Assembly (NCBI RefSeq): GCF_056712565.1 | Contig: NZ_CM160072.1 | Direction: 5' to 3' (one strand) | DNA: 64,000 bases | Shown here: positions 1 through 64,000 of the stretch, in pieces | How positions within the stretch are numbered: position 1 is the first letter of the stretch | How the letters are laid out: every line of letters begins with the position of its first letter | Notes under the pieces: model-generated | Told to the model about the DNA's origin: nothing | Database searches by the model: none | What the model saw: the letters and a program-made list of their open reading frames with translations, nothing else | Made by a program: the position numbers and the translations under genes

Positions 1-877
1 AGCCGCCCAGTGAACCTAAGCAACCCGCAGCTGCGCAGAAGGAAACAATGGCCCCGGCGGTGTCACCCAACGCCATCCGTGCGGCATCACCGAATGGCGA
101 AGCAGAAACGCGCAGTGCGGCATTAGGGATCATCCCCATAATCGCGGTGGTAGAAAGTACATAGCAAACGGCAGCAATCAATACCCCGCCAATGGTGGCG
201 ATAGGGACGTTGCGTTTCGGGTTTTTCACCACACCTGCGGCAACGGAGGCACTTTCCACACCGATGAACGACCACAGCGTAACGTTAAGGGTACTTTGAA
301 TCGCACCGAAGGTGCCCAGGCCGCTGACGTTCCATGCCGCCATATAGGTTTCACCACGGAACCAGAACCAGCCAAATACGGCAATCCCGACGATGGGGAT
401 CAGCGCCAGCACGGTAGCAACGGCCTGTACGCGGGTGATCATTTTCGGACCGACAATGTTCAGCAGGACGAAGATCCACAGCACCACGACGCAGGTGATG
501 GTTAATACCAATGGATCTTTCAGAATCGGGAAGAAGTAACTTAAATATCCTACGCCAATGACCACCATAGCGATATTGCCGATCCAGCAGGCCAGCCAGT
601 AGAGGACGTTGGTTTGATAACCGAGAAACGGGCCAAAGCAGCGGCGGGCGTAAGCGTAAGAACCACCAGGACTTGGGTCGAGGAACGACATTTTGGCGTA
701 TACCATCGAGAGCCCCAGCGCACCGATAATCGTCACCAACCATCCATAAATGGCAATCCCGCCAGTGGAGGCCAGGTTTGCAGGTAACAGAAAAACACCT
801 GACCCCATAATATTCCCCGACACCATCAGGGTGACGGGGATTAAGCCCACTTTGTGAGCATCAGCATCCGAAGACAT
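1..877 (-). CDS. adiC: Arginine:agmatine antiporter AdiC, partial (C-terminal part lies beyond the window start)
   Basis: Minus-strand reading from ATG at 875-877 gives [27 protein letters not shown]..., the AdiC N-terminus; ORF runs off the window edge; adiY/adiA neighbours as in K-12. Confidence 0.9.
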
Positions 878-1013
878 AATTAAACTCCTGCGAAGGCGAG
901 CTTCGTGACAATAAATTACGTCATATCATACGCCTGCATTCGATAGTTGAATTATTATCGGCCGGGTTATCGCTGATGCCGTTATTAATATAGCTCTTCG
1001 TTAAGGTTAAAAA

Positions 1014-1775
1014 TCAGGCGACAGTGCGTTCTCTGTGCTGACTAACATAATGCAGCGGCGTCATACCGTAGAAGTCTTTAAAGACAGAAATAAAGTACGA
1101 CGTACTGTTGTAGCCGCAGGACTGTGATACCTGAGAGATATTTTTACCGTCCATCATTAATTCATTTACGGCATAACGCATGCGGCAGGTGGTGATTATT
1201 TGGCTATAACTGGTGTTTTCGCTTTTCAGCTTTTTCTTTAACAGACTTGGGCTAAGACATAAACAACTGGCTACCATACTAAGATTCCAGTCTTTGTGGA
1301 TATCGCTTTCAATAATTTGATAAACGCTGTCACTTACACAATTACGTAACATATACATCATTAGTGAAAGGAATTTTTTACTGTCGAGAAAACGGGATAG
1401 CACAGTGAATAATAATGCACGTGTTCGTTCCTTTTCTGACTCAGTTTCAGCGGGCATCATGCTATGCTGCGCGGCAACGCGAAAGACGTCTGGCGTCAGG
1501 CATGGCAGGGTGAGGATGGGCGTAGCGCTACGTTGCCATACTGGTATTTGCGAGAGATCTTTATTCAGAAACCGGAGGTAATCTTTGATGATGTCGTGAC
1601 TAATATGAGCAACCAAAGTGTTATTAAGAGAGGAGACGTCGATAATATTATTTTCACAATTTAATAACGCCATGTGGTTAGCTTTAAGGCTAATAGGTTC
1701 TTTCCCATTCACCCTTATCCAGACATCTTTTTCAGTCAATAAAACAATACAAGGTTGGTCGCTGCAAATCCTCAT
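1014..1775 (-). CDS. adiY: AraC-family regulator of the arginine decarboxylase system
   Basis: 253-aa ORF, AraC-type C-terminal HTH, located between adiC and adiA. Confidence 0.9.
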   Translation of the reverse strand: MRICSDQPCIVLLTEKDVWIRVNGKEPISLKANHMALLNCENNIIDVSSLNNTLVAHISHDIIKDYLRFLNKDLSQIPVWQRSATPILTLPCLTPDVFRVAAQHSMMPAETESEKERTRALLFTVLSRFLDSKKFLSLMMYMLRNCVSDSVYQIIESDIHKDWNLSMVASCLCLSPSLLKKKLKSENTSYSQIITTCRMRYAVNELMMDGKNISQVSQSCGYNSTSYFISVFKDFYGMTPLHYVSQHRERTVA

Positions 1776-2110
1776 ACATGTACTCCTGAGTGCGAATAAA
1801 AGACCAGTTCTCGCTAAAGCGAAGCGATACCGGGAAATGGTTATATAATTGTATGATGAATATAAACATGCATAAAAATAACGAGTTTTACTAATATTAC
1901 AAATTTTTATAGTAATTTCTCATGTACATATTTTTTTACAGGCTAAAAAAAGGATAAATAACAGGCAAAAAAAAGCGCGGGGTGGGACCGCGCAAAAAGC
2001 ATGACATTTTTTGTTTGCAGCAATTTTTATGAAAACGTTGCCATACTTAAAAGGCCTCAAGCCAGGCGGCGTAATGTTATTTAACAATTACGCCTTCAGC
2101 GGAATAGTGG

Positions 2111-4378
2111 TTACGCTTTCACACACATAACGTGGTAAATACCGTCAATAATTTCTGTCCCTTCTGTTTCGTGTTCAAATCCAGGGAAATGATGGTCCCA
2201 GGATTGCAGCGAGCGTAAATAACTTACTTGCGGACTGTTTTTATCGCCGAAGTTTTCACCAGACAGCAGCATCGGGATTCCTGGCGGATACGGGATAACT
2301 GAGTTTGCCGCGATACGTCCTGGCAGATTTTCAATGGATACCAGTTCGACATTGTTGTCGACAATCGCGTTGTACGCTTCACGCGGGGTGATTTCCGCCA
2401 CCGGTAGGCCGGAATAGGCTTCATTCAACCGTGCGCCAGGGTTGTTTTCTTTCAGCCAGGCAAACATGGTGTCACCCAGATCGTGAATCCCTATGTTCGC
2501 GTAAGTGTCAGGATATTGTTCAACAAGTTCCGGCATCACCTGCGCCAGCGGTGTGTTGGCATCATAGTGGCGTTTGAAGGAGCAAAGGGTGTTAACCAGA
2601 GTCCCCCATTTCCCACGGGTCACGCCCATAGAGAACAGGAACATAATCTGGAAGTCAGTGGTACGGGTAGGCACAATGCCGTGGCGACCAAGCCAGGCTG
2701 TGACCAGCGCCGCCGGAACACCGGTTTCTTCCAGTTCACCATCTTCACCCATTCCCGGAGCAAGGATGCTGACTTTAATCGGGTCGAGCATACTCCAGTT
2801 ATCCGGAATATCTTTGAAGCCGTGCCAGCTTTCGCCCGGATGCATGACCCAGCAGTCCTGAACGGTGGTCAGCAGTTTGGTTGGTGCGTCAGCAAAGTCA
2901 TAGGTTTTGCCGGTTTGTGGGTCGGTGACGACTTCTTTGTTCCACGGTTTGAAGAACCAGCTACCGTCAGCGGTGAACTCTTTATACAGCCGCGCCATCG
3001 CCTGACGGAAATCAACCGCTTCGTCGATCACTTCCTGGGTCAGTGACAGGCCGCTGTTGCCGTCCATCATCGACACTGCCACGTCGTTGGATGCGCAGAT
3101 GGCATACAGCGGGGAGGTGGTGGCATGCATCATGTAGGCCTGGTTGAAGCGGGAGAAGTTAATCGCCCCACGACCTTCACGTACATGAATATAAGAGGCC
3201 TGGGACAGCGCATTCAGCAGTTTGTGGGTGGAGTGGGTGGCGAAAACGGTAGGACCGTTGTGATCGCCAGGTTCGCCGCGCATGGCATAGTGATCGGCAT
3301 AGATCGGGTTGAAACGTGCATAGCCGTACCAGGCTTCGTCAAAGTGCAGACGATCGGAGGTTTTTTCCAGCAGATCCTGCGCTTCTTTAGCGTTATAACA
3401 CACGCCGTCATAGGTACAGTTGGTCACCACGCAGTAAGACGGTTTTTGCCCGACTTTGTCTTTGGTCAGCGGGCTTTCACTGATTTTCTTCTGCAAGGTT
3501 TCAGGTTGCATTTCCTGCGGATAGATTGGCCCGATAATGCCGTAGCGGTTGCGGCTTGGCACCATGTAGACCGGTTTCGCGCCTGTCAGCATCAAGCCTT
3601 GTTCGATGGATTTATGGCAGTTACGGTCAACGACCACGACATCGTTATCGGTCATGCAAGCCTGCATGATGGTGCGGTTAGAGCCGGAAGTACCGACGAC
3701 TACCGACCAGGAGCGATCGGCACCAAATACGCGTGCGGCATATCTTTCGCTTTCGCCAAATGCGCCAGTATGGTCAAGCAAAGAACCGAGGGAAGTGCGT
3801 TCGATGCCCATGTCGGTGCGGAACAGATTTTCACCATAGTAGTCATGGTAGAAACGTCCGGCGGGTGTTTTGGTAAAACCAACGCCGCCCTGGTGGCCTG
3901 GCGCTGCCCAGGAATATTCATGGATGTCGCTATATTTCATCAGCGCGCTGAACAGTGGCGGCAATAGCTGCTGGCGGTAGCGGGTCATCGCGGCAACGGC
4001 GCGTCCGGCGATAAAGTCGGCAGTATCTTCCAGAATCCAGGCGAATTCATCGACAAGCTCCAGCAGGTCGCGATCCATTGCGGCGAGGGCTTTTTCCCGA
4101 TCGCCCAACAGGAAGACCGGCACGTTTTGTTGGCGCTCATGAAGCTTACCGATCAATTGTCTGACGTTTTGATGTTCGTCCGGATGTTCCATTTGATAGC
4201 TGAACATCAGGCAGTCAATGGCTTCGTTTGAAGAGAGAATGGCAAAACCATCATCAAAGGAGGTGGATTTAATCACGGTAACATTTTGCTGGCTTAAAGC
4301 ATCTGCCAGACGCTCAACGGCGTTACCGACCCAGGTGTCTTGATGGAGAAACTCGCTTTCAACAATTAATACTTTCAT
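2111..4378 (-). CDS. adiA: Biodegradative arginine decarboxylase (PLP-dependent, acid resistance)
   Basis: ORF track 756 aa starting MMKVLIVESEF; canonical start taken at second Met (755 aa); fold-type I decarboxylase paralogous to cadA. Confidence 0.95.
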   Translation of the reverse strand: MKVLIVESEFLHQDTWVGNAVERLADALSQQNVTVIKSTSFDDGFAILSSNEAIDCLMFSYQMEHPDEHQNVRQLIGKLHERQQNVPVFLLGDREKALAAMDRDLLELVDEFAWILEDTADFIAGRAVAAMTRYRQQLLPPLFSALMKYSDIHEYSWAAPGHQGGVGFTKTPAGRFYHDYYGENLFRTDMGIERTSLGSLLDHTGAFGESERYAARVFGADRSWSVVVGTSGSNRTIMQACMTDNDVVVVDRNCHKSIEQGLMLTGAKPVYMVPSRNRYGIIGPIYPQEMQPETLQKKISESPLTKDKVGQKPSYCVVTNCTYDGVCYNAKEAQDLLEKTSDRLHFDEAWYGYARFNPIYADHYAMRGEPGDHNGPTVFATHSTHKLLNALSQASYIHVREGRGAINFSRFNQAYMMHATTSPLYAICASNDVAVSMMDGNSGLSLTQEVIDEAVDFRQAMARLYKEFTADGSWFFKPWNKEVVTDPQTGKTYDFADAPTKLLTTVQDCWVMHPGESWHGFKDIPDNWSMLDPIKVSILAPGMGEDGELEETGVPAALVTAWLGRHGIVPTRTTDFQIMFLFSMGVTRGKWGTLVNTLCSFKRHYDANTPLAQVMPELVEQYPDTYANIGIHDLGDTMFAWLKENNPGARLNEAYSGLPVAEITPREAYNAIVDNNVELVSIENLPGRIAANSVIPYPPGIPMLLSGENFGDKNSPQVSYLRSLQSWDHHFPGFEHETEGTEIIDGIYHVMCVKA

Positions 4379-4576
4379 CATTGCTTACCCGGTTATGAAG
4401 GAATCTTCGTTGCGGGCAAGTATCTTCCGGCCTTTTCGGGCTGTAAAGCGCGTGAAAAACAAACATTTTTGAAATATTTATTTTTATAAACAACACGTTA
4501 TGTGATTATTTTAAATTATTTTCACTGCTTATTATCGACGGCTAAACTATTTTTTTGGCTGATACTGATATCGTCT

Positions 4577-5485
4577 TTAGCCGGGAAACGTCTGGCGGCG
4601 CTGTTGGCTAAGTTTGCGGTATTGTTGCGGCGACATGCCGACATATTTGCCGAACGTGCTGTAAAAACGGCTACTCGAACGAAAGCCTGCCGTCAGGGCA
4701 ATATCGAGAATACTTTTATCGGTATCGCTCAGTAACGCGCGAACGTGGTTGATGCGCATCGCGGTAATGTACTGTTTCATCGTCAATTGCATGACCCGCT
4801 GGAATATCCCCATTGCATAGTTGGCGTTAAGTTTGACGTGCTCAGCCACATCGTTGATGGTCAGCGCCTGATCATAGTTTTCGGCAATAAAGCCCAGCAT
4901 CTGGCTGACATAAAATTGCGCATGGCGCGAGACGCTGTTTTTGTGTGTGCGCGAGGTTTTATTGACCAGAATCGGTTCCCAGCCAGAGAGGCTAAATCGC
5001 TTGAGCATCAGGCCAATTTCATCAATGGCGAGCTGGCGAATTTGCTCGTTCTGACTGTTTAATTCCTGCTGCCAGCGGCGCACTTCAAACGGGCTAAGTT
5101 GCTGTGTCGCCAGTGATTTGATCACCATGCCGTGAGTGACGTGGTTAATCAGGTCTTTATCCAGCGGCCAGGAGAGAAACAGATGCATCGGCAGATTAAA
5201 AATCGCCATGCTCTGACAGGTTCCGGTATCTGTTAGTTGGTGCGGTGTACAGGCCCAGAACAGCGTGATATGACCCTGATTGATATTCACTTTTTCATTG
5301 TTGATCAGGTATTCCACATCGCCATCGAAAGGCACATTCACTTCGACCTGACCATGCCAGTGGCTGGTGGGCATGATATGCGGTGCGCGAAACTCAATTT
5401 CCATCCGCTGGTATTCTGAATACAGCGACAGTGGGCTACGGGTCTGCTTTTCGTCGCTGCTGCACATAAACGTATCTGTATTCAT
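4577..5485 (-). CDS. melR: Melibiose operon AraC-family activator
   Basis: 302-aa ORF with C-terminal AraC HTH, divergent from melA. Confidence 0.9.
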   Translation of the reverse strand: MNTDTFMCSSDEKQTRSPLSLYSEYQRMEIEFRAPHIMPTSHWHGQVEVNVPFDGDVEYLINNEKVNINQGHITLFWACTPHQLTDTGTCQSMAIFNLPMHLFLSWPLDKDLINHVTHGMVIKSLATQQLSPFEVRRWQQELNSQNEQIRQLAIDEIGLMLKRFSLSGWEPILVNKTSRTHKNSVSRHAQFYVSQMLGFIAENYDQALTINDVAEHVKLNANYAMGIFQRVMQLTMKQYITAMRINHVRALLSDTDKSILDIALTAGFRSSSRFYSTFGKYVGMSPQQYRKLSQQRRQTFPG

Positions 5486-5767
5486 GGATGACTCTCTTTC
5501 CTGGAATATCAGAATTATGGCAGGAGTGAGGGAGGATGACTGCGAACAGGCGCACGGTTTTATTCCTCTCCCTGGAGGTGCGAGGAGAGCGGATGAGAAG
5601 ATTTGGGTCGATTATTCAGCTTTTCAGGTAATTTATTCCCATAAACTCAGATCTATTGATGTGCCACTTAGGATCTGAGTTTTCGGGAATGCTCAACCGG
5701 GAAACCGGAGGTTTTCTGCGATATCGCCTGCCATGATGAAGTTATTCAAGCAAGCCAGGAGATCTGC
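5486..5767. promoter_or_regulatory. Divergent melR / melA promoter-operator region (MelR and CRP sites expected from K-12 knowledge; individual sites not mapped here)
   Basis: Intergenic region between divergent melR and melA; sites assigned from established K-12 biology, not located in the sequence. Confidence 0.4.
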
Positions 5768-7123
5768 ATGATGTCTGCACCCAAAATTACATTTATCGGC
5801 GCTGGTTCGACGATTTTCGTTAAAAATATTCTTGGTGATGTGTTCCATCGAGAGGCGCTGAAAACGGCGCATATTGCCCTGATGGATATCGATCCCACCC
5901 GCCTGGAAGAGTCGCACATTGTGGTGCGTAAGCTGATGGATTCAGCAGGGGCCAGCGGCAAAATCACCTGCCACACCCAACAGAAAGAAGCCTTACAGGA
6001 TGCTGATTTTGTGGTGGTGGCATTTCAGATTGGCGGTTATGAACCTTGCACGGTGACTGATTTCGAGGTCTGTAAGCGGCATGGTCTGGAACAAACCATT
6101 GCCGATACGCTGGGGCCGGGCGGCATTATGCGTGCGCTACGTACCATTCCGCACCTGTGGCAGATTTGCGAGGACATGACGGAAGTCTGCCCCGATGCCA
6201 CCATGCTCAACTACGTTAATCCAATGGCGATGAATACCTGGGCGATGTATGCCCGCTATCCGCATATCAAGCAGGTAGGGCTGTGCCATTCGGTGCAGGG
6301 AACGGCGGAAGAGCTGGCGCGTGACCTCAATATCGACCCGGCTACGCTGCGTTACCGTTGCGCAGGTATCAACCATATGGCGTTTTACCTGGAACTGGAG
6401 CGCAAAACCGCCGACGGCAGTTACGTGAATCTCTACCCGGAACTGCTGGCGGCTTATGAAGCAGGGCAGGCACCGAAGCCAAATATTCATGGTAATACTC
6501 GCTGCCAGAATATTGTGCGTTACGAAATGTTCAAAAAGCTGGGCTACTTCGTCACAGAATCGTCAGAACATTTTGCTGAGTACACACCGTGGTTTATTAA
6601 GCCAGGTCGTGAGGATTTGATTGAGCGTTATAAAGTACCGCTGGATGAGTACCCGAAACGCTGCGTCGAGCAGCTGGCGAACTGGCATAAAGAGCTGGAG
6701 GAGTATAAAAACGCCTCCCGGATTGATATTAAACCGTCACGGGAATATGCCAGCACAATCATGAACGCTATCTGGACTGGCGAGCCGAGTGTGATTTATG
6801 GCAATGTCCGTAACGATGGCTTGATTGATAACCTGCCACAAGGATGTTGCGTGGAAGTGGCCTGTCTGGTTGATGCTAATGGCATTCAGCCGACCAAAGC
6901 CGGTACGCTACCTTCGCATCTGGCCGCCCTGATGCAAACCAACATCAACGTACAGACGCTGCTGACAGAAGCTATTCTTACGGAAAATCGCGACCGTGTT
7001 TACCACGCCGCGATGATGGACCCGCATACTGCCGCCGTGCTGGGCATTGACGAAATATATGCTCTTGTTGACGACCTGATTGCCGCCCACGGCGACTGGC
7101 TGCCAGGCTGGTTGCACCGTTAA
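5768..7123 (+). CDS. melA: Alpha-galactosidase (NAD/Mn-dependent, GH4)
   Basis: 451-aa ORF MMSAPKITFIGAGSTIF..., Rossmann N-terminus typical of GH4; stop TAA at 7121-7123. Confidence 0.95.
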   Translation: MMSAPKITFIGAGSTIFVKNILGDVFHREALKTAHIALMDIDPTRLEESHIVVRKLMDSAGASGKITCHTQQKEALQDADFVVVAFQIGGYEPCTVTDFEVCKRHGLEQTIADTLGPGGIMRALRTIPHLWQICEDMTEVCPDATMLNYVNPMAMNTWAMYARYPHIKQVGLCHSVQGTAEELARDLNIDPATLRYRCAGINHMAFYLELERKTADGSYVNLYPELLAAYEAGQAPKPNIHGNTRCQNIVRYEMFKKLGYFVTESSEHFAEYTPWFIKPGREDLIERYKVPLDEYPKRCVEQLANWHKELEEYKNASRIDIKPSREYASTIMNAIWTGEPSVIYGNVRNDGLIDNLPQGCCVEVACLVDANGIQPTKAGTLPSHLAALMQTNINVQTLLTEAILTENRDRVYHAAMMDPHTAAVLGIDEIYALVDDLIAAHGDWLPGWLHR

Positions 7124-7770
7124 GGGGTAATCGCTTCCGGCGCTCTGGTGATTAAGCCAAAGCGCCGTAGCTGGCGGCAATGAAAGCGGGCGAGGAATAT
7201 CACCGTCGTTAATGCGCCCAGTAGTGCGCAGAACATATCGGATTGCGTATCCCACGGGTCGCCTTGAGTACCGAGAAAATCATCTGCGCCCTGGCCCATT
7301 GCCAGCGCTGCCCACCACTCGATTAACTCATACATCGCGCTTATCGCCAGCGCGACACAACAGACCAGAAACGCCACCATTTTACGCCCGCGAACGTACA
7401 TCCCGCGCACGAGGATCTCTCGTGCCACCAGTGCAGGCACCAGCCCCTGGAAAAAATGCCCCAGTTTATCATACGGATTACGGCTCAACCCCAGCCATTC
7501 CTGCACCTCAAAACCAACGGGGACTTTCGCGTAGGTGTATTGCCCGCCGACCATCAGGATGATGGCGTGAAAGAAAATGAGCGTATAGAGCAGCGGCGTT
7601 AACGGGTAACGTTTAGCGGTGGCAAGCAGTAGCGGCACGACAATAATCACCGGTGTCACTTCCATCAGCCAGGTGAGTTTGTCATGGGCCGAAATGCCGG
7701 TATAAATCAGGATTAACGTTAGCGCCAGTGCGCCGGTGTTAAGAATTAACGGCTTGAGTGTGCGGGTCAT
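7120..7770 (-). CDS. yjdF: Inner membrane protein YjdF-like (216 aa); stop codon overlaps melA stop
   Basis: Hydrophobic 216-aa ORF MTRTLKPLILNTGALALTLILIY...; convergent with melA, sharing TTAA at 7120-7123. Confidence 0.75.
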   Translation of the reverse strand: MTRTLKPLILNTGALALTLILIYTGISAHDKLTWLMEVTPVIIVVPLLLATAKRYPLTPLLYTLIFFHAIILMVGGQYTYAKVPVGFEVQEWLGLSRNPYDKLGHFFQGLVPALVAREILVRGMYVRGRKMVAFLVCCVALAISAMYELIEWWAALAMGQGADDFLGTQGDPWDTQSDMFCALLGALTTVIFLARFHCRQLRRFGLITRAPEAITP

Positions 7771-7892
7771 GGTGAGTTCGCAAGTCAGGGAAAATACTGA
7801 CTATTGACCAGTAAGCGTGAAATTACAATCGCAAAAGAGGTGGCCCAGGGGGATCACCTGGCAGCATGCTGCCAGGCGCTGGGCCGAAGAGG

Positions 7893-9539
7893 TTACTTAG
7901 TGCAGTTCGCGCACTGTTTGTTGACGATCTGCTGGAAGAAGTCGTTACCTTTGTCATCGACCAGGATAAACGCCGGGAAATCTTCTACTTCGATTTTCCA
8001 GATAGCTTCCATACCCAGCTCCGGATAAGCGACGCATTCCAGATGCTTGATGCTCTGCTGCGCCAGTACCGCCGCCGGACCGCCGATGCTACCGAGGTAG
8101 AAGCCGCCGTGTTTATGGCACGCGTCGGTAACCTGCTGGCTGCGGTTACCTTTCGCCAGCATGATCATGCTGCCGCCGTGGGATTGCAGCAGATCCACGT
8201 AGGAGTCCATACGACCTGCGGTGGTTGGGCCAAGTGAACCTGATGGATAACCGGCAGGCGTTTTCGCCGGACCCGCGTAGTAGATCGGGTGATCTTTGAT
8301 GTACTGCGGCAGTTCTTTACCGGCGTCAATCAGCTCTTTCAGCTTGGCGTGTGCAATATCGCGACCCACGATAATGGTGCCGGTGAGCGACAAGCGGGTG
8401 GATACCGGGTATTGCGAAAGCTGGGCAAGGATCTCTTTCATCGGGCGGTTAAGGTCGACTTTCACTGCTTCGCCTTCACCTGCCTGACGCAGTTCTTCTG
8501 GAATGTACTGGCCTGGATTGTGTTCCAGTTTTTCGATCCAGATACCTTCGCGGTTGATTTTCGCTTTAATGTTACGGTCAGCGGAGCAGGAGACTCCCAT
8601 GCCTACCGGGCAGGATGCGCCGTGACGTGGCAGACGGATAACGCGGATGTCGTGCGCGAAGTATTTACCGCCAAACTGCGCGCCAAGACCGAGTTTCTGG
8701 GCCTCTTCCAGCAGTTCCTGTTCCAGCTGGATATCGCGGAACGCCTGACCATGTTCGTTCCCTTCCGTCGGCAGTTCATCGTAATAGTGAGCGCTTGCTA
8801 ACTTGACGGTTTTCAGGTTGGTTTCCGCAGACGTACCGCCAATCACAAACGCGATATGGTACGGCGGGCAGGCTGCAGTACCGAGGGTACGCATTTTCTC
8901 GACGAGGAAGTTTTTCAGTTTGCCGGGCGTCAGCAGGGCTTTGGTTTCCTGGTAGAGATACGTTTTGTTGGCAGAGCCGCCGCCTTTAGCGACACAGAGG
9001 AATTTGTACTCATCGCCATCTACCGCGTACAGGTCGATTTGCGCAGGCAGGTTCGTGCCGGTGTTGACCTCTTTATACATGTCCAGCGGCGCGTTCTGTG
9101 AATAGCGCAGGTTATCTTCGATATAGGTGTTATAGACGCCTTTCGACAGCGCTTCTTCATCACCGCCACCGGTCCACACGCGCTGACCTTTTTTACCGAC
9201 GATGATCGCGGTGCCGGTATCCTGGCAGGTCGGCAGCACGCCTTTAGCGGCGATTTCGGAGTTTCTTAAGAATTGCAGCGCCACGTACTTGTCGTTTTCG
9301 CTGGCTTCTGGATCGTGAAGAATAGCCGCAACCTGTTTCTGGTGTGCCGGGCGGAGCATGAAAGAAGCGTCGTGAAAGGCTTGCTGCGCCAGCAGGGTCA
9401 GGGCTTCTGGTTCCACTTTCAGGATGGTTTCGCCGTCGAAGTCGGCAACGCTAACGTAATCAGAAGTGAGTAGATAGTATTCGGTATTGTCTTTCCCCAT
9501 CGGGAAAGGTGCCTGGTAGATAAAGGGTTTGTTTGACAT
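7893..9539 (-). CDS. fumB: Class I (Fe-S) fumarate hydratase, anaerobic
   Basis: 548-aa [27 protein letters not shown]...; adjacent to dcuB as in K-12. Confidence 0.95.
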
Positions 9540-9616
9540 AGCTTCCAGCCTGTAACTCTGTATTTGTTATTCGAAAATGGCGTGCCGCGTAGTCACGGGC
9601 GGCACGCAAAGTGCAT

Positions 9617-10957
9617 TTATAAGAACCCGTACATCGCGGCGAAGATCCAGCCGAAGACGCACGATACGCTCACACCAATCAACCCCGGCAGAATAAAGCT
9701 GTGGTTGATGACGAAGCGACCGATGTGGGTGGTGCCGGAACGGTCAAACTGAATCGCTGCCAGATCGCTCGGATAAGTCGGCAGGATGTAATAACCGTAG
9801 CAAGCCGGTGCTGAAGCCACGATGTATGCCGGATCAACGCCGATCGCCAGCGCGACCGGAACAATCGCCGCCAGCGCCGCAGCCTGAGAGTTTACAAACT
9901 TGGAAACCAGCAGCAGAACAATGGCATAGGCCCACGGATACTCTTTCACCATTTCACCCAGTACGCCCTGAATTTCAGACATATGCGCACCGAACATGGT
10001 TTCAGCCATCCATGCGATACCGTACACCGCCACGATGGCGATCATACCGGAACGGAAGACTTCGTTTTTTGAGATAGACGCGGGATTGGTTTTGGTCAGG
10101 ATAATAATCAGCGCCCCGGTCAGCAGCATAAACATCTGAATAACCAGTACCATCGACAGCGGTTTGCCGCCGAAGGATGGACGCAGGTCCGAATCAGCAC
10201 CAAGAAGGGCGACTACAGCGATTGCCCCGAGGAAGATCCACATTGCCAGCCAGTTGCTTTTCGGCAGTTTTTTATCCAGCAGCGTCGCGGTATCACCGTA
10301 AACATACTCACGGTTTTCCGGTACGGAGATGAATTTTTGGAACTCTTCGTCTTTATCCAGATCTTTACCGCGGAACCAGCTGAAGATACCGATCGCCAGG
10401 ATACCGATTAACGTCGATGGAATGGTGATTGCCAGCAGGTCGAGGAACTCAAGATGGCGACCATCAAAGGTGACATTACCCAGCATCGCAACCAAAGATA
10501 CGACCGCAACCGACACCGGACTGGCGATAATCCCCATCTGTGCACCGATAGAACTTGCCGCCATCGGACGTTCCGGACGGATGTTGTTCTTAATAGCAAC
10601 GTCGTAGATGATCGGCAGAATGGTGTAAACCACATGACCCGTACCGCAAAGAATGGTCAGCGTACAGGTCACAAACGGCGCGACAATTGAGACATATTTC
10701 GGGTTGCGACGCAGCAGCTTCTCGGCAATTTGCAGCATGACATCAAGACCGCCCGAAGCTTGCAAGGTCGCCGATGCCGCCACCACCGCAATGATAACCA
10801 GCATGACATCAACCGGTGGTTTACCTGGCTGAAGGTGGAAGACGAAGACCAGAATGACCAGACCGATACCGCCTAATAAACCCAGCGCGATACCCCCCTT
10901 TCTGGCACCATAAAACAGACATATCAGTATTATGATAAGTTGGATAGTAAATAACAT
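9617..10957 (-). CDS. dcuB: Anaerobic C4-dicarboxylate transporter
   Basis: 446-aa polytopic membrane [25 protein letters not shown]... Confidence 0.95.
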
Positions 10958-11527
10958 GTGTGAACCCTCGCGATAATCCTATTTAAATTTTTGCTGAATA
11001 GATCACAGTCACGTTCTGTTTTGTATGAACTGTTTTCAGAGCCTGACTAAATATCCGTTTGGTCGTTACCGGCTTGAGCAAATACCTCACAGTGAATATT
11101 GGCTGATTAAAGCAGCGGCAAATTTATGCACTGTGATAAGCGGCTTTTTCAGAGAGAAAGACTCTCTGGCGATGGGTTTATAGTTTGTACAGCGCAGATG
11201 TTAATGTTTTGTTTGCTGTTATCTTATTGATATTTATCGGTCTGTTTTTTGTTCTCAGGGCAGGTATCATTAGGTTTATAGATTAATCTGATCTACCCAT
11301 TTGTGGGTAAAAATACACATAATGTGGGTGACATAATAGTTAATTAACTTTTGTTAGCGTTTTGAAATTAAAAACACCGTTCATCTGAAGAGATATTAAT
11401 TTTTAGCGATGATGGAGGGATAATTATATTTGATCTGGCACAAGTTTTACTGATGAACGATGTAACTTGTGCCAGGGGGATTTTGCATTACGGTAATAAT
11501 TATTACTTACAGATAACCAGCGATCCG

Positions 11528-12247
11528 TTATTGGCAATATTGTTTCAGTAGTGAGTAGTGTTCTGCCTGAATACGGTAACGGTAAACCGGACGCCCCGTG
11601 ACGCCATAATGGATACTGGTGAACAATATGTGGCAGTTGACCAGCCAGATAAGGTATTTACGGCAGGAAACACGCGAGATGTTAACCTCGTTAGCCAGCT
11701 CGTCGGTTGAAAACTCATAGTCCTGATGCGCGTCAATCCACTGGCACAGCGTGCGTAACGTCTGCGGCGTTAAGCCTTTTGGCAAGCGACGAGGATCCTG
11801 CTCGTTGGAGCTGCTGCCGTGGATTAGCTGATCAAGCTCGGCCTGGTCATAATACTGATGTTTTTCCAGCGCCATTTTCTTTTGCCGCCAGCCGGTGAGC
11901 GCCTCTTCAAAGCGGGAAGCCTGGAAGGGTTTGATCAGGTAATCCACAACACCGTAATGCAGCGAATCTTTAATGGTTACTGCATCGGCAGCGGAGGAGA
12001 TGACAATCACATCACTTTTGCAACGCGCGTTATGCAGGACAGGCAGTAAATCGAGCCCGTTCTCTTTTTGCATATAGATATCTAGCAATATCAGGTCGAT
12101 AGGCGTATCGCTATTGAAGATAATCTCTTTGGCTTTCTCCAGCGTCGAAGCCGTTCCACAGCATTGAAAGCCCGGGATTTGTGCCACGTATCGGCGATTC
12201 AGCTCCGCGACCATTGCGTCGTCATCGATAATTAATACATTGATCAT
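11528..12247 (-). CDS. dcuR: Response regulator of the DcuS-DcuR two-component system
   Basis: 239-aa ORF with receiver domain (LILLDIYMQKENGLDLL); start overlaps dcuS stop by 4 nt. Confidence 0.95.
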   Translation of the reverse strand: MINVLIIDDDAMVAELNRRYVAQIPGFQCCGTASTLEKAKEIIFNSDTPIDLILLDIYMQKENGLDLLPVLHNARCKSDVIVISSAADAVTIKDSLHYGVVDYLIKPFQASRFEEALTGWRQKKMALEKHQYYDQAELDQLIHGSSSNEQDPRRLPKGLTPQTLRTLCQWIDAHQDYEFSTDELANEVNISRVSCRKYLIWLVNCHILFTSIHYGVTGRPVYRYRIQAEHYSLLKQYCQ

Positions 12248-13875
12248 CTGTTCGACCTCTCCCCGTCCCAGGGTATCTGGACAAAAAATTGTGTGAAAAT
12301 CCCGGGTTCCGATTCCACGGCGATGCTGCCGCCGAGATTTTCTACCTGTTGTTTGACAAGTGCTAAACCGACGCCTCGCTCGCTTCCTTTTGTCGAGACA
12401 CCTTTGTCAAAAATGTGATCGATTTTGTCGGGTGCGATCCCCGGTCCATCATCGTTAACTTCGCAGTGCAGCCAGCCGTGACGGTAGTGCAATGTTACGC
12501 TAATTTCGCCACCGGGTTCCGGTCCTAATGCCTCCAGCGCGTTTTCTATCAGATTTCCCAACGTGGTAATCAGCGTCGCGACCTGATCCTCACTACCGCT
12601 GTCTGGCAGCTGGCTTTCACTGTTTAAAATCAGCGTATGGCCTAAATCGGTCGCGCGGTTAATCTTGCTGATTAAAAAACCAGCGATAACCGGAGATTTG
12701 ATCTTACCCAGCAGAGAGCCAATCTCTTCCTGATAGTTATTGGCTGTTTTGAGAATGTAATCTTCCAACTGCTTATAACTCTTCAGATGCAATAATCCGA
12801 GAATCACATGCAATTTATTCATAAATTCGTGGGATCGTTCACGAAGTGCGTCAGCATAGTTGACCAGACCGTCGAGTCGCTGCATCAGTTTACGTACTTC
12901 AGTTTTGTCCCTGAAGGTTGAAATGGCACCGATGATAACGCCATTACTGCGCACCGGAACGGTGTTGATCAGTAATAGTCGGTCCTTAATCGTAATCTCT
13001 TCGTCGCGGCGTGGGGTTCCGTCGCGTAACACTTCCGAGACATCTACCACCTGTGACCACGAGTGGCTTAGCGTCGACAGTTTCTCATCGTCCTGCGACT
13101 TACGGTAATTCAGCAATTCTTGTGCGGCATCGTTGATCAGCGTGACCTCGCCGCGATCGTCCACGGCAACGACGCCTTCTTTGATGGACTGCAACATGGC
13201 CTGGCGTTGCTCAAACAGTGTGGAGATTTCGTAGGGTTCCAGGCCGAAAAGGATTTTTTTCAGTACGTTAACCAGAATGCATGTGCCGATCAGTCCGACC
13301 AGCATGCCAAATAGTACCGACCAGATAATGCTCCAGCGACTGTCATTGATCTGTTGGGTCACGCGGCTTAACTCAAGGCCGATCGCCACCACGCCAATTT
13401 GTTTATGATTTTCATCGTAGATGGGGGTAAATACGCGTAAAGCCTGCGCCAGAAAACCGCGATTGATAGCGACATTTTCTTCGCCATTCAGCGCTTTAAG
13501 GATGTCATCACCTTTAAATGGCTGACCAATACGCTGGGCTTCAGGATGCGAGTAGCGAAGGCTTTGCATATCGGTAACGACAATAAACAGCAGATCGTTG
13601 CGTTTGCGCACGGCTTCCGCGATGGCCTGGATTCCACTCTCCTGCGGTTTTTTCTGCAAGCCCTGACGGATTTCCGGCGAGTCGGCGAGGGTACGCGCTA
13701 CTGCCAGTGCCTTGTTAGCTAGCCCGTCTCGCGTCATATCACTGATTTGCGAGAAGTAAATCAGATGCACCACCAATAGCACCGAGAACAGTACCGCGCT
13801 GACCATTAAGATCACAGTGGTACTCAATTTCATCGGACGTTTGCGTAACATACGGTAGGGCAATGAATGTCTCAT
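12244..13875 (-). CDS. dcuS: C4-dicarboxylate sensor histidine kinase
   Basis: 543-aa ORF with N-terminal TM segments, periplasmic sensor, PAS and kinase core. Confidence 0.95.
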   Translation of the reverse strand: MRHSLPYRMLRKRPMKLSTTVILMVSAVLFSVLLVVHLIYFSQISDMTRDGLANKALAVARTLADSPEIRQGLQKKPQESGIQAIAEAVRKRNDLLFIVVTDMQSLRYSHPEAQRIGQPFKGDDILKALNGEENVAINRGFLAQALRVFTPIYDENHKQIGVVAIGLELSRVTQQINDSRWSIIWSVLFGMLVGLIGTCILVNVLKKILFGLEPYEISTLFEQRQAMLQSIKEGVVAVDDRGEVTLINDAAQELLNYRKSQDDEKLSTLSHSWSQVVDVSEVLRDGTPRRDEEITIKDRLLLINTVPVRSNGVIIGAISTFRDKTEVRKLMQRLDGLVNYADALRERSHEFMNKLHVILGLLHLKSYKQLEDYILKTANNYQEEIGSLLGKIKSPVIAGFLISKINRATDLGHTLILNSESQLPDSGSEDQVATLITTLGNLIENALEALGPEPGGEISVTLHYRHGWLHCEVNDDGPGIAPDKIDHIFDKGVSTKGSERGVGLALVKQQVENLGGSIAVESEPGIFTQFFVQIPWDGERSNR

Positions 13876-14055
13876 CAGCTTCCTTGTGTGACAAATTTCT
13901 TAAGCATTATCTCTGATGAGGCGGGTAATTCAAAGGGAGTAAGAATGATTGGCTATATAGGGGAAGAGACTCTGGCAACGGAAACTGCCAGTGCTGTATG
14001 AAGATTCCGGGGCTATGCTTATAGCGATAATCATACTGATGAGAGAGGGAAGGTC

Positions 14056-14286
14056 ATGGATCGGGCGCTACTGGACGGGGGTTATCGCTGTTATACCGGC
14101 GAAAATATCGATGTCTATTTTAACACTGCGATATGTCAGCATTCTGGCAATTGCGTACGTGGCAACGGCAAGTTATTTAATCTCAAACGAAAGCCGTGGA
14201 TCATGCCGGATGAAGTCGACGTTGCCACTGTGGTTAAAGTGATTGATACGTGCCCGAGTGGCGCGCTGAAATACCGTCATAAATAA
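14056..14286 (+). CDS. yjdI: Small Cys-containing protein YjdI
   Basis: 76-aa [36 protein letters not shown]... Confidence 0.85.
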
Positions 14287-14297
14287 GCGAGGGTAAA

Positions 14298-14570
14298 ATG
14301 GAAATACGCGAAGGCCACAATAAATTTTACATTAATGACGAACAAGGCAAGCAAATCGCTGAAATTGTCTTTGTGCCGACCGGAGAGAATTTAGCGATTA
14401 TCGAACATACCGATGTCGATGAAAGCCTGAAAGGGCAAGGGATTGGTAAACAGCTGGTTGCGAAAGTCGTGGAAAAAATGCGTCGGGAAAAACGAAAAAT
14501 TATCCCACTATGCCCATTTGCGAAACACGAATTTGATAAAACACGGGAGTATGATGATATTCGCAGTTGA
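14298..14570 (+). CDS. yjdJ: Small GNAT-like protein YjdJ
   Basis: 90-aa ORF 11 nt downstream of yjdI. Confidence 0.85.
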
Positions 14571-14797
14571 TGGGAGAGTACAGAGTCACGATATTTTTCA
14601 TGCTCTCCGCGGTGTGATGCAGGAGAGCATCTGAAGGGTAGGGGGATGCACAAAGAATGGTCAGAGAGAGCGTTTTTTTGTCCCAAGTCATCCCCTTTAC
14701 TGAGCAAAAAAAAAGAATATCTCCTATATGAGAATCATCATTCGGGGTTAATAAGTTTTGCGTCCCCAGAGCGTTCAATATTGATAGGAGTCATATT

Positions 14798-15094
14798 ATG
14801 GAAGGTAAAAACAAGTTCAATACTTATGTTGTTTCTTTTGATTATCCATCATCTTATTCCTCAGTGTTCTTAAGGTTAAGATCATTGATGTATGATATGA
14901 ATTTCTCCTCTATCGTGGCTGATGAATATGGGATACCACGACAATTGAATGAAAACTCCTTCGCAATAACGACATCGTTAGCCGCAAGTGAAATCGAAGA
15001 TTTAATCAGGCTCAAATGCTTAGACTTACCGGATATTGATTTTGACCTCAGCATTATGACAGTTGATGACTATTTCCGTCAGTTTTACAAGTAG
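14798..15094 (+). CDS. ghoS: Type V antitoxin GhoS (endoribonuclease cleaving ghoT mRNA)
   Basis: 98-aa ORF MEGKNKFNTYVVSFDYPSSYSSVF...; immediately upstream of ghoT. Confidence 0.85.
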   Translation: MEGKNKFNTYVVSFDYPSSYSSVFLRLRSLMYDMNFSSIVADEYGIPRQLNENSFAITTSLAASEIEDLIRLKCLDLPDIDFDLSIMTVDDYFRQFYK

Positions 15095-15121
15095 CCAGGA
15101 AGGATAAGAAGAACATAAAAA

Positions 15122-15295
15122 ATGGCACTATTCTCTAAAATATTAATTTTTTATGTGATTGGTGTGAACATATCCTTTGTCATTATCTGGTTTATCTCAC
15201 ATGAGAAAACACATATTCGTTTACTTAGTGCATTTCTGGTCGGAATAACCTGGCCAATGAGTCTTCCTGTGGCATTACTTTTTTCTCTCTTTTAG
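15122..15295 (+). CDS. ghoT: Type V toxin GhoT, small membrane-lytic peptide (57 aa); absent from the ORF track because it is under 60 aa
   Basis: Manual translation ATG 15122 to TAG 15293-15295: MALFSKILIFYVIGVNISFVIIWFISHEKTHIRLLSAFLVGITWPMSLPVALLFSLF. Confidence 0.8.
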   Translation: MALFSKILIFYVIGVNISFVIIWFISHEKTHIRLLSAFLVGITWPMSLPVALLFSLF

Positions 15296-15370
15296 GAGCT
15301 GTAGTTGAGTGGACCCGCTGGTTATCTTGAAACGAAGCGTCTCTCCTCAAAACTGGATTTGCGGAATGAC

Positions 15371-15400
15371 GAACGAAGCAGTCGCCTGACTGCTTCGTTC
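15371..15400. terminator. Stem-loop between convergent ghoT and lysU (possible bidirectional terminator)
   Basis: gaacgaagcag...ctgcttcgttc perfect 11-bp inverted repeat followed by a T-rich tract on the plus strand. Confidence 0.35.
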
Positions 15401-15413
15401 ATTAAAGTGAAAT

Positions 15414-16931
15414 TTATTTCTGTGGGCGCATCGCCGGGAAGAGAATAACGTCGCGAATAGTATGACTGTTTGTAAACAGCATAATCATTCGGTCGATACC
15501 AATACCCAGACCAGCGGTTGGCGGCAGACCATATTCCAGCGCAGTCACGTAATCTTCGTCATAGAACATGGCTTCGTCGTCACCTGCAGCTTTAGCGTTA
15601 ACCTGTTCCTGGAAACGTTCAGCCTGATCTTCTGCGTCGTTTAATTCGCTAAAACCATTACCGATTTCACGACCACCGATGAAGAATTCAAAACGGTCGG
15701 TGATTTCCGGGTTAACATCATTACGGCGCGCCAGCGGGGACACTTCTGCCGGATATTCCGTAATAAAGGTTGGCTGAATCAGATGTGCTTCTGCCACTTC
15801 ATCAAAGATCTCCGTAACAATACGTCCCAGTCCCCAGCTTTTCTCTACCGTAATACCGATAGATTCAGCTAATGCTTTAGCAGCATCAAAATTATCCAGA
15901 TCCGCCATATCGGTTTCTGGACGATATTTTTTGATTGCTTCGCGCATGGTGAGTTTTTCAAACGGTTTGCCGAAATCAAACACATGCTCGCCATAAGTGA
16001 CTTTAGTGGTACCCAGTACCTCTTGTGCCAGGGTGCGGAACAGTGACTCCGTCAGTTCAATCAAATCGTGGTAATCCGCATATGCCATGTAGAGTTCCAT
16101 CATTGTGAACTCAGGATTATGGCGAACAGAAATACCTTCATTACGGAAGTTACGGTTGATTTCGAATACCCGTTCAAAACCGCCTACAACCAGACGTTTC
16201 AGATACAGCTCCGGCGCGATACGCAGGTACATATCTAAATCCAGAGCGTTATGATGGGTAATAAACGGGCGAGCAGATGCCCCACCTGGAATTACCTGCA
16301 TCATCGGGGTTTCTACTTCCATAAAGCCGCGCGCGACCATGAACTGACGGATAGCGGCCAGAATTTTTGAACGGACAACAAACGTTTGACGGGATTTATC
16401 GTTAGCGATGAGGTCCAGATAACGTTGACGATAACGGACTTCCTGATCCTGCAGACCATGGAATTTATCTGGTAAAGGACGTAGTGCTTTAGTCAGCAGG
16501 CGCAGCTCAGTACAGTGAATGGAAAGCTCACCCGTTTGCGTCTTAAACAGCGTACCGCGGGCACCGATAATGTCACCCAGATCCCATTTTTTAAACTGAT
16601 CGTTATAAACACCTTCTGGCAGGCTATCTCTTGCAACGTACAGTTGAATACGGCCACCGACATCCTGCAACGTTACAAAGGAGGCTTTCCCCATAATACG
16701 ACGGGTCATCATTCGGCCAGCAACCGAGACTTCAATGTTTAAGGATTCCAGTTCCTGGTTATCCTTCGCATCAAACTCTTCGTGCAACTGGTCAGAGGTA
16801 TGGTCGCGGCGAAAATCATTGGGAAACGCCACACCTTGCTGACGTAGTGCCGCCAGTTTTTCGCGGCGATTTCTCAGTTCATCGTTAAAATCAATAGCCT
16901 CATTGGCTCCCCGTGTTTCTCGTTCAGACAT
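15414..16931 (-). CDS. lysU: Lysine--tRNA ligase, inducible isoform
   Basis: ORF track 514 aa; canonical start taken at [19 protein letters not shown] (505 aa); class II aaRS motifs. Confidence 0.95.
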
Positions 16932-17167
16932 TTTGGTTCCTCTAAATCCAGCTTTCAATTTAGCGTAGATAAAGAGACAGATCGGTACACTGTATTATCT
17001 GCCTCGACTATTAATAACTCAGTTTATCTTATCGAAACTAACGCTTACCTCAAGTTGATATCACTAATAAATAACCATAAAAATGGTTTAAATGACTTAT
17101 TAATCTCGATTTGCTAGTGTGATAAACTGAAAGTTATTTTATTCATAACCAATTGTTTTTACGACAG

Positions 17168-18625
17168 TTAATCGTTGCTCTCCTGTATCATATTCGTCGG
17201 CGTGCTAAACAGAAAACGGGTAGCAAAGGCCAATACCACGATGATCGCGACACAAGCCAACGTCCACTCTCCCATCTGAGAAAAGAATCGCTGGTAAGCG
17301 GCAATTGCCATACCGCTAATTTGCGACTCTGTCGTCTGCTGTGCCACGACGCCTGCCAGCCAGTTGGCGACTGCGCCTGTTGCCAGCATATAAATACCGG
17401 TTAATACGCCAGACATTTTCAGACGCGTGATTTGCGCAATCGCCACCGGGTCAATAAAGAGTTCAGCAAAGCCCATTAGCGCCAGCCCGGATATCATCAC
17501 GCCCATTGACGCTTGACCGCCAGCCGCTGCATGTCGGGCATCAAATGCCAGCAACATAAAGCCACAAGCCATCAGCAGTAAGCCAAAGGCAAACTTCAGC
17601 CAGACGCGCAATGCTGAATTGCCGCGGCTTTCTGGCGACGCCAGCCAGGCCAGAACAACCCCAGCGAGCATCACCGCAATGGCATTCACCGACTGGAATA
17701 GTGCTGTAGGTACTTCAATATTGAATGCCTGACGATTCACAAAGCGATCGATAAACAAGCTGATGGTACTGCCGCCCTGTTGTGCCAGTACCCAGAACAA
17801 CGTCCCGACAAACATCAACAATACAATTTGCCAAAGAGCACGGCGGTGTTCGGGGAATTTGATCATCATGCGGGCAATGATTTGTGCGGCAATGAGGCAA
17901 ACGATCGCCAGCAAATATCCGGACCAGTCGTTCTCCAGCAGCAGGGTAAAAAATACTGGGGCTAAACAGAGCATCACCACTAACCAGCTCCATACTGGTA
18001 AGGCAAATTTGACGCTTGTGAGCGCTTTTTTATCCATACTACGCGTGGACTGGAAATGACGATGACCACTTAAGAAAATCAACAAACCGATAAACATGCC
18101 GCCTCCCGCAAGGGCAAAGCCAACATGCCATCCATACCACTGAGCAGCCAGGCCGCAGGCGATGGGCGCGGCGATAGAACCGATATTGCCCGCAGCATAC
18201 AGCAGCGAAAAACCGCCATCACGTCGATGATCGTTCTCGTCGTAGAGCTCGCCAAGCAAACAGCTGATGTTTGATTTGAATAAACCGTAGCCACAAATAA
18301 TGATTGCCAGCGCCAGATACAGGCTAAAGGTTGAATTTGTATCAATGCCCAGCACCACATGGCCAAGGGTCATTAACAGCGCGCCGGCAATCACTGCAGT
18401 GCGGTTGCCGAGCAGGCGGTCGGCAAGCCAGCCGCCGAGAATAGGGGTAACGTAAACCAGAGAAGCATATGCGCTGAACAGGCTGATGGCATGGTTATCA
18501 TCAAAACCAAGCTGATGGGTGAGATAGAGAATGAGTAAGGCACGCATGCCGTAAAAACTGAAGTACTCCCAGATTTGGATCGCCACGATATAGTATATCG
18601 CGCGCGGCTGTGAGGGTGTTTTCAT
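17168..18625 (-). CDS. dtpC: Proton-dependent dipeptide/tripeptide permease (POT family)
   Basis: 485-aa MFS-type [38 protein letters not shown]... Confidence 0.9.
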
Positions 18626-18642
18626 GTGTTCTCCTTATGAGC

Positions 18643-18670
18643 AAAAAAGGGAAGTGGCAAGCCACTTCCC
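18643..18670 (-). terminator. Rho-independent terminator of the cadBA operon
   Basis: A6 then gggaagtggc-aa-gccacttccc hairpin on the plus strand, i.e. hairpin plus U-tract on the minus strand just after the cadA stop at 18684. Confidence 0.5.
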
Positions 18671-18683
18671 TTGTACGAGCTAA

Positions 18684-20831
18684 TTATTTTTTGCTTTCTT
18701 CTTTCAATACCTTAACGGTATAGCGGCCATCAGCCTGACGGTATGCACCGTGAATATCGGTTTCAAAGCCCGGATAGTGAGCGCCGATTTCACACAGCAT
18801 CTGCAGGAACTCCAGAACCGGACGGCTTTCTTCGGTGATCATTTCACCCGGCATTACCAGAGGAACTCCCGGCGGATACGGAAGGATCATATTGGCGTTA
18901 ATACGACCTACCATTTCGTCGAGGTAAACTTCTTCGGTCATACCGTGCAGCTCTTTCTGGAACGCAGCATACGGAGTCATTACCATAGTCGGCAGAACTT
19001 CAAATGCGCGATACATCAGATCCGGCAGATTGTGGTGAACAATCAGTTTGTGGATATTCTGAGCCAGTTCCTGAATACGCATGTTTTCATAGAATTCAGG
19101 ATCTTCACGATACAGAGACGGCAGCATGTTTTTCACACGCAGGTTCAGATCGAACGCACGTTTGAAGTCAGTCAGAGCACGCAGCAGGCTCAGTGCTTTG
19201 GTCTTATCGATACCGATGCTGAACAGGAACAGCAGGTTATACGGACCGGTTTTCTCAACAACGATGCCATGTTCGTCGAGGTATTTCGCCACGATGCTGG
19301 CCGGAATACCAAAGTCGCTCATGGTGCCGTCTTTTTCCATCCCCGGAGTCAGCAGGGTGACTTTGATCGGGTCAAGATACATGTGCTCGTTATCGATGTT
19401 TTTGAAGCCGTGCCAGGTGCTGTCAGAACGCAGCGGCCAGCATTCAGTCGTATCGATATGATCCGGCTGCCATACATCAAAGAACCAGCCATCAGATTCC
19501 GTTCTCAGACGTTTGATCTCTTTACGGAATTTGATCGCACGTTCAATGGAACCATTGATCAGACGTTTACCTGCATTGCCTTTCATCATCGCCGCAGCGG
19601 TTTCAGTGGACGCCACGATACCGTAGTGCGGAGAGGTGGTGGTGTGCATCATGTAGGCTTCGTTAAAGGTTTCTTCGTTTACGTCACCTTTAACGTGGAT
19701 CATGGAAGCCTGAGAGAACGCCGCCAGCAGTTTGTGAGTAGACTGGGTTTCGTAAATCACTTTCCCTTCTACACGGCCACCGCTCATACCGCATTTACCT
19801 TCGTAAATCGGTGAGAAGTTGGTGTAAGGCACCCACGCGGAGTCAAAGTGGATGGATTTCACATCCAGTGTTTTCTTGATGAAGTCGGTGTTGTACAGCA
19901 GACCATCATAGGTAGAGTTGGTAATTACAGCATGTACCGGCCAGGTTGCGTTTGGTGTTTCTTTCACGCGCTTAGCAATGGTAGCGTGCTGGAATTCACT
20001 CTGTGGGATACCACCAAGAATACCGTAAGCGTTACGGGTCGGGCGGAAATAGATTGGCGTAACATCGCTCATCATCATCAGGTGGGTCAGCGATTTGTGG
20101 CAGTTACGGTCAATCAGAATGGTGCTGCCTGCCGGAGCAGAGTACATACCAACAATTTTGTTCGCAGTGGAAGTACCGTTGGTCACCATGTAGCTGCGGT
20201 CTGCGTTAAAGACGCGAGCGATATACTGTTCTGCTTCTTTGTGTGGACCACTGTGATCCAGCAGAGAACCCAATTCAGATACTGAAATGGAAATATCAGA
20301 TTTCATGGTGTTCGGACCAAAGAAATCATAGAACAGGCTACCTACCGGGCTTTTCTGGAATGCAGTACCACCCATGTGACCAGGAGTACAGAAAGTATAT
20401 TTACCTTCACGAACATATTTAAACAGTGCTTTGGTCAGCGGAGGCAGAATAGTGTTGATATATTCGTCAGTGGTCTGCTTGATCTTGTTAGCAATATCAT
20501 CAGCAGCACCCAGCGCATATTCAAAGAAGCTAATCTGTAAACGCAGGTCATTCAGGCTTACATCGAGAGTGGAATACGTATTAGCGAACGCGTACAACGG
20601 CAGGTTCTCGTTCATTTTGCTAATTTCTTCGCACAGCTCGAGATTATATTTATCCCAGTCAAAAATAACGCCGCACAGACGCGCATTGTTTTCGATCAGT
20701 TTTAATAAGTCGTCACGGTCGTTCGGGTAAACAATCTGGAAGTTCAGACGTTCAAGCGCGCGATGAAGTTCACGGATGGGTTCTTCTTTAAAATAAACCC
20801 CCATGTGATTCAATATTGCAATAACGTTCAT
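18684..20831 (-). CDS. cadA: Inducible lysine decarboxylase
   Basis: ORF track 728 aa; canonical start at MNVIAILNHMGVYFKEE (715 aa). Confidence 0.95.
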   Translation of the reverse strand: MNVIAILNHMGVYFKEEPIRELHRALERLNFQIVYPNDRDDLLKLIENNARLCGVIFDWDKYNLELCEEISKMNENLPLYAFANTYSTLDVSLNDLRLQISFFEYALGAADDIANKIKQTTDEYINTILPPLTKALFKYVREGKYTFCTPGHMGGTAFQKSPVGSLFYDFFGPNTMKSDISISVSELGSLLDHSGPHKEAEQYIARVFNADRSYMVTNGTSTANKIVGMYSAPAGSTILIDRNCHKSLTHLMMMSDVTPIYFRPTRNAYGILGGIPQSEFQHATIAKRVKETPNATWPVHAVITNSTYDGLLYNTDFIKKTLDVKSIHFDSAWVPYTNFSPIYEGKCGMSGGRVEGKVIYETQSTHKLLAAFSQASMIHVKGDVNEETFNEAYMMHTTTSPHYGIVASTETAAAMMKGNAGKRLINGSIERAIKFRKEIKRLRTESDGWFFDVWQPDHIDTTECWPLRSDSTWHGFKNIDNEHMYLDPIKVTLLTPGMEKDGTMSDFGIPASIVAKYLDEHGIVVEKTGPYNLLFLFSIGIDKTKALSLLRALTDFKRAFDLNLRVKNMLPSLYREDPEFYENMRIQELAQNIHKLIVHHNLPDLMYRAFEVLPTMVMTPYAAFQKELHGMTEEVYLDEMVGRINANMILPYPPGVPLVMPGEMITEESRPVLEFLQMLCEIGAHYPGFETDIHGAYRQADGRYTVKVLKEESKK

Positions 20832-20910
20832 AGTCATATCTCCAGGTAAAAAAGGCCCCTCCCAACACATGGGACAAAATGAAAGGAGGAGCCTCGGAAA
20901 ATACTTTTAA

Positions 20911-22245
20911 TTAATGTGCGTTAGACGCTGTGTGGTTATCCATTGAGTGGCTCTGGCGCTCGTGCATTTTGCGAGCGTAGAACATCAGGATAATCAGGCT
21001 GACGATGAAGGTACCTGCCAGCTCGAAGGAGCTTGCGCCCATCAGCGCGATGAAGCAGAACACGCAACCCAGTACAGAGCAGATCAGGCTGACAAAGTTG
21101 CGGATGTTAACGCCTTCAAAACGAATCAGGTCAACGCAAGAGTAGAAGTACGGCAGCATAGTCAGCAGTACTGCGATACCGGTCAGTTCACCGAACAGGT
21201 CAGAGGCTTTACCACCGGCAGAGTTCATCAGAGTGATGAGGATCATCAGGGCAGTCATTTTCACTGCAGCCAGCAGCAGACCTTTTTTCGGAATACCGTT
21301 GCTGTCGACTTCACCATAAACTTTCGGGAAGTTACCGTCGTTAGCGGCACGTACACCTGCCTGGCCTACCAACATCATCCAGGAGCCCAGAGAAGTCAGG
21401 CACGCAAAGGCGGTGAATGCAGAAACCAGTGGCGCAGCCCAGTTACCGAGGATAGTTGAAGCACTGATTGCAAACGGAGCACCGGAAGCCGCCATTACAG
21501 AAGACGGATACATACCGGAAAGCACCTGAGTCGCAGCGATGTAAACAATACCTGCTAAACCAGTACCCAGCATGGTTGCCAGCGGAACGGTACGTTTCGG
21601 GTTTTTAACCATACCAGTACTTACTGCTGCGGATTCAACACCCACGAAGGCCCACAGGCAGAGCAGAATACTTTTAATGATCGCATGACCATCAGTGGTA
21701 TCCGCAGTATTCCAGTTAGCTGCATAAGTTGCTGCATCAAACCAATGCCAGCCAACAATAGCAGTCATCACCACAGGAATAAGAACCAGCACCAGACCAA
21801 TCGTGGTTAAACGGCTTACCCAGGTACCGCCGAGCATATTCACAAAGGTAAATACCCAGACGATAGCAATACAGGCGATACCCGCCGGAACAGGATCATT
21901 TAATACTGGGAAGAAGGTGGAAAGATAAGATACAGCGGTAATACCAATTGCCAGGTTACCAATCCAGTTAGCATGGTAATAAAGAACACCTGTCTGAAAA
22001 CCAAATGCAGGGGAAATTTCTCCGGCATACGCAATTGGGCCACCTTGTTGCGGGTTTTTTGTTGCCAGTCGGGCATATACATATGCCAGCGACATTGCAC
22101 CAATAATAGAGATAATCCAACCCCAGATAGCAATACCACCGATACTTGCTAGGTTCGCAGGTAATAATGCAATACCGCTCCCCATCATATTACCGGCAAC
22201 AACACCGGTACAGGCAAATAGCCCGATCTTCTTGGCAGAACTCAT
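20911..22245 (-). CDS. cadB: Lysine:cadaverine antiporter
   Basis: 444-aa APC-family ORF MSSAKKIGLFACTGVVAGNMMGSG... Confidence 0.95.
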   Translation of the reverse strand: MSSAKKIGLFACTGVVAGNMMGSGIALLPANLASIGGIAIWGWIISIIGAMSLAYVYARLATKNPQQGGPIAYAGEISPAFGFQTGVLYYHANWIGNLAIGITAVSYLSTFFPVLNDPVPAGIACIAIVWVFTFVNMLGGTWVSRLTTIGLVLVLIPVVMTAIVGWHWFDAATYAANWNTADTTDGHAIIKSILLCLWAFVGVESAAVSTGMVKNPKRTVPLATMLGTGLAGIVYIAATQVLSGMYPSSVMAASGAPFAISASTILGNWAAPLVSAFTAFACLTSLGSWMMLVGQAGVRAANDGNFPKVYGEVDSNGIPKKGLLLAAVKMTALMILITLMNSAGGKASDLFGELTGIAVLLTMLPYFYSCVDLIRFEGVNIRNFVSLICSVLGCVFCFIALMGASSFELAGTFIVSLIILMFYARKMHERQSHSMDNHTASNAH

Positions 22246-22610
22246 GCTCTTCTCCTAATTTCATTTTTGAATTTGGAGTCCGGGTCATGATGTATAACTA
22301 TTTCCTGACCAGACCAAACTGGCGCTAAGATTACTCACGAAAAAAGGATTAATCCTAAAGATTAGGTGAAATAACACAAAAGTTTCTGTAAGTGAGAACT
22401 TGAGGTTTTTTATTAACACATCAGGATCGCAAGTTGATATCATGAAAAGATAAACATTCAATGTTTACAATGCATTGCGTGACATTCTCTGGTTAAATTT
22501 ATGTAATAAAAATTATGCGGCAAATAAATTGCCGCAACATATTATACCAACGGGAACATACAAAAACTCAACAACAAATATTCCCGAGCATGAATCAACC
22601 CGGGAGTTAC
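22246..22610 (-). promoter_or_regulatory. cadBA promoter region (Pcad; CadC and H-NS sites expected from K-12 knowledge, not mapped here)
   Basis: 365-bp AT-rich intergenic region between cadC and cadB. Confidence 0.45.
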
Positions 22611-24149
22611 TTATTCTGAAGCGAGAAATTTGTCGAGATAAGGTACAACATAAGGAACAGAAGTCTGGAATATACCATTTTCAATCCAGTAAAGGGTGTT
22701 TGCCCCTGGGCGTAAATTAAAGGCGGTGAGATATGCATCAGCTGCTTCCCGGTTCATCCCCTTCATTTCATAAACCTTGCCAAGCAACACATAATTTAGC
22801 CAGGACATTTCAAGATCAATGCCGGTATTTATCGCCTGATAAGACTCATCTGTTTTACCTTTTACCAGGGCACTGACCGCTTTTATTTGATATATAATGG
22901 ACAGGTTGTTCAATTCCGGCAGTGTAACAATGTTATCTATTTCTGTGTTCAGTGCTGCTAATTGTTTTTCGTCTAAAGGATGTTGAGAATGGCGCACGAT
23001 ATCAACTAATGCTTTTTCTGCTCTCGCGTAGGTAAATTCTGGGGATGATTGAACAATCTCACCTAATAATTCACTGGCACGATCCAATGATTTATCATCA
23101 CCATGCAGTAAATAATCATGTGCCTGATAAAAATTAGTTAATAACGCACCACGATGCGGCAAAATTTGCTGGAGCATCTCCTGCATTCGTTGTGGCCACG
23201 GTTGGTTTAACGCTTTTGATAAACTCTGGAGCAAATCATTTTGAATCGCCAGCTGATTACCGTTAGTGATGACATAACGTTTATCCAGCATGGTTGAACC
23301 ATCTGCATTGTCTACCAATTTTACCGACATAAAGCATTGTTGAGCACGGTATTGGCGCTGATTAACAAACGCAATAGATAATGTTTTACCGGAACTGCTC
23401 GGTTCATCAATGTTGTAGTTGATTTTGTCATGCACCATAAAGGTGGAGAAGGTGTTAAGTGATGTCGCCACCAAATCACCCACGCCTATCGCGTAAGAGA
23501 GCTGATACGGAGAACTCCAGCTGTTACAACTCTTATTAACCATATTAATGTCAATATCGCGTGGATTGAGCAAAATGCGCGATTTACTCATAGGAAGACG
23601 TGTTTCAAGACTTGAAAACGCTACCAGTGCGACACAGATACCTAACGACAACAGGAAAAAAAACCATACCCAAAAGGTAGTGAATCGTTTGCTTTTAACT
23701 GGGGATTGTTCAGGTGGCGTTGTGGTGTTTTGAATGTTAAGACTGTGGGAGGGAGAATCTGTGGCAGGAACCGCCTCTGGTATAGGGGGAGGCGAAGATA
23801 GCATTATTTCCTCTCCCTCTTCTTCGCTGTACCAGATAACCGGCACCATTAATTTATAGCCGCGCTTTGGTACAGTAGCGATATAGACAGGACTATCTTC
23901 ATCATTATCTTTTAATGACTTACGTAGTTCTGAGATACTCTGCGTCACAACGTGATTGGTGACAATACTTCTCTTCCAGACATTATCGATAAGTTCATCC
24001 CTGCTAAGTACTTCGCCACTGTGTTGAGCAAAGAAAACCAGAAGATCGATTAATCTCGGCTCAAGGGTAAGTTGACGCCCATTGCGGCTAATTTGGTTTA
24101 TGGACGGAGTAACAAGCCATTCGCCAACGCGAACTACAGGTTGTTGCAT
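22611..24149 (-). CDS. cadC: ToxR-like membrane-integrated transcriptional activator of cadBA
   Basis: 512-aa ORF, N-terminal winged-helix domain, central TM segment (FTTFWVWFFFLLSLGICVALVAF), periplasmic sensor. Confidence 0.95.
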   Translation of the reverse strand: MQQPVVRVGEWLVTPSINQISRNGRQLTLEPRLIDLLVFFAQHSGEVLSRDELIDNVWKRSIVTNHVVTQSISELRKSLKDNDEDSPVYIATVPKRGYKLMVPVIWYSEEEGEEIMLSSPPPIPEAVPATDSPSHSLNIQNTTTPPEQSPVKSKRFTTFWVWFFFLLSLGICVALVAFSSLETRLPMSKSRILLNPRDIDINMVNKSCNSWSSPYQLSYAIGVGDLVATSLNTFSTFMVHDKINYNIDEPSSSGKTLSIAFVNQRQYRAQQCFMSVKLVDNADGSTMLDKRYVITNGNQLAIQNDLLQSLSKALNQPWPQRMQEMLQQILPHRGALLTNFYQAHDYLLHGDDKSLDRASELLGEIVQSSPEFTYARAEKALVDIVRHSQHPLDEKQLAALNTEIDNIVTLPELNNLSIIYQIKAVSALVKGKTDESYQAINTGIDLEMSWLNYVLLGKVYEMKGMNREAADAYLTAFNLRPGANTLYWIENGIFQTSVPYVVPYLDKFLASE

Positions 24150-24730
24150 AATAGAAACTCATTCGAAAAGGGAATGATGCAATGATAATTGCCATAACCT
24201 ATTTTTTCCATCTATAGATGGGTTTATTTACATATTATTGGTGAATGTAGGACGTTATTTTTACCCGCCATAAACTTCTTGATTACATAGTATTACGAAA
24301 GGATTTTACTGAGAACCAGAAGTAATTTTCCTTACCATCAAAATTCATCATCTTTGCCAAAGAAAAATGTTCAGAAAATAATCCATGAAAAATTGTCCGG
24401 AGCGCTTACTATTTTAATGGATTGTTAGTCTTTGCATGAGCAAACGGACTGATACATTTCTCTTTGTTCTCATTCAGAAAATCTCATCAGTTGGCGTTCT
24501 GCCCGATGTTGTGCTTTATGGGTGCGTTACGCTCCTGATGACGTCATTTGACGTTCAACAGCATCACGGGGCCGCACGACATTTCACGTCAGTCAGCGCT
24601 ATAGCTCAGAAACAAATTTTCCCGAATTGGGATATGCCCGCAAATTGCTGGTGATGTGGGGAGAATCTGGTTGAGTTCGGTAGAATTGATTTGGCGGCAG
24701 GACGCTTAAATCGTGGCGTCCTGAAACGAA

Positions 24731-24756
24731 AAACGGACCTCCGTGGAGGTCCGTTT
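24731..24756 (-). terminator. Native pheU-proximal terminator hairpin retained beside the att remnant
   Basis: aaacggacctcc-gt-ggaggtccgttt perfect palindrome immediately downstream (minus-strand sense) of the tRNA-Phe 3' fragment. Confidence 0.5.
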
Positions 24757-24765
24757 ATATGAATT

Positions 24766-24787
24766 TGGTGCCGGACTCGGAATCGAA
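24766..24787 (-). repeat. pheU: 22-nt copy of the tRNA-Phe 3' end (island attachment-site direct repeat); not an intact tRNA
   Basis: tggtgccggactcggaatcgaa equals the reverse complement of the tRNA-Phe 3' end TTCGATTCCGAGTCCGGGCACCA with one C missing; homology stops at 24787 and AT-rich foreign DNA follows. Confidence 0.7.
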
Positions 24788-24939
24788 TATTTTATTTATC
24801 ATATTGATATTGATGTGATTTATTTGGTTTGGTGAAAAATGTACCCTCTTTTGTACCCTCAGTCCCTTTTGCTGTGAAAAAGGAATCAAACCCGGGAGTT
24901 GGAAGATGAGGTGAAAAGGGGGACGCATAAAGGGATTCA

Positions 24940-24964
24940 CCTTAACAGCGTACTACTGTTAAGG
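24940..24964 (-). terminator. Stem-loop downstream of the island-terminal gene
   Basis: ccttaacag-cgtacta-ctgttaagg perfect 9-bp stem; no clear U-tract. Confidence 0.25.
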
Positions 24965-24980
24965 TGGGAGGACCATCTCA

Positions 24981-25544
24981 TTATCCCCACCGGTCCCATC
25001 TCACCAGGTTGTTGATGATAATTTTATTACTAAATTTGCAGGGCGGCCTGGTTTTGTAATCCCGGCTCAGTCCTCTGAAGGCATTGATCTCCCCCCGCTC
25101 AAACAGCTCATCCTTATTCTGGTGCAGTTGTTTAAATGTGCTCAGAATGTTCGCTTCGCTGATTTCCGGAAAATTATCATATTCCAGTGACCTGAACCCT
25201 GTATCACGTGCCTGTGCATCCATTAAGGAAAACATCCCGGAACGCTGCATCAGGTTACGCCAGATTTCGCGCTCAAGATTCCGGGTAATGGCTTTCATTG
25301 CTGTTTCTGGTTTCTCCATCATCCAGCAACCACAGCGAAAATTCTGTTTCATCGCCCAGTCCGGGGCGGCTTTACCGCCAATATTTTCCGTCAGTGCTGA
25401 GATTTCTGTCAGTTGCCGGATAAGCGTGTCGATTTGCAGTAGTGTACTCTTTCGTACAGCCAGGATGTGTCTGATACTTGTGGAACAGATAACGGCTGTA
25501 TGCCCGTTGACCGCGTTCGGGTGGGGGATTGTGATATCTGACAT
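24981..25544 (-). CDS. Hypothetical protein at the distal end of the CP4-like module
   Basis: 187-aa ORF with coding-like composition in operon orientation with the yeeW-like/cbtA genes; family not recognised. Confidence 0.45.
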   Translation of the reverse strand: MSDITIPHPNAVNGHTAVICSTSIRHILAVRKSTLLQIDTLIRQLTEISALTENIGGKAAPDWAMKQNFRCGCWMMEKPETAMKAITRNLEREIWRNLMQRSGMFSLMDAQARDTGFRSLEYDNFPEISEANILSTFKQLHQNKDELFERGEINAFRGLSRDYKTRPPCKFSNKIIINNLVRWDRWG

Positions 25545-25628
25545 TATGAGGTTTCCTTTCTGTTTATAAACGAAAACGCCAGCCCTGTTCAGGCTGGCGT
25601 CAGGAGAATGGAGTCTGGTGAGTGAGAT

Positions 25629-26051
25629 TCACCGGTTCTGGTGCATAAGTTGCAGTTGGTGCAGGGTACGGATATCCTCCCTGGCCTGTTCAATACAGGG
25701 CAGCAGTGCTGCCGAATCCGTTTTATCCTCATCGTTGTCGAAAATAATTCCGGACCCGCAGTCGATATTGTCCTGCAGCCACGCAATGAGGATATCCAGC
25801 GCTGTTTCAGTGGTTAATGGCATCACGCTCTGTATCACTGTATTGTCTTCCGGCAACTGATGAGGGCTGGCATAAGTTGCCGGTGTTTCGGTAGAGTCAC
25901 GGTCATCCACCACGCGGAGTGAATCACCGTTTTCAGCGGCCTTATTAATCAGTTCAGCGAGATTAACACCATCAATGTCAACGACAATTCGCCCCATATT
26001 CAGTGCCTGTACGTTAACGCTGTCGGCTTCCGGCGTCAGGGAAAGTTTCAT
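25629..26051 (-). CDS. YeeW-like protein encoded downstream of the CbtA toxin
   Basis: 140-aa ORF overlapping the cbtA stop by 4 nt; position equivalent to yeeW in CP4-44. Confidence 0.5.
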   Translation of the reverse strand: MKLSLTPEADSVNVQALNMGRIVVDIDGVNLAELINKAAENGDSLRVVDDRDSTETPATYASPHQLPEDNTVIQSVMPLTTETALDILIAWLQDNIDCGSGIIFDNDEDKTDSAALLPCIEQAREDIRTLHQLQLMHQNR

Positions 26052-26425
26052 TGTTTCACCTCCGGGTGCTTACCCAGGATAATATTATTTACCGTTCTGT
26101 AATTGTCGCGGGTCATCAGGCCGGTCGCCCTGCGAGCCCGGAGGATATCAATACTGTTTATTAACTGAGAACGGGTACAGGCGCTGAATCCCGGCTGGTC
26201 GGTACGTACCAGTGCGTATTTTTCAACGAGAAAGTTCACCGCATCGCACAGTGAAATGCCTGCCTCAATATGCTGCTCAATCACACGTTCATCAGCGAAC
26301 GGTGTGTCATTCAGCGTAAGGCCGTAGTGCTGATCCAGCAGTCGGGTGAGCAGTGTCTGCCAGATTTCAACCGGAGACGGGCGTGAACTGGCCGCCTGCC
26401 CGGGTAATACAGGTAATGTTTTCAT
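26048..26425 (-). CDS. cbtA: CbtA-family toxin (type IV TA; cytoskeleton inhibitor)
   Basis: 125-aa ORF MKTLPVLPGQAASSRPSPVEIWQTLLTRLLDQHYGLTLNDTPFADE..., near-identical to recalled K-12 CbtA/YeeV. Confidence 0.85.
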   Translation of the reverse strand: MKTLPVLPGQAASSRPSPVEIWQTLLTRLLDQHYGLTLNDTPFADERVIEQHIEAGISLCDAVNFLVEKYALVRTDQPGFSACTRSQLINSIDILRARRATGLMTRDNYRTVNNIILGKHPEVKQ

Positions 26426-26513
26426 ACTGAAGATTTTCCTGATATGCAGAGATGAAAAATGGAAAAGTGGCGTGGTGAAAGCACCAGGCCGAGCAGAAGG
26501 TTATTCTGGAGAG

Positions 26514-26882
26514 TTACTTTTTCGTTTCGGGCGTCGGATAAACAGCCATATAAACGTAGCCACAACTGCCGAGGGTGTCGGCTTCGCAGGTCAGCCCTTT
26601 TGCATACAGCGTGACGGTATGCTGATGGCGGGGATTCAGTTCACCGCTGGTGAGCATGAGTTCCAGTTGTTTCATCAGCAGCGGAAAGGCCTGGTCCAGG
26701 TGGTACGAATCCGCGTCGCTGAACCGCCCTCTGATACCGGCGCGGTCGGCAAGGTAATGCAACCGGTTGCCTTCCTGTACCAGACGGGCACCAAAACAGG
26801 GCGTCACGGTGCAGGGCAGTCCCCACCAGGTACGGTCGTTATTGTCGTCGGGAAGCGTTGTCCCGGGGAGTGTGTCTGACAC
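26514..26882 (-). CDS. cbeA: CbeA-family antitoxin (YeeU/YfjZ family)
   Basis: 122-aa ORF MSDTLPGTTLPDDNNDRTWWGLPCTVTPCFGARLVQEGNRLHYLADRAG... Confidence 0.85.
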   Translation of the reverse strand: MSDTLPGTTLPDDNNDRTWWGLPCTVTPCFGARLVQEGNRLHYLADRAGIRGRFSDADSYHLDQAFPLLMKQLELMLTSGELNPRHQHTVTLYAKGLTCEADTLGSCGYVYMAVYPTPETKK

Positions 26883-26961
26883 GATAAAATCCTCACAGAA
26901 AATTGGTTAAGAATGGTCCGGTGGTGGCGATAATTCTGCTCTTCTGAATGCCCTTCCAGAC

Positions 26962-27183
26962 TCAGTTCAGGGTGACGCTCATCAGCCGGACATACGGACC
27001 AAAACTGTCCTTCCGGCGTTCTGCAAACACGGCCAGCACACAGGGAATATCCTGTACTTCACGGCCGGTATATGTATCCGTGCTACCGTGCCAGCGGTAT
27101 TTACCGGTACAGAACGGAAAAAGACGGGATGCAGGATGCTGACGGTGAATACGCATGGCTTCACCACGGGTGATGATTTTCAT
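26962..27183 (-). CDS. yeeT: YeeT/YkfH-like small protein (DUF987)
   Basis: 73-aa ORF in the conserved position between the radC-like and cbeA genes. Confidence 0.65.
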   Translation of the reverse strand: MKIITRGEAMRIHRQHPASRLFPFCTGKYRWHGSTDTYTGREVQDIPCVLAVFAERRKDSFGPYVRLMSVTLN

Positions 27184-27269
27184 GAGAATAGTCCTCCTGA
27201 ATGTGAAAGTAAGAAACAGCTGAGAAAGAGAAACTGAAGTGATATGAAGGTGATTGTGACGGTGACGGG

Positions 27270-27746
27270 TTAAAGCAGACCGTGTTCCGCAAAGGAGAAA
27301 ACCTGGCTGCCACCGACTATCAGATGGTCCGGCACCCGGATATCCACCAGGCCCAGTGCCTGTACCAGACGTTCCGTGATAAGGCGGTCTGCCTTGCTGG
27401 GTGTGACTTCACCGGACGGGTGATTGTGTGCCAGCACCACAGCAGCGGCATTGTGATACAGGGCGCGTTTAATCACTTCCCGGGGATGGACTTCCGTGCG
27501 GTTGATGGTGCCGGTGAAGAGGGTTTCACCGGCAATCAGCTGATTCTGGTTGTTCAGATACAGCACCCGGAACTCTTCCCGCTCCAGTCCCGCCATGTTC
27601 AGAATCAGCCATTCTCGTGCCGCACGGGTGGAGGTGAAGGCCACGCCGGGTTCATGAAGATGGCGGTCCAGGGTTTTCAGGGCCCGTTGAATGAGGCTGC
27701 GCTCACCGGGCGTCATTTCTCCGGGCAGAAAGGAAATCTGTTGCAT
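27270..27746 (-). CDS. yeeS: RadC-like JAB-domain protein (YeeS/YfjY/YkfG family)
   Basis: 158-aa ORF with JAMM motif region ...VVLAHNHPSGEVTPSKADRLITERL... Confidence 0.8.
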   Translation of the reverse strand: MQQISFLPGEMTPGERSLIQRALKTLDRHLHEPGVAFTSTRAAREWLILNMAGLEREEFRVLYLNNQNQLIAGETLFTGTINRTEVHPREVIKRALYHNAAAVVLAHNHPSGEVTPSKADRLITERLVQALGLVDIRVPDHLIVGGSQVFSFAEHGLL

Positions 27747-27760
27747 TGTTCCGGCCCCTT

Positions 27761-28240
27761 TCAGTCAATGATGCGCATAATGGCGCTGCATTCCGGATGC
27801 TGCAGGGCGTAATCCCGCAGCCGGTAATAATGGACCGTCATGGCATAACATTCCGTACGACAGGCATGATGGCTGTACGTCATCAGACAGGCGGCAATAC
27901 CGGCAGCTTCCGGACTCATTTCAGCGCGGTTACCGTTCATGGCATTGAACAGTACCCATGTTTCGTCATCATCGTCATCCGGTTCAGGTGCCATAAATGC
28001 GCCACCGTTGTTCAGGGTGTACAGATTCCAGATGCCCCCGCAGTAGTCTTCGCACAGACGGTCCATCCAGCCGAAGACACGGGGCTCCAGGGTCACCCAC
28101 TGTGGAATGAGGCCAAAATGCTGCGGCCAGAAGCTGATACGTTGTTCATCAGGGACGGGAGTAGCAACCAGTTGGGGCTGGTTATTCCCTGGTGCTGTGG
28201 CTGAAGAAAGAGCAGTTGTGTTCTGAGAAACGATTTTCAT
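27761..28240 (-). CDS. Antirestriction protein (KlcA/ArdB-like; YfjX/YkfF family)
   Basis: ORF track 183 aa; likely start at internal MKIVSQNTT...; acidic DDDDDE stretch and conserved C-terminal half. Confidence 0.65.
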   Translation of the reverse strand: MKIVSQNTTALSSATAPGNNQPQLVATPVPDEQRISFWPQHFGLIPQWVTLEPRVFGWMDRLCEDYCGGIWNLYTLNNGGAFMAPEPDDDDDETWVLFNAMNGNRAEMSPEAAGIAACLMTYSHHACRTECYAMTVHYYRLRDYALQHPECSAIMRIID

Positions 28241-28505
28241 GAGTGAAATCCTTACAATGTGTATAAATGAGAGGAAATAAAGGCCGGGGGCTGACAACAT
28301 CACGTTCATCACTGACCGTGAGACCCGGCAATATCAGGGATGAATGATATTCGGCTGAAATTCCGGACAGCCGTACGCGTAACCGTTCCGGTCACAGACG
28401 GATGGCCAGAAGATGCCATTGCCTGTACTCAGTCTGCACAGACTGAGTTCTCCGGGGCGTCGGGTGATTCTGGTGCCTGAATCACGCCTTCAGGGACAGA
28501 TTGCA

Positions 28506-29324
28506 TCAGCGCAGGCTCTCCAGTAGCGTTTCTGCCATCACCCACAATGCGCGATTGAGCTTAATGCCGGTGTCGATGCTGTGAATGGCACGGGTGTGGA
28601 TACGTTTTCCTCTGGCACTGCGACCGGAAATTCCGCCTTTTAGCATATTCTCCTGGATGGTCTGATAAGTACTCCACAGGTCCTTACCGTAATCCTCCCG
28701 GCGTCGTGGCGTCAGAATGTCGGCGGTGGTGACGGGCTGATGTTCGTCACCATAACGGTAAGTCAGTGCCGCCTGTGCCAGCGCCTGGCGTGTCGGTGGC
28801 GGCAGGACCAGCGACTGCATGGCATCACGCTTCTCCTCTATCCGGTCAAACACGCCCACCACCTCGTAAGCCCCTTCAATAACTTTCTCCACCACATTTC
28901 CCCGGTGTGGAACACGCAATTCTCCCAGAGACTGACCGCAGACCAGTCCATTGGTACAAATGGCACGAAAATATCCGGGTAACATCTGGTAGCTGGATGA
29001 ACCGTCATGGGAGTTGAGCAGAATAATTTCAGGCACATGCTGACCGGTTATCTGTCCGGCCCGCCGCAGACGCAGCATATGTTTGGTATATTCCCGGCGG
29101 CTCTGGTCGCGCACACGGGTCTGGCAGGCGAAGAACGGCTGAAAGCCTTCCCGCTGCAGATTTTCCAGGACGGTGATGGTGGGAATGTACGCATACCGTT
29201 CACTGCGGGAGGTGTGCCGGTCTTCTCCAAAAATACTCGGGACGTGGTACATCAGTTCTTCGCGTGTCAGTGGGCGCTCCCGACGGATCTGATTTACATG
29301 ACCAAAACGACTGGCTAATTGCAT
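28506..29324 (-). CDS. DUF932-family protein (YafZ/YfjQ-like)
   Basis: 272-aa ORF in the conserved CP4-type gene order. Confidence 0.55.
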   Translation of the reverse strand: MQLASRFGHVNQIRRERPLTREELMYHVPSIFGEDRHTSRSERYAYIPTITVLENLQREGFQPFFACQTRVRDQSRREYTKHMLRLRRAGQITGQHVPEIILLNSHDGSSSYQMLPGYFRAICTNGLVCGQSLGELRVPHRGNVVEKVIEGAYEVVGVFDRIEEKRDAMQSLVLPPPTRQALAQAALTYRYGDEHQPVTTADILTPRRREDYGKDLWSTYQTIQENMLKGGISGRSARGKRIHTRAIHSIDTGIKLNRALWVMAETLLESLR

Positions 29325-29413
29325 ACTTTGCTCCTTATGAATGAATTAGCGGTATAAACGAAAAGGCCGCGTCTCCCGGAGAAGACGCGGCCTGATGGAT
29401 GAAATGAAGACGT

Positions 29414-29647
29414 TTATTGCCTGAGAATTCCCTCACTGGCGAGATACGAATTTAGCTGTTTTCCGGCATCAGGTTCAAAATTCCAGCACCGCCAGCGTAG
29501 CTGCCCTTCGGCATTGCGGATAACCAGCCGGAAATGCGTTCCCTGGTCATCTTCAATAAGCACATTGCGGTAAGCTGTTGTGATGACAACCGCCTGTTCG
29601 CGTGAGAAAGGGCCTTCGGGCAATAAAACAGGGCGACAGTCCAACAT
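29414..29647 (-). CDS. Small hypothetical protein of the CP4-like module
   Basis: 77-aa ORF in operon orientation; family not recognised. Confidence 0.35.
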
Positions 29648-29652
29648 ACCGG

Positions 29653-30330
29653 CTATTTTCCGATAAATTCAACGCTGGCGCCGGTGGCATTACCGTCAGC
29701 ACCAACCGTGACGGTCACTTTGTCGTACGCACGGTCTTCAGGATTGAATACTTCAAACTCAACCTTATTGCCTTTTACTTCGTAAGAGCCAAAATCAGCG
29801 GTTTCTGTTGTTTCCTCGTCGTATTTCCGGGCGTATGCCTGTCGGGCAGCCTGCAGTACGGAGTCTTTATTAATAGTGGTCGTCTGTTTCGGGGAAAAAA
29901 CGGCAAGTGATGTGACAAATTTCGGACAGACCTTCAGCATATCACCGCGGGTGAATTCCATTCGTACACCAAATGCCTGTAAAACGGACACATCACGCTC
30001 TGCTATGGAGTGAACGGCTTTTTTGACCATTTCCGACGCCTGTTCGGCTTCCACCTCAACAGCCCTGAATCCCGTCTGCTGATTACACATTTGTGATGTG
30101 GGGATCAGGTTACCGTTAATACTGATACGGCTGCCCAGGAGCGTCTGTACGCCATTCGGGCATCCCTGCATCAGGCCGGTAATACCAATCGTGCCATTTT
30201 TCAGCATTACCAGCGCCTGACCATCTTCCGTCATGGTCTGGCACCAGCCGTTTTTGACAGCCCAGTTACCGGCGGAGGCGGAGAAGGATGCAACAGTGAA
30301 AAGCAGGGGAAAAAGAGTTCTGGTATTCAT
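29653..30330 (-). CDS. Putative secreted protein or lipoprotein (YfjS/YafY-like position)
   Basis: ORF track 261 aa; likely start at [22 protein letters not shown], a signal-peptide-like N-terminus. Confidence 0.4.
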
Positions 30331-30480
30331 GACTGACCTCTGAAATGAACGTACGGTGTTATTGATAATGATGGAAGGTATGCAGTGACTGTTCAGGAAA
30401 TGACGTAATAGCCATATATTTAGTTTTCTGTTCAACATATTGTCTCCATACCTGTCGGGACGGCTTTGGCAGGCCGGCGA

Positions 30481-31161
30481 TCACAGGTTAAAGGTGTTGA
30501 TAAGTTTATGGATGAAAGAGAAATGTGGCAGGGCGGAGATAAAACGCTCTTCAGCGACCAGATTGTGGATGTGGCCTCTCCGTTCAAACCGTTCTGATGT
30601 CAGGCTGACTGATTTGATATCTGCCAGGGGAAAGACCTGCAGTTTTCCCTTCTGTAACGCGATCAGATACCAGCTTCCGCTGTAATAAATGAGCCGGCAG
30701 GGCTCCAGTGACGTATACCATCGCTCAGTCATCAGCGAGATGTGGATACACTGTTTTATTGCCAGGATGAGTTGCGAGAAACACTCGGGGAACGTTGCAG
30801 TGATATCCGGCGCCGGTAGCCAGATAAGGCAGGGAGAGGGCTCCTGGTTGTCGGTAAGACAGGTTATCAGTCGTCCGTTCCGGAGCGGAAGTATCCGTGC
30901 GATCCCGGTATTCTGTATAAAAGAAAGCATTTCAGGGATCGCACACGGGCTGCTCTGTCGTCTGAGGCTGTACCTGCCATTTCTGTACTCTAAATCCAGG
31001 TGAACCAGACGCTGATGAAAATCGCGCTGTAAAGTACGTTCTGTAACGCCAAATTCATCTGACAGTGTCTTTAGTGACAGAGATTCTCCGGCCATCAGTC
31101 GGCTGATAATGAGTGATAAGCGAACCGCCAGACGATCATGCCGGGAACGATCATCAGACAT
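30481..31161 (-). CDS. WYL-domain transcriptional regulator (YfjR-like)
   Basis: 226-aa ORF, N-terminal HTH (LKTLSDEFGVTERTLQRDF) and C-terminal WYL-like region. Confidence 0.65.
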   Translation of the reverse strand: MSDDRSRHDRLAVRLSLIISRLMAGESLSLKTLSDEFGVTERTLQRDFHQRLVHLDLEYRNGRYSLRRQSSPCAIPEMLSFIQNTGIARILPLRNGRLITCLTDNQEPSPCLIWLPAPDITATFPECFSQLILAIKQCIHISLMTERWYTSLEPCRLIYYSGSWYLIALQKGKLQVFPLADIKSVSLTSERFERRGHIHNLVAEERFISALPHFSFIHKLINTFNL

Positions 31162-31363
31162 AGATGTGTACTCCGTAAGAAAACATCTTTTATTTCATGA
31201 TGTTATTATGCCTCATGGTGTTGAAAGGATGTGTCGTATCTGAATAATCAGGAATAAAATGCAGCAGAAAAAATATTCCTTTAATTATCTGATTTTTAAT
31301 GATGATTTCATAAAAAGAAGAATACTCGTTAATCCAGCGACACATCCTGTCGGCGTGAGTGTG

Positions 31364-32248
31364 TCAGAACAGACGATCCCACAGTGTTTCCAGCAGGCGG
31401 ATAATGCGGTCCCGGGCTTTACGCAGAAGCTGTAACATCCAGACCGGAAAAGTGAACCGGGCAACGGCGTCGTCAAAACTTTTCCCGATGGCGTCACCAA
31501 AAGTCTGTTGTGCGTGTTTCTGGGCCTGTTCAGAGCGGTTTTCCCCCCGGATATGTGAATAAACCGCACTGGTTGCCTGCGGTGGCAGGGCGTGGATCAT
31601 CAGCGACACAAACGCCGGAAGATTCCAGCCGACAGGCGCAGCAACGGGGAGTACCGGAAATGATGACGGGAACAGGGTTGCCACCCTGGCTGTAACAGTT
31701 GCCAGTGAGAGTTCCTGGTGACGGGATGGGCATTTTTCTGTGGCATTCCATTCTTCAGCAGGAAACACGCGATCGGCATGGCTGAGAACAAACAGAAAAC
31801 GCGAGGGATCTGCACCTTCATTCAGTAAAAACTGATGCATGGCAATATCGGCAGCATACGCACGTTCATCAGCCCGCAGGATCCAGATAATCAGATCCAG
31901 TTCCGGCAGTAACTGACGGTAAATCTCCCGGTATTCCTGATCATGCTGCGGTGTCTCACCAATGCCGGGCAGATCGACCAGCGTCATTCTGCGTTCACCA
32001 ATCTGCAGGGTGAGGCGATGAGCCTGGCGGGTGCAGCCGTTCAGGGGATGCGTGGCGCAGATACGGGACTGAAAAATGGCATTACACAGACTGCTTTTGC
32101 CGGTGCCGGATTTACCCATAATGCCAATCACGGGCTCGTAATGAATAACACCGTGGAGATGTTCAAGGATTTTCTGGCGAATTTCTTCAGGAAGAAACGT
32201 CAGATATGATTTCACTTGCGCGGAGAGGGAAGAATTGCTGAATGGCAT
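31364..32248 (-). CDS. YeeP/YfjP/YkfA-family GTPase
   Basis: 294-aa ORF with P-loop GIMGKSGTGKSSLCNAIF and DLPG switch motif. Confidence 0.8.
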   Translation of the reverse strand: MPFSNSSLSAQVKSYLTFLPEEIRQKILEHLHGVIHYEPVIGIMGKSGTGKSSLCNAIFQSRICATHPLNGCTRQAHRLTLQIGERRMTLVDLPGIGETPQHDQEYREIYRQLLPELDLIIWILRADERAYAADIAMHQFLLNEGADPSRFLFVLSHADRVFPAEEWNATEKCPSRHQELSLATVTARVATLFPSSFPVLPVAAPVGWNLPAFVSLMIHALPPQATSAVYSHIRGENRSEQAQKHAQQTFGDAIGKSFDDAVARFTFPVWMLQLLRKARDRIIRLLETLWDRLF

Positions 32249-32348
32249 ACCGGTATCCTGTTGATTTCACTGAACCGGATCACACTAATCCGGTTTATCA
32301 TTCAGGTAATATGGGTGTGAAAATTTTTCCATTGACGGGAAGAAGAGT

Positions 32349-33572
32349 ATGGCTAAAAACAAAGGTATCTGTCGGAATAAAAAATGCAGTAATCCTGTTT
32401 CAGAATTTGATGAGGCAAATGCCTTAAGGTTATGCGATGATCATTATAAGCTATGGAAGCGAAATAAAGAGAATCGTCGGGTCAGGAATATTTGTCGTAT
32501 AATTAGTAGATATGACAAAAGTCTGGACTGGGAGATATTTTATAGAGTAAGAGATGCTGCAAAAAATAAAACGGGAAAGAGAATTATTGAGGACGCAAAA
32601 ATATTACACCAATGGCGTGCTTCAAAGCAAGTAAGAAAAAGTTTTCACAAGGGTGTGCTTCGGTCACGGGAATGGCTTAATACACAGGAGTTACTGAGCA
32701 GAAAACATATATCTGTTACAGGTGAACTATTTAAATTTTACATAAAAGATATTATCAGATTATATTGCTATAAGTTTCTCTACAGCAGAGAATATCTTAA
32801 TGAAAACGCATACAAAAAACGATATCAGAGAGATATTCACCCCAGAAAAGTTAATGTTCCGATACTGCAACTTGAAGTTGCATGGATAAATAATAATTGC
32901 CGCTCAAGTGATTCAAGCACTGATATTATTATCCTTCCGAGGATGATAAGAAGAATGGTTGTATTTAATTATACGAAGATAAATAAACAATTAGAGAAAG
33001 TGTTGGGGGGGATAGCACGAAAACAAACCTCAGAAAGGAATAAAGGCGGTCTCTATACCAGAATAAAAAAAGAAAGTGACTTTCTTTCTATGGATAGATT
33101 TATGGTGGAAATAGAAAATATCATAAGACCTGAAAGGTTTCCTACATCAATTTATCCAGTCTTTTCACATTCATTTATTGAACGAGAGCTTCCGCTACTG
33201 AATCTTGCCCGATCACAGTATAAAAGAGCAATAAGTAAAAGAGTGGCGAATTCAATTTTTTATACTTTGCAAAAAACTAACGTGGCATTATGGCTATATC
33301 TTGAAATGTTTGCTCTGGTGGCATTCATTAAACTGTATACAGGAAAAGGTTTTGAATTCATAAAGAACATGTGTGTATTTATCGATTATGAGAAAGGGAT
33401 AATAAAATCCACACATGAAGAACTGCTGGGTGAAATTAAACGTAACATTCAAGTGAATTTGAAGGTGAATCCTGATAATTTTCCAGAGTTAATAGATATA
33501 TACAATTCATGCTTTAGTGAAAATATATTGTCATATGATATTCAGGATGGTAATTTTAAATGGCGCTCATGA
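32349..33572 (+). CDS. Hypothetical 407-aa basic protein with an N-terminal Cys4-type (zinc-ribbon-like) motif; AT-rich foreign gene, family not recognised
   Basis: Uninterrupted 1224-nt ORF in visibly AT-rich DNA, divergent from the GTPase gene; N-terminus CRNKKCSNPVSEF...LCDDHYKLW; Lys/Arg-rich. Confidence 0.6.
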   Translation: MAKNKGICRNKKCSNPVSEFDEANALRLCDDHYKLWKRNKENRRVRNICRIISRYDKSLDWEIFYRVRDAAKNKTGKRIIEDAKILHQWRASKQVRKSFHKGVLRSREWLNTQELLSRKHISVTGELFKFYIKDIIRLYCYKFLYSREYLNENAYKKRYQRDIHPRKVNVPILQLEVAWINNNCRSSDSSTDIIILPRMIRRMVVFNYTKINKQLEKVLGGIARKQTSERNKGGLYTRIKKESDFLSMDRFMVEIENIIRPERFPTSIYPVFSHSFIERELPLLNLARSQYKRAISKRVANSIFYTLQKTNVALWLYLEMFALVAFIKLYTGKGFEFIKNMCVFIDYEKGIIKSTHEELLGEIKRNIQVNLKVNPDNFPELIDIYNSCFSENILSYDIQDGNFKWRS

Positions 33573-35024
33573 TGTGAAAATATTAATTTCACATTACATA
33601 TTAATTATCCACAAAAAACATATAATTAATTTCAATGAGTTACATATAAAAACGTTGATGATTATCCAGCTTAGTATGGTTATGCAATGTGATGCTTAAC
33701 GCTTACAGATAATAACACATTCATATGAGCTATATATCATAATATTCAATAATCATGATATGCTAATCTGATTATGGATAAAAATTACTGAATGACGCCA
33801 TATTATGATTGGCAGTGTTTCCTGTATACGATGACTTATCTCTCCCGCATCATATGGGGGTACGTTTCTTAGGAAAAGTGACGGGGTTACAGAAGCCAAT
33901 TACGATAGTTTGTTGTAGAGTTATCACGAGTTTTTGTTGTTCTGAAGACGGAATCAGAAAAATAATTCCAGAGTAAACATGTCTGTTTTTTGACCAGTAA
34001 AGATCCATGCTGGCCGTGAAAAACTGAAATCAACACTCAGTCTGCATGGATGTCTGAAGATATTGAGAATGTCGGGAATGGTACTATATACGTATTATAC
34101 AGACATATCTTCACTAAGTGTTATACACGCATTTTCATAAACAATTCTACAAGTGTTTTCATTAAGCATTGCTGTACACATTGTTTGATCTGATACACAT
34201 CCAGTTTAGTAAATCTTTACGTTAGCTAAAATCAGTTTAAAGCTGCTACAAAACAATTTTTCTTGTTTAAGTAATCAGGATGATATTCTATTTTTCTGAA
34301 GTTACGTTTAACCTTTTCTTAGTTTTTGTGTTTTTAGTCGTTAACCTGAGACAAGTGTCTTTATGTAAAAACGCAAATCCGGCTGAGATAACCTGGCGTG
34401 ATTTACTGTGTGCTTACGATGATTTTGTTAAATGGTTTTATGGATGATTTTGTAACGATGAGATTGATGAGATGATTAACTGGCCCTGGTGTTTTTTCTC
34501 AGCGCAAGACTCTTTTCAGGAAAAGCGTGATGATTGGTTCTGGTGTTTTGATTCAGATGAGGTTTACGTTATCGATGGTTAACCGTTTTTATGGAGCGTA
34601 GTTAAAAGTAACGTTTTCAGTATAAGAAAATCGATTCTGATGTTGGTGGTTTTTGTTCTTGGGGCGGGGGTGTCTGTAAACAGGTTTTAATCGCGCTGTT
34701 CGGCTCTGTGATTGAGTTGTGTGGTTAAGCTGTAGGTGTGGTGTTGCTGTTGATTTACAGCGCCAGAAAGCGTTCTGATTGCGTTTCTGACGTTTTGTTT
34801 GCGCGTTCTGTTGATCCGTTTCCCTTCAGGCTTTGTAGTTTTTAAAAAACATTTATGCCGTTGTTGTGTGTTTTACTCTGCGTGTAGGTTTATTTTTTCT
34901 TCGTGGGGGATTCATTCTGTTTTAATCAGGAGCCATTGGCGTTGCTCAATGGCGGGATGCCGTAAAGTTTTACCGCAGTGATTAATGATGTGAAGTCAAT
35001 CCAAATCAACGGAGATCTCTCATC

Positions 35025-35756
35025 ATGAATCAACCAATACACAATGCTTACTGGTTATCCCGTTTTGAAAGTATTCTCAACAGTGCCCTGGCGCAACACC
35101 GTGCCGTCTCGTTAATCCGGGTGGATTTACGTTTCCCTGAGTATATGCCTGCCACCATCATGGATACCGATTTAGATTCAGCGGTGATTTCTCGTTTTTT
35201 TGCATCCCTGAAAGCAAAAATTCAGGCTTACCAGCGACATAAACGACGTGCCAACAAGCGTGTGCGTGCAACCACTCTGCGTTATTTCTGGTGTCGGGAG
35301 TTTGGCAAGGAAAAAGGCAGGAAACATTATCACGTGATATTACTGCTCAACAAAGATACCTGGTGCTCGCCAGGGGATTTCACCGTTCCTTCTTCGCTGG
35401 CGACGCTGATCCAACTGGCATGGTGCAGTGCTCTGCATCTCGAGCCCTGGCAGGGTAATGGACTGGTTCATTTTTCCAGGCGGACGCCTTTCCGTAAACC
35501 GACATCATCTGATGCTCGCCCTTCTTCCGATGATACGCCTTTGTCGGGTGGATGTTCTGAAACCAGGAAGGCTTCAGACAAAAAGTCTGGTGGATCCGCT
35601 GTGCTCTGGGTCAAGCGTGGTGATGTGGAAGCGATGCAGAAAGCCCGGAACAGAGCCAGTTATCTCGTGAAATATGAGACGAAGCAGCATGACGGTTCCG
35701 GGCAACGTAATTATGGTTGCAGTCGTGGGGTAGGGCGTCTACTGGATGGCAGGTGA
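35025..35756 (+). CDS. YagK/YfjJ-family protein (inovirus Gp2-like, HUH-type motif HYHVILLL)
   Basis: 243-aa ORF with RVDLRFPEY and HYHVILLL motifs; assignment from recalled family signature and island context. Confidence 0.45.
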   Translation: MNQPIHNAYWLSRFESILNSALAQHRAVSLIRVDLRFPEYMPATIMDTDLDSAVISRFFASLKAKIQAYQRHKRRANKRVRATTLRYFWCREFGKEKGRKHYHVILLLNKDTWCSPGDFTVPSSLATLIQLAWCSALHLEPWQGNGLVHFSRRTPFRKPTSSDARPSSDDTPLSGGCSETRKASDKKSGGSAVLWVKRGDVEAMQKARNRASYLVKYETKQHDGSGQRNYGCSRGVGRLLDGR

Positions 35757-36102
35757 GCCCTGTAAAACGGCATCCGGTACCAGAGTGTATGTCACGGTAA
35801 GGGCGTCAGCCAACGCCCTTAGATCGTTTTCTGCTAATAGCCCTGAAGTCATGAAACGGTATTTTTATCTGCTTCCGCTCCTGGAAACACTCCGTCGGTA
35901 AAAACTTACCGGGATGATTAATGATGTGAACCGAAGTCAACGGAGATCATTCCCCCTGAACCTGCATCCAGTGTTCTTTCCCTTATCTTCCCGTTCTGCT
36001 TCGGTTCTTCACTTATTCCATCAACTCCATCCGCAAACCATAACACGTCAGCTTATTCACGGGCAGGACGCATTGTGGGCTGCGCATAACGGAGCATATC
36101 TT

Positions 36103-36678
36103 ATGAATGCTATCCCTTATTTCGACTATAGCCTGGCCCCCTTCTGGCCATCTTATCAGAACAAAGTCGTCGGCGTCCTTGAGCGTGCGCTGCGTGAGCA
36201 GTCCGGCTCACGGATACGGCGGATCCTGCTTCGTCTGCCGTGTGAATATGACAATACCTTCAACAGCAGAACGACCTGGTTTGGTATGGATTTTATCGAA
36301 ACCGTCAGTGCGCTGATGAATGCAACCCCCGGACGTGATCTCTGCTGGCTCCTGACCCGTCATCCTGAAAAACCGGAATACCACGTGGTGCTGTGCGTCA
36401 GACAGGAGTATTTCGATGGCCCTGAATTGGACCGGTTGATACTGGATGCCTGGAGTAACGTACTGGGCTTCGCGTCACCGGGTGAAGCAAAGCAGTATCA
36501 GAAGCAGATCACCCGGGATGTGGTGCTGGACAGTCGTTCACCGGACTGTGAAAACATCCTCAAAGAGTTGATATGGGCGTTCAGTGATTTCGCCCGCGAT
36601 CGTCGTGGTGTGTGCGATCCGGAAGCCCGTTGCCTCGCCGGTAATCCCGGCTATCCCGGATCTGCAGGACCGTTCTGA
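36103..36678 (+). CDS. Second YagK/YfjJ-like paralog with degenerate HUH motif (EYHVVLCV)
   Basis: ORF track starts at 35914 but the first 63 codons are the conserved upstream motif and low-complexity sequence; Met at 36103 aligns with the paralog-1 N-terminus (RILLRLPCEY vs RVDLRFPEY). Confidence 0.4.
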   Translation: MNAIPYFDYSLAPFWPSYQNKVVGVLERALREQSGSRIRRILLRLPCEYDNTFNSRTTWFGMDFIETVSALMNATPGRDLCWLLTRHPEKPEYHVVLCVRQEYFDGPELDRLILDAWSNVLGFASPGEAKQYQKQITRDVVLDSRSPDCENILKELIWAFSDFARDRRGVCDPEARCLAGNPGYPGSAGPF

Positions 36679-36806
36679 AAGCTCGGTTCAGCATCTTTCC
36701 CTGCATTCGCACAAACTTCATAAATCTCACAAAGGACATTCTGACCATGTTGACCACAACAAGCCACGACAGCGTGTTACTGCGTGCCGACGATCCCCTG
36801 ATCGAC

Positions 36807-36980
36807 ATGAACTACATCACCAGTTTCACCGGTATGACCGATAAATGGTTTTACAAGCTGATCAGTGAAGGTCATTTCCCTAAACCCATCAAACTGGGGC
36901 GCAGCAGCCGCTGGTACAAAAGTGAAGTGGAGCAGTGGATGCAGCAGCGAATTGAGGAATCACGAGGAGCAGCAGCATGA
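36807..36980 (+). CDS. alpA: AlpA-family phage transcriptional regulator (excisionase-like HTH)
   Basis: TDKWFYKLISEGHFPKPIKLGRSSRWYKSEVEQW matches the AlpA signature; ORF track start 36747, internal Met at 36807 preferred. Confidence 0.7.
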   Translation: MNYITSFTGMTDKWFYKLISEGHFPKPIKLGRSSRWYKSEVEQWMQQRIEESRGAAA

Positions 36981-37098
36981 AACGTGTTGCAATACCAGCG
37001 CCGGCATTGCGGAAATCAGCCCTGTCCCCGATGCTGGCGACACTCCCGCTCATCTTTCTGCTGACTCCTCTGGTCTGCCAACTGTTTGTCATCATTTC

Positions 37099-37266
37099 CT
37101 GACTGATTCGTCATTCCCTTCGTCCCGCCAGTCACTGGTGTTTGTATCGTACCGTCCGGTGTTGATGTGCGTTTTCCGTGTGTCTGCACCGGCTTAACAA
37201 AATTCAACAGGGTTTGAAAAGGAACATTTCGTGCAAATAACCGAAGCCTTAATTTCAGAGCCGGGA
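37099..37266. repeat. Copy 1 of a ~150-170 bp repeat (inverted relative to copy 2 at 44502-44651) with a conserved 7-1-7 palindrome
   Basis: Manual alignment to the reverse complement of 44502-44651: blocks ccggctctgaaa, gcttcggttatttgca, tccttttcaaacc, cgccagtNactggcg, gaatgacga shared; roughly 75 percent identity. Confidence 0.6.
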
Positions 37267-37279
37267 GACATCCGGCGTT

Positions 37280-37636
37280 TTGTTCAGCAGGCGCTGGAGT
37301 TCTTTAATCTGCTTCATGGCAGCAGCAAGTTCAGAGGCAGGAACGACCTGTTCTCCTGCGGCCACAGCAGTAAGACTTCCCTCCTGGTATTGCTTGCGCC
37401 AGAGAAATAACTGGCTGGCTGCCACACCGTGTTGCCGGGCAACAAGGGAGACCGTCATTCCCGGTTCAAAGCTCTGCTGAACAATAGCGATCTTTTCCTG
37501 TGTAGTACGCCGTCTGCGTTTCTCCGGTCCTAAGACATCAATCATCTGTTCTCCAATGACTGGTCTAAAAACTAGTATTAAGACTATCACTTAAATAAGT
37601 GATATTGGTTGTCTGGAGATTCTGGGGGCTAGTCTA
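37280..37636 (-). mobile_element. insC: IS2 remnant (left inverted repeat plus 5' part of insC); rest of the element missing
   Basis: Terminal ggttgtctggagattctgggggctagtcta matches the IS2 IRL; minus-strand [56 protein letters not shown]... equals IS2 InsC until homology ends near 37280. Confidence 0.75.
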
Positions 37637-38793
37637 GTTTTAAAGCGCCCCCTGCCGTATCAGAACTGGGGAATGCTACAGGGTTTGACCTGTTCCTCGA
37701 GGATCGTAGCGGAGCTAGCCATGAAAAAATGATCCAGGCCCGAAATCAGCTTCTTGCTGAAGCGGCGAAAAGTCCAGCGTTAAACATGGTTCGTCCTAAC
37801 GGCATGAACGATGAGCCTCAGTTCCAGATTCTGATTGATGACGAGAAAGTTCAGGCGTTTAAACTGAGCATGAGCGACGTCGACAACATAATGTCAGCAG
37901 CCTGGGGTTCGATGTATGTAAATGATTTTAACGATCGTGGACGGGTGAAAAAAGTCTATATTCAGGGCGAACCCGGCTCACGTATATCACCGCAGGATTT
38001 TGATAAATGGTATGTCCGTAACAGTGATGGCGACATGGTTTCCTTTGCCTCTTTTGCAACAGGCAAATGGATTTATGGCTCACCAAAACTGGAGCAATAT
38101 AATGGTATCTCTGCTGTCGAAATCCTGGGGGAACCGGCACCAGGATACAGTTCCGGGGATGCAATGAAAGCAATTGAGGATATTGCGGCAAGACTTCCCG
38201 AAGGTTTCCATATTTCCTGGACAGGTTTGTCTTTTGAGGAACGACTTTCAGGTTCTCAGGCTCCTGCACTATATGCACTTTCACTGTTGATCGTCTTTCT
38301 GTGTCTGGCTGCACTGTATGAAAGCTGGAGCATTCCTTTCTCGGTCATGCTGGTTGTTCCGCTTGGTGTCCTGGGGGCTGTCTGTGCTACTTTGTTGCGC
38401 GGCCTTGGTAACGATGTCTTTTTCCAGGTCGGTTTATTAACAACAATAGGGCTGTCTGCGAAAAATGCCATACTTATCGTGGAGTTTGCTCGTGAATTGC
38501 ATGAGAAAGAAGGACTAAGCATTAAAGAGGCTGCTGTTGAAGCGGCGAGAGTGAGGTTAAGACCGATAATTATGACTTCGCTGGCATTTGTAATGGGGGT
38601 TATCCCACTGGCTGTCTCGACTGGAGCAAGTTCCGGAAGTAAACATGCCATCGGTACTGGTGTGGTTGGAGGGATGATCACTGCTACGATACTGGCAATC
38701 TTTTATATTCCTCTCTTCTATATGTTAATTGCCGGGTTCTTCAGCCGCAGAAATAAGAAATCATCGGATAAGACTGAAGCTGAGCAATCATAA
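37637..38793 (+). pseudogene. RND multidrug efflux pump (AcrB/AcrF-like), C-terminal ~350 residues only; 5' part removed at the IS2 junction
   Basis: [28 protein letters not shown]...[25 protein letters not shown]... aligns with AcrB residues ~690-1049; no N-terminal two thirds. Confidence 0.8.
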
Positions 38794-38892
38794 GCATGAG
38801 TAAATATTCAGGTGCAGTAAACAACATACTGCGCCTGAGTAAATGGCTGTTGGGTTGGTACTAAATGCCCCAGAGATATTTCCTGAAATAAG

Positions 38893-39493
38893 ATGTCAAT
38901 GGAGATTTCAACAGTGGTGCGGCACACAAAATTTGCAGCGGAAGAAACCCGCAAACAAATCCTGGATGTGGCAGAGTTCTGCTTTTGTGAGACGGGCTTT
39001 TCGAAGACGACACTGGAGATGATTGCGGCGCGCGCAGGTTGTACTCGGGGGGCCATATACTGGTATTTCAACGAAAAAAAAGATCTTCTGCGACAAGTCA
39101 TCGAGCGGGTACCACTATCATTATTTGATGAGCTTACAGCCATCAAAAATGGGAGAGTTTTTGAACCGGTTAAAGCGATGTATCGTTGCTTATCACGTAG
39201 CCTGATTAAATTACAATATAATGTACACTTACGGAATGTAATTTATATTGTGTTTTTTTTGTGAAGAATGTCCGGATGATATAAGAATAAATTTCTTACA
39301 AAAAATGGTGGATGTCAATAATTTTGTGAAATTACTATGTTATATTTTCGAAAAAGGTAAGTTATATAGAGAAATATGTTTGGAAATTCGTAGTGAGACT
39401 CTGGCGTTCCTGCTTTTTTCTTTGTTTACGGGGGGGGGCGAAGTTGCATTCTGCAACCTGATAATAAATCCCTTTTCAGAGAGGGTTGCATAG
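38893..39493 (+). pseudogene. TetR-family regulator (AcrR/EnvR-like), apparently frameshifted
   Basis: N-terminal TetR HTH (TTLEMIAARAGCTRGAIYWYFNEKKDLL) in the 38893-39264 ORF; remainder continues in another frame (39248-39493); T8 run at 39253-39260. Confidence 0.55.
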
Positions 39494-39535
39494 TACTGGA
39501 GTTGACCCAATCAACCTTCACAGGCATCGATAAAA

Positions 39536-39881
39536 ATGAACGCTACTATAAAAAACAGCTCTGATATCAATGAGTTTGCTAAATGGATTGATGAAAATCT
39601 TGAGGTAGAACTCTCAATAAATATTGAGGCAAAAAAAGCTGGATATTCAAAATGGTATTTACAGAGATTGTTTAAACATATCATTGGTATTTCTATTGGT
39701 AGGTATATTAATAAATGCAGCAGAAGAACTACGTTCTACTACTGAATCGGTCACGACTATCACTTTTAAATATCAGTTTGATTTTCAGCAGACATTTACA
39801 AGGGCATTTACTCGCCGCTTTGGTATAGCTCCTATTGCATACCGAAAACTCGCTAAGGAAGAAGTGAGATGGAATAGTTAG
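39536..39881 (+). pseudogene. MarA/SoxS-like small AraC-family regulator, split across two frames
   Basis: INEFAKWIDENLEVELSINIEAKKAGYSKWYLQRLFKHIIG in one frame, FDFQQTFTRAFTRRFGIAPIAYRK in the next; together they resemble MarA. Confidence 0.5.
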
Positions 39882-40237
39882 TTATGTAAGCGTTATTTAC
39901 TTAAGCGTGGATATATAAGAATGATATTATCAATATGTTGCTCATGAGTTTTTAATAGCATATAGGCTTGTTAACATAGCCCAGCAATATACTTTGCAGT
40001 GGGAGCAGGTATGCATACAGAACAGTGGGCGAGGACGAGCGTCCCTTTTCGAACAAGGTAGCAAAAGAGGAAGAAGAAAGACAAATACAACTGGGCCTGA
40101 AAGGGTAGTGTTTAAGCCCCCTTTCAGGGGGCCGTGTCAAAGCCGCCCGCTATGCAGATGGTTTTTTACTTTATCTGTTAAGCAAAAAAATGCCGCGATA
40201 AAGAAATTGTTACCGCGGCAGCGTCATAGCAATTTAC

Positions 40238-40783
40238 TTATTTTTTCTTGCCGCTGGAACGAGGACCTTTCTTTGCTGCCTCCTGCGGTACATCAGATTT
40301 TGTAGGTTTAGTGTTTTCTATTGAGGGTTTAACTGGTTGATGCTGCTCCACGGACTTCAGCGTTTCATCAGTGACATCCATACAGGATGCGCTGATTGAC
40401 GTATCAAGGTTAACCACCGGGAATGTCTGTGAAGGCGCGTTTTCAGCCTGCAGTGTCGGTTGTGCAGCAGGCACTTCAGGTTGAGGTTCTGCGACGCCGG
40501 CGGTCACTTTAGAGTGAATAATCTGCTCGATATGCTGCGCGGTGCGGGCGATCACCTTATGGGCATACACCTCGCCAACCCGGCTTGCCGCGCTGATGGC
40601 TGCCGCTACCGCCGCGTTAATTGCGCCCACTTCCCCTTCCAGCTTCACGGTCACCATCCCGCCGCCTTTCGTCAATTCATAGCCTACCAGACTAACGTTA
40701 GCGGATTTCATTGCGGCATCGGCGGCTTCTACCGCCGCAGACATCCCGACGGTTTCGATTAAGCCTAAACTTTTCCCAGACAT
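40238..40783 (-). CDS. BMC-H shell protein (PduA/EutM fold) with ~90-aa Pro/Lys-rich C-terminal extension
   Basis: MSGKSLGLIETVGMSAAVEAADAAMKSANVSLVGYELTKGGGMVTVKLEGEVGAINAAV... then a low-complexity tail; start at internal Met preferred over ORF-track start. Confidence 0.8.
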   Translation of the reverse strand: MSGKSLGLIETVGMSAAVEAADAAMKSANVSLVGYELTKGGGMVTVKLEGEVGAINAAVAAAISAASRVGEVYAHKVIARTAQHIEQIIHSKVTAGVAEPQPEVPAAQPTLQAENAPSQTFPVVNLDTSISASCMDVTDETLKSVEQHQPVKPSIENTKPTKSDVPQEAAKKGPRSSGKKK

Positions 40784-40827
40784 AAATTTCTCCTGTAATA
40801 AATTCAACTGTGCTGCGCGTCGTCGGC

Positions 40828-41979
40828 TTAACGTCCAACGTCTTCGTATAATAGCGCCGCTTTGTCCGTAACTTCCCACGGAAAGCTGTCGCGACCAAAG
40901 TGACCATAGCAGGCTGTTTTACGATAGCGGGGGACCAGCAGATCAAGCGTAGTAATGATGCCGAACACGCTAAGATCGAAATGGCTGTTAACGCCTCTCA
41001 GCAACGCTTCAGATGACACTGTTTGTGTACCGAAGGTGTTAATCCTGACGGAAACAGGGCGGGGCAGGCCGATGGCCCATCCCAACTGGACTTCACAGCG
41101 TGAGGCAAGCCCAGCGGCGACGATGTTTTTCGCCACATAGCGAGCAGCGTAGGCGGCGGAACGATCGACTTTCGACGGATCTTTGCCTGAAAACGCGCCG
41201 CCGCCATGGCAAGCCGCGCCGCCATAGGTATCAACAATAATTTTACGCCCCGTTAGCCCGCAGTCACCCACCGGCCCGCCAATCACAAAACTGCCTGCAG
41301 GGTTCACCAGAAAGCGGGTTTGTGGTGTGAGCCAGTGCGAAGGCATCACAGGTTTAACAATTTCTTCGATGACCGCTTCCCGTAGCGCGTCCAGAGAAAC
41401 GTCAGGGCTGTGTTGGGTAGACACCACAACGGTATCTACTGAATGAACACGATTATCCTGATAGCGCAGGGTAACCTGGCTTTTGGCATCAGGGAGTAAA
41501 AATGGTAACCGTTGGGATTTACGCAACTGCGCCTGGCGCTCCATCAGACGATGGGCGTATACCAGCGTGGCGGGCATCAGTTCCGACGTTTCATCACAGG
41601 CGTAACCGAAGGTGATGCCCTGATCGCCCGCCCCCAGTTCTTCCATCGAGTGGCCGCGAATGCCTTCAGCAATATTGGCGGACTGTTTGCCAAGGATATT
41701 TAATACACAGCAGGTATTGCCATCAAACCCCAATCGCGAATGGTCGTAACCAATCTCTTTTATGGTGTTGCGGACAATCTTCTCAATATCCACGGCGGCA
41801 TGGGTAGATATTTCTCCGGCAACAATAGTGGCACCAGTTTTCACCAAGCATTCACAGGCAACCTTACCCCACGGGTCCTGTAGGAGTATCGCATCCAAAA
41901 TGGCATCAGAAATTTGGTCCGCCATTTTATCGGGATGCCCTTCGGCAACGGATTCGGAGGTAAACAGGTAATCGTTCAA
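40828..41979 (-). CDS. S-adenosylmethionine synthetase paralog (MetK family) within the microcompartment locus
   Basis: 383-aa ORF with MetK signatures [71 protein letters not shown]. Confidence 0.9.
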
Positions 41980-42107
41980 AGCGAGCCCACTTGTTTGGGA
42001 AGTTTATTCCTATCTTAGGATAGGAACCTGACAAGTGGGCGTAAACTATCTTGCGGGCGTGTTGGACTATTTTGCTTTCATTATCGGGCCAATGCAAAAT
42101 CACGCCA

Positions 42108-43163
42108 TCACCGTGTAATTCCCGGGGACACGACTTTTCGATAATCAGAGGGGGTCATGCCAGTATCTTTTTTGAAGATGCGGCAAAAATAGTTTGAATC
42201 CTGGTATGCCAGTTCCAGCGCAATGGTATTTACTTGTAAGTCACTGAACCGCAATAACGATTTGGCGATAGTAATTTTACGCGTGGCAATATAGTTCGAA
42301 AACCCGAACCCGGTAATTTTCTTAAAGGTACGGCTCAAATAGCAGGCACTGACAAACGATTTTGCTGCCACGTCATCGAGCGTCAAGTTTCTGAGAATAT
42401 TTTTCTCAATATGGAATTTCGCTCGTTCGATAAAATCGATATTGCCTGTATAGCCTTTTAATGCGTAATCAAACAGCTCTTCGCTAATGGTCAGCAGGCT
42501 GATCATGATGCGGAAATAGCGGCTTTCCATCATGCCATACTGGTTGATGTCTTTGATCAGCGCGGCGACTTTACGGTTAGTCGGCATTAACTTTTCCCCT
42601 TTGGCGGTCATATACTGGCTAACTATTTCCAGAAAATCGATCACGTCTTTGCGCTTATCCTCTTCTATCATATCCACCGGACAGGCACCGTTGAGCGTGT
42701 CAAAAATAAAGTTGTGCCACTGGGTGTAATCGCAATCGTCTATCATGGCGAACACTTTCTGTTTTAGGGCGCGGGATTTTTCATTTTCTCCTTCGTCGAA
42801 TGCTAGGGTTTTTTTGATGGTGTCGGTCAAGATACATTTTTTCACTGGTTTGAGCAGATAATCATCCACTTTAAGGTTGTACATGCTGCGTACTATATCA
42901 AAGTCATCATTGGCCGTGATTACGATGATTTTAGTATCGCTGTTTTTTTTCTTCAGATATTCAATCACCTGTTTACCGTTCGGCAACGGAATATTAATGT
43001 CCACTAAGATCATATCGATTTGACTCAGTTGGTCAATTAAGTGAATCGCTTTTTTACCGGTTGAGGCTTCATGGATCGCAGCGTTTTCCACACACTGGGA
43101 GATAATCTGCCGCAGGGATTCTAATTCGATGGGCTCATCTTCAACGATAACAATGGTAAACAT
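42108..43163 (-). CDS. Response regulator with CheY-like receiver and C-terminal AraC-type HTH (YesN-like)
   Basis: 351-aa ORF MFTIVIVEDEPIELESL...DMILVDINIPLPNGKQV... and C-terminal AraC HTH. Confidence 0.85.
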   Translation of the reverse strand: MFTIVIVEDEPIELESLRQIISQCVENAAIHEASTGKKAIHLIDQLSQIDMILVDINIPLPNGKQVIEYLKKKNSDTKIIVITANDDFDIVRSMYNLKVDDYLLKPVKKCILTDTIKKTLAFDEGENEKSRALKQKVFAMIDDCDYTQWHNFIFDTLNGACPVDMIEEDKRKDVIDFLEIVSQYMTAKGEKLMPTNRKVAALIKDINQYGMMESRYFRIMISLLTISEELFDYALKGYTGNIDFIERAKFHIEKNILRNLTLDDVAAKSFVSACYLSRTFKKITGFGFSNYIATRKITIAKSLLRFSDLQVNTIALELAYQDSNYFCRIFKKDTGMTPSDYRKVVSPGITR

Positions 43164-43179
43164 ATGTCCTTTTCCTGTA

Positions 43180-44442
43180 TCAGGCTTCCTGCATTGGGAA
43201 CCGAAGTTTAATGGTTGTACCCATCCTGGGTTTGTTAGGGCTCATTATTTCCAAGCCATAGCTCTCGCCAAATAACAACTTCAATCTATTTTTTATGTTG
43301 TTAATGCCAATACTGCCTTTTTGCAATTTTTGGTCGCCTGATAAAATGCGATTAATGGTATCTGGTGCGATGCCGTCGCCATTGTCAGTGACTTCAATAA
43401 TCACGTTCAGGCCATCGTCCGTGGCACGGATCAGCAGATGACTATTGCTATCCCTTGGCTCCACTACGTAGTTAAAGAAGTTTTCCACCAGCGGTTGCAG
43501 GATCAAAAACGGGCAGACTACATCCAGATATTTTTCCGGGATATCGCACAGGTAATCGAAACGGTCTCTCATACGCACTTTTTGGATCGACATATAGTTG
43601 TTGACGTAATTTATTTCATTACGCAGAGTAATCAGGCCGTGACTATTTTTACGTAACAAATAGCGCATCATGTCAGAGAAATCGTGCACCATTGTTTCGG
43701 TACGCTGCGCATCTTCAAGAAAAGCTAACCGGCCAATGGTATTTAATACGTTAAATAAAAAGTGTGGATTTATCTGATAAGAGAGCGCTTTAAATTCAGC
43801 TTCATGTAGTGAGCGTTCTATCTCTACACGTTTTCTTAACTCATTAGCCAGTGCAAGATCCTTTTTACGAAGTTCGCGTTGGATATTATTGGTGTGCGCT
43901 TGTTCGACCAGATAAGACGATACGTGTAGTAACGTCGAGGCAGTAGACTCAAAACGCTCATACGGCATGCGACGTGTATTCTGGTGCAAATTAATTAACC
44001 AAGGATTATCTTTCCAGACGTCATTATTATTCAGAATATAGGAAATGCTCTGTTCTTTCTCTTCTTCGACTTTTACCTGACCGGAAATAAAAGCACCGAG
44101 ATAATGATCGTTAATCATGATTGGGACAGCGAATTCGACAAAACCGCAGTGGCAGCGATAAACCACCGGTTTGCGAGCGTGCATCGCGGCACGGCCACCA
44201 GCGTTGTCGCTTTCATAACAGTGGTGCGCCAGTGTCGGGTTGAGACGCGAACGCATGCAGAAGTCTGAAAAACCGCTGGGCTTAGTGACCGGGATACCAT
44301 TCTCATCCACAACCACGAGCGCGATCATCATTGATTTTGAAAAGTTGTCCTGCAGGGTCTGAAGGCGTTTTACATCCAAAAACTCATTTAATTTGTATTT
44401 ATTCTTCATACTTTCAGCCTGCATTTTTAAAAACATAATCAT
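43180..44442 (-). CDS. Sensor histidine kinase with N-terminal PocR-like small-molecule-binding domain (cytoplasmic, YesM/LytS-type core)
   Basis: 420-aa ORF; Cys/His-rich N-terminal domain ([22 protein letters not shown]...[14 protein letters not shown]), H-box [18 protein letters not shown]-terminal ATPase; no TM segments noted. Confidence 0.8.
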
Positions 44443-44501
44443 ATATTTATAAATAATTTGTCGCGAAAAAATTGAAATGGATCACAGCAACAAAAACAGC
44501 T

Positions 44502-44651
44502 CCGGCTCTGAAAGTAATGCTTCGGTTATTTGCAAGGGATACTCCTTTTCAAACCTTGCTGAACCAGTGCAGATACACAGGGAAACGTATACCAGAACTG
44601 CCACAATACAAACGCCAGTTACTGGCGATACGAATGGAATGACGAGGCAGT
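44502..44651. repeat. Copy 2 of the inverted repeat (see 37099-37266); lies in the upstream region of the PocR kinase operon and abuts the group II intron 3' end
   Basis: Same alignment as copy 1; contains the perfect palindrome cgccagt-t-actggcg. Confidence 0.6.
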
Positions 44652-44713
44652 CTGTCAGAAAGCCCCACATGAACGATCACCACCTACATAGGAGGTGTTT
44701 TAAAATTGATCGA

Positions 44714-46515
44714 GTAGGAGGCGGGATCACTCCCGCCGTCCTCTCACACCACCGTACATGCGGCTCCGCATACGGCGGTTCATGTTAACACTGGAACTGC
44801 CTCTGCTGTTCCAGCAGTGATATCAGACCCTGCCTGCTGAACCACGCATTCTTTATCGCCTGATTCATATGGCTTGACTCTGAGTTCCACCATGGCCCGT
44901 GGTTGTTGTACGCTGAGATCATCGCCCTGTCCTTACTCAGTCCTGCTCTTTGCAGGTTCTTTGCCCGGGTTAGCGGTCTCTTCCACTGCCGCTACAACAA
45001 GCAACGCAGTTTCCGTTTGATCCAGCCATCCAGCTCCTCCAGCACTCCTCTGACCTCCGTCAGCCTGAAGTAGCTTATCCATCCACACAGCACTGGTGTC
45101 AGAGCATTGATTGTCGCTTTCACTGATTTGCTCCGGTTTCCCGTCGTCAGACTGTGGACTTTCTCCTTCAGCCTGTTCACGCTCGTCAGGGCTATCTTCA
45201 GCTTCGCCTGTTTGTGCCATGTCACACTGTACCCGAGGAACTTCCGATCCCACGGGCGCGCCACCGCGCTCTTCTTCTCATTCACCTTCAGTTTGTTCTC
45301 CACGAACGCCCTGATGTTCTTCAGCAGATGGTCGCCCGCTTTCCGGCTGCTTACGTAGATGTTGCAGTCGTCTGCGTAGCGGCAGAAGCTGTGTCCACGA
45401 CGCTCCAGTTCTTTATCCAGTTCATCCAGCAGGATGTTCGACAGTAACGGCGACAGTGGGCCGCCCTGCAGCATGCCCGCCTGCCGTTTCTCCCTTTGCC
45501 CGTCTTTAACCATTTCCGCTTTCAGGTAGCGGCGTATCAGTCACAGCACCCGCCTGTCCTTTATCGTTCTGGCCAGACGCGTCATCAGGAGTCTGTGATC
45601 CACCCGGTCGAAGAACTTCTCCAGATCCATATCCACCACCCACCGTTTGCCACCCCGTATGTAACGCTGTGCCTGTTGCACCGCCTGCTGGATAAGCCTG
45701 TCCACCACCGTCGGGATGCCTGAGGTTCTCACGCCGCCATCCGGCTTCGGGATATCCATCCGGCGTATTGTCCGCGGCTGGTAGTTTCCGTCAATCAATG
45801 CCTGCCTGACGCTGCGCCAGTTCTTCTTCAGCCACGGTTTCAACTCCGCCACGCTGAGGTTATCCACCCCCGCCGTGCCTTTGTTTTCCACCACGCGCTG
45901 ATAAGCCAGCATCAGGTTTTCTCTCGTTATCACCGCTTCCATCGTCAGCGGCACTTCCGCTTTCGTTTGCCCACCCGCCGCCGTGCTGATTTCAGCGCCA
46001 TCATGCAGCCCTGACGGATACTGTCCGTCTCCTCTGCCGCTGGTCGCAGTGGCCTGCGCTTGTGCTTCATTAATCATCATCGGGTTCGGATGTCCTAATC
46101 ACAGTTAATCATGTTCGGCCCTTCATGCTGCCGGTTTTGCAGCACTACTACGGCGTCGGCTGACTTCTGCCGCCCCATCCCGGCGCCTCACGGCGCCGGT
46201 AGCACACTGGCAGGGCGACAGATCTCCCGGGGTAATTCACGCGACTTTCCTGCTTATGCCTGTCGGCTTTACGTCACAGCGTTCCGTGTGAGTATCGGGC
46301 TTTGGTGATTAGTGCCACCTTACCCTGCTGCGCCGCCTTAACCGCTTCCTGTTCGTCAGGCCAGCATTTTGCATCCAGCTTCCTTCAGATTTCACCTCGC
46401 GATGAACACCCTTGCCTTCCGCTAACACTTCCCCTCACCGGGTGTGTGGAGGACTTTCACCTCTTAGTCGTTCTTCTGCCACCACAGTTGAAGAACAGCG
46501 CCAGTCACGGCGCAC
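44714..46515 (-). mobile_element. Group II intron (bacterial class C-like: inserted just downstream of an intrinsic terminator)
   Basis: Minus-strand 5' end GTGCG at 46511-46515, six nt after the terminator U-tract; domain V-like hairpin (GAACCGCCGTATGCGGAGCCGCATGTACGG) and domain VI-like hairpin near 44715-44780; RT ORF inside; 3' boundary approximate. Confidence 0.7.
44992..45942 (-). pseudogene. Intron-encoded reverse transcriptase/maturase interrupted by in-frame stop codons
   Basis: RT motifs (GVDNLSV, QGGPLSPLLSNILLDELD, FCRYADDCNIYV) and X-domain (CGWISYFRL); in-frame TGA at 45541-45543 and TAG at 44992-44994 after which the frame still reads RQWKRPLTRAKNLQ. Confidence 0.7.
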
Positions 46516-46525
46516 ATAACAAAAA

Positions 46526-46548
46526 GCCAGCAGGCAGACACTGCTGGC
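46526..46548 (-). terminator. Rho-independent terminator of the upstream membrane-protein gene; insertion target of the intron
   Basis: gccagcag-gcagaca-ctgctggc hairpin flanked by A5 and T5. Confidence 0.55.
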
Positions 46549-46565
46549 TTTTTGTTATGGCGGGA

Positions 46566-47471
46566 TTAAAACAGGGGAACCAAGGTAAATAATCCAATGG
46601 TCGCCAACAGATTAATCATCGTGGTCATAATGGTGATGACCATCGCCGGCGGGTCAATATGTGTATCGCCGTGGATCAGGAAGATACGCGACATCAGTTC
46701 ACCCAATATCGCGCAAATTATGCCAACGATAGCAGCCCAAATCAGGCTACCTGATGGCACCGCTACCAACGCGGCAGGCAGCGAAATATGATGTGACACC
46801 GGTACCTGAGTATTGAAATGCAGGAAAATCAGTGAGAACGCGGAAATACCAAACGCCAGCAGCGCGCCGTTGCCGCCAAACTTCAGGCCTAAAAAGCCTG
46901 CCATCAAGCCAATACCCAAGCCCAGCACGGAAAGCTGCGGAATGCGGCTATGGTAAGGTATCCAGCACTTATCCTGCGGCGGATAGCAGTGACGAATTCC
47001 CTGCTCCGGTTTTCCAAACAGGCCAGTTTTACCGAAAACCAGACGCGAGACCACGCCAGAAATCACCACGGTTAGTGCCACGGTATCGGTCCAAGCATTG
47101 CCGGACGGGAAGGCCGGAATCTGGTTCAACCCCCAGGCGATGATGTAACCAACCGCCCCAAAAACCCCGCCTACCAGCAGCACATCGTAAGCCGCCAGAC
47201 CGCTCAACCCGGCAGTGATATCACGCCCGGAACCCAGCTTGCCTTTCTTCGCTGCATACGCCGTCGCCGCAACCCCAGCGGCAAAGCCGCCGGTGTGCGG
47301 GCCAAACAGTCCAAACGGAAAAGTAATAAAGTCCGATGATGCTCCGGTAATAATTTGCACTACCGTCATGGCGATAACCAGAAGCCCAACGAATTCAAAC
47401 GCCGCCAGCGCGCCAACAGCCGCACCAAATATGCCGCCGCCGAAGGCAACTACAATATCTAAGCTATTCAT
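46566..47471 (-). CDS. Polytopic membrane protein, probable transporter (family not recognised; no NPA motifs, so not a GlpF/PduF-type channel)
   Basis: 301-aa Gly/Ala-rich hydrophobic ORF directly downstream of the activase gene. Confidence 0.55.
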   Translation of the reverse strand: MNSLDIVVAFGGGIFGAAVGALAAFEFVGLLVIAMTVVQIITGASSDFITFPFGLFGPHTGGFAAGVAATAYAAKKGKLGSGRDITAGLSGLAAYDVLLVGGVFGAVGYIIAWGLNQIPAFPSGNAWTDTVALTVVISGVVSRLVFGKTGLFGKPEQGIRHCYPPQDKCWIPYHSRIPQLSVLGLGIGLMAGFLGLKFGGNGALLAFGISAFSLIFLHFNTQVPVSHHISLPAALVAVPSGSLIWAAIVGIICAILGELMSRIFLIHGDTHIDPPAMVITIMTTMINLLATIGLFTLVPLF

Positions 47472-47607
47472 CTAGCTTACCTCTGTAATTAAATCAAATG
47501 ACAATATAAGTAATGCAGATTGCTCTATATTTTTAAAATTGAAATAGTATTCATGCGTAACAAATAAACAAGCGCAGCATTTTTTCGCACTCTTATTACA
47601 TCTTTTA

Positions 47608-48525
47608 TTAACCGCCGATATGGCAGTTAAAACCTAAGGATTCAACCATTGCTTTTAACTCTGCCATTTGGGCTTCTTCGATACTTTTTGTATCGCCCAT
47701 CGGATACTGGCGACCAAGCAGATTATATTTATTTTCACCGAAGCTGTGATAAGGCAATAAGTGAATGGTATCGACGTTCTGCATCAGGCGGGCGAACTCC
47801 GCAATATTATGGATTTCCTGCGAATTGTCATTCACTCCTGGGATCACAGGAATACGCACAACCACTTTGGTTAAAAAGGAGATGCGCAGCAGATTCTCCA
47901 GAATCACTCTGTTATTCACGCCGGTGTTGCGCTCATGGATTTCCGGATCGATGGCTTTAATATCGGTCAGAGCAAGATCGACATAGGGAAATATCTCATC
48001 AATCACCGCTTTGGTGGTGAAGCCGCTTGTTTCAATAGCGGTGTGCCAGCCTTTGGCTTTACAGGCTTTAAGCAGCTCGCGGGCAAATTCCGGCTGCGCC
48101 AGCGGTTCACCACCGGACAGGGTAATCCCGCCGCCTGAACGCCGGTATAAATTCTCTTCTTTTTCCAGTTCGCGCATCACTGCCGTTACCGACATACGCT
48201 TGCCCTTCATTTCCAGCGCACGGGTAGGGCAAATCTCAGTACATTTCCCACACTGAATACAGCGGTCGCGATTGATAAACCAGGCATTAGTAGTGGAAAG
48301 AGCCTGTTGTGGGCAAGCATCAATACATTTTCCACAGCGGATGCAATCATTCTTTTTAAATAATAACTCTGGGCTGTGACGTTGTGATTCAGGATTACTA
48401 CACCATTTGCAGGACAGCGGGCAGCCTTTAAAAAAAGGAATGGTTCGAATGCCTGGACCATCATGCAAAGAATAGCGTTGAATATTAAATATGACGCCTT
48501 CGGTTTCGTACTCAACTTTATTCAT
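47608..48525 (-). CDS. Glycyl-radical enzyme activating enzyme (radical SAM, with two ferredoxin-like 4Fe-4S motifs)
   Basis: 305-aa ORF with CPLSCKWCSNPE radical-SAM motif and CIRCGKCIDACP / CIQCGKCTEICP clusters. Confidence 0.9.
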   Translation of the reverse strand: MNKVEYETEGVIFNIQRYSLHDGPGIRTIPFFKGCPLSCKWCSNPESQRHSPELLFKKNDCIRCGKCIDACPQQALSTTNAWFINRDRCIQCGKCTEICPTRALEMKGKRMSVTAVMRELEKEENLYRRSGGGITLSGGEPLAQPEFARELLKACKAKGWHTAIETSGFTTKAVIDEIFPYVDLALTDIKAIDPEIHERNTGVNNRVILENLLRISFLTKVVVRIPVIPGVNDNSQEIHNIAEFARLMQNVDTIHLLPYHSFGENKYNLLGRQYPMGDTKSIEEAQMAELKAMVESLGFNCHIGG

Positions 48526-48633
48526 AACATCACTCTATATTTACCAGATGAATTACCTTTTCAGATAAAAGTAACAACCAGAAGTCGTGGAGAAAGTAAC
48601 GGGCTATATATTGATACATAGCCCGTCTGGTAT

Positions 48634-51186
48634 TTACGACAGTTGTTGCTCAGTACGGCTGATTATGTCGTCCTGAACTTCTTTCGCTAAAACTACCCAC
48701 TGGGCGCTATAGCCCGCAACGCGTACCACCAGATCCTGATGTTGCTCAGGATTTTTCTGGGCTTCGATCAAAGTGTTGCGGTCGATAACGTTAAATTGAA
48801 CGTGCATCCCTTTCTTATCGAAGTAGTGACGTATCAGGCCGCTGAAGTTGCGCAGACCGTTCTCGCCAGCCAAAGAAGACGGCAGGAATTTCTGATTATA
48901 GAGCGTACCGTTGGAGGCGATAAAGTGATCCAGTTTGGCAACTGAGTTGGCTGCGGCGGTTGGGCCAAGGGTGTCTTTACCCTGACGTGGAGATACGCCA
49001 TCCGCCAACGGCTCTTTCGCCAGACGGCCATCCGGCAGTGCGGCAACGTCTTTACCAAACAGCACGTTCGCAGACACCGGATAGATACCAGCCTGGAACT
49101 GGCCACCGCGCGGGTTGGTATATTTCTCAACTTCCTGGCAGTAGATCAGCGCACATTTACGCGCTACTAAATCCACGTCATCGATGTCGTTACCGAAGCA
49201 CGGTGTGTTTTCCAGAATACGACGGATCTCCTCGTGACGGGACATAGTGCCGGATTGCACCGGTGCTGCACTGCCGGAAGTCAGCTGGCGATAAACTTCG
49301 TTTTTAATCGCTGCCGGATCCAGCGCGCCATGCTGTTCAATGATGCGTTTCACCACATCGTAGATATCCTGCTCGTTGAGCGAGGATTTCGCCGCTGGAG
49401 TGTGCGGGTTCGCACCCACCGGATAACCGAAGTTGGCGTCCAGTGCGCTTTTCAGTTCGCTCAAAGACAGTTTACGATCTTCGAATACCTGTTTCTGGAT
49501 GGCATAGACGGAGTCGCCGGTATCGGCTACGCCGAATGCTTGCGGCCCAGTAAAGTTGTAAATCGCCCCGCCTTCCTGGAGAGATTTACCACGGCCGATA
49601 CAGTCGTCGACCAGTGCTGATAGGAACGGCAGCGGGCAGCGTTCGCCGTGGGCAATATCCACGCTGTTACAGGCTTCAACCAGTTGATGAACGAAGTGCG
49701 CCATCTGTTTCTGGAACGCGGTGTAGAAGTCCTCCATGCTGGTGAACTGAGTCAGTTCGCCAGTCACTGGGCCTAGCTGTTTATTGCCAACGCGACCGTT
49801 GTTCAGGGTGATTTCCAGCACTTTTGCAACGTTAAAGAACGCGGCGTCATGCCAGCCCTCGGTGCGATGCGGTGCCTGCGGCTCTACGCAGCCGATGATA
49901 CAGTAATCACGCGCATCACGCAGCGAAATGCCACGGTTCTGCAGCGCCGGGATGATTACTTCATCGTTGTACATTGCCGGAACGCCCAGGCCCATACGCA
50001 CCAGCTCGCAAGCGCGATACAGAAACTCATCCGGAGTACCCTGCCATACGCGGATTGAGAAGGATGGCTGCGGCAGACGCACATGGGCAGTCGCTTCCAT
50101 ACACATGTAGCTCAGATCGTTAGTTGCGTCGCGACCGTCTTCTGTCTGGCCGCCACAGCACAGGTTCTGGAACACTGCGTAACCGGCAAACGCCTGGGCA
50201 GAGACTTCGTCACGCGTTTTGTTAATGTCGTTAAGCTTGATCCAGCAGCAATCCACCAGTTCCTGCGCGAATTCACGCGAGATAGATTTGTCCGACTCCA
50301 GATACGGGTACATATACTGGTCGAAACGCCCCGGGGAGATAGAATGACCGCTGGATTCAATCTGTAACATGCTCTGAATAAACCAGAATGTCTGGCATGC
50401 TTCCCAGAATGTGGTAGCACCGTATTCCGGCACGCGAGTACAGTTTTGAGCAATCTGCTCCAGTTCGCGTTTACGGGTCGGATTGCTCTCCTGCTGCGCC
50501 AGACGGGATGCTTCTTCAGCGTAACGATGGGCGAAACGGATCGCTGCGTTATAACTGATCAGCACCGCATTATAGAACTGTTCTTTCTTTATATATCCTG
50601 GTTCAGTGCGATCTAATGATTCCAAGGCACGGCTAACTTCATTAATGATACCACGGAAACCAATTTTCAGCACTTTACCGTAGTCAACACTGACATGACC
50701 GACGCCCCCGAAGAAGTAGTTACCAACAGTGAATACACCGCTCGCCATACTCTCTTTAGTGCCTTCTGACATGTAAGATGCCGCCAGAGCACTGGTAGTT
50801 TTACCCGGCCAGTATTTAAATGCTTCATGAAGCTCCTGAGCAGTCTTTTTCGGGATAACAAACGGGTCGGCAATACGGTGTTCCATAGTCTCAAACTCTT
50901 TTTCCACCCAGTCGTAGGAGAACTCAGGGCAGATTTCAGTTGAGCGAGGATTAATAGTTACCGCTCCAACGATTAATTCGTCTGGGCGAATTGTTACCGG
51001 TAATTGGTTAAAGATTTTTTCCACCACTTTAGCACGACGCATAATCGCGGGCAGTTGTTCTGTTTCTTTATATGCTTCGGTTGCTAACACCGCGCGTTCT
51101 GATTCCACATACGGCTTCGCCGTCAGGATCATATTTCTCAGTCTTACAACACGGTCTGTCGGATTAGAAAAGCCTTTCTCTAACAT
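48634..51186 (-). CDS. Glycyl radical enzyme of the dehydratase/eliminase clade (probably B12-independent 1,2-propanediol dehydratase; choline TMA-lyase or another diol/amino-alcohol lyase not excluded)
   Basis: 850-aa ORF with catalytic GCVEP motif (DYCIIGCVEPQ) and C-terminal glycyl radical motif VVRVAGYSAQW; substrate assignment is inference from locus context. Confidence 0.85.
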   Translation of the reverse strand: MLEKGFSNPTDRVVRLRNMILTAKPYVESERAVLATEAYKETEQLPAIMRRAKVVEKIFNQLPVTIRPDELIVGAVTINPRSTEICPEFSYDWVEKEFETMEHRIADPFVIPKKTAQELHEAFKYWPGKTTSALAASYMSEGTKESMASGVFTVGNYFFGGVGHVSVDYGKVLKIGFRGIINEVSRALESLDRTEPGYIKKEQFYNAVLISYNAAIRFAHRYAEEASRLAQQESNPTRKRELEQIAQNCTRVPEYGATTFWEACQTFWFIQSMLQIESSGHSISPGRFDQYMYPYLESDKSISREFAQELVDCCWIKLNDINKTRDEVSAQAFAGYAVFQNLCCGGQTEDGRDATNDLSYMCMEATAHVRLPQPSFSIRVWQGTPDEFLYRACELVRMGLGVPAMYNDEVIIPALQNRGISLRDARDYCIIGCVEPQAPHRTEGWHDAAFFNVAKVLEITLNNGRVGNKQLGPVTGELTQFTSMEDFYTAFQKQMAHFVHQLVEACNSVDIAHGERCPLPFLSALVDDCIGRGKSLQEGGAIYNFTGPQAFGVADTGDSVYAIQKQVFEDRKLSLSELKSALDANFGYPVGANPHTPAAKSSLNEQDIYDVVKRIIEQHGALDPAAIKNEVYRQLTSGSAAPVQSGTMSRHEEIRRILENTPCFGNDIDDVDLVARKCALIYCQEVEKYTNPRGGQFQAGIYPVSANVLFGKDVAALPDGRLAKEPLADGVSPRQGKDTLGPTAAANSVAKLDHFIASNGTLYNQKFLPSSLAGENGLRNFSGLIRHYFDKKGMHVQFNVIDRNTLIEAQKNPEQHQDLVVRVAGYSAQWVVLAKEVQDDIISRTEQQLS

Positions 51187-51234
51187 ATAAAACTCCCGAA
51201 TATATTTTGTTAACCTTGCGGAGATGCCAGGGTA

Positions 51235-51810
51235 TTAATGAATAATGCTAGTGCCCATTTGAGTAATAAAGTGACGTAATATTGCTGGATGCCCCATCCA
51301 GGTAGTCGCGGTTATTAAATTACCATCCACAATGGCTTCATCATCTGCGGCAGTGACCCACTGGCCACCCGCCATTTCCACTTCCGGTTTTACCGTAAAA
51401 TATCCCGTCAGTTTCCGGCCTTTTAATACCCCAGCAGCGGCCAGAATTTGTGGGCCATGACAAATTGCAGCAACAGGTAATGTTAAATTCATCGCGTAAT
51501 GCACGATATCCAATACTGACTTATTTAATCGCAAGTATTCCGATGAACGCCCACCAGAAATATAAACACCACTATATTCCTGTAACCTTATGTCATCAAA
51601 TGATGCAGTTAATCTAAAAAGATGTCCGGGTTTTTCGGTGTAGGTCTGATCACCTTCAAAATCATGAATCGCGGTTTTAATAAACTCGCCGGTACGTTTT
51701 CCCGGACACACTACATCCACTCTGAAACCTAACATGTTTAATGCCTGCCATGGCACCATGACTTCATAGTCTTCAGAGAAATCGCCTGTGATAAGTAATA
51801 TCTTCTTCAT
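51235..51810 (-). CDS. DJ-1/PfpI-family protein (class I glutamine amidotransferase-like)
   Basis: Start at internal MKKILLITGDFSEDYEV (191 aa); nucleophile-elbow motif VAAICHGPQILAAAGVL. Confidence 0.75.
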   Translation of the reverse strand: MKKILLITGDFSEDYEVMVPWQALNMLGFRVDVVCPGKRTGEFIKTAIHDFEGDQTYTEKPGHLFRLTASFDDIRLQEYSGVYISGGRSSEYLRLNKSVLDIVHYAMNLTLPVAAICHGPQILAAAGVLKGRKLTGYFTVKPEVEMAGGQWVTAADDEAIVDGNLITATTWMGHPAILRHFITQMGTSIIH

Positions 51811-51820
51811 AAGCGGACTC

Positions 51821-52120
51821 TCAAAACTGGTTATCGTCTTCCTCAATGATTCGCATGGCTTCATGCACCGCCGCGACTTCGCCAAAAATGGCCAATGTGG
51901 TGATATGCTGAGGGCAACTGCCAAAGATTTCTGATACCACCACATTGGCGCTTTTACTGGCTACGTCGGCATAAAAATAGAGATCCGGAACCGGCAGTAT
52001 TAACAAACCAATGGCGTCGATGCGAATCAAATCCAAACGCGAACGAAACTCCCCGGGCATACGCCGTTTCAACATAGCCAAAATATCCGGGGTCGGTGCG
52101 TTTATGATTCGTTTTTTCAT
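51821..52120 (-). CDS. BMC shell protein, EutS/PduU-type (circularly permuted BMC domain)
   Basis: 99-aa ORF ...IGLLILPVPDLYFYADVASKSANVVVSEIFG...TLAIFGEVAAVHEAM... resembling EutS/PduU. Confidence 0.65.
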   Translation of the reverse strand: MKKRIINAPTPDILAMLKRRMPGEFRSRLDLIRIDAIGLLILPVPDLYFYADVASKSANVVVSEIFGSCPQHITTLAIFGEVAAVHEAMRIIEEDDNQF

Positions 52121-52143
52121 CTTTAAGTCACCCTTCGCGATAG

Positions 52144-53661
52144 TTAGCGAATATTCAGCGCTTCAACCATTACACAGCGACGACGGCGTGCAAACGAACG
52201 CGCTGACGTAAGTCCCTCGCCGGTCGGTCCGGCAATCGTAAAGGTGGCATGCCCTTCACCGCCCACCCCCAGCCCTGCATAAGAGGGACCATTTTTAACA
52301 AAGATGGTGGTCTGGATCAGGCGCGCCATTTTGGTCAGCTTTTCGACGTTGGTGGAGTGCATAACCGCGGTATGACGATTGCCGTGCTCCACTTTCACCG
52401 CCAGCTCAATGGCTTCATCAACATTGTCTACGCGCACCACCGGCAGGACCGGCATCATCAGCTCATGCACCACAAACGGATGTGTTTTCTCAGCCTCAAT
52501 TAAGATGACTTTGATATCGTCGCCAACCTGGATTCCCAGTTGTTGCAGGATATAGCGCGCATCTTTGCCGACAAAGGCGGTATTCGGCCCAGTGCCTTTT
52601 TCATTAAGCACCAACGATTGCAGTTGTTGACTTAACTTCTTATCGCACAACAGATAGGCACCGCTTTTCTTCATGCAGTGAATCAGATAGTCCGCTACCT
52701 GGTTCACAACAATCACCTCTTTTTCCGCCACGCACGGCAGGTTGTTGTCGAAGCTACAGCCCTTAATGATGTCGCGGGCTGCTTTTTCGATATCCGCCGT
52801 TTCATCTACCACAGCTGGCGGGTTACCTGCGCCTGCACCAATCGCTTTTTTACCTGATGACATCACGGTTTTCACGATGGCTGGACCGCCAGTCGCTACC
52901 AGCATGTTGATACGTGGGTCGTTGATCAGGACGTTGGTATTGTCGATGGACGGTTTGGTCACCGTTACCACCATGTTCGCCGGTGCGCCCAACTGGGCAA
53001 GCTTGTTGTTGATCAGCTCAACCGCGTACAGCGACACTTTGCGCGAGCGCGGATGTGGACTGAACACCACAGTGTTGCCTGCCGCCAGCATGCCTATGCT
53101 GTTGTTGATAATGGTTTCGGTCGGGTTAGTCGTTGGTGTAATCGAACCAATCACTCCGAACGCAGAGTATTCGATCAACGTTAAACCCCCGTCTCCGGAA
53201 ACCGCGCTGGTGGTCAGATCTTCGATACCTGGCGTTTTCAGCGCTGCGACGCGGTTTTTGATCAGTTTGTCCTCGTAATTCCCCATGCCGGTCTCTTCCA
53301 CCGCCATACGGGAAAGGGCACACAGCACATCTTCCTGCAGGAAGACATCGCGAATGCCATTGATAAACGAGGCGCGGTCTTGCATAGAACAGTGGCGATA
53401 CTGTACCTGTGCCAAGACGGCGGCGGAAATCGCCTCATCCATGGTATCGAATGCTCCAGTGCTAGCATTCGCTACCTTCGCTACCTGAGAGATCGCACTG
53501 GCGTCGCGCACGGAAGAGTGCTGCGCCAACGCCTTAGCGACAATTTCATCCAACCCGTCGACCCGCGCTGCTTCTGACGTGGCGGGAGCTTCATCCGGTG
53601 TTGCTTTGGTGAATTTGCTCAGGATGGTCGAGACAGCCTGAGCGATTTCAATATCATTCAT
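52144..53661 (-). CDS. CoA-acylating aldehyde dehydrogenase (PduP/EutE family)
   Basis: 505-aa ORF with aldehyde dehydrogenase core including catalytic Cys region NNLPCVAEKE. Confidence 0.9.
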   Translation of the reverse strand: MNDIEIAQAVSTILSKFTKATPDEAPATSEAARVDGLDEIVAKALAQHSSVRDASAISQVAKVANASTGAFDTMDEAISAAVLAQVQYRHCSMQDRASFINGIRDVFLQEDVLCALSRMAVEETGMGNYEDKLIKNRVAALKTPGIEDLTTSAVSGDGGLTLIEYSAFGVIGSITPTTNPTETIINNSIGMLAAGNTVVFSPHPRSRKVSLYAVELINNKLAQLGAPANMVVTVTKPSIDNTNVLINDPRINMLVATGGPAIVKTVMSSGKKAIGAGAGNPPAVVDETADIEKAARDIIKGCSFDNNLPCVAEKEVIVVNQVADYLIHCMKKSGAYLLCDKKLSQQLQSLVLNEKGTGPNTAFVGKDARYILQQLGIQVGDDIKVILIEAEKTHPFVVHELMMPVLPVVRVDNVDEAIELAVKVEHGNRHTAVMHSTNVEKLTKMARLIQTTIFVKNGPSYAGLGVGGEGHATFTIAGPTGEGLTSARSFARRRRCVMVEALNIR

Positions 53662-53721
53662 CTTTAAATTCCTTACTACTCTTCATCTACCGACCGCGCC
53701 GCGTGCATCGTCATCAGATGC

Positions 53722-54507
53722 TTAGATATATGGCGTCGTGGTGGATTTAATTTCCACCGGATCTAACGTGGAGAGCAGTTGTAGACCGACTTCACGCGCG
53801 GCAATCACCGCCTGACGTACTGCACCGGAATCACCGGAGAAGGTGAAGATCACTTCGTTACTAAAGCTGGTGCCTTGCGACGGGCTGGCATAACCCACCG
53901 GGTCAATCACGGCGGATTTCGCCGCAGCGTCGGCAATCACTAGGCCAATCGCCGCAGGCGAGGCACAGGTCATCCCGAAGGATTTACCAATCGGCGCACC
54001 CAGCGCTTTATTCAGCGCGTAGCTGGCACGAGCGGTGTACTGGAATTCAAGATGTCCGGCTGACGAGCCATAAACGTCACCCATGGTGCGTTCAATTTCA
54101 GACAGCGCCACTTCAACCGCACGCCTGACGTCGGAAACATCAGACGCACCAAAAATAATTAAGCAACCGTGTCCGCCACCTCCTTCGGTATCGCGGGCCA
54201 GCTCAATAGAAATAATTTCGCTGTTGGTTGCTTTAATCGCTTCGTCAGCCGCAAAAATTTGCGGGCCTGCGCCAGTACGTGCGCCAAGAATACCGATAGA
54301 GCGATATTTCTTGTCGATATTCATGACTTCATGCAATTGATTATCAACATTGGCAATCACTAGGCCGATAGTGTGGCCCAACGCAGTGCCGACAAATTCC
54401 GTAATACCGCAACCAGCGAAATTTGCTGCTGTTTTAGCTTCCGGTGAGATATCGGTTTGTTTATTCATTACGTCAGATATAATCTGCTCAACAAGATTAT
54501 CTCTCAT
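53722..54507 (-). CDS. BMC-T shell protein (tandem BMC domains, PduB-like)
   Basis: 261-aa ORF with two BMC-like repeats. Confidence 0.75.
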   Translation of the reverse strand: MRDNLVEQIISDVMNKQTDISPEAKTAANFAGCGITEFVGTALGHTIGLVIANVDNQLHEVMNIDKKYRSIGILGARTGAGPQIFAADEAIKATNSEIISIELARDTEGGGGHGCLIIFGASDVSDVRRAVEVALSEIERTMGDVYGSSAGHLEFQYTARASYALNKALGAPIGKSFGMTCASPAAIGLVIADAAAKSAVIDPVGYASPSQGTSFSNEVIFTFSGDSGAVRQAVIAAREVGLQLLSTLDPVEIKSTTTPYI

Positions 54508-54528
54508 GATCAGTATCCTTTATTGTTA

Positions 54529-54810
54529 TTAACCGATAGCCTTCGGTAGAATTTTTTCCACCTCAATGTGTGGGCGTGGAATAACATGTACGGAGACCAG
54601 TTCTCCCACTTTACTCGCAGCAGCGGAGCCCGCATCTGTCGCGGCTTTCACTGCGCCAACGTCGCCGCGAACCATCACAGTCACCAAGCCGGAGCCGATT
54701 TTTTCATAACCCACTAGGGTCACGTTGGCAGATTTCACCATGGTATCTGCAGCTTCAATTGCAGAAACCAGACCTTTCGTTTCAACCATTCCTAATGCTT
54801 CTTGTTGCAT
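54529..54810 (-). CDS. BMC-H shell protein (PduA/EutM-like)
   Basis: Start at internal [57 protein letters not shown] (93 aa). Confidence 0.85.
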
Positions 54811-55094
54811 AACGACCTCAATATTTCCGATAGAAAGAAAACGTGCACAGAGGAATAGCAATCTACGGATTCACCCATGTGCATTAATTATTTAATTATC
54901 ATAATGCTAAGGTTATTCAGACAAAATGTTTTGCGCGTCAGTGGGACTATCTTGCTTTTGCATTCCCGCAATTGACAATAAAATCCACCCGAGGTTTGTA
55001 ATAAAAGATCTGCGTTTAAATTTCCTTGCAAAATAGCCCCGCTCTGAATAGCAATCATAATTACTGTTAAAACTGTCGTATTTTTGCCAATTAG

Positions 55095-56291
55095 TTATGC
55101 CGTGCGGGCAATCTCCGCTGCATCTATAGCAATCATTTTTTCTTCATTGGTTGGGATGACCGCAATCTTCGTGGTGTCGGTTTTAGAAATCAGTCCGCTA
55201 CGTCCGCCGAACAGCTGCTGGTTACGTTCTTTATCCAGTTCCAATCCCAGCGCCTGAAGGCGTTGCACGGTAAGTTCTCGAATTAACGCCGAGTTTTCGC
55301 CAATTCCACCGGTGAAAATCAGCGCATCGAAGCGTTTAAGCGAGGTCACGTGGCCGCCGATATGTCGTGCGAGACGATGTACTAACACGTCGATGGCTAA
55401 CGCTGCCCGTTCGTGGCCCTCATCACGCGCCTGCTGAAGGGTGCGGCAATCGCTGGATAAGCCGGAAATCCCCATTAGGCCGGACTGGTTATTGAGCATT
55501 TTGTACAGCGTGTCGAACGTTTGACCTGTGCGTTTCGCCAGATATGCGACGACACCAAAATCAAGATCCCCGCAGCGCGTGCCCATTACCAGCCCTTCCA
55601 GCGGGGTCATACCCATTGAGGTGTCAATGCTCGTGCCGTTTTGCACCGCACATAGCGATGAACCGTTGCCCAAGTGGGCAATCACGATGCCATGATCCGC
55701 CGGGTCGAGATCTAGTGATGCAAGCGCCTCGGCGGCAATATAGCGGTGAGATGTTCCGTGAAAGCCGTAACGTCGCACCATATAATCTTGCTGGAACTCC
55801 AGCGGGATCGCATAGGTGTAAGCAGCCGGAGACAAGGTCTGGTGGAACGCAGTATCGAACACCGCAATATGCGGCAACGCGGGCAACAGAGCCCGAGCCG
55901 CTTCAATACCAATCAGGTTGGCAGGGTTATGCAAAGGGGCCAGCACCGACAGCGCGCGGACTTTTTCGATCACATCATCGGTAACCAGTACTGATCTTTT
56001 GAAGTCGCTGCCGCCATGAGCCACGCGGTGCCCAACGGCGTTGATGGCTTCCAACAGTTGCTGTTCGTCGAGCTTCGCGAAGAGCACTTTGAGCGCATGC
56101 TGATGGCTGGCGTCATCCAGCGCGACAGTGGATTTATGGCCGTCTCGGTCTTTAAACGTTATGACAGCATGATCAATACCCAGTCGTTCCGCTAGGCCCG
56201 ACAGCAACGGCTGATCTGCATCCTGAGGAATGACGGAGAATTTCATTGATGAGGAACCACAATTAATCACTAATACACAAGCTAAAGACAT
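55095..56291 (-). CDS. Acetate/propionate kinase (AckA/PduW/TdcD family)
   Basis: Start at internal MSLACVLVINCGSSSMKF (398 aa); ASKHA motifs FHGTSHRY and FTGGIGENS. Confidence 0.85.
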   Translation of the reverse strand: MSLACVLVINCGSSSMKFSVIPQDADQPLLSGLAERLGIDHAVITFKDRDGHKSTVALDDASHQHALKVLFAKLDEQQLLEAINAVGHRVAHGGSDFKRSVLVTDDVIEKVRALSVLAPLHNPANLIGIEAARALLPALPHIAVFDTAFHQTLSPAAYTYAIPLEFQQDYMVRRYGFHGTSHRYIAAEALASLDLDPADHGIVIAHLGNGSSLCAVQNGTSIDTSMGMTPLEGLVMGTRCGDLDFGVVAYLAKRTGQTFDTLYKMLNNQSGLMGISGLSSDCRTLQQARDEGHERAALAIDVLVHRLARHIGGHVTSLKRFDALIFTGGIGENSALIRELTVQRLQALGLELDKERNQQLFGGRSGLISKTDTTKIAVIPTNEEKMIAIDAAEIARTA

Positions 56292-56319
56292 GATGCCCCC
56301 TGAAATGGACTGCAAAAAA

Positions 56320-56817
56320 TTAACGGGTTGTTGTGAGGGGATAACGCAGAACGCTAAACTGCGCCATCGCCTGGCGGGCGATGAGCATATCTTCCTCAAC
56401 ACTGCCGCCGCTGATGCCGATGCCGCCTAGTAAGCGCCTGCCCGACCAGCAGGGAAAACCACCGCCGAAGCAGCAGATATCTTTTTCTTTCTCAAGGCCG
56501 TACAAATCACCACCCGGCTGTACCAGCGTTGCCAGTTCGTGAGTTGGCATTTTGAGAGCTACCGCGGTCCAGGCCTTTTGTGGTGCCAAGGTATGGCTGA
56601 CCAGCAGGGCGTTATCCATGCTGAAGAAAAAACGCTGCTGACCGCAGGCATCCACTAGGCTAAAAACGATCGATACATTGCTGGACTGTGCTATTTCCCG
56701 GACCAACTTTGCCAGCAGTTCACTGTCCTCCAGGCTCAGCGACATCCGGAGTTCCGGTAACTGCGTGGCAATAGCCTCGTTAATCCAGTTGTCGAGTGAA
56801 GCCTCATTCGCAGACAT
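56320..56817 (-). CDS. GlcG/PduO-C-terminal-like (DUF336, heme-binding-type) protein
   Basis: 165-aa ORF with C-terminal GGIGISGGSVEEDMLIARQAM motif. Confidence 0.65.
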   Translation of the reverse strand: MSANEASLDNWINEAIATQLPELRMSLSLEDSELLAKLVREIAQSSNVSIVFSLVDACGQQRFFFSMDNALLVSHTLAPQKAWTAVALKMPTHELATLVQPGGDLYGLEKEKDICCFGGGFPCWSGRRLLGGIGISGGSVEEDMLIARQAMAQFSVLRYPLTTTR

Positions 56818-56844
56818 AAGTATTCCTCAGCGTACGCGCCGCTA

Positions 56845-57114
56845 TTAACCGTTAAGTTCGAGCGAGTCGACGATACCCACCACGGCAGCGTCAATCACCG
56901 AGTGATCTTTGTTGTTGCTCATACGCGCCGAACTGCCGGTGGTGATGATCACAATCTCTCCATTGCCCGCGCCGACAGTATCAACTGCCACCTGGGCATG
57001 AACAGTCGGCTGATAGTTTTCATCGAGCCGCGCCACTATCAGCAGTTTTGAGCCATTCAGCGAGGCGTGTTTGGTGGTGGAAACCAATGCGCCAGTAACT
57101 TTAGCGAGGTACAT
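56845..57114 (-). CDS. BMC-P vertex (pentamer) protein, EutN/PduN/CcmL family
   Basis: 89-aa ORF MYLAKVTGALVSTTKHASLNGSKLLIV...GAGNGEIVII... Confidence 0.85.
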   Translation of the reverse strand: MYLAKVTGALVSTTKHASLNGSKLLIVARLDENYQPTVHAQVAVDTVGAGNGEIVIITTGSSARMSNNKDHSVIDAAVVGIVDSLELNG

Positions 57115-57125
57115 ATTTCCTCCGG

Positions 57126-57830
57126 TTAACCATGGATAACAGTGAGATTACGCCGCTGGATTTCATCTCTGGCAGCAGGGGTAATCAGCGTGTCGCTCTC
57201 AATGCGCAGCACTGTGCCAATGGTCAGTAGGCGGATATCGCTCTGGGTGATTAAACGTTTTTTACCGGCTACTGTCAGGGTGGATTGGCTTCCTTGCACC
57301 GACTTGACATGGGCTGCACGTTTACCGAAAAGCGTAATGCCATAGCTCTCTAGGACCTGAGCGTAACCTTCCAGACAAGACAGCAGTGGCATCGGTAATT
57401 CGCTATCGACGCATTGTTGATGCAGCGTGGCGATAATCTGTTTACGGTGCTGTAACGTCTGAAATACAGTTTCACAGGCCAGATTATCGCGAATGCCCAG
57501 CGCAATTTTGCTCATGCTGTTGACAGAGAGCGCAGGCAGATAGAGCACCTCATAGTGAGGCGGCGATCTGTCAAATCCAGCACGAGAACCACGCTGAATT
57601 AGCGCATCCATGCAGACAGATTTCAGCGCCGACTGGCTGGCGCTGTGAGAAAAATTTACCCACAACTGATAACCCGCCAGCTCAAGCGCCTCAAGGCAGT
57701 TCAGCGTTTCCGGCAGCGAGGAGATATCCTCACCAGTCACCACTACGCAGACATTTTTCTGCGCGACGGATTGTGCCAACACTTCAGCGATGACCCGGTC
57801 CAGCAGTTGCGATAAGGTTTGATTGTCCAT
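57126..57830 (-). CDS. Hypothetical protein of the microcompartment operon (possible flavoprotein-like fold; unassigned)
   Basis: ORF track 241 aa; start at internal MDNQTLSQLL preferred (follows the EutJ-like stop); VCVVVTGEDISSL motif; family uncertain. Confidence 0.45.
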   Translation of the reverse strand: MDNQTLSQLLDRVIAEVLAQSVAQKNVCVVVTGEDISSLPETLNCLEALELAGYQLWVNFSHSASQSALKSVCMDALIQRGSRAGFDRSPPHYEVLYLPALSVNSMSKIALGIRDNLACETVFQTLQHRKQIIATLHQQCVDSELPMPLLSCLEGYAQVLESYGITLFGKRAAHVKSVQGSQSTLTVAGKKRLITQSDIRLLTIGTVLRIESDTLITPAARDEIQRRNLTVIHG

Positions 57831-57834
57831 TGAT

Positions 57835-58593
57835 TTACCCCTGGTCCGCATTCATGGCGATGCCTAATGGTGTGACCAATAGTGGCTCTGCCGAAGGAAT
57901 CACATTTTTACCGGTTTGTTTACTGAACACGTTGGCAAACTGGCTGAAGCTGCTCGCGCCACCTACCAAATAAATATTTTTTACCTGCTGGGTAGCGAAC
58001 CATCCCGACACCAAGCTGGCCATTTTCTGGGCCACCGGTAGCACCAGGGTAAAGACCTGCGCTTCCTGCCCGTTTTTTTTCATTTCTTCCGCCTCGGCAT
58101 AAGGCAAGCCCAGCGCGCCAGCGATCACCAACTTCATATGGCTTCCACCGGTGGGCTCATCGGCACTGAACGTCACTTTACCGCTTTTCAAAATGCTCAT
58201 GCCGGTGGTGCCTCCTCCGACATCCACCACCGCCCCGTTTTTAATATTCAGCGCGCTGGCAGCGGCTACCGGTTCATCTAGTACTTGGGTCACGATAAAA
58301 CCCGCCAACTCCACTACGTTGACGATCACTTTTGTGTTGCCTTCAGAGATCCCCGGTGGGACTGCGATCGCCGCGCGCTCCAGCGTGCAGCCCTGTTTCT
58401 GTTCAAGAATTTGTTTGAGACGTGCTACTACCCGGCTGGCGGTCAGGTAATCCACCACCACGCCGTCTTTCACCACATTGGAGGGATACATTACCCCTGC
58501 CACCGGCTGGTTATCTTCATCCAGCACCACGATTGCGATATTGGCGGTACCGAGATCCCCCCCACCTTCAACGCGCCGGAGTAGGGCCGACAT
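57835..58593 (-). CDS. EutJ-like actin/Hsp70-fold chaperone; N-terminus apparently displaced by a -1 frameshift in a C7/G7 homopolymer
   Basis: 252-aa ORF with DLGTANIAIVV and VDVGGGTTG motifs; an upstream ATG at 58653-58655 reads MANSPENCRFHELAALIDSGECRPYSGALKVG in another frame and would join in-frame if the run at 58557-58563 were 8 nt. Confidence 0.7.
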   Translation of the reverse strand: MSALLRRVEGGGDLGTANIAIVVLDEDNQPVAGVMYPSNVVKDGVVVDYLTASRVVARLKQILEQKQGCTLERAAIAVPPGISEGNTKVIVNVVELAGFIVTQVLDEPVAAASALNIKNGAVVDVGGGTTGMSILKSGKVTFSADEPTGGSHMKLVIAGALGLPYAEAEEMKKNGQEAQVFTLVLPVAQKMASLVSGWFATQQVKNIYLVGGASSFSQFANVFSKQTGKNVIPSAEPLLVTPLGIAMNADQG

Positions 58594-58647
58594 TCGCCGC
58601 TGTCAATCAGCGCGGCCAATTCGTGAAATCGGCAGTTTTCGGGGCTG

Positions 58648-59334
58648 TTAGCCATGGCGCGCAGCCTGTTTTATGCCGCGAACGGTATCGCCATTACGCA
58701 GACCGACGCCGTTAGCTTCTTCCATATCAATATGCAGTTCCAGCACTGCATCCGCCGTGACGCGTACCACTACATGGCTGAGCACACCACCGCGCGGACC
58801 GTTTGTTTGCACATCGATTTCCATTCCGTCATGCAGGCCGTGCAGTTCGGCTTCTTCGGGCGAGATATGGATATGGCGCCAGGCGACAATCATGCCGTTG
58901 TGTTTCACCACCCGCCCTTTCGGACCGATGATTTCAATGCCCGGCGAATCCAGCAGATCCCCCGACATGCGCACCGGAGCTTTAGTGCCCAGCGCAAAGC
59001 CGTCGGCCACAGAGATTTCCACCTGCGTGGCATTACGCAGTGGCCCTAACACGCGCACTTTGTTGAGCTCGCCTTTTGGCCCGCGCAGCGTCACCATCTC
59101 TTCGGCGGCATACTGACCGGGCTGTTTCAACGCTTTAGAACGGGTTAGCGTAGAGCCGTAGCCAAACAGAATGTCCATATCTTCACGGCACAGATGAACA
59201 TGGCGGTTGGACACGCCCACCGGAATATTCAGCGCGACAGGCGCGGCAGCAGGCGCTGCCGTTTTTTTACTGGTGGCAAGTTCCTGCAAAATTTGTTGGG
59301 TAATCCACTCGGCTTGTTGTTCGGTGTAATTCAT
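58648..59334 (-). CDS. PduL-type phosphotransacylase (phosphate acyl-transferase)
   Basis: 228-aa ORF with PduL signatures NRHVHL and WRHIHISPEEA. Confidence 0.85.
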   Translation of the reverse strand: MNYTEQQAEWITQQILQELATSKKTAAPAAAPVALNIPVGVSNRHVHLCREDMDILFGYGSTLTRSKALKQPGQYAAEEMVTLRGPKGELNKVRVLGPLRNATQVEISVADGFALGTKAPVRMSGDLLDSPGIEIIGPKGRVVKHNGMIVAWRHIHISPEEAELHGLHDGMEIDVQTNGPRGGVLSHVVVRVTADAVLELHIDMEEANGVGLRNGDTVRGIKQAARHG

Positions 59335-59473
59335 AATGGGTACGACCTGATTATTGGGTTATCTTATGGGTAATGGGCGTCTAACGATCAGGATAGGGAG
59401 TAACGACGCCCGGTTTTTGTTTATCAGCAGGACTTTTTTGACTGCTTCACGGAGGCTGAACAAAGTTATCCAG

Positions 59474-60592
59474 CTAGCCGGTAATCAGGTCGATCAACCC
59501 TTCGACATCATGCGTCGTCACCTGCCGCGGGTTCGACGCGGTACAACCGTCGGCCAGCGTCGAATTCACCAGTGCGCTGCGCAACTCGATGATTTTTGCA
59601 CGGTCGATGCCCAGTTCGCTGAGAGTGACGGGGATGCAGAAATGGCGATTGATCTGGCGGATCTCCTGAGTCATCAGCGCGATGGCCTGCTCCGGTACCG
59701 CATGGTCAATGCCTATGATTTGCGCGCAACGGTGATAGCGATCGCGGGTTTCAGTGCTGGCCCGTTTGCTGTTGAAGTCGATGACAATCGGCAGCAGCAT
59801 GGCGTTAATTTTGCCATGAGGAATATGCAGCATCCCGCCGATGGCGTGTGCCATGCCGTGTACCAACCCCAGCCCGGCGGAGTTAAATGCCATGCCTGCC
59901 ATACAGGAGGCATTGTGCATGTGGGTGCGCGCCGCAATGTCTTTTTCGTCGTTAAACACCTGCGGCAGATAGCGCCAGGTCAACGCGATGGCTTTTTCCG
60001 CCAGCGCATCGCTAAAGTCATTTGAGCCAGTAGAGACAAAGGCTTCAATGGCATGGGTCAGCACGTCCATGCCGGTATCTACCGCGACATGACGCGGCGC
60101 GGTTAACACTAGGTTAGGATCGAGAATGGCGATTTCCGGCACCAGTTGCCCGGAGATCAACGGATATTTGCGGCCATTTTGCGGATCAGAGATGATCGCG
60201 TAGGACGTCACTTCAGAGCCGGATCCGCTGGTTGTGGGAATAGCAATGAGATCGATTTGATGATCTCCAAAATACTCTTCCAATGTGACTTTAATTCCTT
60301 TCGCAGCGTCCAGCGACGAGCCGCCGCCGAGGGCGATAATAACGTCGGGCTTAAAGGCTTTAAAACGCGCCGCGCCGGAAGTCAGAATATCAATATCTGG
60401 ATCCGGAGTAACCTCACCGAAAATGCATACCGATGCCTCAGGCATATGGCTTATTAAATAACGAGTTTTACCTGATGACATCATAAAATCATCGGTGACA
60501 ATACCGACTCGTTTATTATTAAATTGGCATAGAGAGGTTATTGCCTCTTCACCAAAATAAATTTTGGGGCACGAAAAATAATAGCGGGCCAT
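59474..60592 (-). CDS. Iron-containing alcohol dehydrogenase (PduQ/EutG-like); first gene of the operon
   Basis: 372-aa ORF with Fe-ADH motifs GGGSSLDAAK and His-rich metal site; 5' intergenic region upstream. Confidence 0.9.
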   Translation of the reverse strand: MARYYFSCPKIYFGEEAITSLCQFNNKRVGIVTDDFMMSSGKTRYLISHMPEASVCIFGEVTPDPDIDILTSGAARFKAFKPDVIIALGGGSSLDAAKGIKVTLEEYFGDHQIDLIAIPTTSGSGSEVTSYAIISDPQNGRKYPLISGQLVPEIAILDPNLVLTAPRHVAVDTGMDVLTHAIEAFVSTGSNDFSDALAEKAIALTWRYLPQVFNDEKDIAARTHMHNASCMAGMAFNSAGLGLVHGMAHAIGGMLHIPHGKINAMLLPIVIDFNSKRASTETRDRYHRCAQIIGIDHAVPEQAIALMTQEIRQINRHFCIPVTLSELGIDRAKIIELRSALVNSTLADGCTASNPRQVTTHDVEGLIDLITG

Positions 60593-60810
60593 GTGTAACT
60601 ACCTTAATCATGGTAAACGACCAAATTTGATGTCGTTAACCTAACATGGCGATTTTTTTAATGGACTGAGGATGTTTGTGCAGGTGAAGGATTATTTTGC
60701 GGTATTGTTTTGCCTTGAGCAAAAAAGTCCTTTTCTAGGAAATACCTAAAATCTGATACAGTCAAACTCAATATTTATTGTCAGAGAATGAATAAAAGCG
60801 GGGTGTTTTT

Positions 60811-61442
60811 TTGCCACTGCACTGCTTCAGGAATGTATTCACCCCTCATAAAGGCTTCAATGACTCTCCGCCATGGCAAACATGCCATAGGGGGAGATTT
60901 TCAGATAATGATAATAATGTTCGCCCACATCCGATTGTAAATGGATCAGAAAAATGGCCGCGTATTGCCCTGCTGAATGTGGATTACGTCACCTGTTTTG
61001 AATTGCCTTTCTGCTTACCCGGACACCACAACTGATTGCTGTGCTGCGTGAAGAATGGGACATCAGCCAGAAAAATGTGGTGTTCAACGATAAACGCTTT
61101 GGCTGCGTGTACAGCCTGAAGGCCAGTCTTTCCAGTGTGCCGGATACATACCGGTATCATCTGTCTCACCGTATTCGTCGCGTGGTTGGGAATGAAAACA
61201 CATCATTGCCATATCAGCAGGTTGCCCGGGAAGTGAAAGCGCCCCGTGAACGGCTGAAGTATGCGCTGGAGGCGGGGTTACTGGTGACCGCACTGGACGG
61301 CCTGTTCTGGTCTGGCAGTCAGCGTATTGCGGCTGATGTCCTGAGACTAAGACAGAGCGGAATGCCGGTGGTGACAACGACCGTGGAGGTGCACGATAAC
61401 CTGACGGGAACAACCCGCAAAATACCGGCATACCATCTCTGA
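60811..61442 (+). pseudogene. Gene fragments of unknown function (two adjacent ORFs in different frames, no convincing start)
   Basis: ORFs 60811-61035 and 61041-61442 (GTG-initiated in ORF track) look like pieces of one disrupted gene; family not recognised. Confidence 0.25.
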
Positions 61443-61462
61443 TACAACCATCAGGGGGAATA

Positions 61463-61771
61463 TTGCTCTGGCAGCAGCAGTACGACATTCTTTATACTTT
61501 ATCCCCGTGCCTGAAAACATGTGCTAAGGAAACGGGAATGGCAAGGTCCGATTACGATATTATCAATCTGTCTCTGGAACATGAACTGAATGAGTGGCTG
61601 GCAGAGAGAGGTTATGCCGGACTGGCGTATAACCGGAACCGGGTGGTAGAGGTGGTTACCCGCAAATTGCAGGACAGCTTTTATATCAACGTTTCCTGGG
61701 ATGCGCTGAACACGGCATACAATGAACACCCGGAGTGGTTTTCAGGGTTTGTCTCCGGGGATGAGAATTAA
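61463..61771 (+). CDS. Hypothetical small protein
   Basis: 102-aa ORF, plausible shorter start at MARSDYDIINL; family not recognised. Confidence 0.3.
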   Translation: MLWQQQYDILYTLSPCLKTCAKETGMARSDYDIINLSLEHELNEWLAERGYAGLAYNRNRVVEVVTRKLQDSFYINVSWDALNTAYNEHPEWFSGFVSGDEN

Positions 61772-61823
61772 TAAGTGGATTATGCTGCCATCAGGCAGTG
61801 TGATTGCCGGCAGGGATTTCGTT

Positions 61824-62015
61824 TTATTCTGTTTCTTCCCGGGGGTCGGGTTTGAATTTTCCCAGAAAGTTGTACATCGGTCGCATACAGGGATGCGGAT
61901 AACCCTCCCGCATAAAAACCACTCGGGTTTCTTCGACGCTGGTTACGGTGGCCAGTGCTCCATGATCGTCTTTGTATCGCTGATTGACTTTCGGTAATGG
62001 AACATCTTCTGACAT
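61824..62015 (-). CDS. Hypothetical small protein
   Basis: 63-aa ORF MSEDVPLPKVNQRYKDDHGALATVTSVEETRVVF...; family not recognised. Confidence 0.3.
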   Translation of the reverse strand: MSEDVPLPKVNQRYKDDHGALATVTSVEETRVVFMREGYPHPCMRPMYNFLGKFKPDPREETE

Positions 62016-62607
62016 AAATTTTAGTACGGTAACAGTTAACTAAATTTTCATGTGGTAGCACTGAATCAGGAGACTGCGTTTCCTGATGTGCGCTGTTAAT
62101 TTTCTGTTTTTACGAAACATTTTCCCCTTCTTCCTGTGTATTTTATTGCGCTCCTCTTTTCATGTCCTTCCCATATCCTGAAACTCACTTAAATGCTGTT
62201 GAATCGTCACGCATTGCAATTTTCAATGACTGAAATCAAAAATTGCTATTTTTTAAGCTAACCAACTGTATTAAAAGCATTCAGTGGAATAATTTTCTGC
62301 ACTTTTCCATTAATTATGGTTATAAATTTTGTAATGTGCTGTTTTTGCGATATTAGTCAGAATAAAGAACTGTTCATTTGTATTATATTGATCGATAAAT
62401 CTGCCATATTGCTGTAGTTCAGATCATTATTCTATAATGATCAAAATTAAGTCAGCTAAAAATTGGCAGATTTATTACTCAGCATTCTGGTACCGGTTGA
62501 TGTGGGTAAATACCGGAAAGGCGGTAGCGTGCCATTGCAAAAAATGGTGGGAGGTATCGTCAGGAGGCTGGTAATTGTTGGTATGGCATGAATAAAAGGT
62601 TTTTCGT

Positions 62608-63045
62608 TTGACTGGAAAATTATGTTGCAGGAACGTGAGGGCTGAGGAACAAAGCGTATTCCGGCGCTGTCCGTCCTTGCTGTCACTGACACTGATGTCT
62701 GCTTTATTATCGCCTTTATCTCTTCAGGCAGCGGATGTCCGGCGTAGCGGAGATGAAGCATTTATCATTCAGCAGCAGCGTCAGGAAGCCCTTGAGCAAC
62801 AACTGATGCCTTCAGCCCCTGATGTTCGCCTTTCTGCACCTGGCTCTTTTGCACGTAAGATTAATTTTCCTGTTGAAACGCCCTGTTTTCAGATTAAACA
62901 GACGGAACTGGAGGGGGCTGATGCGTTACCACACTGGCTGCCTTTACAAAAAATCGCCAACGGGGCGGTCGGGCACTGTCTGGGGGCGAAAGGAATTAAT
63001 CTGCTGATGAGTACATTGCAGAACCGTCTGGTCGATCATGGTTAA
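62608..63045 (+). pseudogene. TpsB-family (ShlB/FhaC/CdiB-like) outer-membrane transporter, N-terminal fragment only
   Basis: Signal peptide plus POTRA-like N-terminus ending ...[20 protein letters not shown] then stop; full TpsB proteins are ~550-590 aa. Confidence 0.55.
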
Positions 63046-63116
63046 CCCTTTCCGGTCAGCAGATAACGCGACTGACAGAATTACCCCCGGCATATAACCT
63101 GCAGCGCAGTGCGCAG

Positions 63117-63515
63117 TTGCTGCAGCAACTGATGGTACTTTTCCCCGACAATCCCCATGTTCAGGAAATGGTGGATAACTGGCAGAAGAGCGTAAGGAGT
63201 CGTGCGCTCCCGGAAGAGGCGATGACGGGCTGGAATGAAGGCATGACCCGCTTACAGCAGCTGGCTGAACGCCTGAACCGTCTGGATGAACAGCGGGGAA
63301 AATACATGACGGTCAGTGAACTGAGAACGGAGGTGTTTGGCATCATGCAGGCCTTTAACCGGCATATCCCGGCGGAAGAGCAGTTACGTCGCTATGATGA
63401 AGCCCGTAACCAGAATGGCAGTGAACAGCAGCAAAAACAGGCTGAAATGGCACTGAATCAGCTGATTAATCGTTATCAGGTGGAACACGCTGGCAAACCG
63501 GAGAGGCAGCCATGA
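63117..63515 (+). CDS. Hypothetical protein or gene fragment
   Basis: 132-aa ORF; reading frame extends upstream without a start; family not recognised. Confidence 0.25.
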   Translation: MLQQLMVLFPDNPHVQEMVDNWQKSVRSRALPEEAMTGWNEGMTRLQQLAERLNRLDEQRGKYMTVSELRTEVFGIMQAFNRHIPAEEQLRRYDEARNQNGSEQQQKQAEMALNQLINRYQVEHAGKPERQP

Positions 63516-63753
63516 TGGCTGATAAAACATGGTAATGGAAAATAAACCCAAAAGAATGCGCACACCATGGGCAATCGAAGATATTCGCTACCTTGAAACG
63601 CATTATGGCGTGAAAAAAAACGCGAAATAGCGGCATATTGCCATGGGAGGGGATATGTCTGTCAGGCTGACTTGTTTTTCTCTTAAATAGCCTTTATTTA
63701 AATTAGCCTTGGTATGAAATTAGAATCTATTAATTTTTATCAAAGGAGATTGT

Positions 63754-64000
63754 GTGACAATAGCAAGAGATTCTGTTAGTGGTGAAATTGTTCATGGTCA
63801 TGATCTTCGGGAAATGGATGATCTTTATATACGAACAACCACTTTTGAATGCCCGTATGACAAATGTAGGATACCCGCTACTCCATGTAGCTTCAAAGAA
63901 ATAAATTTAAATCAATCATACTTTCGATATAAAGAGACTCATAGGCCGGGATGTAATATTCATGATCCTAAGAGTAAAAATAAGTGTAACTCAAAGAATA
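63754..64000 (+). CDS. Cys-rich hypothetical protein, partial (runs off the window end)
   Basis: GTG at 63754 preceded by AAAGGAG at 63742-63748; 82 codons without stop; AT-rich. Confidence 0.35.
   Translation, partial: MTIARDSVSGEIVHGHDLREMDDLYIRTTTFECPYDKCRIPATPCSFKEINLNQSYFRYKETHRPGCNIHDPKSKNKCNSKN

Follow-up and report, generated by a model that had tools for sequence, protein, structure and literature searches.

Anatomy, age and consequences of a melB deletion joining melA to yjdF in the Escherichia coli type strain and phylogroup B2

The window analysed here is a 64,000-nucleotide stretch of contig NZ_CM160072.1 (RefSeq assembly GCF_056712565.1), in which the open reading frame list and the RefSeq annotation give the gene order adiA, melR, melA, yjdF, fumB, dcuB, dcuR, that is, the K-12 order minus melB. 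The melR gene (4577 to 5485, minus strand) is intact, is annotated in RefSeq and encodes the 302-residue AraC-family activator of the mel promoter. The divergent melA (5768 to 7123, plus strand) appears in the six-frame list as an intact frame for a 451-residue alpha-galactosidase, with its TAA stop at 7121-7123. Convergent with it lies yjdF (7120 to 7770, minus strand), which encodes a 216-residue DUF2238 inner-membrane protein and whose TAA stop is the reverse complement of 7120-7122. The tetranucleotide TTAA at 7120-7123 is thus common to the two convergent stops (the codons were given as having three bases in common, although the coordinates stated here make it two, 7121-7122). The complete melR and melAB regulon of K-12 and Salmonella comprises a divergent AraC-type melR, a full-length melA and a melB directly downstream of melA; the first two are found here and the third is not. 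Searches of the 64-kb window with K-12 MelB (tblastn) and with the deleted K-12 segment (blastn) gave no match to melB. A megablast search with 5768-7770 gave 100% identity to E. coli DSM 30083 = ATCC 11775 (NZ_CP033092.2), so that the window is that of the type strain, and RefSeq annotates identical overlapping melA and yjdF coding sequences there. An earlier, sequence-only reading of this DNA had claimed that the two stops overlap in TTAA and that melB is gone from between the genes, and both statements stand, the former on the sequence at 7120-7123, the frame list and the annotation, the latter because no space is left for the gene (20 bp, as against 1,665 bp in K-12).

Alignment to the K-12 mel region, which that reading had proposed as a check, allowed the deletion endpoints to be mapped by BLAST. 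Window 1846-7123 aligns to positions 1-5267 of the K-12 locus and stops exactly at the end of the melA stop codon, and the alignment resumes with window 7144-11213 against K-12 6933-11001, starting at yjdF codon 209. The 1,665 bp of K-12 that lie between these points consist of the 102-bp melA-melB spacer, the 1,422-bp melB gene, a 138-bp REP-containing spacer and the yjdF stop, and their place is taken by a 20-bp filler, GGGGTAATCGCTTCCGGCGC, at 7124-7143. Among the alleles compared, the filler recurs with 1-3 substitutions in L003, L004, L080 and L087-L090, so that the junction (window 7121-7146) may be written as the melA stop, then G(G/A)(G/T)GT(A/T)(A/G)T(C/T)GCTTCCGGCGC, then yjdF codon 209, or, as a motif that includes the melA stop, TAAG[GA][GT]GT[AT][AG]T[CT]GCTTCCGGCGCTCTGG. 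Alleles L003, L080, L088 and L090 carry CTAA in place of TTAA, and the yjdF stop is therefore TAG in these. The best match to the filler within the deleted K-12 segment is TTCCGGCGC, which forms the 3' arm of the hairpin in the melA-melB spacer; about 15 of 20 bases agree by eye with one gap. This arm was dropped as a source because 11-28% of shuffled fillers (23-28% for TTCCGGCGC) score equally well, and no origin is claimed for a match that is no better than chance; the 3' end of melB (TATTCCGG) showed a weaker resemblance and was dismissed. A search for microhomology found no direct repeat in K-12 bracketing the deleted interval.

The junction also determines the end of YjdF, which has 216 residues here and 209 in K-12. 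With the native yjdF stop deleted, the frame stays open across the filler until it terminates within the melA stop, so that seven residues are added (210-216, APEAITP, encoded by 7123-7143). The suggestion, made from the sequence, that yjdF is a few residues longer than in K-12 on account of a deletion junction near its 3' end is thereby borne out. The NCBIfam profile NF007369, which has 209 positions, matches YjdF residues 1-208. Since intact Citrobacter and Kluyvera copies have 205-210 residues, the tail is regarded as derived, and the 216-residue form with the terminus ...LITRAPEA(I/T)TP, present here, is unique to the melB-less allele. That the tail might instead be ancestral was hinted at by a tblastn alignment of residues 1-215 to a Kluyvera locus (L015), and was rejected, the actual frame at that locus having 207 residues and all intact outgroup copies lying in the range already given.

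In this arrangement melA ends directly against the convergent yjdF, with no intergenic space. An inverted repeat, CGGCGCT ... AGCGCCG (7138-7167), spans the junction, but its fold is only marginally better than that of shuffled sequences (z = -1.9 on the plus strand and -2.65 on the minus strand), and without a U-tract it makes no canonical terminator. A terminator scan of the plus strand found no intrinsic terminator downstream of melA before 7898, and no Rfam family was found in 4000-11500. Given the lack of intergenic space and of a recognisable intrinsic terminator after melA, induced melA transcription probably runs antisense into yjdF.

The two mel genes that remain are well preserved. 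MelA scores 734 bits against the NCBIfam alpha-galactosidase model NF011657 (cutoff 486) and MelR 634.6 bits against the MelR equivalog NF007693 (cutoff 253). Relative to K-12, melA is 97.6% identical in nucleotides and 99% in amino acids, and melR is 98.9% identical in nucleotides. Among melB-less lineages, dN/dS is 0.012-0.029 for melA, at dS of 0.2-0.46, and 0.017-0.045 for melR, and ratios this low between lineages that all lack melB indicate that both genes have been under strong purifying selection throughout the time since the deletion. In the divergent melR-melA regulatory region (5486-5767), an alignment of seven alleles showed the promoter-proximal half (columns 131-282) to be largely invariant across Escherichia (n=7), while a block at about 5545-5615 is hypervariable, columns 60-130 differing strongly between B2 and K-12 alleles. 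With melA and melR intact and melB absent from the locus, the claim that the alpha-galactosidase gene was kept and the dedicated permease gene lost is borne out at this locus.

Melibiose fermentation had been named as a test of the physiological consequence, and for the type strain a published answer exists. DSM 30083T = ATCC 11775 was reported to give positive reactions with D-melibiose and alpha-methyl-D-galactoside in OmniLog PM01, to be MEL-positive on API 20E and to grow on melibiose in M9, and it was also lactose-positive, beta-galactosidase-positive and raffinose-positive (Meier-Kolthoff et al. 2014, PMC4334874). For melibiose phenotypes in B2, the literature search found nothing direct beyond this type-strain paper. 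Loss of the dedicated permease does not, then, abolish melibiose use, and uptake must proceed through another permease. The lac system is also induced by melibiose, and melB mutants stay Mel+ if lacY is intact. LacY itself catalyses melibiose transport (PMC4308713). We infer that LacY is most likely the substitute melibiose permease in the type strain; a RafB-type permease could be an alternative or added carrier, and is entertained because the strain is reported as raffinose-positive. Melibiose would thus enter by LacY, MelR with melibiose would activate the mel promoter together with CRP, and a monocistronic melA message would supply the alpha-galactosidase, which hydrolyses melibiose to galactose and glucose.

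A set of complete E. coli genomes (n = 5,426, of which 5,413 matched) served to assess the distribution of the junction. Contiguous melA-yjdF occurs in 1,267 (~23%), the same count being obtained with another query, and the 2-kb junction alleles in these genomes are 96.2-100% identical to the window. The TTAA overlap, which recurs exactly in these genomes, is no chance oddity and is a direct outcome of the deletion junction. K-12 melB was detected in 4,136 of the same genomes (76%) and gave no match in 1,290, so that the class with the junction and the class with melB leave hardly any genome unaccounted for, as would be expected if the melB-less genomes had no copy elsewhere; for the ATCC 11775 chromosome outside the window, the probable absence of melB is drawn from these counts and from Touchon et al. 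2009. Table 5 of Touchon et al. 2009 (PLoS Genet, PMC2617782) lists 'melB, melibiose permease' as specifically absent from B2, Touchon et al. 2020 (PMC7314097) report a negative association of B2 with melibiose degradation genes, and strain 30083T is placed in a subspecies 'identical to phylogroup B2' (PMC4334874). Absence of melB is therefore the ordinary state of B2, already published at the level of gene content and annotated in RefSeq. To this the present analysis adds the precise sequence of the junction, the derived nature of the YjdF tail, an age for the allele that reaches across species, purifying selection on the genes that remain, and the low diversity of melB. One melB-less E. coli allele, L087, is 2.3-2.9% divergent from other E. 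coli in dcuB, and by the same 2.3-2.9% in adiA from all E. coli with a usable row (the window's adiA being left out); the delta-melB allele is accordingly not strictly confined to typical B2.

Beyond E. coli, a search for MelA with one genome taken for each GTDB species returned 80 loci, which include four Escherichia lineages and none from E. albertii, E. fergusonii, E. marmotae or E. ruysiae. The same junction, with 1-2 substitutions in the filler and a 216-residue YjdF, was found in E. whittamii (L003), in 'E. coli' SCPM-O-B-8794 (L004) and in Escherichia sp. E1V33 (L080); E. whittamii corresponds to cryptic clade 2 (PMC10927642). In these three, melA is 91.7-93.7% identical to that of the window (dS 0.33-0.45), the junction flanks are 92-94% identical, and the first 100 bp next to the junction are heavily substituted too. 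The nearest complete E. coli genome to L004 reaches 92.6% at most, which excludes recent transfer. Together with the divergent L087, the three non-coli lineages indicate that the deletion predates E. coli.

The melB gene itself, where present, is unusually uniform. Among six melB-positive genomes (K-12, EDL933, three others and the divergent Escherichia sp. MOD1-EC7003), dS is 0.006-0.039 for melB, as compared with 0.026-0.134 for melA, 0.07-0.20 for yjdF and 0.06-0.16 for fumB. Between K-12 and MOD1-EC7003 (L005) there are 10 mismatches in the 1,650 bp of the melB segment versus ~3.3% in the flanks, and the drop in mismatches coincides with the indel boundaries. Identity to K-12 of at least 99% is seen in 4,127 of 4,136 melB copies and in 2,926 of 5,399 melA copies, and comparison of MelB across genera shows that the gene is not intrinsically slow-evolving. 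In this small sample the pattern suggests, as a hypothesis, that the melB-positive haplotype coalesces more recently than its flanks, by a sweep or by re-spread through homologous recombination, and that free exchange with the older delta-melB class goes on in the flanks. It is conceivable, although we would put it at somewhat below an even chance, that presence and absence of melB form a trans-species polymorphism in Escherichia, in which the delta-melB allele would be older than the split from the cryptic clades and the melB-positive allele (~76% of E. coli) would be young, having swept or been re-introduced by homologous recombination.

Several other histories would place melA against yjdF, or would deny the locus a function, and have to be weighed. 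A deletion that is recent and specific to ATCC 11775 is what the bare K-12 comparison, and nothing more, would suggest, and the chance of it is negligible in light of the 1,267 genomes with their varied 2-kb alleles; nor can the deletion be strain-specific when it is shared by three other species-level lineages across diverged flanks. It might also be supposed that melA and melR are decaying remnants in a melibiose-negative strain, and the textbook figure of ~75% melibiose-positive E. coli (quoted in PMC11546641) does lie near the 76% of genomes with melB. Both frames, however, are complete and exceed the NCBIfam cutoffs by a wide margin, dN/dS has stayed at 0.01-0.04 over dS of 0.2-0.46 since the deletion, and the strain was positive for melibiose in all three assays (PMC4334874), and we consider decay very unlikely.

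The polarity of the change was judged against other genera, where the sequence-only reading had held that an ancestral arrangement in a lineage that never had melB would overturn its proposal. In melB-retaining Citrobacter, Salmonella and Kluyvera, melA is followed by melB and then, where present, by yjdF, and the conserved melA-melB spacer of these genera is common to K-12. K-12 MelB is 84-86% identical to MelB of Citrobacter and Salmonella, which are themselves 87-88% identical to each other. Outgroup gene order and this normal orthologue distance indicate that the melB-positive state is ancestral at the family level and the melB-less state a derived deletion; the objection thus applies to the strain's own lineage, for which the arrangement is ancestral, and fails against Citrobacter, Salmonella and Kluyvera, relative to which it is derived. 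A distant foreign origin of E. coli melB, hinted at by saturated dS against Citrobacter, was rejected as well, since MelB evolves rapidly in every genus and its distance in K-12 is unremarkable. The uniformity of melB (in dS, in mismatches and in the counts at 99% or above) beside an old and diverse melB-less allele does favour a primitive melB-less state, with melB having entered K-12-type lineages as a de novo insertion between melA and yjdF. Against this stand the shared outgroup order and spacer, the YjdF length of outgroups (205-210 residues, like K-12, the longer tail occurring only in the melB-less allele) and the ordinary MelB distance, from which it follows that the K-12 allele descends from the family-level arrangement and was at most re-spread within E. 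coli by homologous recombination; de novo insertion is accorded little credence. Repeated loss at a mechanistic hotspot is slightly less probable still. It draws on the fact that melB has been lost independently, with melA kept, in Citrobacter (L011/L020, L025/L026/L071), and that loci of Raoultella and of the Klebsiella oxytoca group carry only melR-melA. Yet the Citrobacter junctions are entirely different in sequence from that of Escherichia, the Escherichia melB-less alleles share both endpoints and a non-templated 20-bp filler that varies by point substitutions only, and no direct repeat lies at the endpoints in K-12; the Escherichia junction therefore marks one old event and not a hotspot.

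Taken together, these findings lead us to conclude with high confidence that delta-melB goes back to a single old deletion in an Escherichia ancestor and is now the normal state in B2 and in several sister species, the remaining half-operon being functional and served by another galactoside permease, most probably LacY. The event took everything between the melA and yjdF stops and left the filler behind, other E. coli keeping an intact melAB. In the type strain and the B2 group, to which major extraintestinal pathogens and the Nissle-type probiotics belong, melR-melA stands without melB, and melibiose use is known for the type strain; hence genome-scale metabolic models and diagnostic schemes cannot reliably predict the melibiose phenotype from whether melB is there. 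The practical weight of this is small. The evolutionary interest is mild and lies in an allele older than the species, in the maintenance of melA and melR without melB, and in a melB less diverse than its flanks, which makes the locus a neat case for studying a presence/absence polymorphism that persists under recombination. If the trans-species polymorphism is real, it would suggest that niche-dependent selection has long acted between a dedicated Na+/melibiose symporter and uptake by LacY only.

Among known systems, the melB absence reported for B2 by Touchon et al. 2009 concerns the same gene, phylogroup and locus as the window; the parts of the 2009 and 2020 studies cited here give the absence and the association, whereas the junction, the YjdF extension and the allele in cryptic clades were worked out in the present analysis. 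Compared with the K-12 melR/melAB system (MelA, alpha-galactosidase; MelB, Na+/melibiose symporter), the window keeps melR, the regulatory region and melA as intact orthologues and is without the second gene, the spacer ahead of it and the REP spacer that follows. The '70mel' allele of STEC/EPEC O80:H2 is likewise a mel-locus deletion with a short filler of obscure source (a 70-bp insert), but there melR, melA and melB are all lost and the strains are melibiose-negative, whereas in the window melB alone is missing and the strain is positive, and '70mel' was accordingly rejected as the same event and is taken as an independent one (PMC11945584). The closest functional equivalents are laboratory melB mutants that take up melibiose by LacY, being melA-positive, melB-negative and lactose-positive; the configuration in the window differs from theirs in being natural, ancient and fixed in its lineage, with LacY as the presumed carrier.

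Loss of the melibiose permease gene melB has been repeated and independent, with melA retained. Among the loci of the MelA-based species comparison, five from Citrobacter spp. (L011, L020, L025, L026 and L071) carry melR-melA followed directly by a convergent yjdF, without melB (~7356-7425 in the respective locus). Two distinct junction types were found in these loci, each a REP-like spacer of ~55-65 bp, and both are unrelated to the junction of the Escherichia delta-melB allele, in which the melA stop is followed by a 20-bp filler and then yjdF; it is this diversity of junctions that argues for separate losses. Loci L039-L044 (Raoultella, Klebsiella oxytoca, K. spallanzanii and Enterobacter sp. 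10-1) also contain melR-melA, no melB match was found in them downstream of melA (~7350), and in L039 the first sizeable gene after melA is a convergent DnaJ/CbpA-like ORF (7812-8729). These constitute a further lineage having alpha-galactosidase without an adjoining permease. In the same comparison, a contig titled Chryseobacterium sp. 18061 (L031) contains a typical enterobacterial melR-melA-melB locus, with a MelA 90% identical to that of E. coli, and likely represents contamination or a mislabelled assembly.

Synonymous diversity of yjdF is unusually high within E. coli (window 7147-7770 compared with K-12 and the Escherichia alleles L083-L090), with dS values between the window and K-12 of 0.22 for yjdF, ~0.10 for melA and ~0.09 for fumB. 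The yjdF haplotypes in this comparison do not follow melB state, and the yjdF of two melB-less alleles, L088 and L090, is nearer to that of melB+ alleles than to that of the window. In Kluyvera, yjdF encodes 183 aa in L016 (Kluyvera ascorbata) and 180 aa in L023 (Kluyvera genomosp. 3), with an unrelated C-terminal sequence and an apparent frameshift or truncation, and both are probably pseudogenes. On the other side of melA, alignment of the melR-melA regulatory region from seven alleles (A1) revealed a hypervariable melR-proximal half (window ~5545-5615; columns 60-130), where about half of the positions differ between B2 alleles (window, L088) and K-12; the melA-proximal half is nearly invariant between Escherichia species.

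Within the complete E. coli genomes, some melB+ strains have an interrupted melB, by ISEc35 in strain 3090 and by IS1 in LR-48 (H41 and H47), and melA of strain SC516 (H71) carries an ISApl1 insertion; such insertions are additional, recent routes to pathway loss. A 165-bp piece matching the melB 3' end (94.5% identity) adjoins crfC in WP5-S18-ESBL-07 (H70, NZ_AP022159.1 4606279-4606438), outside the normal mel context. In strain PI7 (H40, NZ_CP074033.1), the yjdF part of the melA-yjdF query is matched and the melA part is not, which suggests a larger mel deletion resembling the '70mel' deletion of O80:H2 (PMC11945584).

Follow-up and report, generated by a model that had tools for sequence, protein, structure and literature searches.

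Does the short open reading frame at positions 15122-15295 of the 64,000-base stretch of DNA analysed here (the window) encode the membrane toxin GhoT, and if it does, can the toxin be released there as has been described for Escherichia coli K-12? An earlier note on this DNA had placed a 57-amino-acid GhoT at these positions, directly downstream of ghoS, and had remarked that the gene is missing from a list of open reading frames with a 60-amino-acid minimum. The list was re-made, and the 57-amino-acid frame is indeed not in it. Between 14790 and 15420, the frames of at least 60 amino acids are those of ghoS, a convergent 514-amino-acid frame for lysU, and two frames that overlap ghoS; ghoT is not listed. 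The features of the locus are as follows.

14571..14797, + strand: yjdJ-ghoS intergenic region of 227 nt, the expected home of the ghoST promoter and 5' UTR
14646-14873, + strand: overlapping open reading frame, one of a pair of 75 and 66 amino acids; passes the 60-amino-acid filter, no support
14798..15094, + strand: ghoS antitoxin gene, 98 amino acids (K-12 identity, PF11080, PDB 2LLZ, ATCC 11775 annotation)
14854-15054, - strand: overlapping open reading frame, the other of that pair; passes the 60-amino-acid filter, no support
15095..15121, + strand: ghoS-ghoT spacer, 27 nt, purine-rich, CCAGGAAGGATAAGAAGAACATAAAAA, the presumed ghoT ribosome-binding region
15122..15295, + strand: ghoT toxin gene, 57 codons and a stop (K-12 identity, PF10753, RefSeq annotation)
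15371..15400, no strand assigned: hairpin with a perfect 13-bp stem and a 4-nt loop, GAACGAAGCAGTC-GCCT-GACTGCTTCGTTC (folding z = -3.1 and z = -5.7)

The frame begins with ATG at 15122 and ends with TAG at 15293-15295 on the + strand, which gives 57 codons plus the stop and the translation MALFSKILIFYVIGVNISFVIIWFISHEKTHIRLLSAFLVGITWPMSLPVALLFSLF. Comparison of this product with GhoT of K-12 MG1655 (b4559), the check that had been proposed, gives 57 identical residues of 57 over the full length, and the coordinates of the earlier note are exact. At the DNA level the window and K-12 differ at two bases, both of them synonymous third positions (F38 TTT/TTC and L48 CTT/CTG). The Pfam family PF10753 (Toxin_GhoT_OrtT) is matched at 90.4 bits with E=8.9e-26, four times the gathering cut-off of 22.1, and the alignment of residues 4-57 to model positions 1-55 of 55 covers the whole model, which places the product within the GhoT/OrtT family. 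The RefSeq protein WP_001173343.1 is GhoT in ATCC 11775, and the same protein is found in all strains sampled. GhoT and GhoS gave no match to the NCBIfam, PADLOC and PHROGs models; Pfam alone models the pair, and these null scans carry no weight against the identity of ghoT. A sequence search of the PDB with GhoT found no solved structure.

Membership of a family that is named for two toxins raises the reading that the frame encodes not GhoT but its orphan paralogue, OrtT (YdcX). OrtT is merely 63% identical to GhoT, however, whereas the window product is 100% identical to it; the window gene adjoins ghoS and lies between yjdJ and lysU, and it holds no GCU site, whereas the gene for OrtT has two. 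We regard the OrtT reading as wholly improbable, and it is ruled out by the identity with GhoT together with synteny. It is close to certain, then, that positions 15122-15295 are ghoT, which in E. coli belongs to the type V toxin-antitoxin pair GhoT/GhoS, at the chromosomal site where the pair normally lies. Judged by its sequence, the gene encodes the founding GhoT protein itself, at the same locus and with the same antitoxin, rather than one more member of the family.

The genomic context is that of a conserved chromosomal locus. The window is the reverse complement of positions 4335533-4399532 of NZ_CP033092.2, the record for the type strain E. coli ATCC 11775, with two mismatches, and the RefSeq annotation of that record has ghoS and ghoT at exactly the window positions. 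The two mismatches lie at window position 45055, in a maturase-like open reading frame inside the grp cluster, and at 47994. The gene order is dcuS, then yjdI-yjdJ-ghoS-ghoT, then lysU-dtpC-cadA, the same as in K-12. The ghoT described here is thus a known gene of a known pair, already annotated at its exact position, and nothing about it is new.

The 721-bp ghoST locus is 100% identical in many E. coli chromosomes, and among 5426 complete E. coli genomes, 5318-5321 (about 98%) carry the ghoST segment, nearly always as a single chromosomal copy. A search of a phage collection with GhoT gave no match. Matches in plasmid records are mostly to Pantoea megaplasmids, with GhoT/OrtT family proteins of 52-56% identity, and the rest are mislabelled chromosomes. 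Therefore, ghoT is not the cargo of a mobile element in E. coli. Roughly 2% of complete E. coli genomes are without ghoST. One such strain is E. coli ET220 (NZ_CP100981.1; extracted locus 3001-4217), in which ghoS is cut down to its first 50 nt, with an IS1 behind it and tRNA-Phe beyond that, a layout that implies an IS1-associated deletion of ghoS'-ghoT-lysU-dtpC-cadABC.

The second part of the earlier claim was that ghoS and ghoT make up the known type V pair, and the upstream gene bears this out. The window GhoS is identical to that of K-12 at 97 of 98 residues, with a serine in place of asparagine at residue 85 as the sole substitution, and the gene carries one synonymous change as well. 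Pfam PF11080 (GhoS) is matched at 138 bits, where the cut-off is 21, and the PDB match is 2LLZ ('yjdK'), an NMR structure, with E=4e-61. Direct counting along the translation finds L25, R28 and M31 in the window protein, and R28 and its neighbouring residues are identical to those of K-12. Neither a translation other than GhoT nor the lack of an adjoining ghoS, the two findings that would speak against the pair, was encountered. There is no evidence against the identity of ghoT, and the caveats given below touch on mechanism alone. As to variation in the antitoxin, codon 85 (15050-15052) specifies serine in the window and asparagine in K-12 and five other diverse strains, and among seven strains there are four protein variants of GhoS and one of GhoT.

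Is a frame of 57 codons a gene at all? It could be held that the frame is an untranslated one, open by chance in AT-rich DNA. Short frames are plentiful here: 45 of at least 20 amino acids overlap the 2.5-kb stretch around ghoST, the GC content of ghoS and ghoT is about 34-36%, and two longer spurious frames lie over ghoS. In addition, the Shine-Dalgarno match of ghoT is weak or distant, given that the AGGA motifs of the spacer are at least 17 nt from the ATG. The length of the frame by itself does not mark ghoT as non-random. The frame is nonetheless a real gene because of its K-12 identity, its Pfam score and its synonymous-only polymorphism, none of which depends on length. The product matches, at 100% identity, a protein toxin that has been characterised by experiment (PMC4344625), and its PF10753 score stands far above the cut-off.

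The polymorphism was assessed in seven E. coli copies (the window, K-12, O157:H7 and four others), which were picked to span the diversity found. The GhoT protein is invariant among them. Three sites of ghoT are polymorphic, all of them synonymous third positions, where 39 synonymous and 132 non-synonymous sites were available; the chance that all three would be synonymous under neutrality is (39/171)^3, or about 0.012. Homologues also occur beyond E. coli, given that tblastn finds relatives of 46-56% identity in Pantoea, where the annotation reads GhoT/OrtT family toxin, and an unannotated one of 46.6% in Proteus. The reading of ghoT as a chance frame is therefore already refuted, and we give it next to no credence.

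The consequence is mainly one of method. The 60-amino-acid cut-off hides a real, characterised gene, yet within the same 500 bases it lists two longer spurious frames. Therefore, frame length serves poorly as a filter in AT-rich islets; for small genes homology or conservation is preferable. The spurious frames, of 75 and 66 amino acids at 14646-14873 (+) and 14854-15054 (-), were listed while the real 57-amino-acid gene was filtered out. The biological importance of the observation is very low, and the value of ghoT here is methodological.

The earlier note had warned that the same could happen to other small genes. The warning is sound as a principle; among the frames screened, however, no other family-supported frame below 60 amino acids came to light. 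In the curated K-12 annotation of the shared backbone, from adiC to pheU, ghoT is the sole intact coding sequence of fewer than 60 amino acids. Over the full window, the annotation of ATCC 11775 has as other features of fewer than 60 codons a 41-amino-acid hypothetical protein and two pseudogene fragments. The 11.3 kb of unannotated sequence wholly contains 54 frames of 30-59 amino acids. The screen took in the 41-amino-acid hypothetical protein and ten of these 54. Ten small proteins (the hypothetical protein and nine frames that are preceded by a Shine-Dalgarno sequence, are hydrophobic or are among the longest) were compared with Pfam and nine of those ten with PHROGs, and no match was found.

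The arrangement of the locus suggests how the pair may be expressed. The two genes follow one another on the same strand with a gap of 27 nt, an operon-like arrangement, and this spacing together with the literature suggests that ghoS and ghoT are co-transcribed. The spacer is identical to that of K-12, and among six other strains a single one departs from it, at one base; it may serve as the ribosome-binding region of ghoT. A consensus scan of the 227-nt yjdJ-ghoS spacer gave no promoter on the + strand, and the sole sigma-70-like site on that strand, at 14533-14561, falls within the 3' end of yjdJ. Among the few differences in the presumed promoter and 5' UTR is a run of A residues in the yjdJ-ghoS spacer at about 14706-14714, which is A9 here and A8 in K-12.

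Downstream, the hairpin at 15371-15400 lies between the convergent ghoT and lysU and probably marks the shared 3' end of their transcripts. The consensus scan found no canonical terminator, and the hairpin is without a canonical U-tract on either strand; it would act as a terminator and set the boundary of a ghoST transcript. An Rfam scan of positions 13500-16500, with E values up to 1, matched no family, which leaves no known RNA element or antisense RNA at the locus. The convergent gene, at 15414-16931 on the - strand, is the positional orthologue of lysU, and PGAP calls it lysS here and in other records. The mechanical frame for lysU starts nine codons earlier, with a TTG at 16958.

The genes ghoT and ghoS, and their mechanism, were reportedly first described in 2012. 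The account given here is drawn from later papers, mostly from one laboratory, and from reviews. By calculation, GhoT is extremely hydrophobic, with a GRAVY of 1.50 and two hydrophobic segments, at about residues 1-26 and 34-57, each of membrane-spanning length. They are separated by a polar loop, H27-E-K-T-H-I-R33, in which the charged residues of the protein (together with H27 and H31) are located, with the exception of K6. The protein is described as a membrane-damaging ('lytic') toxin that lowers ATP (PMC4344625, PMC4905990), and a GFP-tagged version was found at the cell poles (PMC4010927). The substitution F38R abolishes toxicity (PMC4344625), and F38 is present in the window protein. 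Given what has been published on the K-12 protein, which is identical, GhoT would be expected to enter the inner membrane, damage it and cause ATP to drop, and overproduction would lead to growth arrest, 'ghost' cells and lysis as reported in K-12.

The antitoxin is described as acting on the message rather than on the toxin. GhoS is a non-labile protein with no control over transcription of the pair, and specific cleavage of ghoT mRNA is what defines type V (PMC4344625, PMC8230891). In structure GhoS is homologous to Cas2, and of its five conserved catalytic residues R28 is the most important for endoribonuclease activity; L25 and M31 are named as positions near R28, and about 20 other transcripts are degraded as well (PMC4010927). 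In the proposed mechanism, a stable, Cas2-like GhoS would neither bind the toxin nor repress transcription but would cut ghoT mRNA, with R28 as the key residue, such that the toxin would not be translated. Because GhoT is identical and GhoS nearly identical to the K-12 proteins, the same toxin and antitoxin chemistry would be expected to hold in the window strain.

The release of the toxin is a separate matter. In K-12 the GCU-specific RNase toxin MqsR prefers to cleave the ghoS-ghoT mRNA in its antitoxin part; given that ghoT is without GCU sites, its message is enriched upon cleavage by MqsR (PMC5408214, PMC4905990). MqsR would thus cut at GCU and destroy the ghoS part, and the GCU-free ghoT part would be spared and the toxin made. 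The coding regions of the window conform to this pattern, with three GCU sites in ghoS (14918, 15010 and 15018) and zero in ghoT, and the asymmetry of three against zero is constant in the window and the six other strains. For a gene of 174 nt and 34% GC, however, composition-preserving shuffles give zero GCU with P about 0.11, so that a GCU-free ghoT is weak evidence on its own.

The gene pair for the trigger, mqsRA, is missing from the place where K-12 has it. In ATCC 11775 the adjacent genes ygiV and ygiS are separated by no more than 108 bp (NZ_CP033092.2 718541-720739), where K-12 has mqsR-mqsA, and blastn found no mqsRA in the 50-kb ygiV-ygiS stretch or in the 64-kb window. By megablast, 2298 of 5426 complete E. 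coli genomes (about 42%) match the K-12 mqsRA, and 3128 (about 58%) give no match. All matches reach at least 99% identity, a sign that the gene pair is polymorphic for presence and absence. Because the syntenic site is without mqsRA, the K-12 MqsR trigger is inapplicable in the window strain, a divergent MqsR elsewhere in the genome aside, and because mqsRA is missing from 3128 of the 5426 genomes, the published activation cascade cannot be general. The missing genes affect the trigger step alone, and neither the identity of ghoT nor the chemistry of toxin and antitoxin.

We therefore lean, with some reserve, towards the reading that the window gene is a genuine GhoT which, here and in most E. 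coli, stands outside the MqsR cascade, and that it either responds to another signal or belongs to a pair that is essentially always silenced. Acid or intracellular stress might, for instance, induce transcription of the pair, or another RNase might act in place of MqsR. This reading draws on the empty site between ygiV and ygiS in ATCC 11775, on the genome counts (2298 for mqsRA vs 5318 for ghoST, each of 5426), and on the compatibility of the absence of GCU in ghoT with chance. It also draws on the B2 strain NRG857c, for which no MqsRA homologue was reported and in which ghoT mRNA goes up at acid pH and in macrophages and down with bile salts (PMC7232551). Against it, the check for mqsRA covered the syntenic site and the window, and a divergent MqsR-like RNase would escape megablast; further, the asymmetry in GCU sites is kept in every copy examined, including those from mqsRA-less lineages such as O157:H7.

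We see an even chance that MqsR is not the ancestral and general controller of GhoT, a role that would instead fall to, for example, a transcriptional signal or a different RNase, and that ghoT is free of GCU largely because the gene is short and AT-rich. That a B2 strain is without MqsRA was already known from the literature, and the present extension is modest. Still, ghoST is far commoner than its supposed controller mqsRA, which calls for caution in carrying the K-12 regulatory model over to other E. coli lineages.

Other parts of the window differ from K-12 in ways that touch neither gene. The melibiose permease gene melB is missing at window positions 7123-7144, where a 1,665-bp K-12 segment with the whole of melB has no counterpart, and the strain is predicted from this sequence to be without the MelB transporter. 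The gene melA (5768-7123, +) abuts and overlaps the extended annotation of yjdF (7120-7770, -). Homology to K-12 stops in a 22-nt 3' fragment of the tRNA-Phe gene pheU, at about 24766-24787, which is one base shorter than in K-12, and no intact tRNA was found in the window. Positions 24788-64000 form a large island with the following features.

26048-26882: CP4-like genes with a cbtA / YeeU-family type IV toxin-antitoxin pair
36977-37102, + strand: 41-amino-acid hypothetical protein WP_000831909.1 (RefSeq; no Pfam or PHROGs match)
about 40238-60592: grp glycyl-radical propanediol microcompartment cluster
44992-46080: reverse transcriptase and maturase open reading frames
near the end of the island and window: truncated VasL-domain and POTRA-domain pseudogenes

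The closest known system is GhoT/GhoS (YjdO/YjdK) of K-12 itself. The two share the toxin at 57 of 57 residues, the antitoxin at 97 of 98, the 27-nt spacer, yjdI and yjdJ as upstream neighbours with lysU convergent downstream, and three and zero GCU sites. The window differs in its two synonymous changes in ghoT, in S85 for N85 and one synonymous change in ghoS, and in that its host strain is without mqsRA at the K-12 site.

A functional likeness extends to the membrane peptides of type I toxin-antitoxin systems, such as Hok, TisB, Ldr and Ibs, in which the antitoxin is an antisense RNA. By analogy, GhoT resembles these in being a small, hydrophobic inner-membrane peptide that would be blocked at the level of its mRNA rather than of its activity. 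The systems differ in that the antitoxin of type I is an antisense RNA whereas that of ghoST is a protein endoribonuclease, and no membership is claimed.

OrtT shares with GhoT the Pfam family, the length, two predicted transmembrane segments and F38, as well as membrane damage and the lowering of ATP (PMC4344625). Besides its 63% identity and its two GCU sites, OrtT is unlike GhoT in that it has no adjoining antitoxin, is not neutralised by GhoS and is encoded at another locus (PMC4344625). On the antitoxin side, the comparison is with Cas2, the CRISPR-associated endoribonuclease, of which GhoS is by description a structural homologue, with R28 found in the window GhoS (PMC4010927). Unlike Cas2, GhoS has no CRISPR context, and its substrates are ghoT mRNA and the roughly 20 other transcripts (PMC4010927).

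Follow-up and report, generated by a model that had tools for sequence, protein, structure and literature searches.

The 64,000-nt stretch analysed here (the window, contig NZ_CM160072.1) contains a short piece of a tRNA gene with no tRNA around it, which raises the question of whether a gene was broken at this point or an integrated element ends here, and, if so, which element. The piece lies at positions 24766-24787, where the plus strand reads TGGTGCCGGACTCGGAATCGAA. This matches the 3'-terminal 23 nt of E. coli tRNA-Phe(GAA) in reverse complement, except that one C of the CCC run is missing. The alignment (22/23 identical, one gap) bears out the first-pass annotation, which had described the last piece of tRNA-Phe with one C deleted. 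On the tRNA strand (minus), the piece reads TTCGATTCCGAGTCCGG-CACCA and one G of GGG is missing. A search tolerating 3 mismatches still found TGGTGCCGGACTCGGAATCGAA at a single place in the window, and 0/100 dinucleotide-preserving shuffles contained it. ARAGORN detected no tRNA or tmRNA over the 64 kb; hence the intact tRNA-Phe overlapping 24766-24787 that the annotation had considered as a competing reading is not present.

The gene directly left of the fragment is cadC (22611-24149, minus strand), a 512-aa ORF annotated under this name in APEC O1, ATCC 11775 and K-12, with cadB and cadA located farther left. Because of these neighbours, the locus can be assigned to pheU, as had been claimed. 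In K-12, this site reads cadC, yjdQ (pseudogene), pheU and dicD, uninterrupted. The window stays collinear with K-12 from cadC across the fragment as far as GAATCGAA, where it departs, in agreement with the earlier statement that foreign DNA follows the fragment. The proposed comparison with an empty-site strain was extended to a survey of 5,426 complete genomes, in which a genome was counted when at least 80% of the query was covered in one place. An uninterrupted K-12-like pheU site (1,001-nt K-12 query) was observed in 3,715 of the 5,426 genomes, the junction of the window (1,451-nt query) in 621, and a pheU junction with a related distal arm (91-nt query) in 1,273. The island is missing at this site in other strains, its genes were not found at the same position in strains free of an insertion, and its junctions match attB exactly in the comparison of att sites described below.

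As the window ends at 64,000, near-identical genomes, and not the window's own contig, are the source for the intact pheU and the integrase. ATCC 11775, the type strain of E. coli, is collinear with window positions 19533-64000, with 2 mismatches in 44,468 nt. Many ExPEC and APEC genomes match the junction, as well as the final 6 kb of the window, at 100% identity. Another nearly identical genome is that of APEC O1, whose island differs from that of the window and ATCC 11775 by a net 10 bp in length, at a point between window 24,765 and 58,000. In ATCC 11775, an intact tRNA-Phe gene (pheU) is found 23.9 kb past the window end, at 87,910-87,985 on the minus strand if the numbering of the window is continued. 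At 197 nt from it lies a P4-type integrase of 421 aa (86,447-87,712, minus strand), which contains Arm-DNA-bind_3, Phage_int_M and Phage_integrase domains and matches the phrog_1 integrase family. The genes past pheU are yjdC/dicD, dsbD and cutA, and the arrangement in APEC O1 is identical. The att-to-att length of the island, counted from the fragment to the tRNA 3' end, is 63,144 bp. Between the fragment and the intact tRNA, no extra tRNA-Phe fragments were detected beyond chance 10-12-mers. A tandem array of elements within the island was also considered and rejected, as no further partial tRNA-Phe copies mark their limits.

These observations bear directly on the possibility that the fragment is a truncated pseudo-tRNA, in which pheU was destroyed by unrelated DNA, leaving neither a second att site nor an intact gene. 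The window taken alone, with its 22-nt piece and no tRNA, would fit such a reading. It is refuted by the intact pheU of ATCC 11775: near-identical genomes carry both pheU and the integrase 63 kb away, and the same fragment terminates islands at pheV, where an intact tRNA is present too, so we consider it virtually out of the question. The fragment is instead, with a probability that we place at roughly 0.93, attR, the integrase-distal junction of a 63-kb non-conjugative mosaic island put into the 3' end of pheU by a P4-type tyrosine integrase. The main expectations of the first-pass annotation hold in this respect: the fragment behaves as the distal att site of an element in the tRNA 3' end, since the intact gene and the integrase lie 63 kb off, and both were identified beyond the window end in ATCC 11775 and APEC O1.

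The annotation had also predicted that the island is over 39 kb long and composite, and the content agrees with this. The window includes 39.2 of the 63.1 kb (24788-64000), a part which is missing from the K-12 site and 99.9% identical to an island at pheV in strain 219. Starting from the fragment, this part comprises a yee module, an AT-rich stretch, Gp2-like and AlpA-like genes, an IS remnant, a truncated RND pump gene, the grp operon and T6SS fragments. The first island gene is a truncated DUF4942 (yeeW-like) pseudogene (24984-25544, minus strand). It belongs to a CP4-44-like yee module with DUF4942, cbtA and a yeeU-family antitoxin, a JAB-domain (radC/yeeS-like) gene, an antirestriction gene, DUF932 and a GTPase. 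The part of the island beyond the window includes a set of defence genes, Qat among them, along with copies of IS1 and IS3, a decarboxylase accompanied by two antiporters, and int. The GC content in 1-kb windows ranges from 32% to 57%, and IS1, IS3, truncated genes and group II intron fragments contribute to the mosaic.

Several individual segments deserve description. The most AT-rich part of the window (32349-35024, 32-38% GC) consists of a hypothetical ORF of 407 aa (32349-33572, plus strand) followed by about 1.45 kb without an annotated gene, and an inovirus-Gp2-like gene (35025-35756) lies directly past it. A 77-aa AlpA-like candidate excisionase/regulator (36747-36980, plus strand) matches phrog_2790, "excisionase and transcriptional regulator", with E = 6.4e-10. 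This candidate, the Gp2-like gene and a transposase remnant are found together at 35025-37100, in the middle of the island, and the group looks like the integrase-proximal part of a second CP4-like unit lacking int and att. Such a unit would fit growth of the island by accretion; no internal tRNA-Phe fragment is left near it. A complete-looking grpA-grpS operon for a glycyl-radical propanediol microcompartment occupies 40238-60592 (minus strand). It is split between grpO and grpP by fragments of a group II intron reverse transcriptase/maturase (44992-46080), whose length is annotated differently in ATCC 11775 and APEC O1. At 62695-63515 (plus strand), fused T6SS fragments were observed, in which a POTRA-domain gene without its C-terminus is joined to a VasL-domain gene lacking its N-terminus; they are remains of a further module within the island.

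Past the window end, the defence cluster includes qatC, qatD, a KAP/P-loop NTPase gene and a hypothetical gene, together with a SLATT-domain gene and a nucleotide-binding-domain gene. At about 75,571-81,088 in window-style numbering, an IS1-flanked Orn/Lys/Arg decarboxylase gene is accompanied by two basic amino acid/polyamine antiporter genes. With the native cadCBA and adiA/adiY/adiC (window 1-4378), this decarboxylase forms the third acid-resistance-type module in a stretch of about 90 kb.

The P4-type integrase and the integration site are also shared with other kinds of elements, and the island could in principle be an integrative and conjugative element, such as the pheU/pheV user ICEEc2, or a prophage. 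ICEs do use pheV and pheU (PMC11537424). However, in the RefSeq annotation of the 63 kb, no relaxase, type IV secretion, capsid, tail, terminase or lysis genes are present. As no conjugation or virion genes are annotated, the island is neither an ICE nor a prophage on that annotation, and we regard this alternative as very improbable.

A second copy of the island was identified in strain 219, between yqgA-pheV and yghD, with the same gene order and mostly the same protein accessions. There, the Phe repeats are 64,318 bp apart, and the island ends in the same 22-nt fragment. The pheV and pheU copies share 99.4-99.9% identity over about 64 kb, and the homology is bounded by the Phe repeats. The two copies differ only by an IS903B insertion and by an inversion flanked by IS1. 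The IS903B element lies midway through the KAP NTPase region, for which the strain 219 annotation gives two shorter ORFs. The inverted segment, relative to ATCC 11775 and APEC O1, lies between two IS1 copies (window-style 81,176-84,673) and carries a MarR-family regulator gene and an IS3 remnant, which indicates IS1-mediated inversion in the island. The integrase of strain 219 is frameshifted, and on this basis at least some copies of the island are immobile. The genes flanking pheU and pheV are unrelated, which makes site-specific recombination the simplest explanation of how the entire composite could have passed between the tRNA-Phe genes. Either of these genes can be occupied by the island, which is a single discrete unit.

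The pheV copy is also relevant to how this lineage came by the island. The junction could be a real attR and yet not record an integration in this lineage, if an already occupied pheU was inherited by homologous recombination of a large segment, through conjugation or transduction; the scar would then be an older event that took place elsewhere. In favour of this, many ExPEC and APEC genomes share the 1,451-nt junction at 100% identity, as expected if an established locus spread vertically or by homologous recombination; the flanking core genes are conserved, and the ST95 lineage could have received the integrated island by way of flanking core DNA. Against this, the pheV twin with its precise att ends requires site-specific movement at least once, and the identity of the feature would be the same under either history. 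We consider such an inheritance unlikely, although it deserves more weight than the other alternatives discussed here. The preferred assignment of the fragment as attR of the P4-type island at pheU is retained in what follows.

The one-base gap in the fragment was found to be a regular feature. Five other pheU junctions (CFT073, O104:H4 2011C-3493, TOE17, MS21199 and KGu016) all read TGGTG-CCGGACTCGGAATCGAA, and the distal arms of these islands are 85-93% identical to that of the window. The base is missing in all pheU and pheV attR sites examined. In Table 1 of Phan et al. 2024 (PMC11537424), TTCGATTCCGAGTCCGG-CACCA is given as the attR of GI-pheV in APEC O1, S88, ED1a, H10407, 536, 55989 and many others, and that paper calls it a "23-bp imperfect attR". 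A chimeric query composed of the window arm, the 22-nt fragment and the K-12 sequence downstream of pheV matched strain 219 at 100% and was covered to at least 80% in 805 genomes. The 91-nt junction occurs at an identity of at least 99% in 94 genomes only, a count that had suggested a lineage-specific mutation. This was rejected on the five diverged junctions and the alignment of the pheV junction. Since the gap is shared by diverged pheU islands, by attR sites at pheV and by the published GI-pheV attR, the missing base is, as judged from sequence comparison, a property of the attP of these islands, not a local mutation, damage or a sequencing error. The earlier description of a deleted C is correct in that the base is absent; what does not stand is a reading as local damage, because it belongs to the standard attR of the island family.

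The att comparison covered six sites, among them attL and attR at pheU and at pheV. At attL, both pheU and pheV show a tRNA body ending in ...CCGGGCACCA (GGGCACCA), followed by the island leader AGTTCATATCAACGG (AGTTCATATC). At attR, both show the island arm ...AAAATA joined to TTCGATTCCGAGTCCGG-CACCA; then pheU continues with AATTCATATAAACGG (AATTCATATA), the K-12 pheU type, and pheV with CTAATTCTTAAG (CTAATTCTTA), the K-12 pheV type. According to the mechanism that we propose, the attP of the island would carry its own copy of the tRNA-Phe 3' end, with GG in place of GGG, followed by the terminator hairpin, the integrase leader and int. The reconstructed attP would thus consist of the arm, TTCGATTCCGAGTCCGG-CACCA, AGTTCATATC..., the hairpin, the leader and int, with the junction ...AAAATATTCGATTCCGAGTCCGG-CACCAAGTTCATATC... 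Recombination would rebuild a complete pheU at attL, with the body and GGG supplied by the chromosome and the terminator by the island, and the shortened island copy would land at the far end, joined to the DNA formerly downstream of the tRNA. Integration would in this way exchange the last bases of the tRNA and its terminator for island copies, and pheU would stay functional.

The same sites suggest where the strands were exchanged. GGG is retained at attL but GG at attR, and native flank sequence begins directly behind CACCA, at +1; both strand exchanges can therefore be placed within the last 7 nt, GGCACCA. This probable confinement assumes that the GG/GGG difference was neither made nor erased after integration. 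Seven nucleotides is also the size of a tyrosine-recombinase overlap region. Two of the leader positions compared, +2 and +10 after CACCA, distinguish K-12 from the island, and the window flank has K-12-type bases at both; this places the exchange at the core and not elsewhere in the 156-nt homology described below.

On the island side of attR, an AT-rich distal arm (24788-24983) would represent the P arm of attP. A motif scan placed two copies of (T/A)TGTACCCTC in this arm, at 24839-24848 and 24851-24860, and another, inverted, within the integrase leader; the core of (T/A)TGTACCCTC is kept among arms otherwise 85-93% identical. These (T/A)TGTACCCTC / GTACCCTC repeats are candidate arm-type integrase sites, in line with the Arm-DNA-bind_3 domain of the integrase. 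The island may also be able to excise, as suggested by the intact int ORF and the AlpA-like gene, but the latter is located mid-island, away from int, a point against the preferred reading of the locus.

On the other side of the fragment, an intrinsic-terminator-like hairpin with a T-rich tail was observed at 24721-24756 (minus strand), with 11 bp, 6 G-C pairs and a 4-nt loop. Its stem (24756-24731, minus strand) begins 9 nt downstream of the fragment on the tRNA strand, and the predicted folding energy is -25.2 kcal/mol (z = -3.8). The predicted hairpin combines a G+C-rich stem with the U-tract tail TTCGTTTCAG on the minus strand, as is characteristic of Rho-independent terminators. An identical stem follows the intact pheU, and the hairpin at the attR end has no tRNA upstream. 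This orphan copy, oriented to face the minus-strand yee genes, could stop read-through toward cadC.

The first-pass annotation had called this hairpin the native terminator of pheU. Its sequence is indeed the same as in K-12. The similarity to the island, however, does not end with the hairpin: a long imperfect direct repeat, made up of the tRNA-Phe 3' fragment, the terminator and an integrase leader, spans 24633-24787 (minus strand), and 141 of 156 positions (90%) are identical to the interval between pheU and the integrase. The repeat extends about 110 nt beyond the hairpin, and its attL copy is the leader that runs into the integrase start codon. In the window flank, the leader runs into ATA-GCG-CTG... 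(K-12: GCA-CTA), corresponding to integrase codons 1-11, of which 8/11 are identical. What follows is a decayed P4-type integrase (24412-24602, minus strand), equivalent to K-12 yjdQ, in which codons 1-11, with ATG changed to ATA, are fused to approximately codons 359-420 and a frameshift is present. A tblastn search with the island integrase against the flank recovered, besides the match at residues 1-11, residues 397-420 at 71% and 359-391 at 52% identity, and the flank matches the 3' end of int at 69% of nucleotides. RefSeq annotates an integrase pseudogene at 24409-24568, named yjdQ in K-12; our literature search for "yjdQ" returned no papers. The yjdQ-type remnant is not part of the 63-kb island but a relic that an older element left at pheU.

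The pheV locus offers a comparison for the origin of the hairpin, as the K-12 sequence downstream of pheV is unrelated and has a different hairpin. A chimeric query joining K-12 yqgA-pheV to the island leader was covered to at least 80% in 3,040 of the 5,426 genomes, many of them at 100%, and the integrase follows the leader in all of the best 12 of these 3,040 matches. Because pheV, whose native downstream sequence is unrelated, carries the leader in 3,040 genomes, the hairpin and the leader can be assigned to the integrase modules of Phe-tRNA islands. One could still suppose that the terminator and leader are native pheU flank captured by islands through imprecise excision. The 90% identity of the attR and attL leaders over 156 nt and the position of the hairpin, where a tRNA terminator is expected, agree with such a capture. 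Yet the K-12 and window flanks run unbroken into the first 11 and then the last approximately 60 integrase codons, and the leader follows pheV in those 3,040 genomes, with an integrase behind it in the best 12 listed, and the capture is accordingly judged improbable. A truly native terminator was likewise rejected on the pheV comparison, the chimeric query and the continuation of the flank into integrase codons. We conclude from the alignments that the supposed native terminator of pheU most probably is integrase-leader sequence from an older P4-type element and not ancestral chromosome. Of the earlier claim, the identity with K-12 is maintained, and the native origin is replaced by a leader belonging to an integrase module. 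The DNA downstream of pheU would then already have been the wreck of an older related element when the island arrived, with its leader, its terminator and an integrase lacking codons ~12-358 (yjdQ), in K-12 too.

These points can be combined into a broader proposal, for and against which we see the balance as even. The attP of Phe-tRNA islands may have a built-in, self-perpetuating core that is one base short and limits the exchange to GGCACCA. In addition, the K-12-type "empty" pheU, found in 68% of the surveyed genomes, may be the scar of an ancient P4-type element, which would supply the pheU terminator and 156 nt of extra homology absent at pheV. If this is true, the extra homology at pheU could make integration, excision or stability differ between two target genes that are otherwise identical.

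The analysis defines where a 63-kb accessory region ends in a major lineage of extraintestinal pathogens, comprising ST95-type strains and the type strain of the species. It also suggests caution in annotation: the 22-nt fragment should not be taken for a damaged tRNA, nor the missing base for a sequencing error or decay. The K-12 "empty site" holds old island DNA, and boundaries drawn by homology to K-12 consequently stop one element too early. The feature itself is ordinary and already known, an attR of the usual type for P4-integrase islands, at a well-known integration hotspot and with an attR string published for pheV islands, and it leaves the current understanding of genomic islands unchanged. 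The integrase remnant, annotated in K-12 and RefSeq, and the genomes carrying the island were also already public. The additions made here are small: the 156-nt extended repeat, the probable island origin of the pheU terminator, the probable attP origin of the missing base with the 7-nt exchange interval, and the 99.9% identical pheV twin. We found no published account of this ST95 pheU island; the MS7163 paper is indexed for "GI-pheU", and the passage was not located in its main text.

All tested features of a GI-pheV/GI-pheU-type island were found, namely a tRNA with an adjacent integrase, the attR repeat, an empty site, a copy at pheV and mosaic content. Integration into a tRNA 3' end by means of an attP that regenerates the gene is characteristic of phage P4 and of K-12 cryptic elements of the CP4-44/CP4-57 type. 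With these elements, the island shares an integrase with an arm-binding domain, the tRNA 3'-end target, an AlpA-type regulator and the yeeS/T/U/V/W module. Unlike phage P4, it has no annotated genes for P4 replication or helper exploitation, and its cargo consists of metabolic (grp) and defence genes. PAI-CFT073-pheU and the islands of O104:H4 2011C-3493, TOE17, MS21199 and KGu016, compared at the junction, occupy the same locus with the same 22-nt attR, its missing base and the yjdQ remnant. Their distal arms are related, most of them ending in a DUF4942 gene. The CFT073 island presumably carries a pap operon rather than grp. The closest published relatives are the intP4 islands termed GI-pheV (Phan et al., PLoS Genet 2024, PMC11537424), which have an identical attR, including the gap, a P4-type integrase beside the tRNA, flu/yee-type modules and a mosaic structure. 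The island described here differs from them in occupying pheU next to cadC, where the flank carries an older integrase remnant and the repeat does not end with the tRNA but reaches 156 nt. That remnant corresponds to K-12 yjdQ (b4654), which is collinear with the interval from cadC to the fragment in the window; in K-12 it adjoins an intact pheU, whereas in the window it adjoins the 22-nt attR.

Follow-up and report, generated by a model that had tools for sequence, protein, structure and literature searches.

The "yee module" is a recurrent genomic-island module that is related to CP4-44 of E. coli K-12 and may be of ancient phage origin (PMC11537424). It is found in the GI-pheV islands (Nhu et al. 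2024, PMC11537424), including that of APEC O1, in which a P4-type integrase lies beside a Phe tRNA. At pheU, an island with a catalogued size of 64 kb has been listed as PAI-S88-pheU (PMC7545054). Two K-12 elements carry similar genes. In CP4-57, the integrase is located at the tRNA-like (ssrA) end, the GTPase-to-toxin arm abuts the distal att fragment (the ssrA fragment psaA), and AlpA-family and YfjJ (Gp2) genes are present in the order alpA, yfjI, yfjJ, co-directional with the arm and adjoining intA. CP4-44 has no annotated integrase and no flanking tRNA repeats.

We analysed a window of 64,000 nucleotides, in which the initial annotation had read positions 24788-37636 as a CP4-type prophage remnant that lacked its integrase and was probably immobilised. 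Our results make it highly probable that 24766-37298 is conserved backbone and forms the attR end, distal to the tRNA, of a P4-integrase-type genomic island of approximately 63.4 kb in the tRNA-Phe gene pheU. With similar confidence, we regard this block as part of the pheU island, and not as a separate prophage stripped of its integrase. The island is already known from the ST95 strain S88, where its catalogue name is PAI-S88-pheU; under this name or as GI-pheU, the same element is present without substantive difference in the ST95-type ExPEC strains S88, APEC O1 and ATCC 11775.

Boundaries and integrase of the pheU island

E. coli APEC O1 matches the window colinearly at 99.97-100% identity, and the annotated order in that genome is cadC, an integrase scar, the module, cargo, an intact tyrosine recombinase and tRNA-Phe. 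ATCC 11775 contains the same island with the same cargo and an identical integrase (WP_001218869.1). In S88, the left arm is identical to that of the window in gene order and protein accessions and falls inside the published PAI-S88-pheU coordinates. Full-length pheU bounds the island in both APEC O1 and ATCC 11775. The window itself stops 22.7 kb short of the integrase and contains no tRNA detectable by ARAGORN; the positions of the integrase and pheU in its own genome are inferred from these near-identical complete genomes. Starting at pheU, the island opens with an intact integrase, which is followed by cargo broken up by IS elements, a deletion joint marked by IS2 and an operon of Gp2, hypothetical and AlpA genes. 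Next are an orphan gene, the yee module (from the GTPase to CbtA), a DUF4942 gene that is truncated, and attR, beyond which lie the chromosomal yjdQ scar and cadC.

By alignment and fuzzy search, the attR core (24766-24787, minus strand) repeats the 3' end of pheU in 22 nt, one nucleotide having been deleted (TTCGATTCCGAGTCCGG-CACCA). Because of this deletion, an ungapped search with the 23 nt of the pheU 3' end (up to 3 mismatches) returned nothing, and the copy was found by reading, alignment and an indel-tolerant search. The latter placed the core exactly twice across the island, as 23 nt in pheU and 22 nt at 24766-24787, with no internal copy between attR and pheU when up to 4 errors were allowed. 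The empty K-12 site aligns up to the att core, and the K-12 cadC-pheU interval matches base for base. Next to the core, 24788-24929 (minus strand) forms a conserved island end and presumed recombination-site arm; together (24766-24929) they are 89.7% identical to the attR-proximal end of GI-pheV in APEC O1. The attR boundary is thereby defined to the base, as is the IS2 deletion joint at 37286-37299.

In APEC O1, the island integrase is an uninterrupted P4-type ORF of 421 aa that lies 198 nt from pheU, and it is also intact in ATCC 11775. It matches NCBIfam PRK09692 (E=2.5e-73) and a PHROG integrase and is 97% identical to the integrases of pheV islands, including that of APEC O1's own GI-pheV, as compared to 35% for the CP4-57 integrase. 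The absence of an integrase thus holds for the window, where none was found within 24788-37636, but not for the island as a whole. An integrase and a matching att site flanking the module had been named beforehand as evidence against an integrase-less element, and both were found. The locus accordingly has the features of a P4-integrase-type tRNA-Phe island, namely a Phe tRNA 3' site, an intP4 gene beside the tRNA and a flanking direct repeat of the 19-23 bp class.

No integrase fragment was detected between attR and pheU, and the sole other integrase-like sequence was a yjdQ-type scar (24412-24602, minus strand), in which the first ~11 codons are joined to residues ~359-420 (blastx and tblastn against the pheU integrase). 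We considered this cadC-side fragment as the island's own lost integrase and rejected it, since the scar is chromosomal backbone outside attR and is shared with island-free K-12. Both the scar and the att core, which lie immediately left of the position at which the initial annotation began, had been passed over.

GI-pheV resembles the pheU island in its integrase, its attR variant and a divergent Gp2 gene, and the order from GTPase to DUF4942 is shared and colinear at 85-94% nucleotide identity. It differs in its location at pheV, in its cargo and in keeping full DUF5983, DUF4942 and EAL genes, which have been affected by deletion in the pheU island. When a 64-kb window shows a CP4-like block and no integrase, the block should not be taken for an orphaned prophage that has been immobilised. 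Blocks of this kind are the usual tRNA-distal end of the large Phe-tRNA islands of E. coli, the integrase of which is located at the opposite end.

Gene content of the attR-proximal block

The arm at 24984-32248 is encoded on the minus strand, and its genes were assigned with Pfam and with tblastn against K-12. Nearest attR is a DUF4942 gene (24984-25544) that retains profile positions 1-98 of 190; by comparison with the full arm in L014, a 1.9-kb deletion took its 3' half and also an EAL-domain gene. It is followed by a DUF5983 N-terminus (YeeW-like) fused to DUF957 (25629-26051; Pfam and RefSeq annotation), an in-frame fusion by way of an internal deletion that is visible as a gap relative to L014. 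The type IV toxin CbtA (26048-26425; 96% identical to K-12 CbtA) and the antitoxin CbeA/YeeU (26514-26882; 92% identical to K-12 CbeA) are both intact, adjacent and matched by Pfam over their full length, and are predicted to be active as a toxin-antitoxin pair, which would stabilise the island as an addiction module. Then come genes for DUF987 (YeeT-like, 26962-27183), a RadC-like JAB protein (YeeS-like, 27270-27746; 99% identical), an antirestriction protein (YfjX/YafX-like, 27761-28240; Pfam Antirestrict, 70% identical), a DUF932 protein (YfjQ/YafZ-like, 28506-29324; 73% identical) and a DUF905 protein (YkfF-like, 29414-29647). Of these, the antirestriction, RadC and DUF932 genes would aid establishment of the island in a new host. 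The remainder of the arm encodes a conserved hypothetical protein of 225 aa without a family match (29653-30330), an HTH-WYL regulator (YfjR-like, 30481-31161; 43% identical) and a GTPase (YfjP/YkfA-like, 31364-32248; 33-35% identical).

These assignments confirmed the reported CP4-57/CP4-44 gene set (GTPase, WYL, DUF932, antirestriction, radC-like, yeeT, cbeA/cbtA and yeeW-like), and the syntenic GTPase, DUF932, antirestriction, RadC, DUF987, CbeA and CbtA genes place the block in the CP4-type yee module. Synteny with K-12 CP4-44 was borne out as well: yeeS, yeeT, cbeA and cbtA occur in the same order at 92-99% aa identity, with the yeeW-like gene next. CP4-44 differs from the block in having flu/yeeR and a pseudogenised GTPase gene and in lacking the DUF932, antirestriction and WYL genes. 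The remaining module genes are 33-82% identical to CP4-57 and CP4-6. With CP4-57, only part of the proposed synteny stood, as the overall architecture is shared but the placement of alpA and YfjJ differs, and aa identity is 33-78%.

Divergent from the GTPase gene, a block of 35% GC encodes an orphan protein of 407 aa (32349-33572, plus strand) that is conserved in related islands. This protein has only 16 homologues and no match in Pfam, NCBIfam, PADLOC or PHROG, and its AlphaFold model is poor (pLDDT 54). After an AT-rich stretch without annotated genes (33573-35024), the plus strand encodes an Inovirus-Gp2/YagK/YfjJ-family protein (35025-35756; Pfam PF11726 (YagK_YfjJ_C) and PF23343, REP_ORF2-G2P at E=3.3e-10, and PHROG replication-initiator matches), annotated hypothetical proteins of 191 aa (conserved, 36103-36678) and 41 aa (36977-37102) and, between the latter two, an AlpA-family HTH protein (36747-36980). 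One YagK-like gene was detectable where several had been reported. The AlpA-family protein, a putative excisionase or regulator, matches Pfam PF05930 (Phage_AlpA, E=2e-10) and the PHROG "excisionase and transcriptional regulator"; the earlier label alpA is correct at the level of the family, but its similarity to K-12 alpA is not close (tblastn gave no match at 1e-5). Rfam detected no RNA families within the module.

The stretch at 37101-37298 (plus strand), previously described as a repeat element, comprises conserved backbone spacer and, from 37231, the first ~20 codons of a UCP030791-family gene; 37101-37264 does have an inverted copy (74%) at 44502-44652. The truncated IS2 was likewise confirmed. 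Its 351 nt (37286-37636, minus strand) correspond to nt 1-351 of the 1331 nt of IS2, an IS3-family element, and contain the left inverted repeat and the 5' part of insC, with 94.9% nucleotide identity to K-12 IS2F and 98% aa identity of the orfA fragment to InsC. No other IS2 sequence occurs in the window. The remnant is not a complete IS2, which has both inverted repeats, insC and insD; it lacks insD and the right end and therefore cannot transpose. It joins the backbone within the microhomology AGCAGGCG(C/G)TGGA. On its other side, cargo starts with an RND efflux permease gene of which the C-terminal third remains (37648-38793, plus strand; Pfam ACR_tran profile positions 686-1020). This arrangement probably arose in two steps: IS2 inserted into the RND permease gene, and a later deletion mediated by microhomology then took away what else there was of IS2, together with the 5' part of the permease gene and the backbone past codon ~20 of the UCP030791-type gene.

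Origin of the block and prospects for excision

It is conceivable that the module began as a CP4-like element in its own right, with an integrase beside alpA, that an IS2-associated deletion took this integrase and an internal att, and that the pheU integrase came with a later tandem island. The IS2-marked joint does cut the backbone directly after the alpA operon, and alpA of K-12 CP4-57 is only 1.2 kb from intA. The mosaic island, with its many IS copies and uneven GC, also fits such a history, and the older scar at pheU, in K-12 and here, shows that repeated integration at pheU has occurred. However, neither of the traces that an internal element might have left, an att core (at up to 4 errors) or an integrase fragment, lies between attR and pheU. 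GI-pheV of APEC O1 pairs one tRNA-side integrase (97% identical) with a yee arm at attR, and all three of the independent related islands compared lack an integrase after the alpA-like gene, contrary to the expectation of intA at that place. What follows this gene in two of the three is a UCP030791-type gene and then a ProQ/FinO-family gene (plus an H-NS-like gene in one), and the gene cut at the IS2 joint here is of the UCP030791 type. Furthermore, the alpA operon of the pheU island is organised unlike that of CP4-57: its order is Gp2, hypothetical, alpA, it diverges from the GTPase arm, and tens of kb separate it from the integrase. The CP4-57 expectation therefore does not carry over. We consider a separate origin of the module unlikely.

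The names "cryptic prophages" for the K-12 homologues, together with the P4-type integrase and the AlpA-family and inovirus-Gp2-family genes, might suggest a true decayed bacteriophage, either a P4-like satellite or a filamentous phage, in place of an island backbone. This seems very improbable to us. No capsid, tail or other morphogenesis, packaging or lysis family was found among the ORFs of 24788-37636 (Pfam; a subset of ORFs against PHROGs), so that the block is not a prophage in the strict sense. The antirestriction, RadC, DUF932 and toxin-antitoxin gene types also occur on plasmids and islands, and PMC11537424 assigns the yee module to genomic islands, with an ancient phage as its possible source.

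As the backbone of a pheU island, the block is not evidently immobilised, contrary to the earlier proposal, since the integrase, an AlpA-family gene and both att cores are all present. Recombination by the integrase between the 23-nt and 22-nt cores could release the entire island, helped by the AlpA-family protein as excisionase or activator; the role of this protein as excision factor for the pheU integrase is putative and follows from family membership. Once excised, the circle may be nicked or replicated by the HUH protein of the Gp2/YagK type. Mismatches between direct repeats can cut deletion frequency by orders of magnitude, and the attR sequence found here is also the attR listed for many GI-pheV (PMC11537424). 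Excision could be less frequent here because attL and attR differ by 1 nt, yet this form of attR is the usual variant in such islands. Accessory functions may also be missing, as the attR-proximal end is short by 1.9 kb and backbone beside the alpA operon is deleted.

Cargo and a candidate insertion slot

Within the window, the cargo comprises the RND permease fragment, TetR and AraC fragments and a grp propanediol microcompartment locus, and beyond it a second decarboxylase/antiporter set, a Qat system and other defence-type genes. The ability to excise therefore bears on the spread of these traits, the microcompartment locus and the defence systems, among ExPEC lineages.

Three related islands carry inserts of unrelated cargo, 7.6-10 kb long, at one site that corresponds, with a spread of a few bases, to window positions 35871-35880. 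Each insert ends on the stop codon of a YagK/YfjJ gene, and a short GCTTCC-type repeat flanks the insert on both sides in two of the three; the window represents the empty form. The pattern resembles capture of neighbouring DNA by a one-ended rolling-circle process (IS91/ISCR-like). The Gp2/YagK/YfjJ protein has the HxH and YxxK motifs of the HUH-type nuclease signature, with H101, H103, Y213 and K216 invariant in an alignment of 7 family members, and nicking is predicted from these motifs. The protein has no sequence match in the PDB, and a literature search returned nothing functional on YagK/YfjJ. It is doubtful at present that such genes encode active HUH nucleases and define a slot at which cargo is acquired; alternatively, the protein could serve mobilisation by nicking the island after its excision.

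As had been reported, the module and the truncated IS2 that follows it belong to a composite island ridden with IS elements. IS copies are numerous in this mosaic, its GC content is uneven, and a group II intron is located at 44709-46406 (Rfam).

Gene content and setting of the CP4-type module

The window is colinear with the genome of APEC O1 (NC_008563.1, 4682198-4746197), with 99.97-100% identity in all three pieces compared, and the 12.8-kb CP4-type module at 24788-37636 was found at 100% identity in many B2/ST95-type genomes, among them the type strain ATCC 11775. At least 80% of the module was present in 910 genomes. The left 24.7 kb is core chromosome, which extends from adiC, by way of melA, dcuB and cadBA, to cadC (22611-24149 by annotation). 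No tRNA genes were detected in the window by ARAGORN.

From 32248 down to 24984, the minus strand of the module carries a "yee arm" of genes for a GTPase, an HTH-WYL regulator, a 225-aa hypothetical protein, DUF905, DUF932, antirestriction and RadC proteins, DUF987, CbeA, CbtA, a DUF5983_N/DUF957 fusion and DUF4942, the last of which covers only positions 1-98 of the 190 in its Pfam profile. The plus strand carries an orphan gene for a 407-aa protein, a 1.45-kb AT-rich gap, a YagK/YfjJ (inovirus Gp2) gene, a 191-aa hypothetical gene, an AlpA-family gene and a 41-aa ORF. The CbtA/CbeA pair and the AlpA-family gene are intact. In tblastn searches of K-12, RadC, DUF987, CbeA and CbtA were 92-99% identical to YeeS, YeeT, CbeA and CbtA of CP4-44, and the remaining module genes were 33-82% identical to those of CP4-57 and CP4-6.

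The initial annotation had described a CP4-type prophage remnant, and its observation as a whole was confirmed with small corrections. Each gene family that it named was found by Pfam, and these families, together with the tblastn matches to CP4-44, CP4-57 and CP4-6, bore out the CP4 type of the module. Only one of its several YagK-like genes was detectable, with no second, and the gene that it called alpA belongs to the AlpA family but left K-12 alpA unmatched at 1e-5 (tblastn). Its interpretation stood for the CP4-type module, the IS2 remnant and the composite island, but not for the absence of an integrase, the expected place of that integrase beyond alpA, or immobilisation.

The orphan gene and the 1.45 kb without genes share a block of 35% GC (32349-35024), and the gene adjoins that of the GTPase in related islands too. 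Its product had only 16 homologues, those with a named source coming from Escherichia, Citrobacter and Klebsiella, and matched no family in Pfam, NCBIfam, PADLOC or PHROG; the predicted model was unusable (pLDDT 54). Residues C8, C13, C29 and H32 are invariant, and the N-terminus is possibly zinc-binding.

The two ends of the pheU island

The 22 nt directly before the module start (24766-24787, minus strand) read TTCGATTCCGAGTCCGG-CACCA, which alignment and an indel-tolerant search showed to be the last 23 nt of tRNA-Phe minus one G. An ungapped search for the 23-nt pheU 3' end, allowing up to 3 mismatches, found no copy in the window; the 1-nt deletion had escaped it. This copy is the attR, at the tRNA-distal end, of an island at pheU. 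The identical attR sequence is reported for many pheV islands, with APEC O1, S88, ED1a and H10407 among the carriers (PMC11537424). The interval from attR to cadC aligned base for base with the K-12 pheU-cadC interval, including the pseudogene yjdQ (24412-24602), an integrase scar of the pheU/pheV type whose first ~11 codons run directly into residues ~359-420 (the C-terminal ~60). Because K-12 shares this interval, the scar is chromosomal and lies outside the island. Approximately 90 nt preceding yjdQ recur between pheU and the live integrase. Thus, an earlier island came and went at pheU before the present one.

In APEC O1, the island runs rightward beyond the window end. Past the module, it contains the grp propanediol microcompartment locus, T6SS fragments, a KAP NTPase and a Qat system, followed by a SLATT/nucleotidyltransferase pair, several IS copies, a decarboxylase/antiporter set, a MarR-family gene and then the integrase. 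This uninterrupted 421-aa tyrosine recombinase closes the island 198 nt from full-length tRNA-Phe (pheU), beyond which lie dicD and dsbD, as in K-12. It matched NCBIfam PRK09692 and a PHROG integrase family, with 35% identity to K-12 IntA and 97% to the integrases of pheV islands. ATCC 11775 carries the same island, with an integrase of identical protein accession. Over the whole island of ~63.4 kb, exactly two copies of the att core were found with up to 4 errors allowed, and there was no other integrase-like sequence, with the sole exception of yjdQ. The left arm of S88 is identical to that of the window and is enclosed by the published coordinates of the 64-kb PAI-S88-pheU (PMC7545054). The element is this already catalogued island. 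The module had been said to lack its integrase; in the near-identical genomes of APEC O1 and ATCC 11775, it is flanked by an intact integrase and a matching att, the very observation that the initial annotation had named as refuting its interpretation. The proposal of a composite island was upheld.

Several groups of genes were observed outside the window in APEC O1 (4745961-4770189). A KAP-family NTPase and a hypothetical gene accompany QatC and QatD of the Qat anti-phage system, SLATT and nucleotide-binding domain genes form a pair, and a second Orn/Lys/Arg decarboxylase with two antiporters has IS1 copies on its flanks.

The APEC O1 pheV island carries a fuller paralogue of the yee arm, consisting of GTPase, HTH regulator, hypothetical, DUF905, DUF932, antirestriction and RadC genes, then DUF987, CbeA, CbtA, full DUF5983, DUF957, full DUF4942 and EAL-domain genes, and the same attR variant. 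The two arms are colinear at 85-94% identity, but that of the window has two deletions, one inside DUF5983 and another of 1.9 kb by which the 3' half of DUF4942 and the EAL gene were lost; the last 143 nt and attR were kept (89.7% identity). K-12 CP4-57 follows the same logic: its intA lies where the element meets ssrA, and its toxin end borders the distal fragment of ssrA. Such a block is called a "yee module", and is recurrent, CP4-44-related and present in pheV islands and Shigella islands (PMC11537424).

The IS2 junction and alternative histories

The truncated IS2 of the initial annotation was substantiated at 37286-37636 (minus strand), which corresponds to nt 1-351 of K-12 IS2F at 94.9% identity and holds the left inverted repeat and the 5' part of insC; no further IS2 sequence was found in the window. 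The accompanying "repeat element" lies at 37101-37264 and has an inverted copy at 44502-44652 (74% identical).

An integrase had been expected beyond alpA, and we compared this region with other carriers of the block of Gp2, 191-aa and alpA-like genes (87-96% identity). In a pig isolate, two hypothetical genes come after the alpA-like gene of the pheV island, and the integrase lies ~9 kb off. Exactly as in the pheU island, that integrase stands beside the tRNA gene (pheV) and is oriented opposite to alpA. In UPEC957C and FY10, genes of the UCP030791 type and of the ProQ/FinO family follow, with, in UPEC957C only, an additional H-NS-like gene and then cargo. Thus, the expectation was not supported by these three genomes. 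An ST131-type isolate shares the IS2/RND junction of the window.

Backbone homology to UPEC957C ends at ~37298, 68 nt into the UCP030791 gene, a stub that is annotated as UCP030791 family in S88 (RefSeq). The joint between stub and IS2 falls in the microhomology AGCAGGCG(C/G)TGGA, and on the other side the left end of IS2 adjoins the last third of an RND permease gene. In the simplest history of this junction, IS2 would have inserted into the RND gene, and a later microhomology deletion would have removed the remaining IS2, together with the 5' portion of the RND gene and the backbone past codon ~20 of the UCP030791 gene. There is no sign of integrase loss at the IS2 joint.

The module might instead derive from an older island that lost its integrase and internal att site before a newer island integrated in front of it. 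We consider such tandem accretion improbable, since no remnant att core or integrase supports it and the paralogous pheV island favours a single backbone. A true decayed phage is also unlikely, as no morphogenesis, packaging or lysis family was matched by the module ORFs in Pfam, or by the part of them compared with PHROG.

Decayed cargo occupies 37648-39882, from IS2 to the grp locus, and comprises the C-terminal third of the RND permease, a short TetR gene and two AraC-family fragments. Within the grp locus, a minus-strand group II intron (44709-46406; Rfam domains at 46118-46406 and 44709-44780) lies between grpO and grpP, and its reverse-transcriptase/maturase ORF is split. The sequence directly beyond its 3' end (44502-44652) consists of inverted backbone spacer and the first codons of a UCP030791-type gene. 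Because this inverted backbone copy directly follows the intron 3' end, the intron may have brought along part of the sequence that once flanked it.

Predicted mobility and the Gp2-adjacent cargo slot

The genes for antirestriction, RadC and DUF932 are reminiscent of those used early in the establishment of transferred DNA. As the known functions of their families suggest, the integrase and the AlpA-family protein, as excisionase or activator (a role taken from its PHROG category), would excise the whole 63-kb island, and CbtA/CbeA would penalise its loss. The Gp2-family protein could nick or replicate the excised circle as an HUH enzyme. The claim that the element is immobilised was not supported, with two att cores, an intact integrase and an intact AlpA-family gene present. 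A single base distinguishes its attL from its attR, and direct-repeat mismatches of this kind can lower deletion rates (PMC11537424). Despite this difference, the attR of the window matches the common attR form.

In an alignment of seven Gp2/YagK/YfjJ family members, including the product of 35025-35756, the HxH and YxxK motifs were invariant, which is the signature of HUH rolling-circle nucleases. These proteins are uncharacterised y-genes in K-12; our literature search found no functional study of YagK/YfjJ, and the Gp2 protein had no sequence relative in the PDB.

A fixed "cargo slot" was observed at 35860-35890, between the Gp2 gene and the operon of the 191-aa and AlpA-family genes. The slot is empty in the window and in a pheV island (L008), and is filled in three related islands, L009 (6402/14001), L010 (7460/16001) and L011 (5916/16001), by 7.6-10 kb of unrelated cargo at one site. 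The three cargoes are pseudouridine/nucleoside genes, a TonB receptor with an ABC transporter, and ireA with IS elements. All three inserts terminate with the stop codon of a 567-nt YagK/YfjJ gene, and a short GCTTCC-type repeat is found on both sides in two of the three (L009 and L010). A pair of 56-68-nt repeats, upstream of the Gp2 gene (34962-35029) and of the 191-aa gene (35898-35960), is kept in four related islands and may represent a shared operator or promoter.

Follow-up and report, generated by a model that had tools for sequence, protein, structure and literature searches.

What does an AT-rich gene of no recognised family do at the divergent control region in the middle of a genomic island, and why do its alleles differ so deeply between strains? 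The gene, ORF407, lies in the window, by which we mean the whole 64,000-nt stretch of DNA analysed here, and its product is 100% identical to RefSeq WP_001107219.1. A preliminary description of the locus had noted an ORF clearly richer in AT than its neighbours, divergent from a YeeP-type GTPase gene and encoding a very basic protein of no family that could be recognised, with a zinc-ribbon-like Cys/His motif at its N-terminus. These points were borne out on closer analysis. The G+C content of ORF407 is 0.335 (0.39/0.32/0.29 at the three codon positions), against 0.50-0.56 for the neighbours (GTPase gene 0.533, WYL gene 0.501, Gp2-like gene 0.505, DUF932 gene 0.557); a 100-nt gap separates it from the GTPase gene; the protein has a pI of 9.82, with 77 K+R residues and 45 D+E; the four putative zinc ligands are invariant across 14 members; and Pfam, NCBIfam, PADLOC, PHROGs and PDB hold no match. 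The features of the region are:

30481..31161, minus strand: HTH-WYL (YfjR/YafY-like) regulator gene, annotated WYL in the window
31364..32248, minus strand: YeeP/YfjP-type GTPase gene, heading the leftward backbone operon
32249..32323, no strand: divergent control region, owned by the backbone, from comparative alignment
32324..33958, plus strand: replaceable cassette of 1635 bp, made up of a 5' UTR with RBS, ORF407 and a 386-nt AT-rich 3' flank
32349..33572, plus strand: ORF407 CDS, 407 aa, ATG start
33573..33958, no strand: non-coding 3' flank of the cassette, moderately conserved among 407-class alleles, with indels
33959..35024, no strand: AT-rich non-coding tract of the backbone, upstream of the Gp2/YfjJ-like gene
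35025..35756, plus strand: Inovirus-Gp2 / YfjJ-YagK-like (rolling-circle Rep-like) gene of the rightward module
36747..36980, plus strand: AlpA-like HTH gene of the rightward module

ORF407 is a real and functional gene under purifying selection, because comparison of alleles gives dN/dS values of 0.24-0.33, and its frame is unbroken in alleles whose synonymous divergence reaches 25%. A pseudogene or chance ORF is ruled out by these values together with the conservation of the gene across genera. The G+C content of the family is low (0.28-0.36) in every host, the hosts themselves lying at 50-57%, and low G+C is thus a conserved family trait that gives no sign of recent arrival.

The gene sits in a cassette with sharp edges. 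Homology to elements that carry other allele classes ends at 32323 and restarts at 33959/33960, and about 760 genomes match only positions 32249-32323 of a query spanning 32249-34000. Between the window and one other locus (L017), dS is 0.016 for ORF407 and 0.164 for the adjacent GTPase gene, a difference that marks an exchange of the cassette between backbones. Of 5426 complete E. coli genomes, 1729 contain the 75 nt immediately left of the slot (32249-32323), and there are up to 4-6 such elements per genome. Three allele classes were found in the same 5426 genomes: the 407-aa class (975 genomes), a 376-aa class (463), and a class of 310-320 aa that lacks the finger (741) and is accompanied by a convergent partner gene of 262-284 aa with a ribbon-helix-helix-like C-terminus (NF010256, E 7e-5). 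The classes are homologous by the A2 profile (E 3e-24 and 1e-12, with further values of 2e-8 to 2e-10), and from one class to the next their surroundings are almost identical, in the GTPase gene, the Gp2-like gene and the non-coding tracts alike; the 33959..35024 tract is 75-90% conserved across elements with different cassettes. The preliminary description had spoken of a variable cargo slot in a CP4-57-like element. That the slot is replaceable holds true, and the equivalent boundary of K-12 CP4-57 leads into the anti-phage genes rnlAB and abpAB, which lie between yfjJ and yfjP, but no unrelated cargo was found in this lineage: all 10 E. coli slots sampled through backbone sequence alone hold a divergent member of the ORF407 family, unrelated cargo appearing solely in the K-12 islands, which are more distantly related. 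An occupant that is always of one family resembles cargo less than it does a core gene that evolves fast. A slot filled each time by one of several deeply divergent alleles of such a family is a pattern typical of genetic-conflict genes. Members of the family were seen in the ExPEC lineages UTI89, S88, APEC O1, 042 and IAI39.

The control region belongs to the backbone and is conserved. It contains a perfect palindrome, AACCGGAT-N7-ATCCGGTT, at 32273-32295, which lies outside the cassette and is identical across all classes, and an invariant -10-like G-TAATAT at 32306-32312 that points into the cassette, which begins about 10 nt past it. A sigma-70 consensus scan of the intergenic region listed no promoter; the conserved TAATAT was revealed by comparative alignment alone, against the silence of the scan. 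The upstream regions of K-12 yfjP and ykfA share the same design of palindrome, -10-like box and T-rich box, and diverge from each other directly after it. The HTH-WYL protein is a candidate binder of the palindrome. Its gene lies within the leftward backbone operon in the window and is directly divergent from the family member in two loci where the GTPase gene is absent (L006 and L007), and WYL (PF13280) genes also occur in L004, L019 and L021.

The family keeps its position beyond E. coli. Homologues with 23-37% identity were found in Klebsiella, Citrobacter, Atlantibacter and metagenomes, and the island position is the same in 14 of 15 independent loci, fixed down to 23% identity at the head of an alpA / Gp2-like module, with the AlpA-like gene immediately 3' of the family member in most of the distant loci. 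Such constancy favours a possible explanation that ranks close behind our preferred one: ORF407, as first gene of the rightward module, might be an island-specific regulator or a replication or excision specificity factor, comparable to lambdoid immunity repressors or SaPI Stl, whose target would be DNA of the island or whose signal would come from a helper phage, and its diversification would stop cross-talk between the several co-resident islands that one genome can hold. It would also fit that the family is tied to one island type, the 407-aa protein having no phage or plasmid match, that a DNA-binding module comes either as the fused finger or, in trans, as a ribbon-helix-helix-like partner, that the conservation pattern is non-enzymatic, and that the gene is served by the island's own promoter-like control region. 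Against this reading, the classes are shuffled relative to both flanks with the same palindrome for all three. The 3' flank of the cassette (33573-33958) showed no repeats resembling operators, nor an RNA family (Rfam), tandem repeat or conserved small ORF, and the one palindrome at the ORF407 stop codon varies among 407-class alleles; the tract downstream of the flank yielded nothing convincing either, though a target may lie elsewhere. K-12 CP4-57 and CP4-6 were found to hold no family member, yet CP4-57 reportedly excises without one (Wang et al. 2009, cited in PMC12595487), and at about 300 residues the core is bigger than one expects in a simple repressor.

Database searches placed the family nowhere. 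The profile HMM, defence-model and structure-prediction searches that the preliminary description had proposed were all run, and profile and sequence searches of Pfam, NCBIfam, PADLOC, PHROGs and PDB, with the single ORF407 sequence, a 14-member alignment and the isolated zinc finger as queries, gave scattered noise only. In PADLOC-DB v2.0.0 no meaningful match came from ORF407, from the 376-aa or 320-aa class, from the partner gene or from any of 10 divergent members, the sole noise-level match being to DpdJ (E 0.031). A tblastn search with the 407-aa query only returned 0 matches in 50,697 phage and 72,556 plasmid records; profile searches of a 5.8-billion-protein index enlarged the family by almost nothing, and K-12 YfjH, YfjM, YagM, YagN and YagJ, considered as candidate relatives, did not match. 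The searchable literature, queried by accession and by island gene names, holds no experimental data on the protein. By these searches the ORF407 family appears to be previously undescribed, unnamed and restricted to Enterobacterales, with ORF407 as the founding member described here. The family turned up in this island type only, which is unusual for defence genes.

The islands also carry defence genes (TIR, type I RM, McrBC, BrxR, HEPN), and the backbone is rich in genes of the leading-region type, namely ArdB/KlcA-like antirestriction, RadC/JAB and DUF932 genes. The latter, along with a rapid allelic diversification that would suit an arms race, might suggest an anti-defence or establishment protein that shields the island, or else a helper element, as it enters a new cell. 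We consider this improbable: the ORF407 protein is large and very basic, unlike the small, acidic anti-restriction proteins known to mimic DNA, the gene is transcribed away from the antirestriction operon, and neither Pfam nor PHROGs shows homology to an anti-defence family.

Within the protein, two parts can be told apart:

32364..32453, plus strand: C2CH zinc-finger-like module, residues 6-35, from the member alignment; a long basic helix follows
32640..33569, plus strand: core, residues 98-407 (about 310 residues), from the AF2 model and alignments

Most family members have the N-terminal C2CH finger. The finger motif of ORF407 is C8-x4-C13-x15-C29-x2-H32; C8, C13, C29 and H32 are invariant in 14 members of 22-37% identity, and R27, A23, N24 and Y33 are near-invariant. 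Across the family the first spacing varies (C-x4(2)-C-x15-C-x2-H), and the module occurs in two copies in one member (P0049). THAP fingers (PF05485) share the C...C...C-x2-H ligand signature and a basic protein, but their spacing (C-x2-4-C-x35-53-C-x2-H) is far longer, and 1 of 14 fingers matches the Pfam model, at E 0.044; THAP membership is not supported. Distant relatives in AFDB are labelled 'HNH endonuclease', one (A0AAX3CP38) is labelled 'Reverse transcriptase', and the latter is the UniRef name of P0016. These labels, a weak PHROG match in one member (E 0.073) and, in our own reading, the resemblance of N24-x4-C29-x2-H32 to the second half of an HNH motif would make the N-terminal motif an HNH (beta-beta-alpha-Me) nuclease, or the protein a reverse transcriptase. 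Both proposals are largely refuted, and we regard them as very improbable. Pfam, NCBIfam and PDB give no HNH match to the full-length protein, the 14 members or the finger; the isolated finger finds nothing in Pfam or PDB even at E <= 10; all 14 aligned fingers lack, from C13 to N24, a His or any conserved polar residue that could serve as general base; and one allele class does without the finger. For reverse transcriptase there is neither an RT motif, nor a PF00078 match, nor a palm fold.

The core is mostly helical and common to all allele classes, with W109, Y139, P197, Y236, P282, L286, R293 and Y385 invariant across the superfamily. Its fold is an orphan as far as modelling goes, because the AF2 model (pLDDT 79) has structural matches to uncharacterised relatives only. 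Family alignments show no invariant set of acidic or histidine residues of the catalytic kind, the protein has no domain that looks like a toxin or an enzyme, and the pI is 9.3-9.9 in all allele classes. One borderline hydrophobic helix, at residues 312-330 (KD19 1.78), might point to a selfish, H-NS-silenced addiction or toxin-like gene that would harm cells on island loss or derepression and have no direct anti-phage role. The low G+C so strongly kept in hosts of much higher G+C is consistent with this, as are a promoter that seems weak or regulated, given that the sigma-70 scan listed none, and the CbtA/CbeA addiction module that the backbone already carries. We nevertheless think it unlikely, if a shade less so than the anti-defence proposal. 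No cognate small partner or antitoxin gene was found for the 407-aa and 376-aa classes, the helix includes E319, which hardly varies, and the model confidently places this helix in the interior, and ORF407 has no similarity to toxin families in PADLOC, NCBIfam, Pfam or PHROGs.

Our best guess, held tentatively, is that ORF407 acts in defence or exclusion through non-catalytic nucleic-acid binding; the preliminary description had named it a candidate single-gene defence or abortive-infection factor. In this reading ORF407 is one allele class filling a "promoter-out" slot beside the divergent control region in the middle of YeeP/YfjP-GTPase-type islands (CP4-57/CP4-44-like), the backbone giving the palindrome and -10-like box and the cassette giving the 5' UTR, the gene and the 3' flank. 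We speculate that an island regulator, for which the HTH-WYL protein is the candidate, would release the central promoter so that the ORF407 protein is made, that this protein would bind nucleic acid stoichiometrically via its finger and basic surface, and that binding would exclude phages or rival mobile elements, while frequency-dependent selection would keep divergent alleles in the population. The binding, the WYL control and the exclusion activity are each read from sequence, and each may prove otherwise. This reading is backed by a constrained gene with an intact frame, by the sharp cassette (32323 | 33959) and its exchange between backbones, by three homologous divergent classes at intermediate frequency, by the K-12 CP4-57 boundary that leads into anti-phage genes and the other defence genes of these islands, and by the conserved promoter-like box and palindrome beside an HTH-WYL gene. 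It is backed too by a putative DNA-binding module that is always present, as a fused finger or a ribbon-helix-helix-like partner, by basic proteins in all classes, by the lack of an invariant catalytic set and by the low G+C kept in every host. Against it count the failure of 12 family members to match PADLOC, the empty phage and plasmid search with the 407-aa query, the occupation of 10/10 slots by one family, the lack of an enzymatic domain, the silence of the experimental literature, and the fixed position in 14/15 loci, since defence genes as a rule move freely among element types.

The islands concerned make the question worth pursuing. YeeP/YfjP-type islands (CP4-57, CP4-44, CP4-6 and relatives) are present in most E. 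coli and are usually taken as decaying cryptic prophages, and a large sub-lineage of them has a precisely bounded slot at its central control region with an island-controlled, promoter-like feed. It is possible, if somewhat doubtful as a whole, that the family represents a new class of orphan-fold proteins that bind nucleic acid, with balancing selection preserving its deeply divergent alleles in the promoter-out slot of an island family that is among the commonest in E. coli. Its members could then work either in a new, non-enzymatic exclusion of phages or other MGEs via a WYL-type switch, or as Stl-like, helper-sensing master regulators, in which case the 'cryptic prophages' would be a satellite family that is still active. 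If ORF407 proves to be defensive, it would add a single-gene system of wide distribution, new in fold and easy to test, in major ExPEC lineages; if it proves to be regulatory, it would offer a handle on island induction and mobilisation. Either way the family, which now has no name, Pfam model or structural relative, merits a profile model and a name.

Comparison with known systems places ORF407 between several of them. In lambdoid phage imm cassettes and SaPI Stl, divergent DNA-binding alleles are swapped as a block at a divergent control region, and ORF407 likewise has divergent alleles exchanged as a block between conserved flanks, but its operator-like palindrome is outside the cassette and the same for all alleles, allele-specific operators were not found, and the protein, about 400 aa long, has an unfamiliar core fold. 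The P2/P4 defence hotspots of Enterobacterales mobile elements are said to occupy a fixed slot between core genes (Rousset et al. 2022); the slot of ORF407, between the GTPase-headed operon and the alpA / YfjJ-like module, resembles them in its conserved core flanks, sharp breakpoints and population-level turnover, whereas the hotspots hold many unrelated systems and this slot one family. CP4-57 has the same complement of GTPase, DUF932, WYL, antirestriction, RadC, CbtA-type TA, alpA and YfjJ-like genes as the window island, and its variable interval also begins just past a palindrome, -10-like box and T-rich box, which lie upstream of the GTPase gene. It differs in holding unrelated characterised systems where the window lineage has one hyper-divergent family, and in an alpA module that is co-directional with the GTPase gene rather than divergent from it. 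A promoter palindrome beside an HTH-WYL gene is a layout known from WYL-controlled defence operons, those of BrxR-BREX and CapW-CBASS. Unlike in those systems, the gene under putative control here resembles no known defence protein and the WYL gene is part of the leftward backbone operon; as in them, an HTH-WYL gene adjoins a variable AT-rich gene, and a palindrome overlaps what is probably its promoter.

ORF407, the AT-rich gene of the CP4-57-like island, lies exactly where the preliminary description had placed it:

32349-33572, plus strand: ORF407, ATG start, 407 aa

The other properties ascribed to it also held. Its G+C content is 0.335 (0.39/0.32/0.29 by codon position) versus 0.50-0.56 in the flanking genes, its product is basic (pI 9.82) with a zinc-finger-like motif at the N-terminus (C8-x4-C13-x15-C29-x2-H32), and it is divergent, across a gap of 100 nt, from a YeeP/YfjP-type GTPase-family gene (31364-32248). 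Its product is 100% identical to RefSeq WP_001107219.1, which is annotated 'hypothetical protein' in E. coli S88, APEC O1, ATCC 11775 and others, and of 5426 complete E. coli genomes 975 carry the gene. Alleles that differ by up to 25% at synonymous sites within E. coli keep the 1224-nt frame intact, and dN/dS (0.24-0.33) is close to that of the adjoining GTPase gene (0.18-0.23). ORF407 is a real gene under constraint. Genes of this locus are inactivated occasionally: IS1 disrupts ORF407 in E. coli 268.2, a frameshift does so in APEC IMT5155 (L010 7986-9208), and in FDAARGOS_1286 (L015 217-1100) the GTPase gene is frameshifted beside an intact ORF407.

That the protein belongs to no recognised family was borne out by searches of Pfam, NCBIfam, PADLOC defence models and PDB sequences, none of which gave a match; PHROGs returned a single one at E 0.082. 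Among 1.84 billion cluster representatives, an exhaustive phmmer search picked up 25 matches, about 10 of them full-length clusters and all unnamed; a 5.8-billion-protein index yielded 16 clusters, of which those that are divergent (33-37% identity) derive from Klebsiella, Citrobacter and metagenomes. Only 3 of ~100,000 species-representative genomes carry a relative, and tblastn with the 407-aa protein found none in 50,697 phage or 72,556 plasmid records. We found no literature on the family or its fold, and both are previously undescribed. None of the residues C8, C13, C29 and H32 varies among 14 members that share 22-37% identity. The finger is a modular unit: P0049 (L022 6001-7398) has two in tandem, the sole duplication among the 14, the first like that of a 376-aa allele class and the second like that of the 407-aa class, and P0062 (L020 2564-3676) carries an extra C-x2-C...C-x3-H motif in its linker.

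The AF2 model computed from the alignment of 14 sequences (pLDDT 78.8, pTM 0.67) comprises a small finger at the N-terminus, a long helical linker, basic and of low confidence, and a confident core (approximately residues 100-407), mostly helical with two short beta-hairpins. Because fold searches with this model gave no annotated match, the fold as modelled is an orphan. With the most divergent classes included, the invariant residues are W109, Y139, P197, Y236, P282, L286, R293 and Y385; no acidic or histidine set is kept across those classes, which argues for a putative binding or scaffolding role rather than an enzyme. Some distant relatives bear the database labels 'HNH endonuclease' and 'Reverse transcriptase', which we rejected, as there is no profile match even for the isolated finger. 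For the HNH reading, a candidate catalytic histidine is also absent between C13 and N24, and we regard a true HNH nuclease as very improbable.

The position of the gene is fixed. Homologues are divergent from the GTPase gene, or from an HTH-WYL gene where the GTPase is missing, with alpA and a Gp2/YfjJ-like gene downstream. This holds, down to 23% identity, for every homologue with a readable neighbourhood (Klebsiella, Citrobacter, Atlantibacter, an unclassified Enterobacteriaceae strain and several metagenome contigs) with the sole exception of P0062, which adjoins an integrase. In these loci backbone proteins are 52-75% identical to those of the window, whereas the ORF407 homologue is only 33-37% identical. 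Since homologue G+C is 0.28-0.36 everywhere versus 0.45-0.58 in the neighbours, low G+C is a maintained property of the family. Elsewhere the same islands carry known defence cargo: type I RM, TIR, BrxR, McrBC and HEPN. One locus labelled Chryseobacterium sp. 18061 (CACSKA010000007.1) is a typical enterobacterial island with the same layout as that of the Enterobacteriaceae strain (DUF932 73% and alpA 76% identical to the window proteins), so the label is probably wrong or the assembly contaminated. The window's own island (~24400-37700, from the S88 annotation) is degraded at both ends, with an integrase fragment by cadC, DUF4942 and DUF5983 genes that are cut short, and the remnant of a transposase ahead of an RND permease gene that is also truncated; farther right (~44990-46080), two reverse-transcriptase-domain fragments interrupt a grp (glycyl-radical propanediol) microcompartment cluster.

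In E. coli elements with a backbone ~94-96% identical to the window, homology ends at 32323, 25 nt upstream of the ATG, and resumes at 33959/33960. Matches to a 32249-34000 query in 1729 genomes, 970 over the whole cassette and ~760 over the first 75 nt only, agree with these breakpoints. Slots sampled through backbone sequence alone (four loci by the GTPase gene, six by the 75-nt flank) held ORF407, a 376-aa protein (G+C 0.335, 463 genomes) in which the finger and the LYNSFF motif at the C-terminus are retained, or a finger-less 310-320-aa protein matched at some level in 741 genomes. The last is always accompanied by a convergent 262-284-aa partner:

L012 8950-9804, minus strand: partner gene
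L024 4536-5345, minus strand: partner gene
L025 4553-5341, minus strand: partner gene

The partners are very divergent among themselves (26-70% identity), and in their C-terminal part they are similar to a ribbon-helix-helix regulator (NF010256, E 7e-5), which suggests that a DNA-binding function may be supplied in cis by the zinc finger or in trans by the partner. An ORF407-family profile finds all classes (E 3e-24, 1e-12, and 2e-8 to 2e-10), so that by profile similarity all ten sampled slots hold a member of one superfamily. Between the window and L017, dS is 0.016 for the ORF versus 0.164 for the adjoining GTPase gene; judged by these values, the cassette transfers between backbones.

Alignment of the divergent intergenic region from ten loci revealed an invariant G-TAATAT box (window 32306-32312) that points into the cassette. 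It ends ~10 nt upstream of the breakpoint, which would make the promoter part of the backbone and place the transcript start near the cassette edge. Seven of the ten loci have a perfect inverted repeat of 5-8 bp whose end lies 10-13 nt upstream of the box, with arms that vary by locus (AACCGGAT, ATCCTGGC, TATCCG, ATGCCG, GCCGG) and, in two loci, TTGACA in the loop; only 7.8% of shuffled 50-mers had a repeat of at least 6 bp, then at arbitrary positions. One palindrome is common to all three E. coli allele classes and thus tracks the backbone, not the cassette. It is either a candidate operator, for which the neighbouring HTH-WYL protein would be the obvious candidate binder, or a candidate RNA hairpin. 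K-12 yfjP and ykfA follow this layout, with a palindrome followed by GATGATAT and next by CTGAAGATTTTTTCAAT, directly after which their sequences diverge. Read toward the GTPase, the K-12 palindrome (AACGGCAGAACC-n5-GGTTCTGCCGTT; compare window 32273-32312) is followed by a T-run and would resemble an intrinsic terminator or attenuator placed ~25 nt ahead of the GTPase start codon.

Rightward of the cassette lie:

33959-35024: AT-rich tract of 1.07 kb without annotated gene, upstream of the Gp2/YfjJ-like Rep-like gene
34280-34447: small ORF
34472-34582: small ORF with a repeated W-x-W-C-F peptide
34481-34502 and 34535-34556: direct repeats
35914-36678, plus strand: 254-aa 'hypothetical' gene between the Gp2-like gene and alpA

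The tract is 75-90% conserved in elements with different cassettes and might serve as an origin or in regulation; in some relatives a 176-aa gene has been inserted, between the equivalents of 34562 and 34850. The 254-aa gene (191 aa in RefSeq) is weakly similar to K-12 YfjJ (22% identity, E 0.002) and may be a second, degenerate YfjJ/Gp2-like paralogue. Strict island association, the place of the gene as first of the alpA/Rep-like module, and the DNA-binding modules all support an island regulator or replication-specificity factor, but no cis element was found to co-vary with ORF407, and we consider this main rival rather unlikely.

In this lineage, the interval forms a promoter-out slot and is always occupied by an allele of one fast-evolving family. 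Of the 'variable cargo slot' first described, what stands is a replaceable interval, the one that carries anti-phage genes in CP4-57; freely varied contents do not. Old, homologous, highly divergent alleles, each under purifying selection, at intermediate frequency and exchanged as blocks, form the pattern that balancing selection typically produces at conflict or specificity genes. We tentatively favour a role for ORF407 in exclusion or defence as an accessory factor, through putative non-catalytic nucleic-acid binding and with expression that would be induced by the island's central switch. We lean this way because the slot is equivalent to that of rnlAB/abpAB, the cassette is independent of its flanks, and K-12 islands do without the family. 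A selfish, silenced toxin-like gene seems improbable to us, and an anti-defence role less probable still. The cassette is widespread, has clear boundaries and lends itself to simple tests, its function being putative. The arrangement itself, in which conflict-type genes turn over at a regulated slot of a mobile element, is of a kind already known. In K-12, which has no ORF407-family member, the equivalent CP4-57 boundary leads, as the preliminary description had it for rnlAB, to rnlB-rnlA and abpAB, whereas in the window lineage the same slot holds the ORF407 family.
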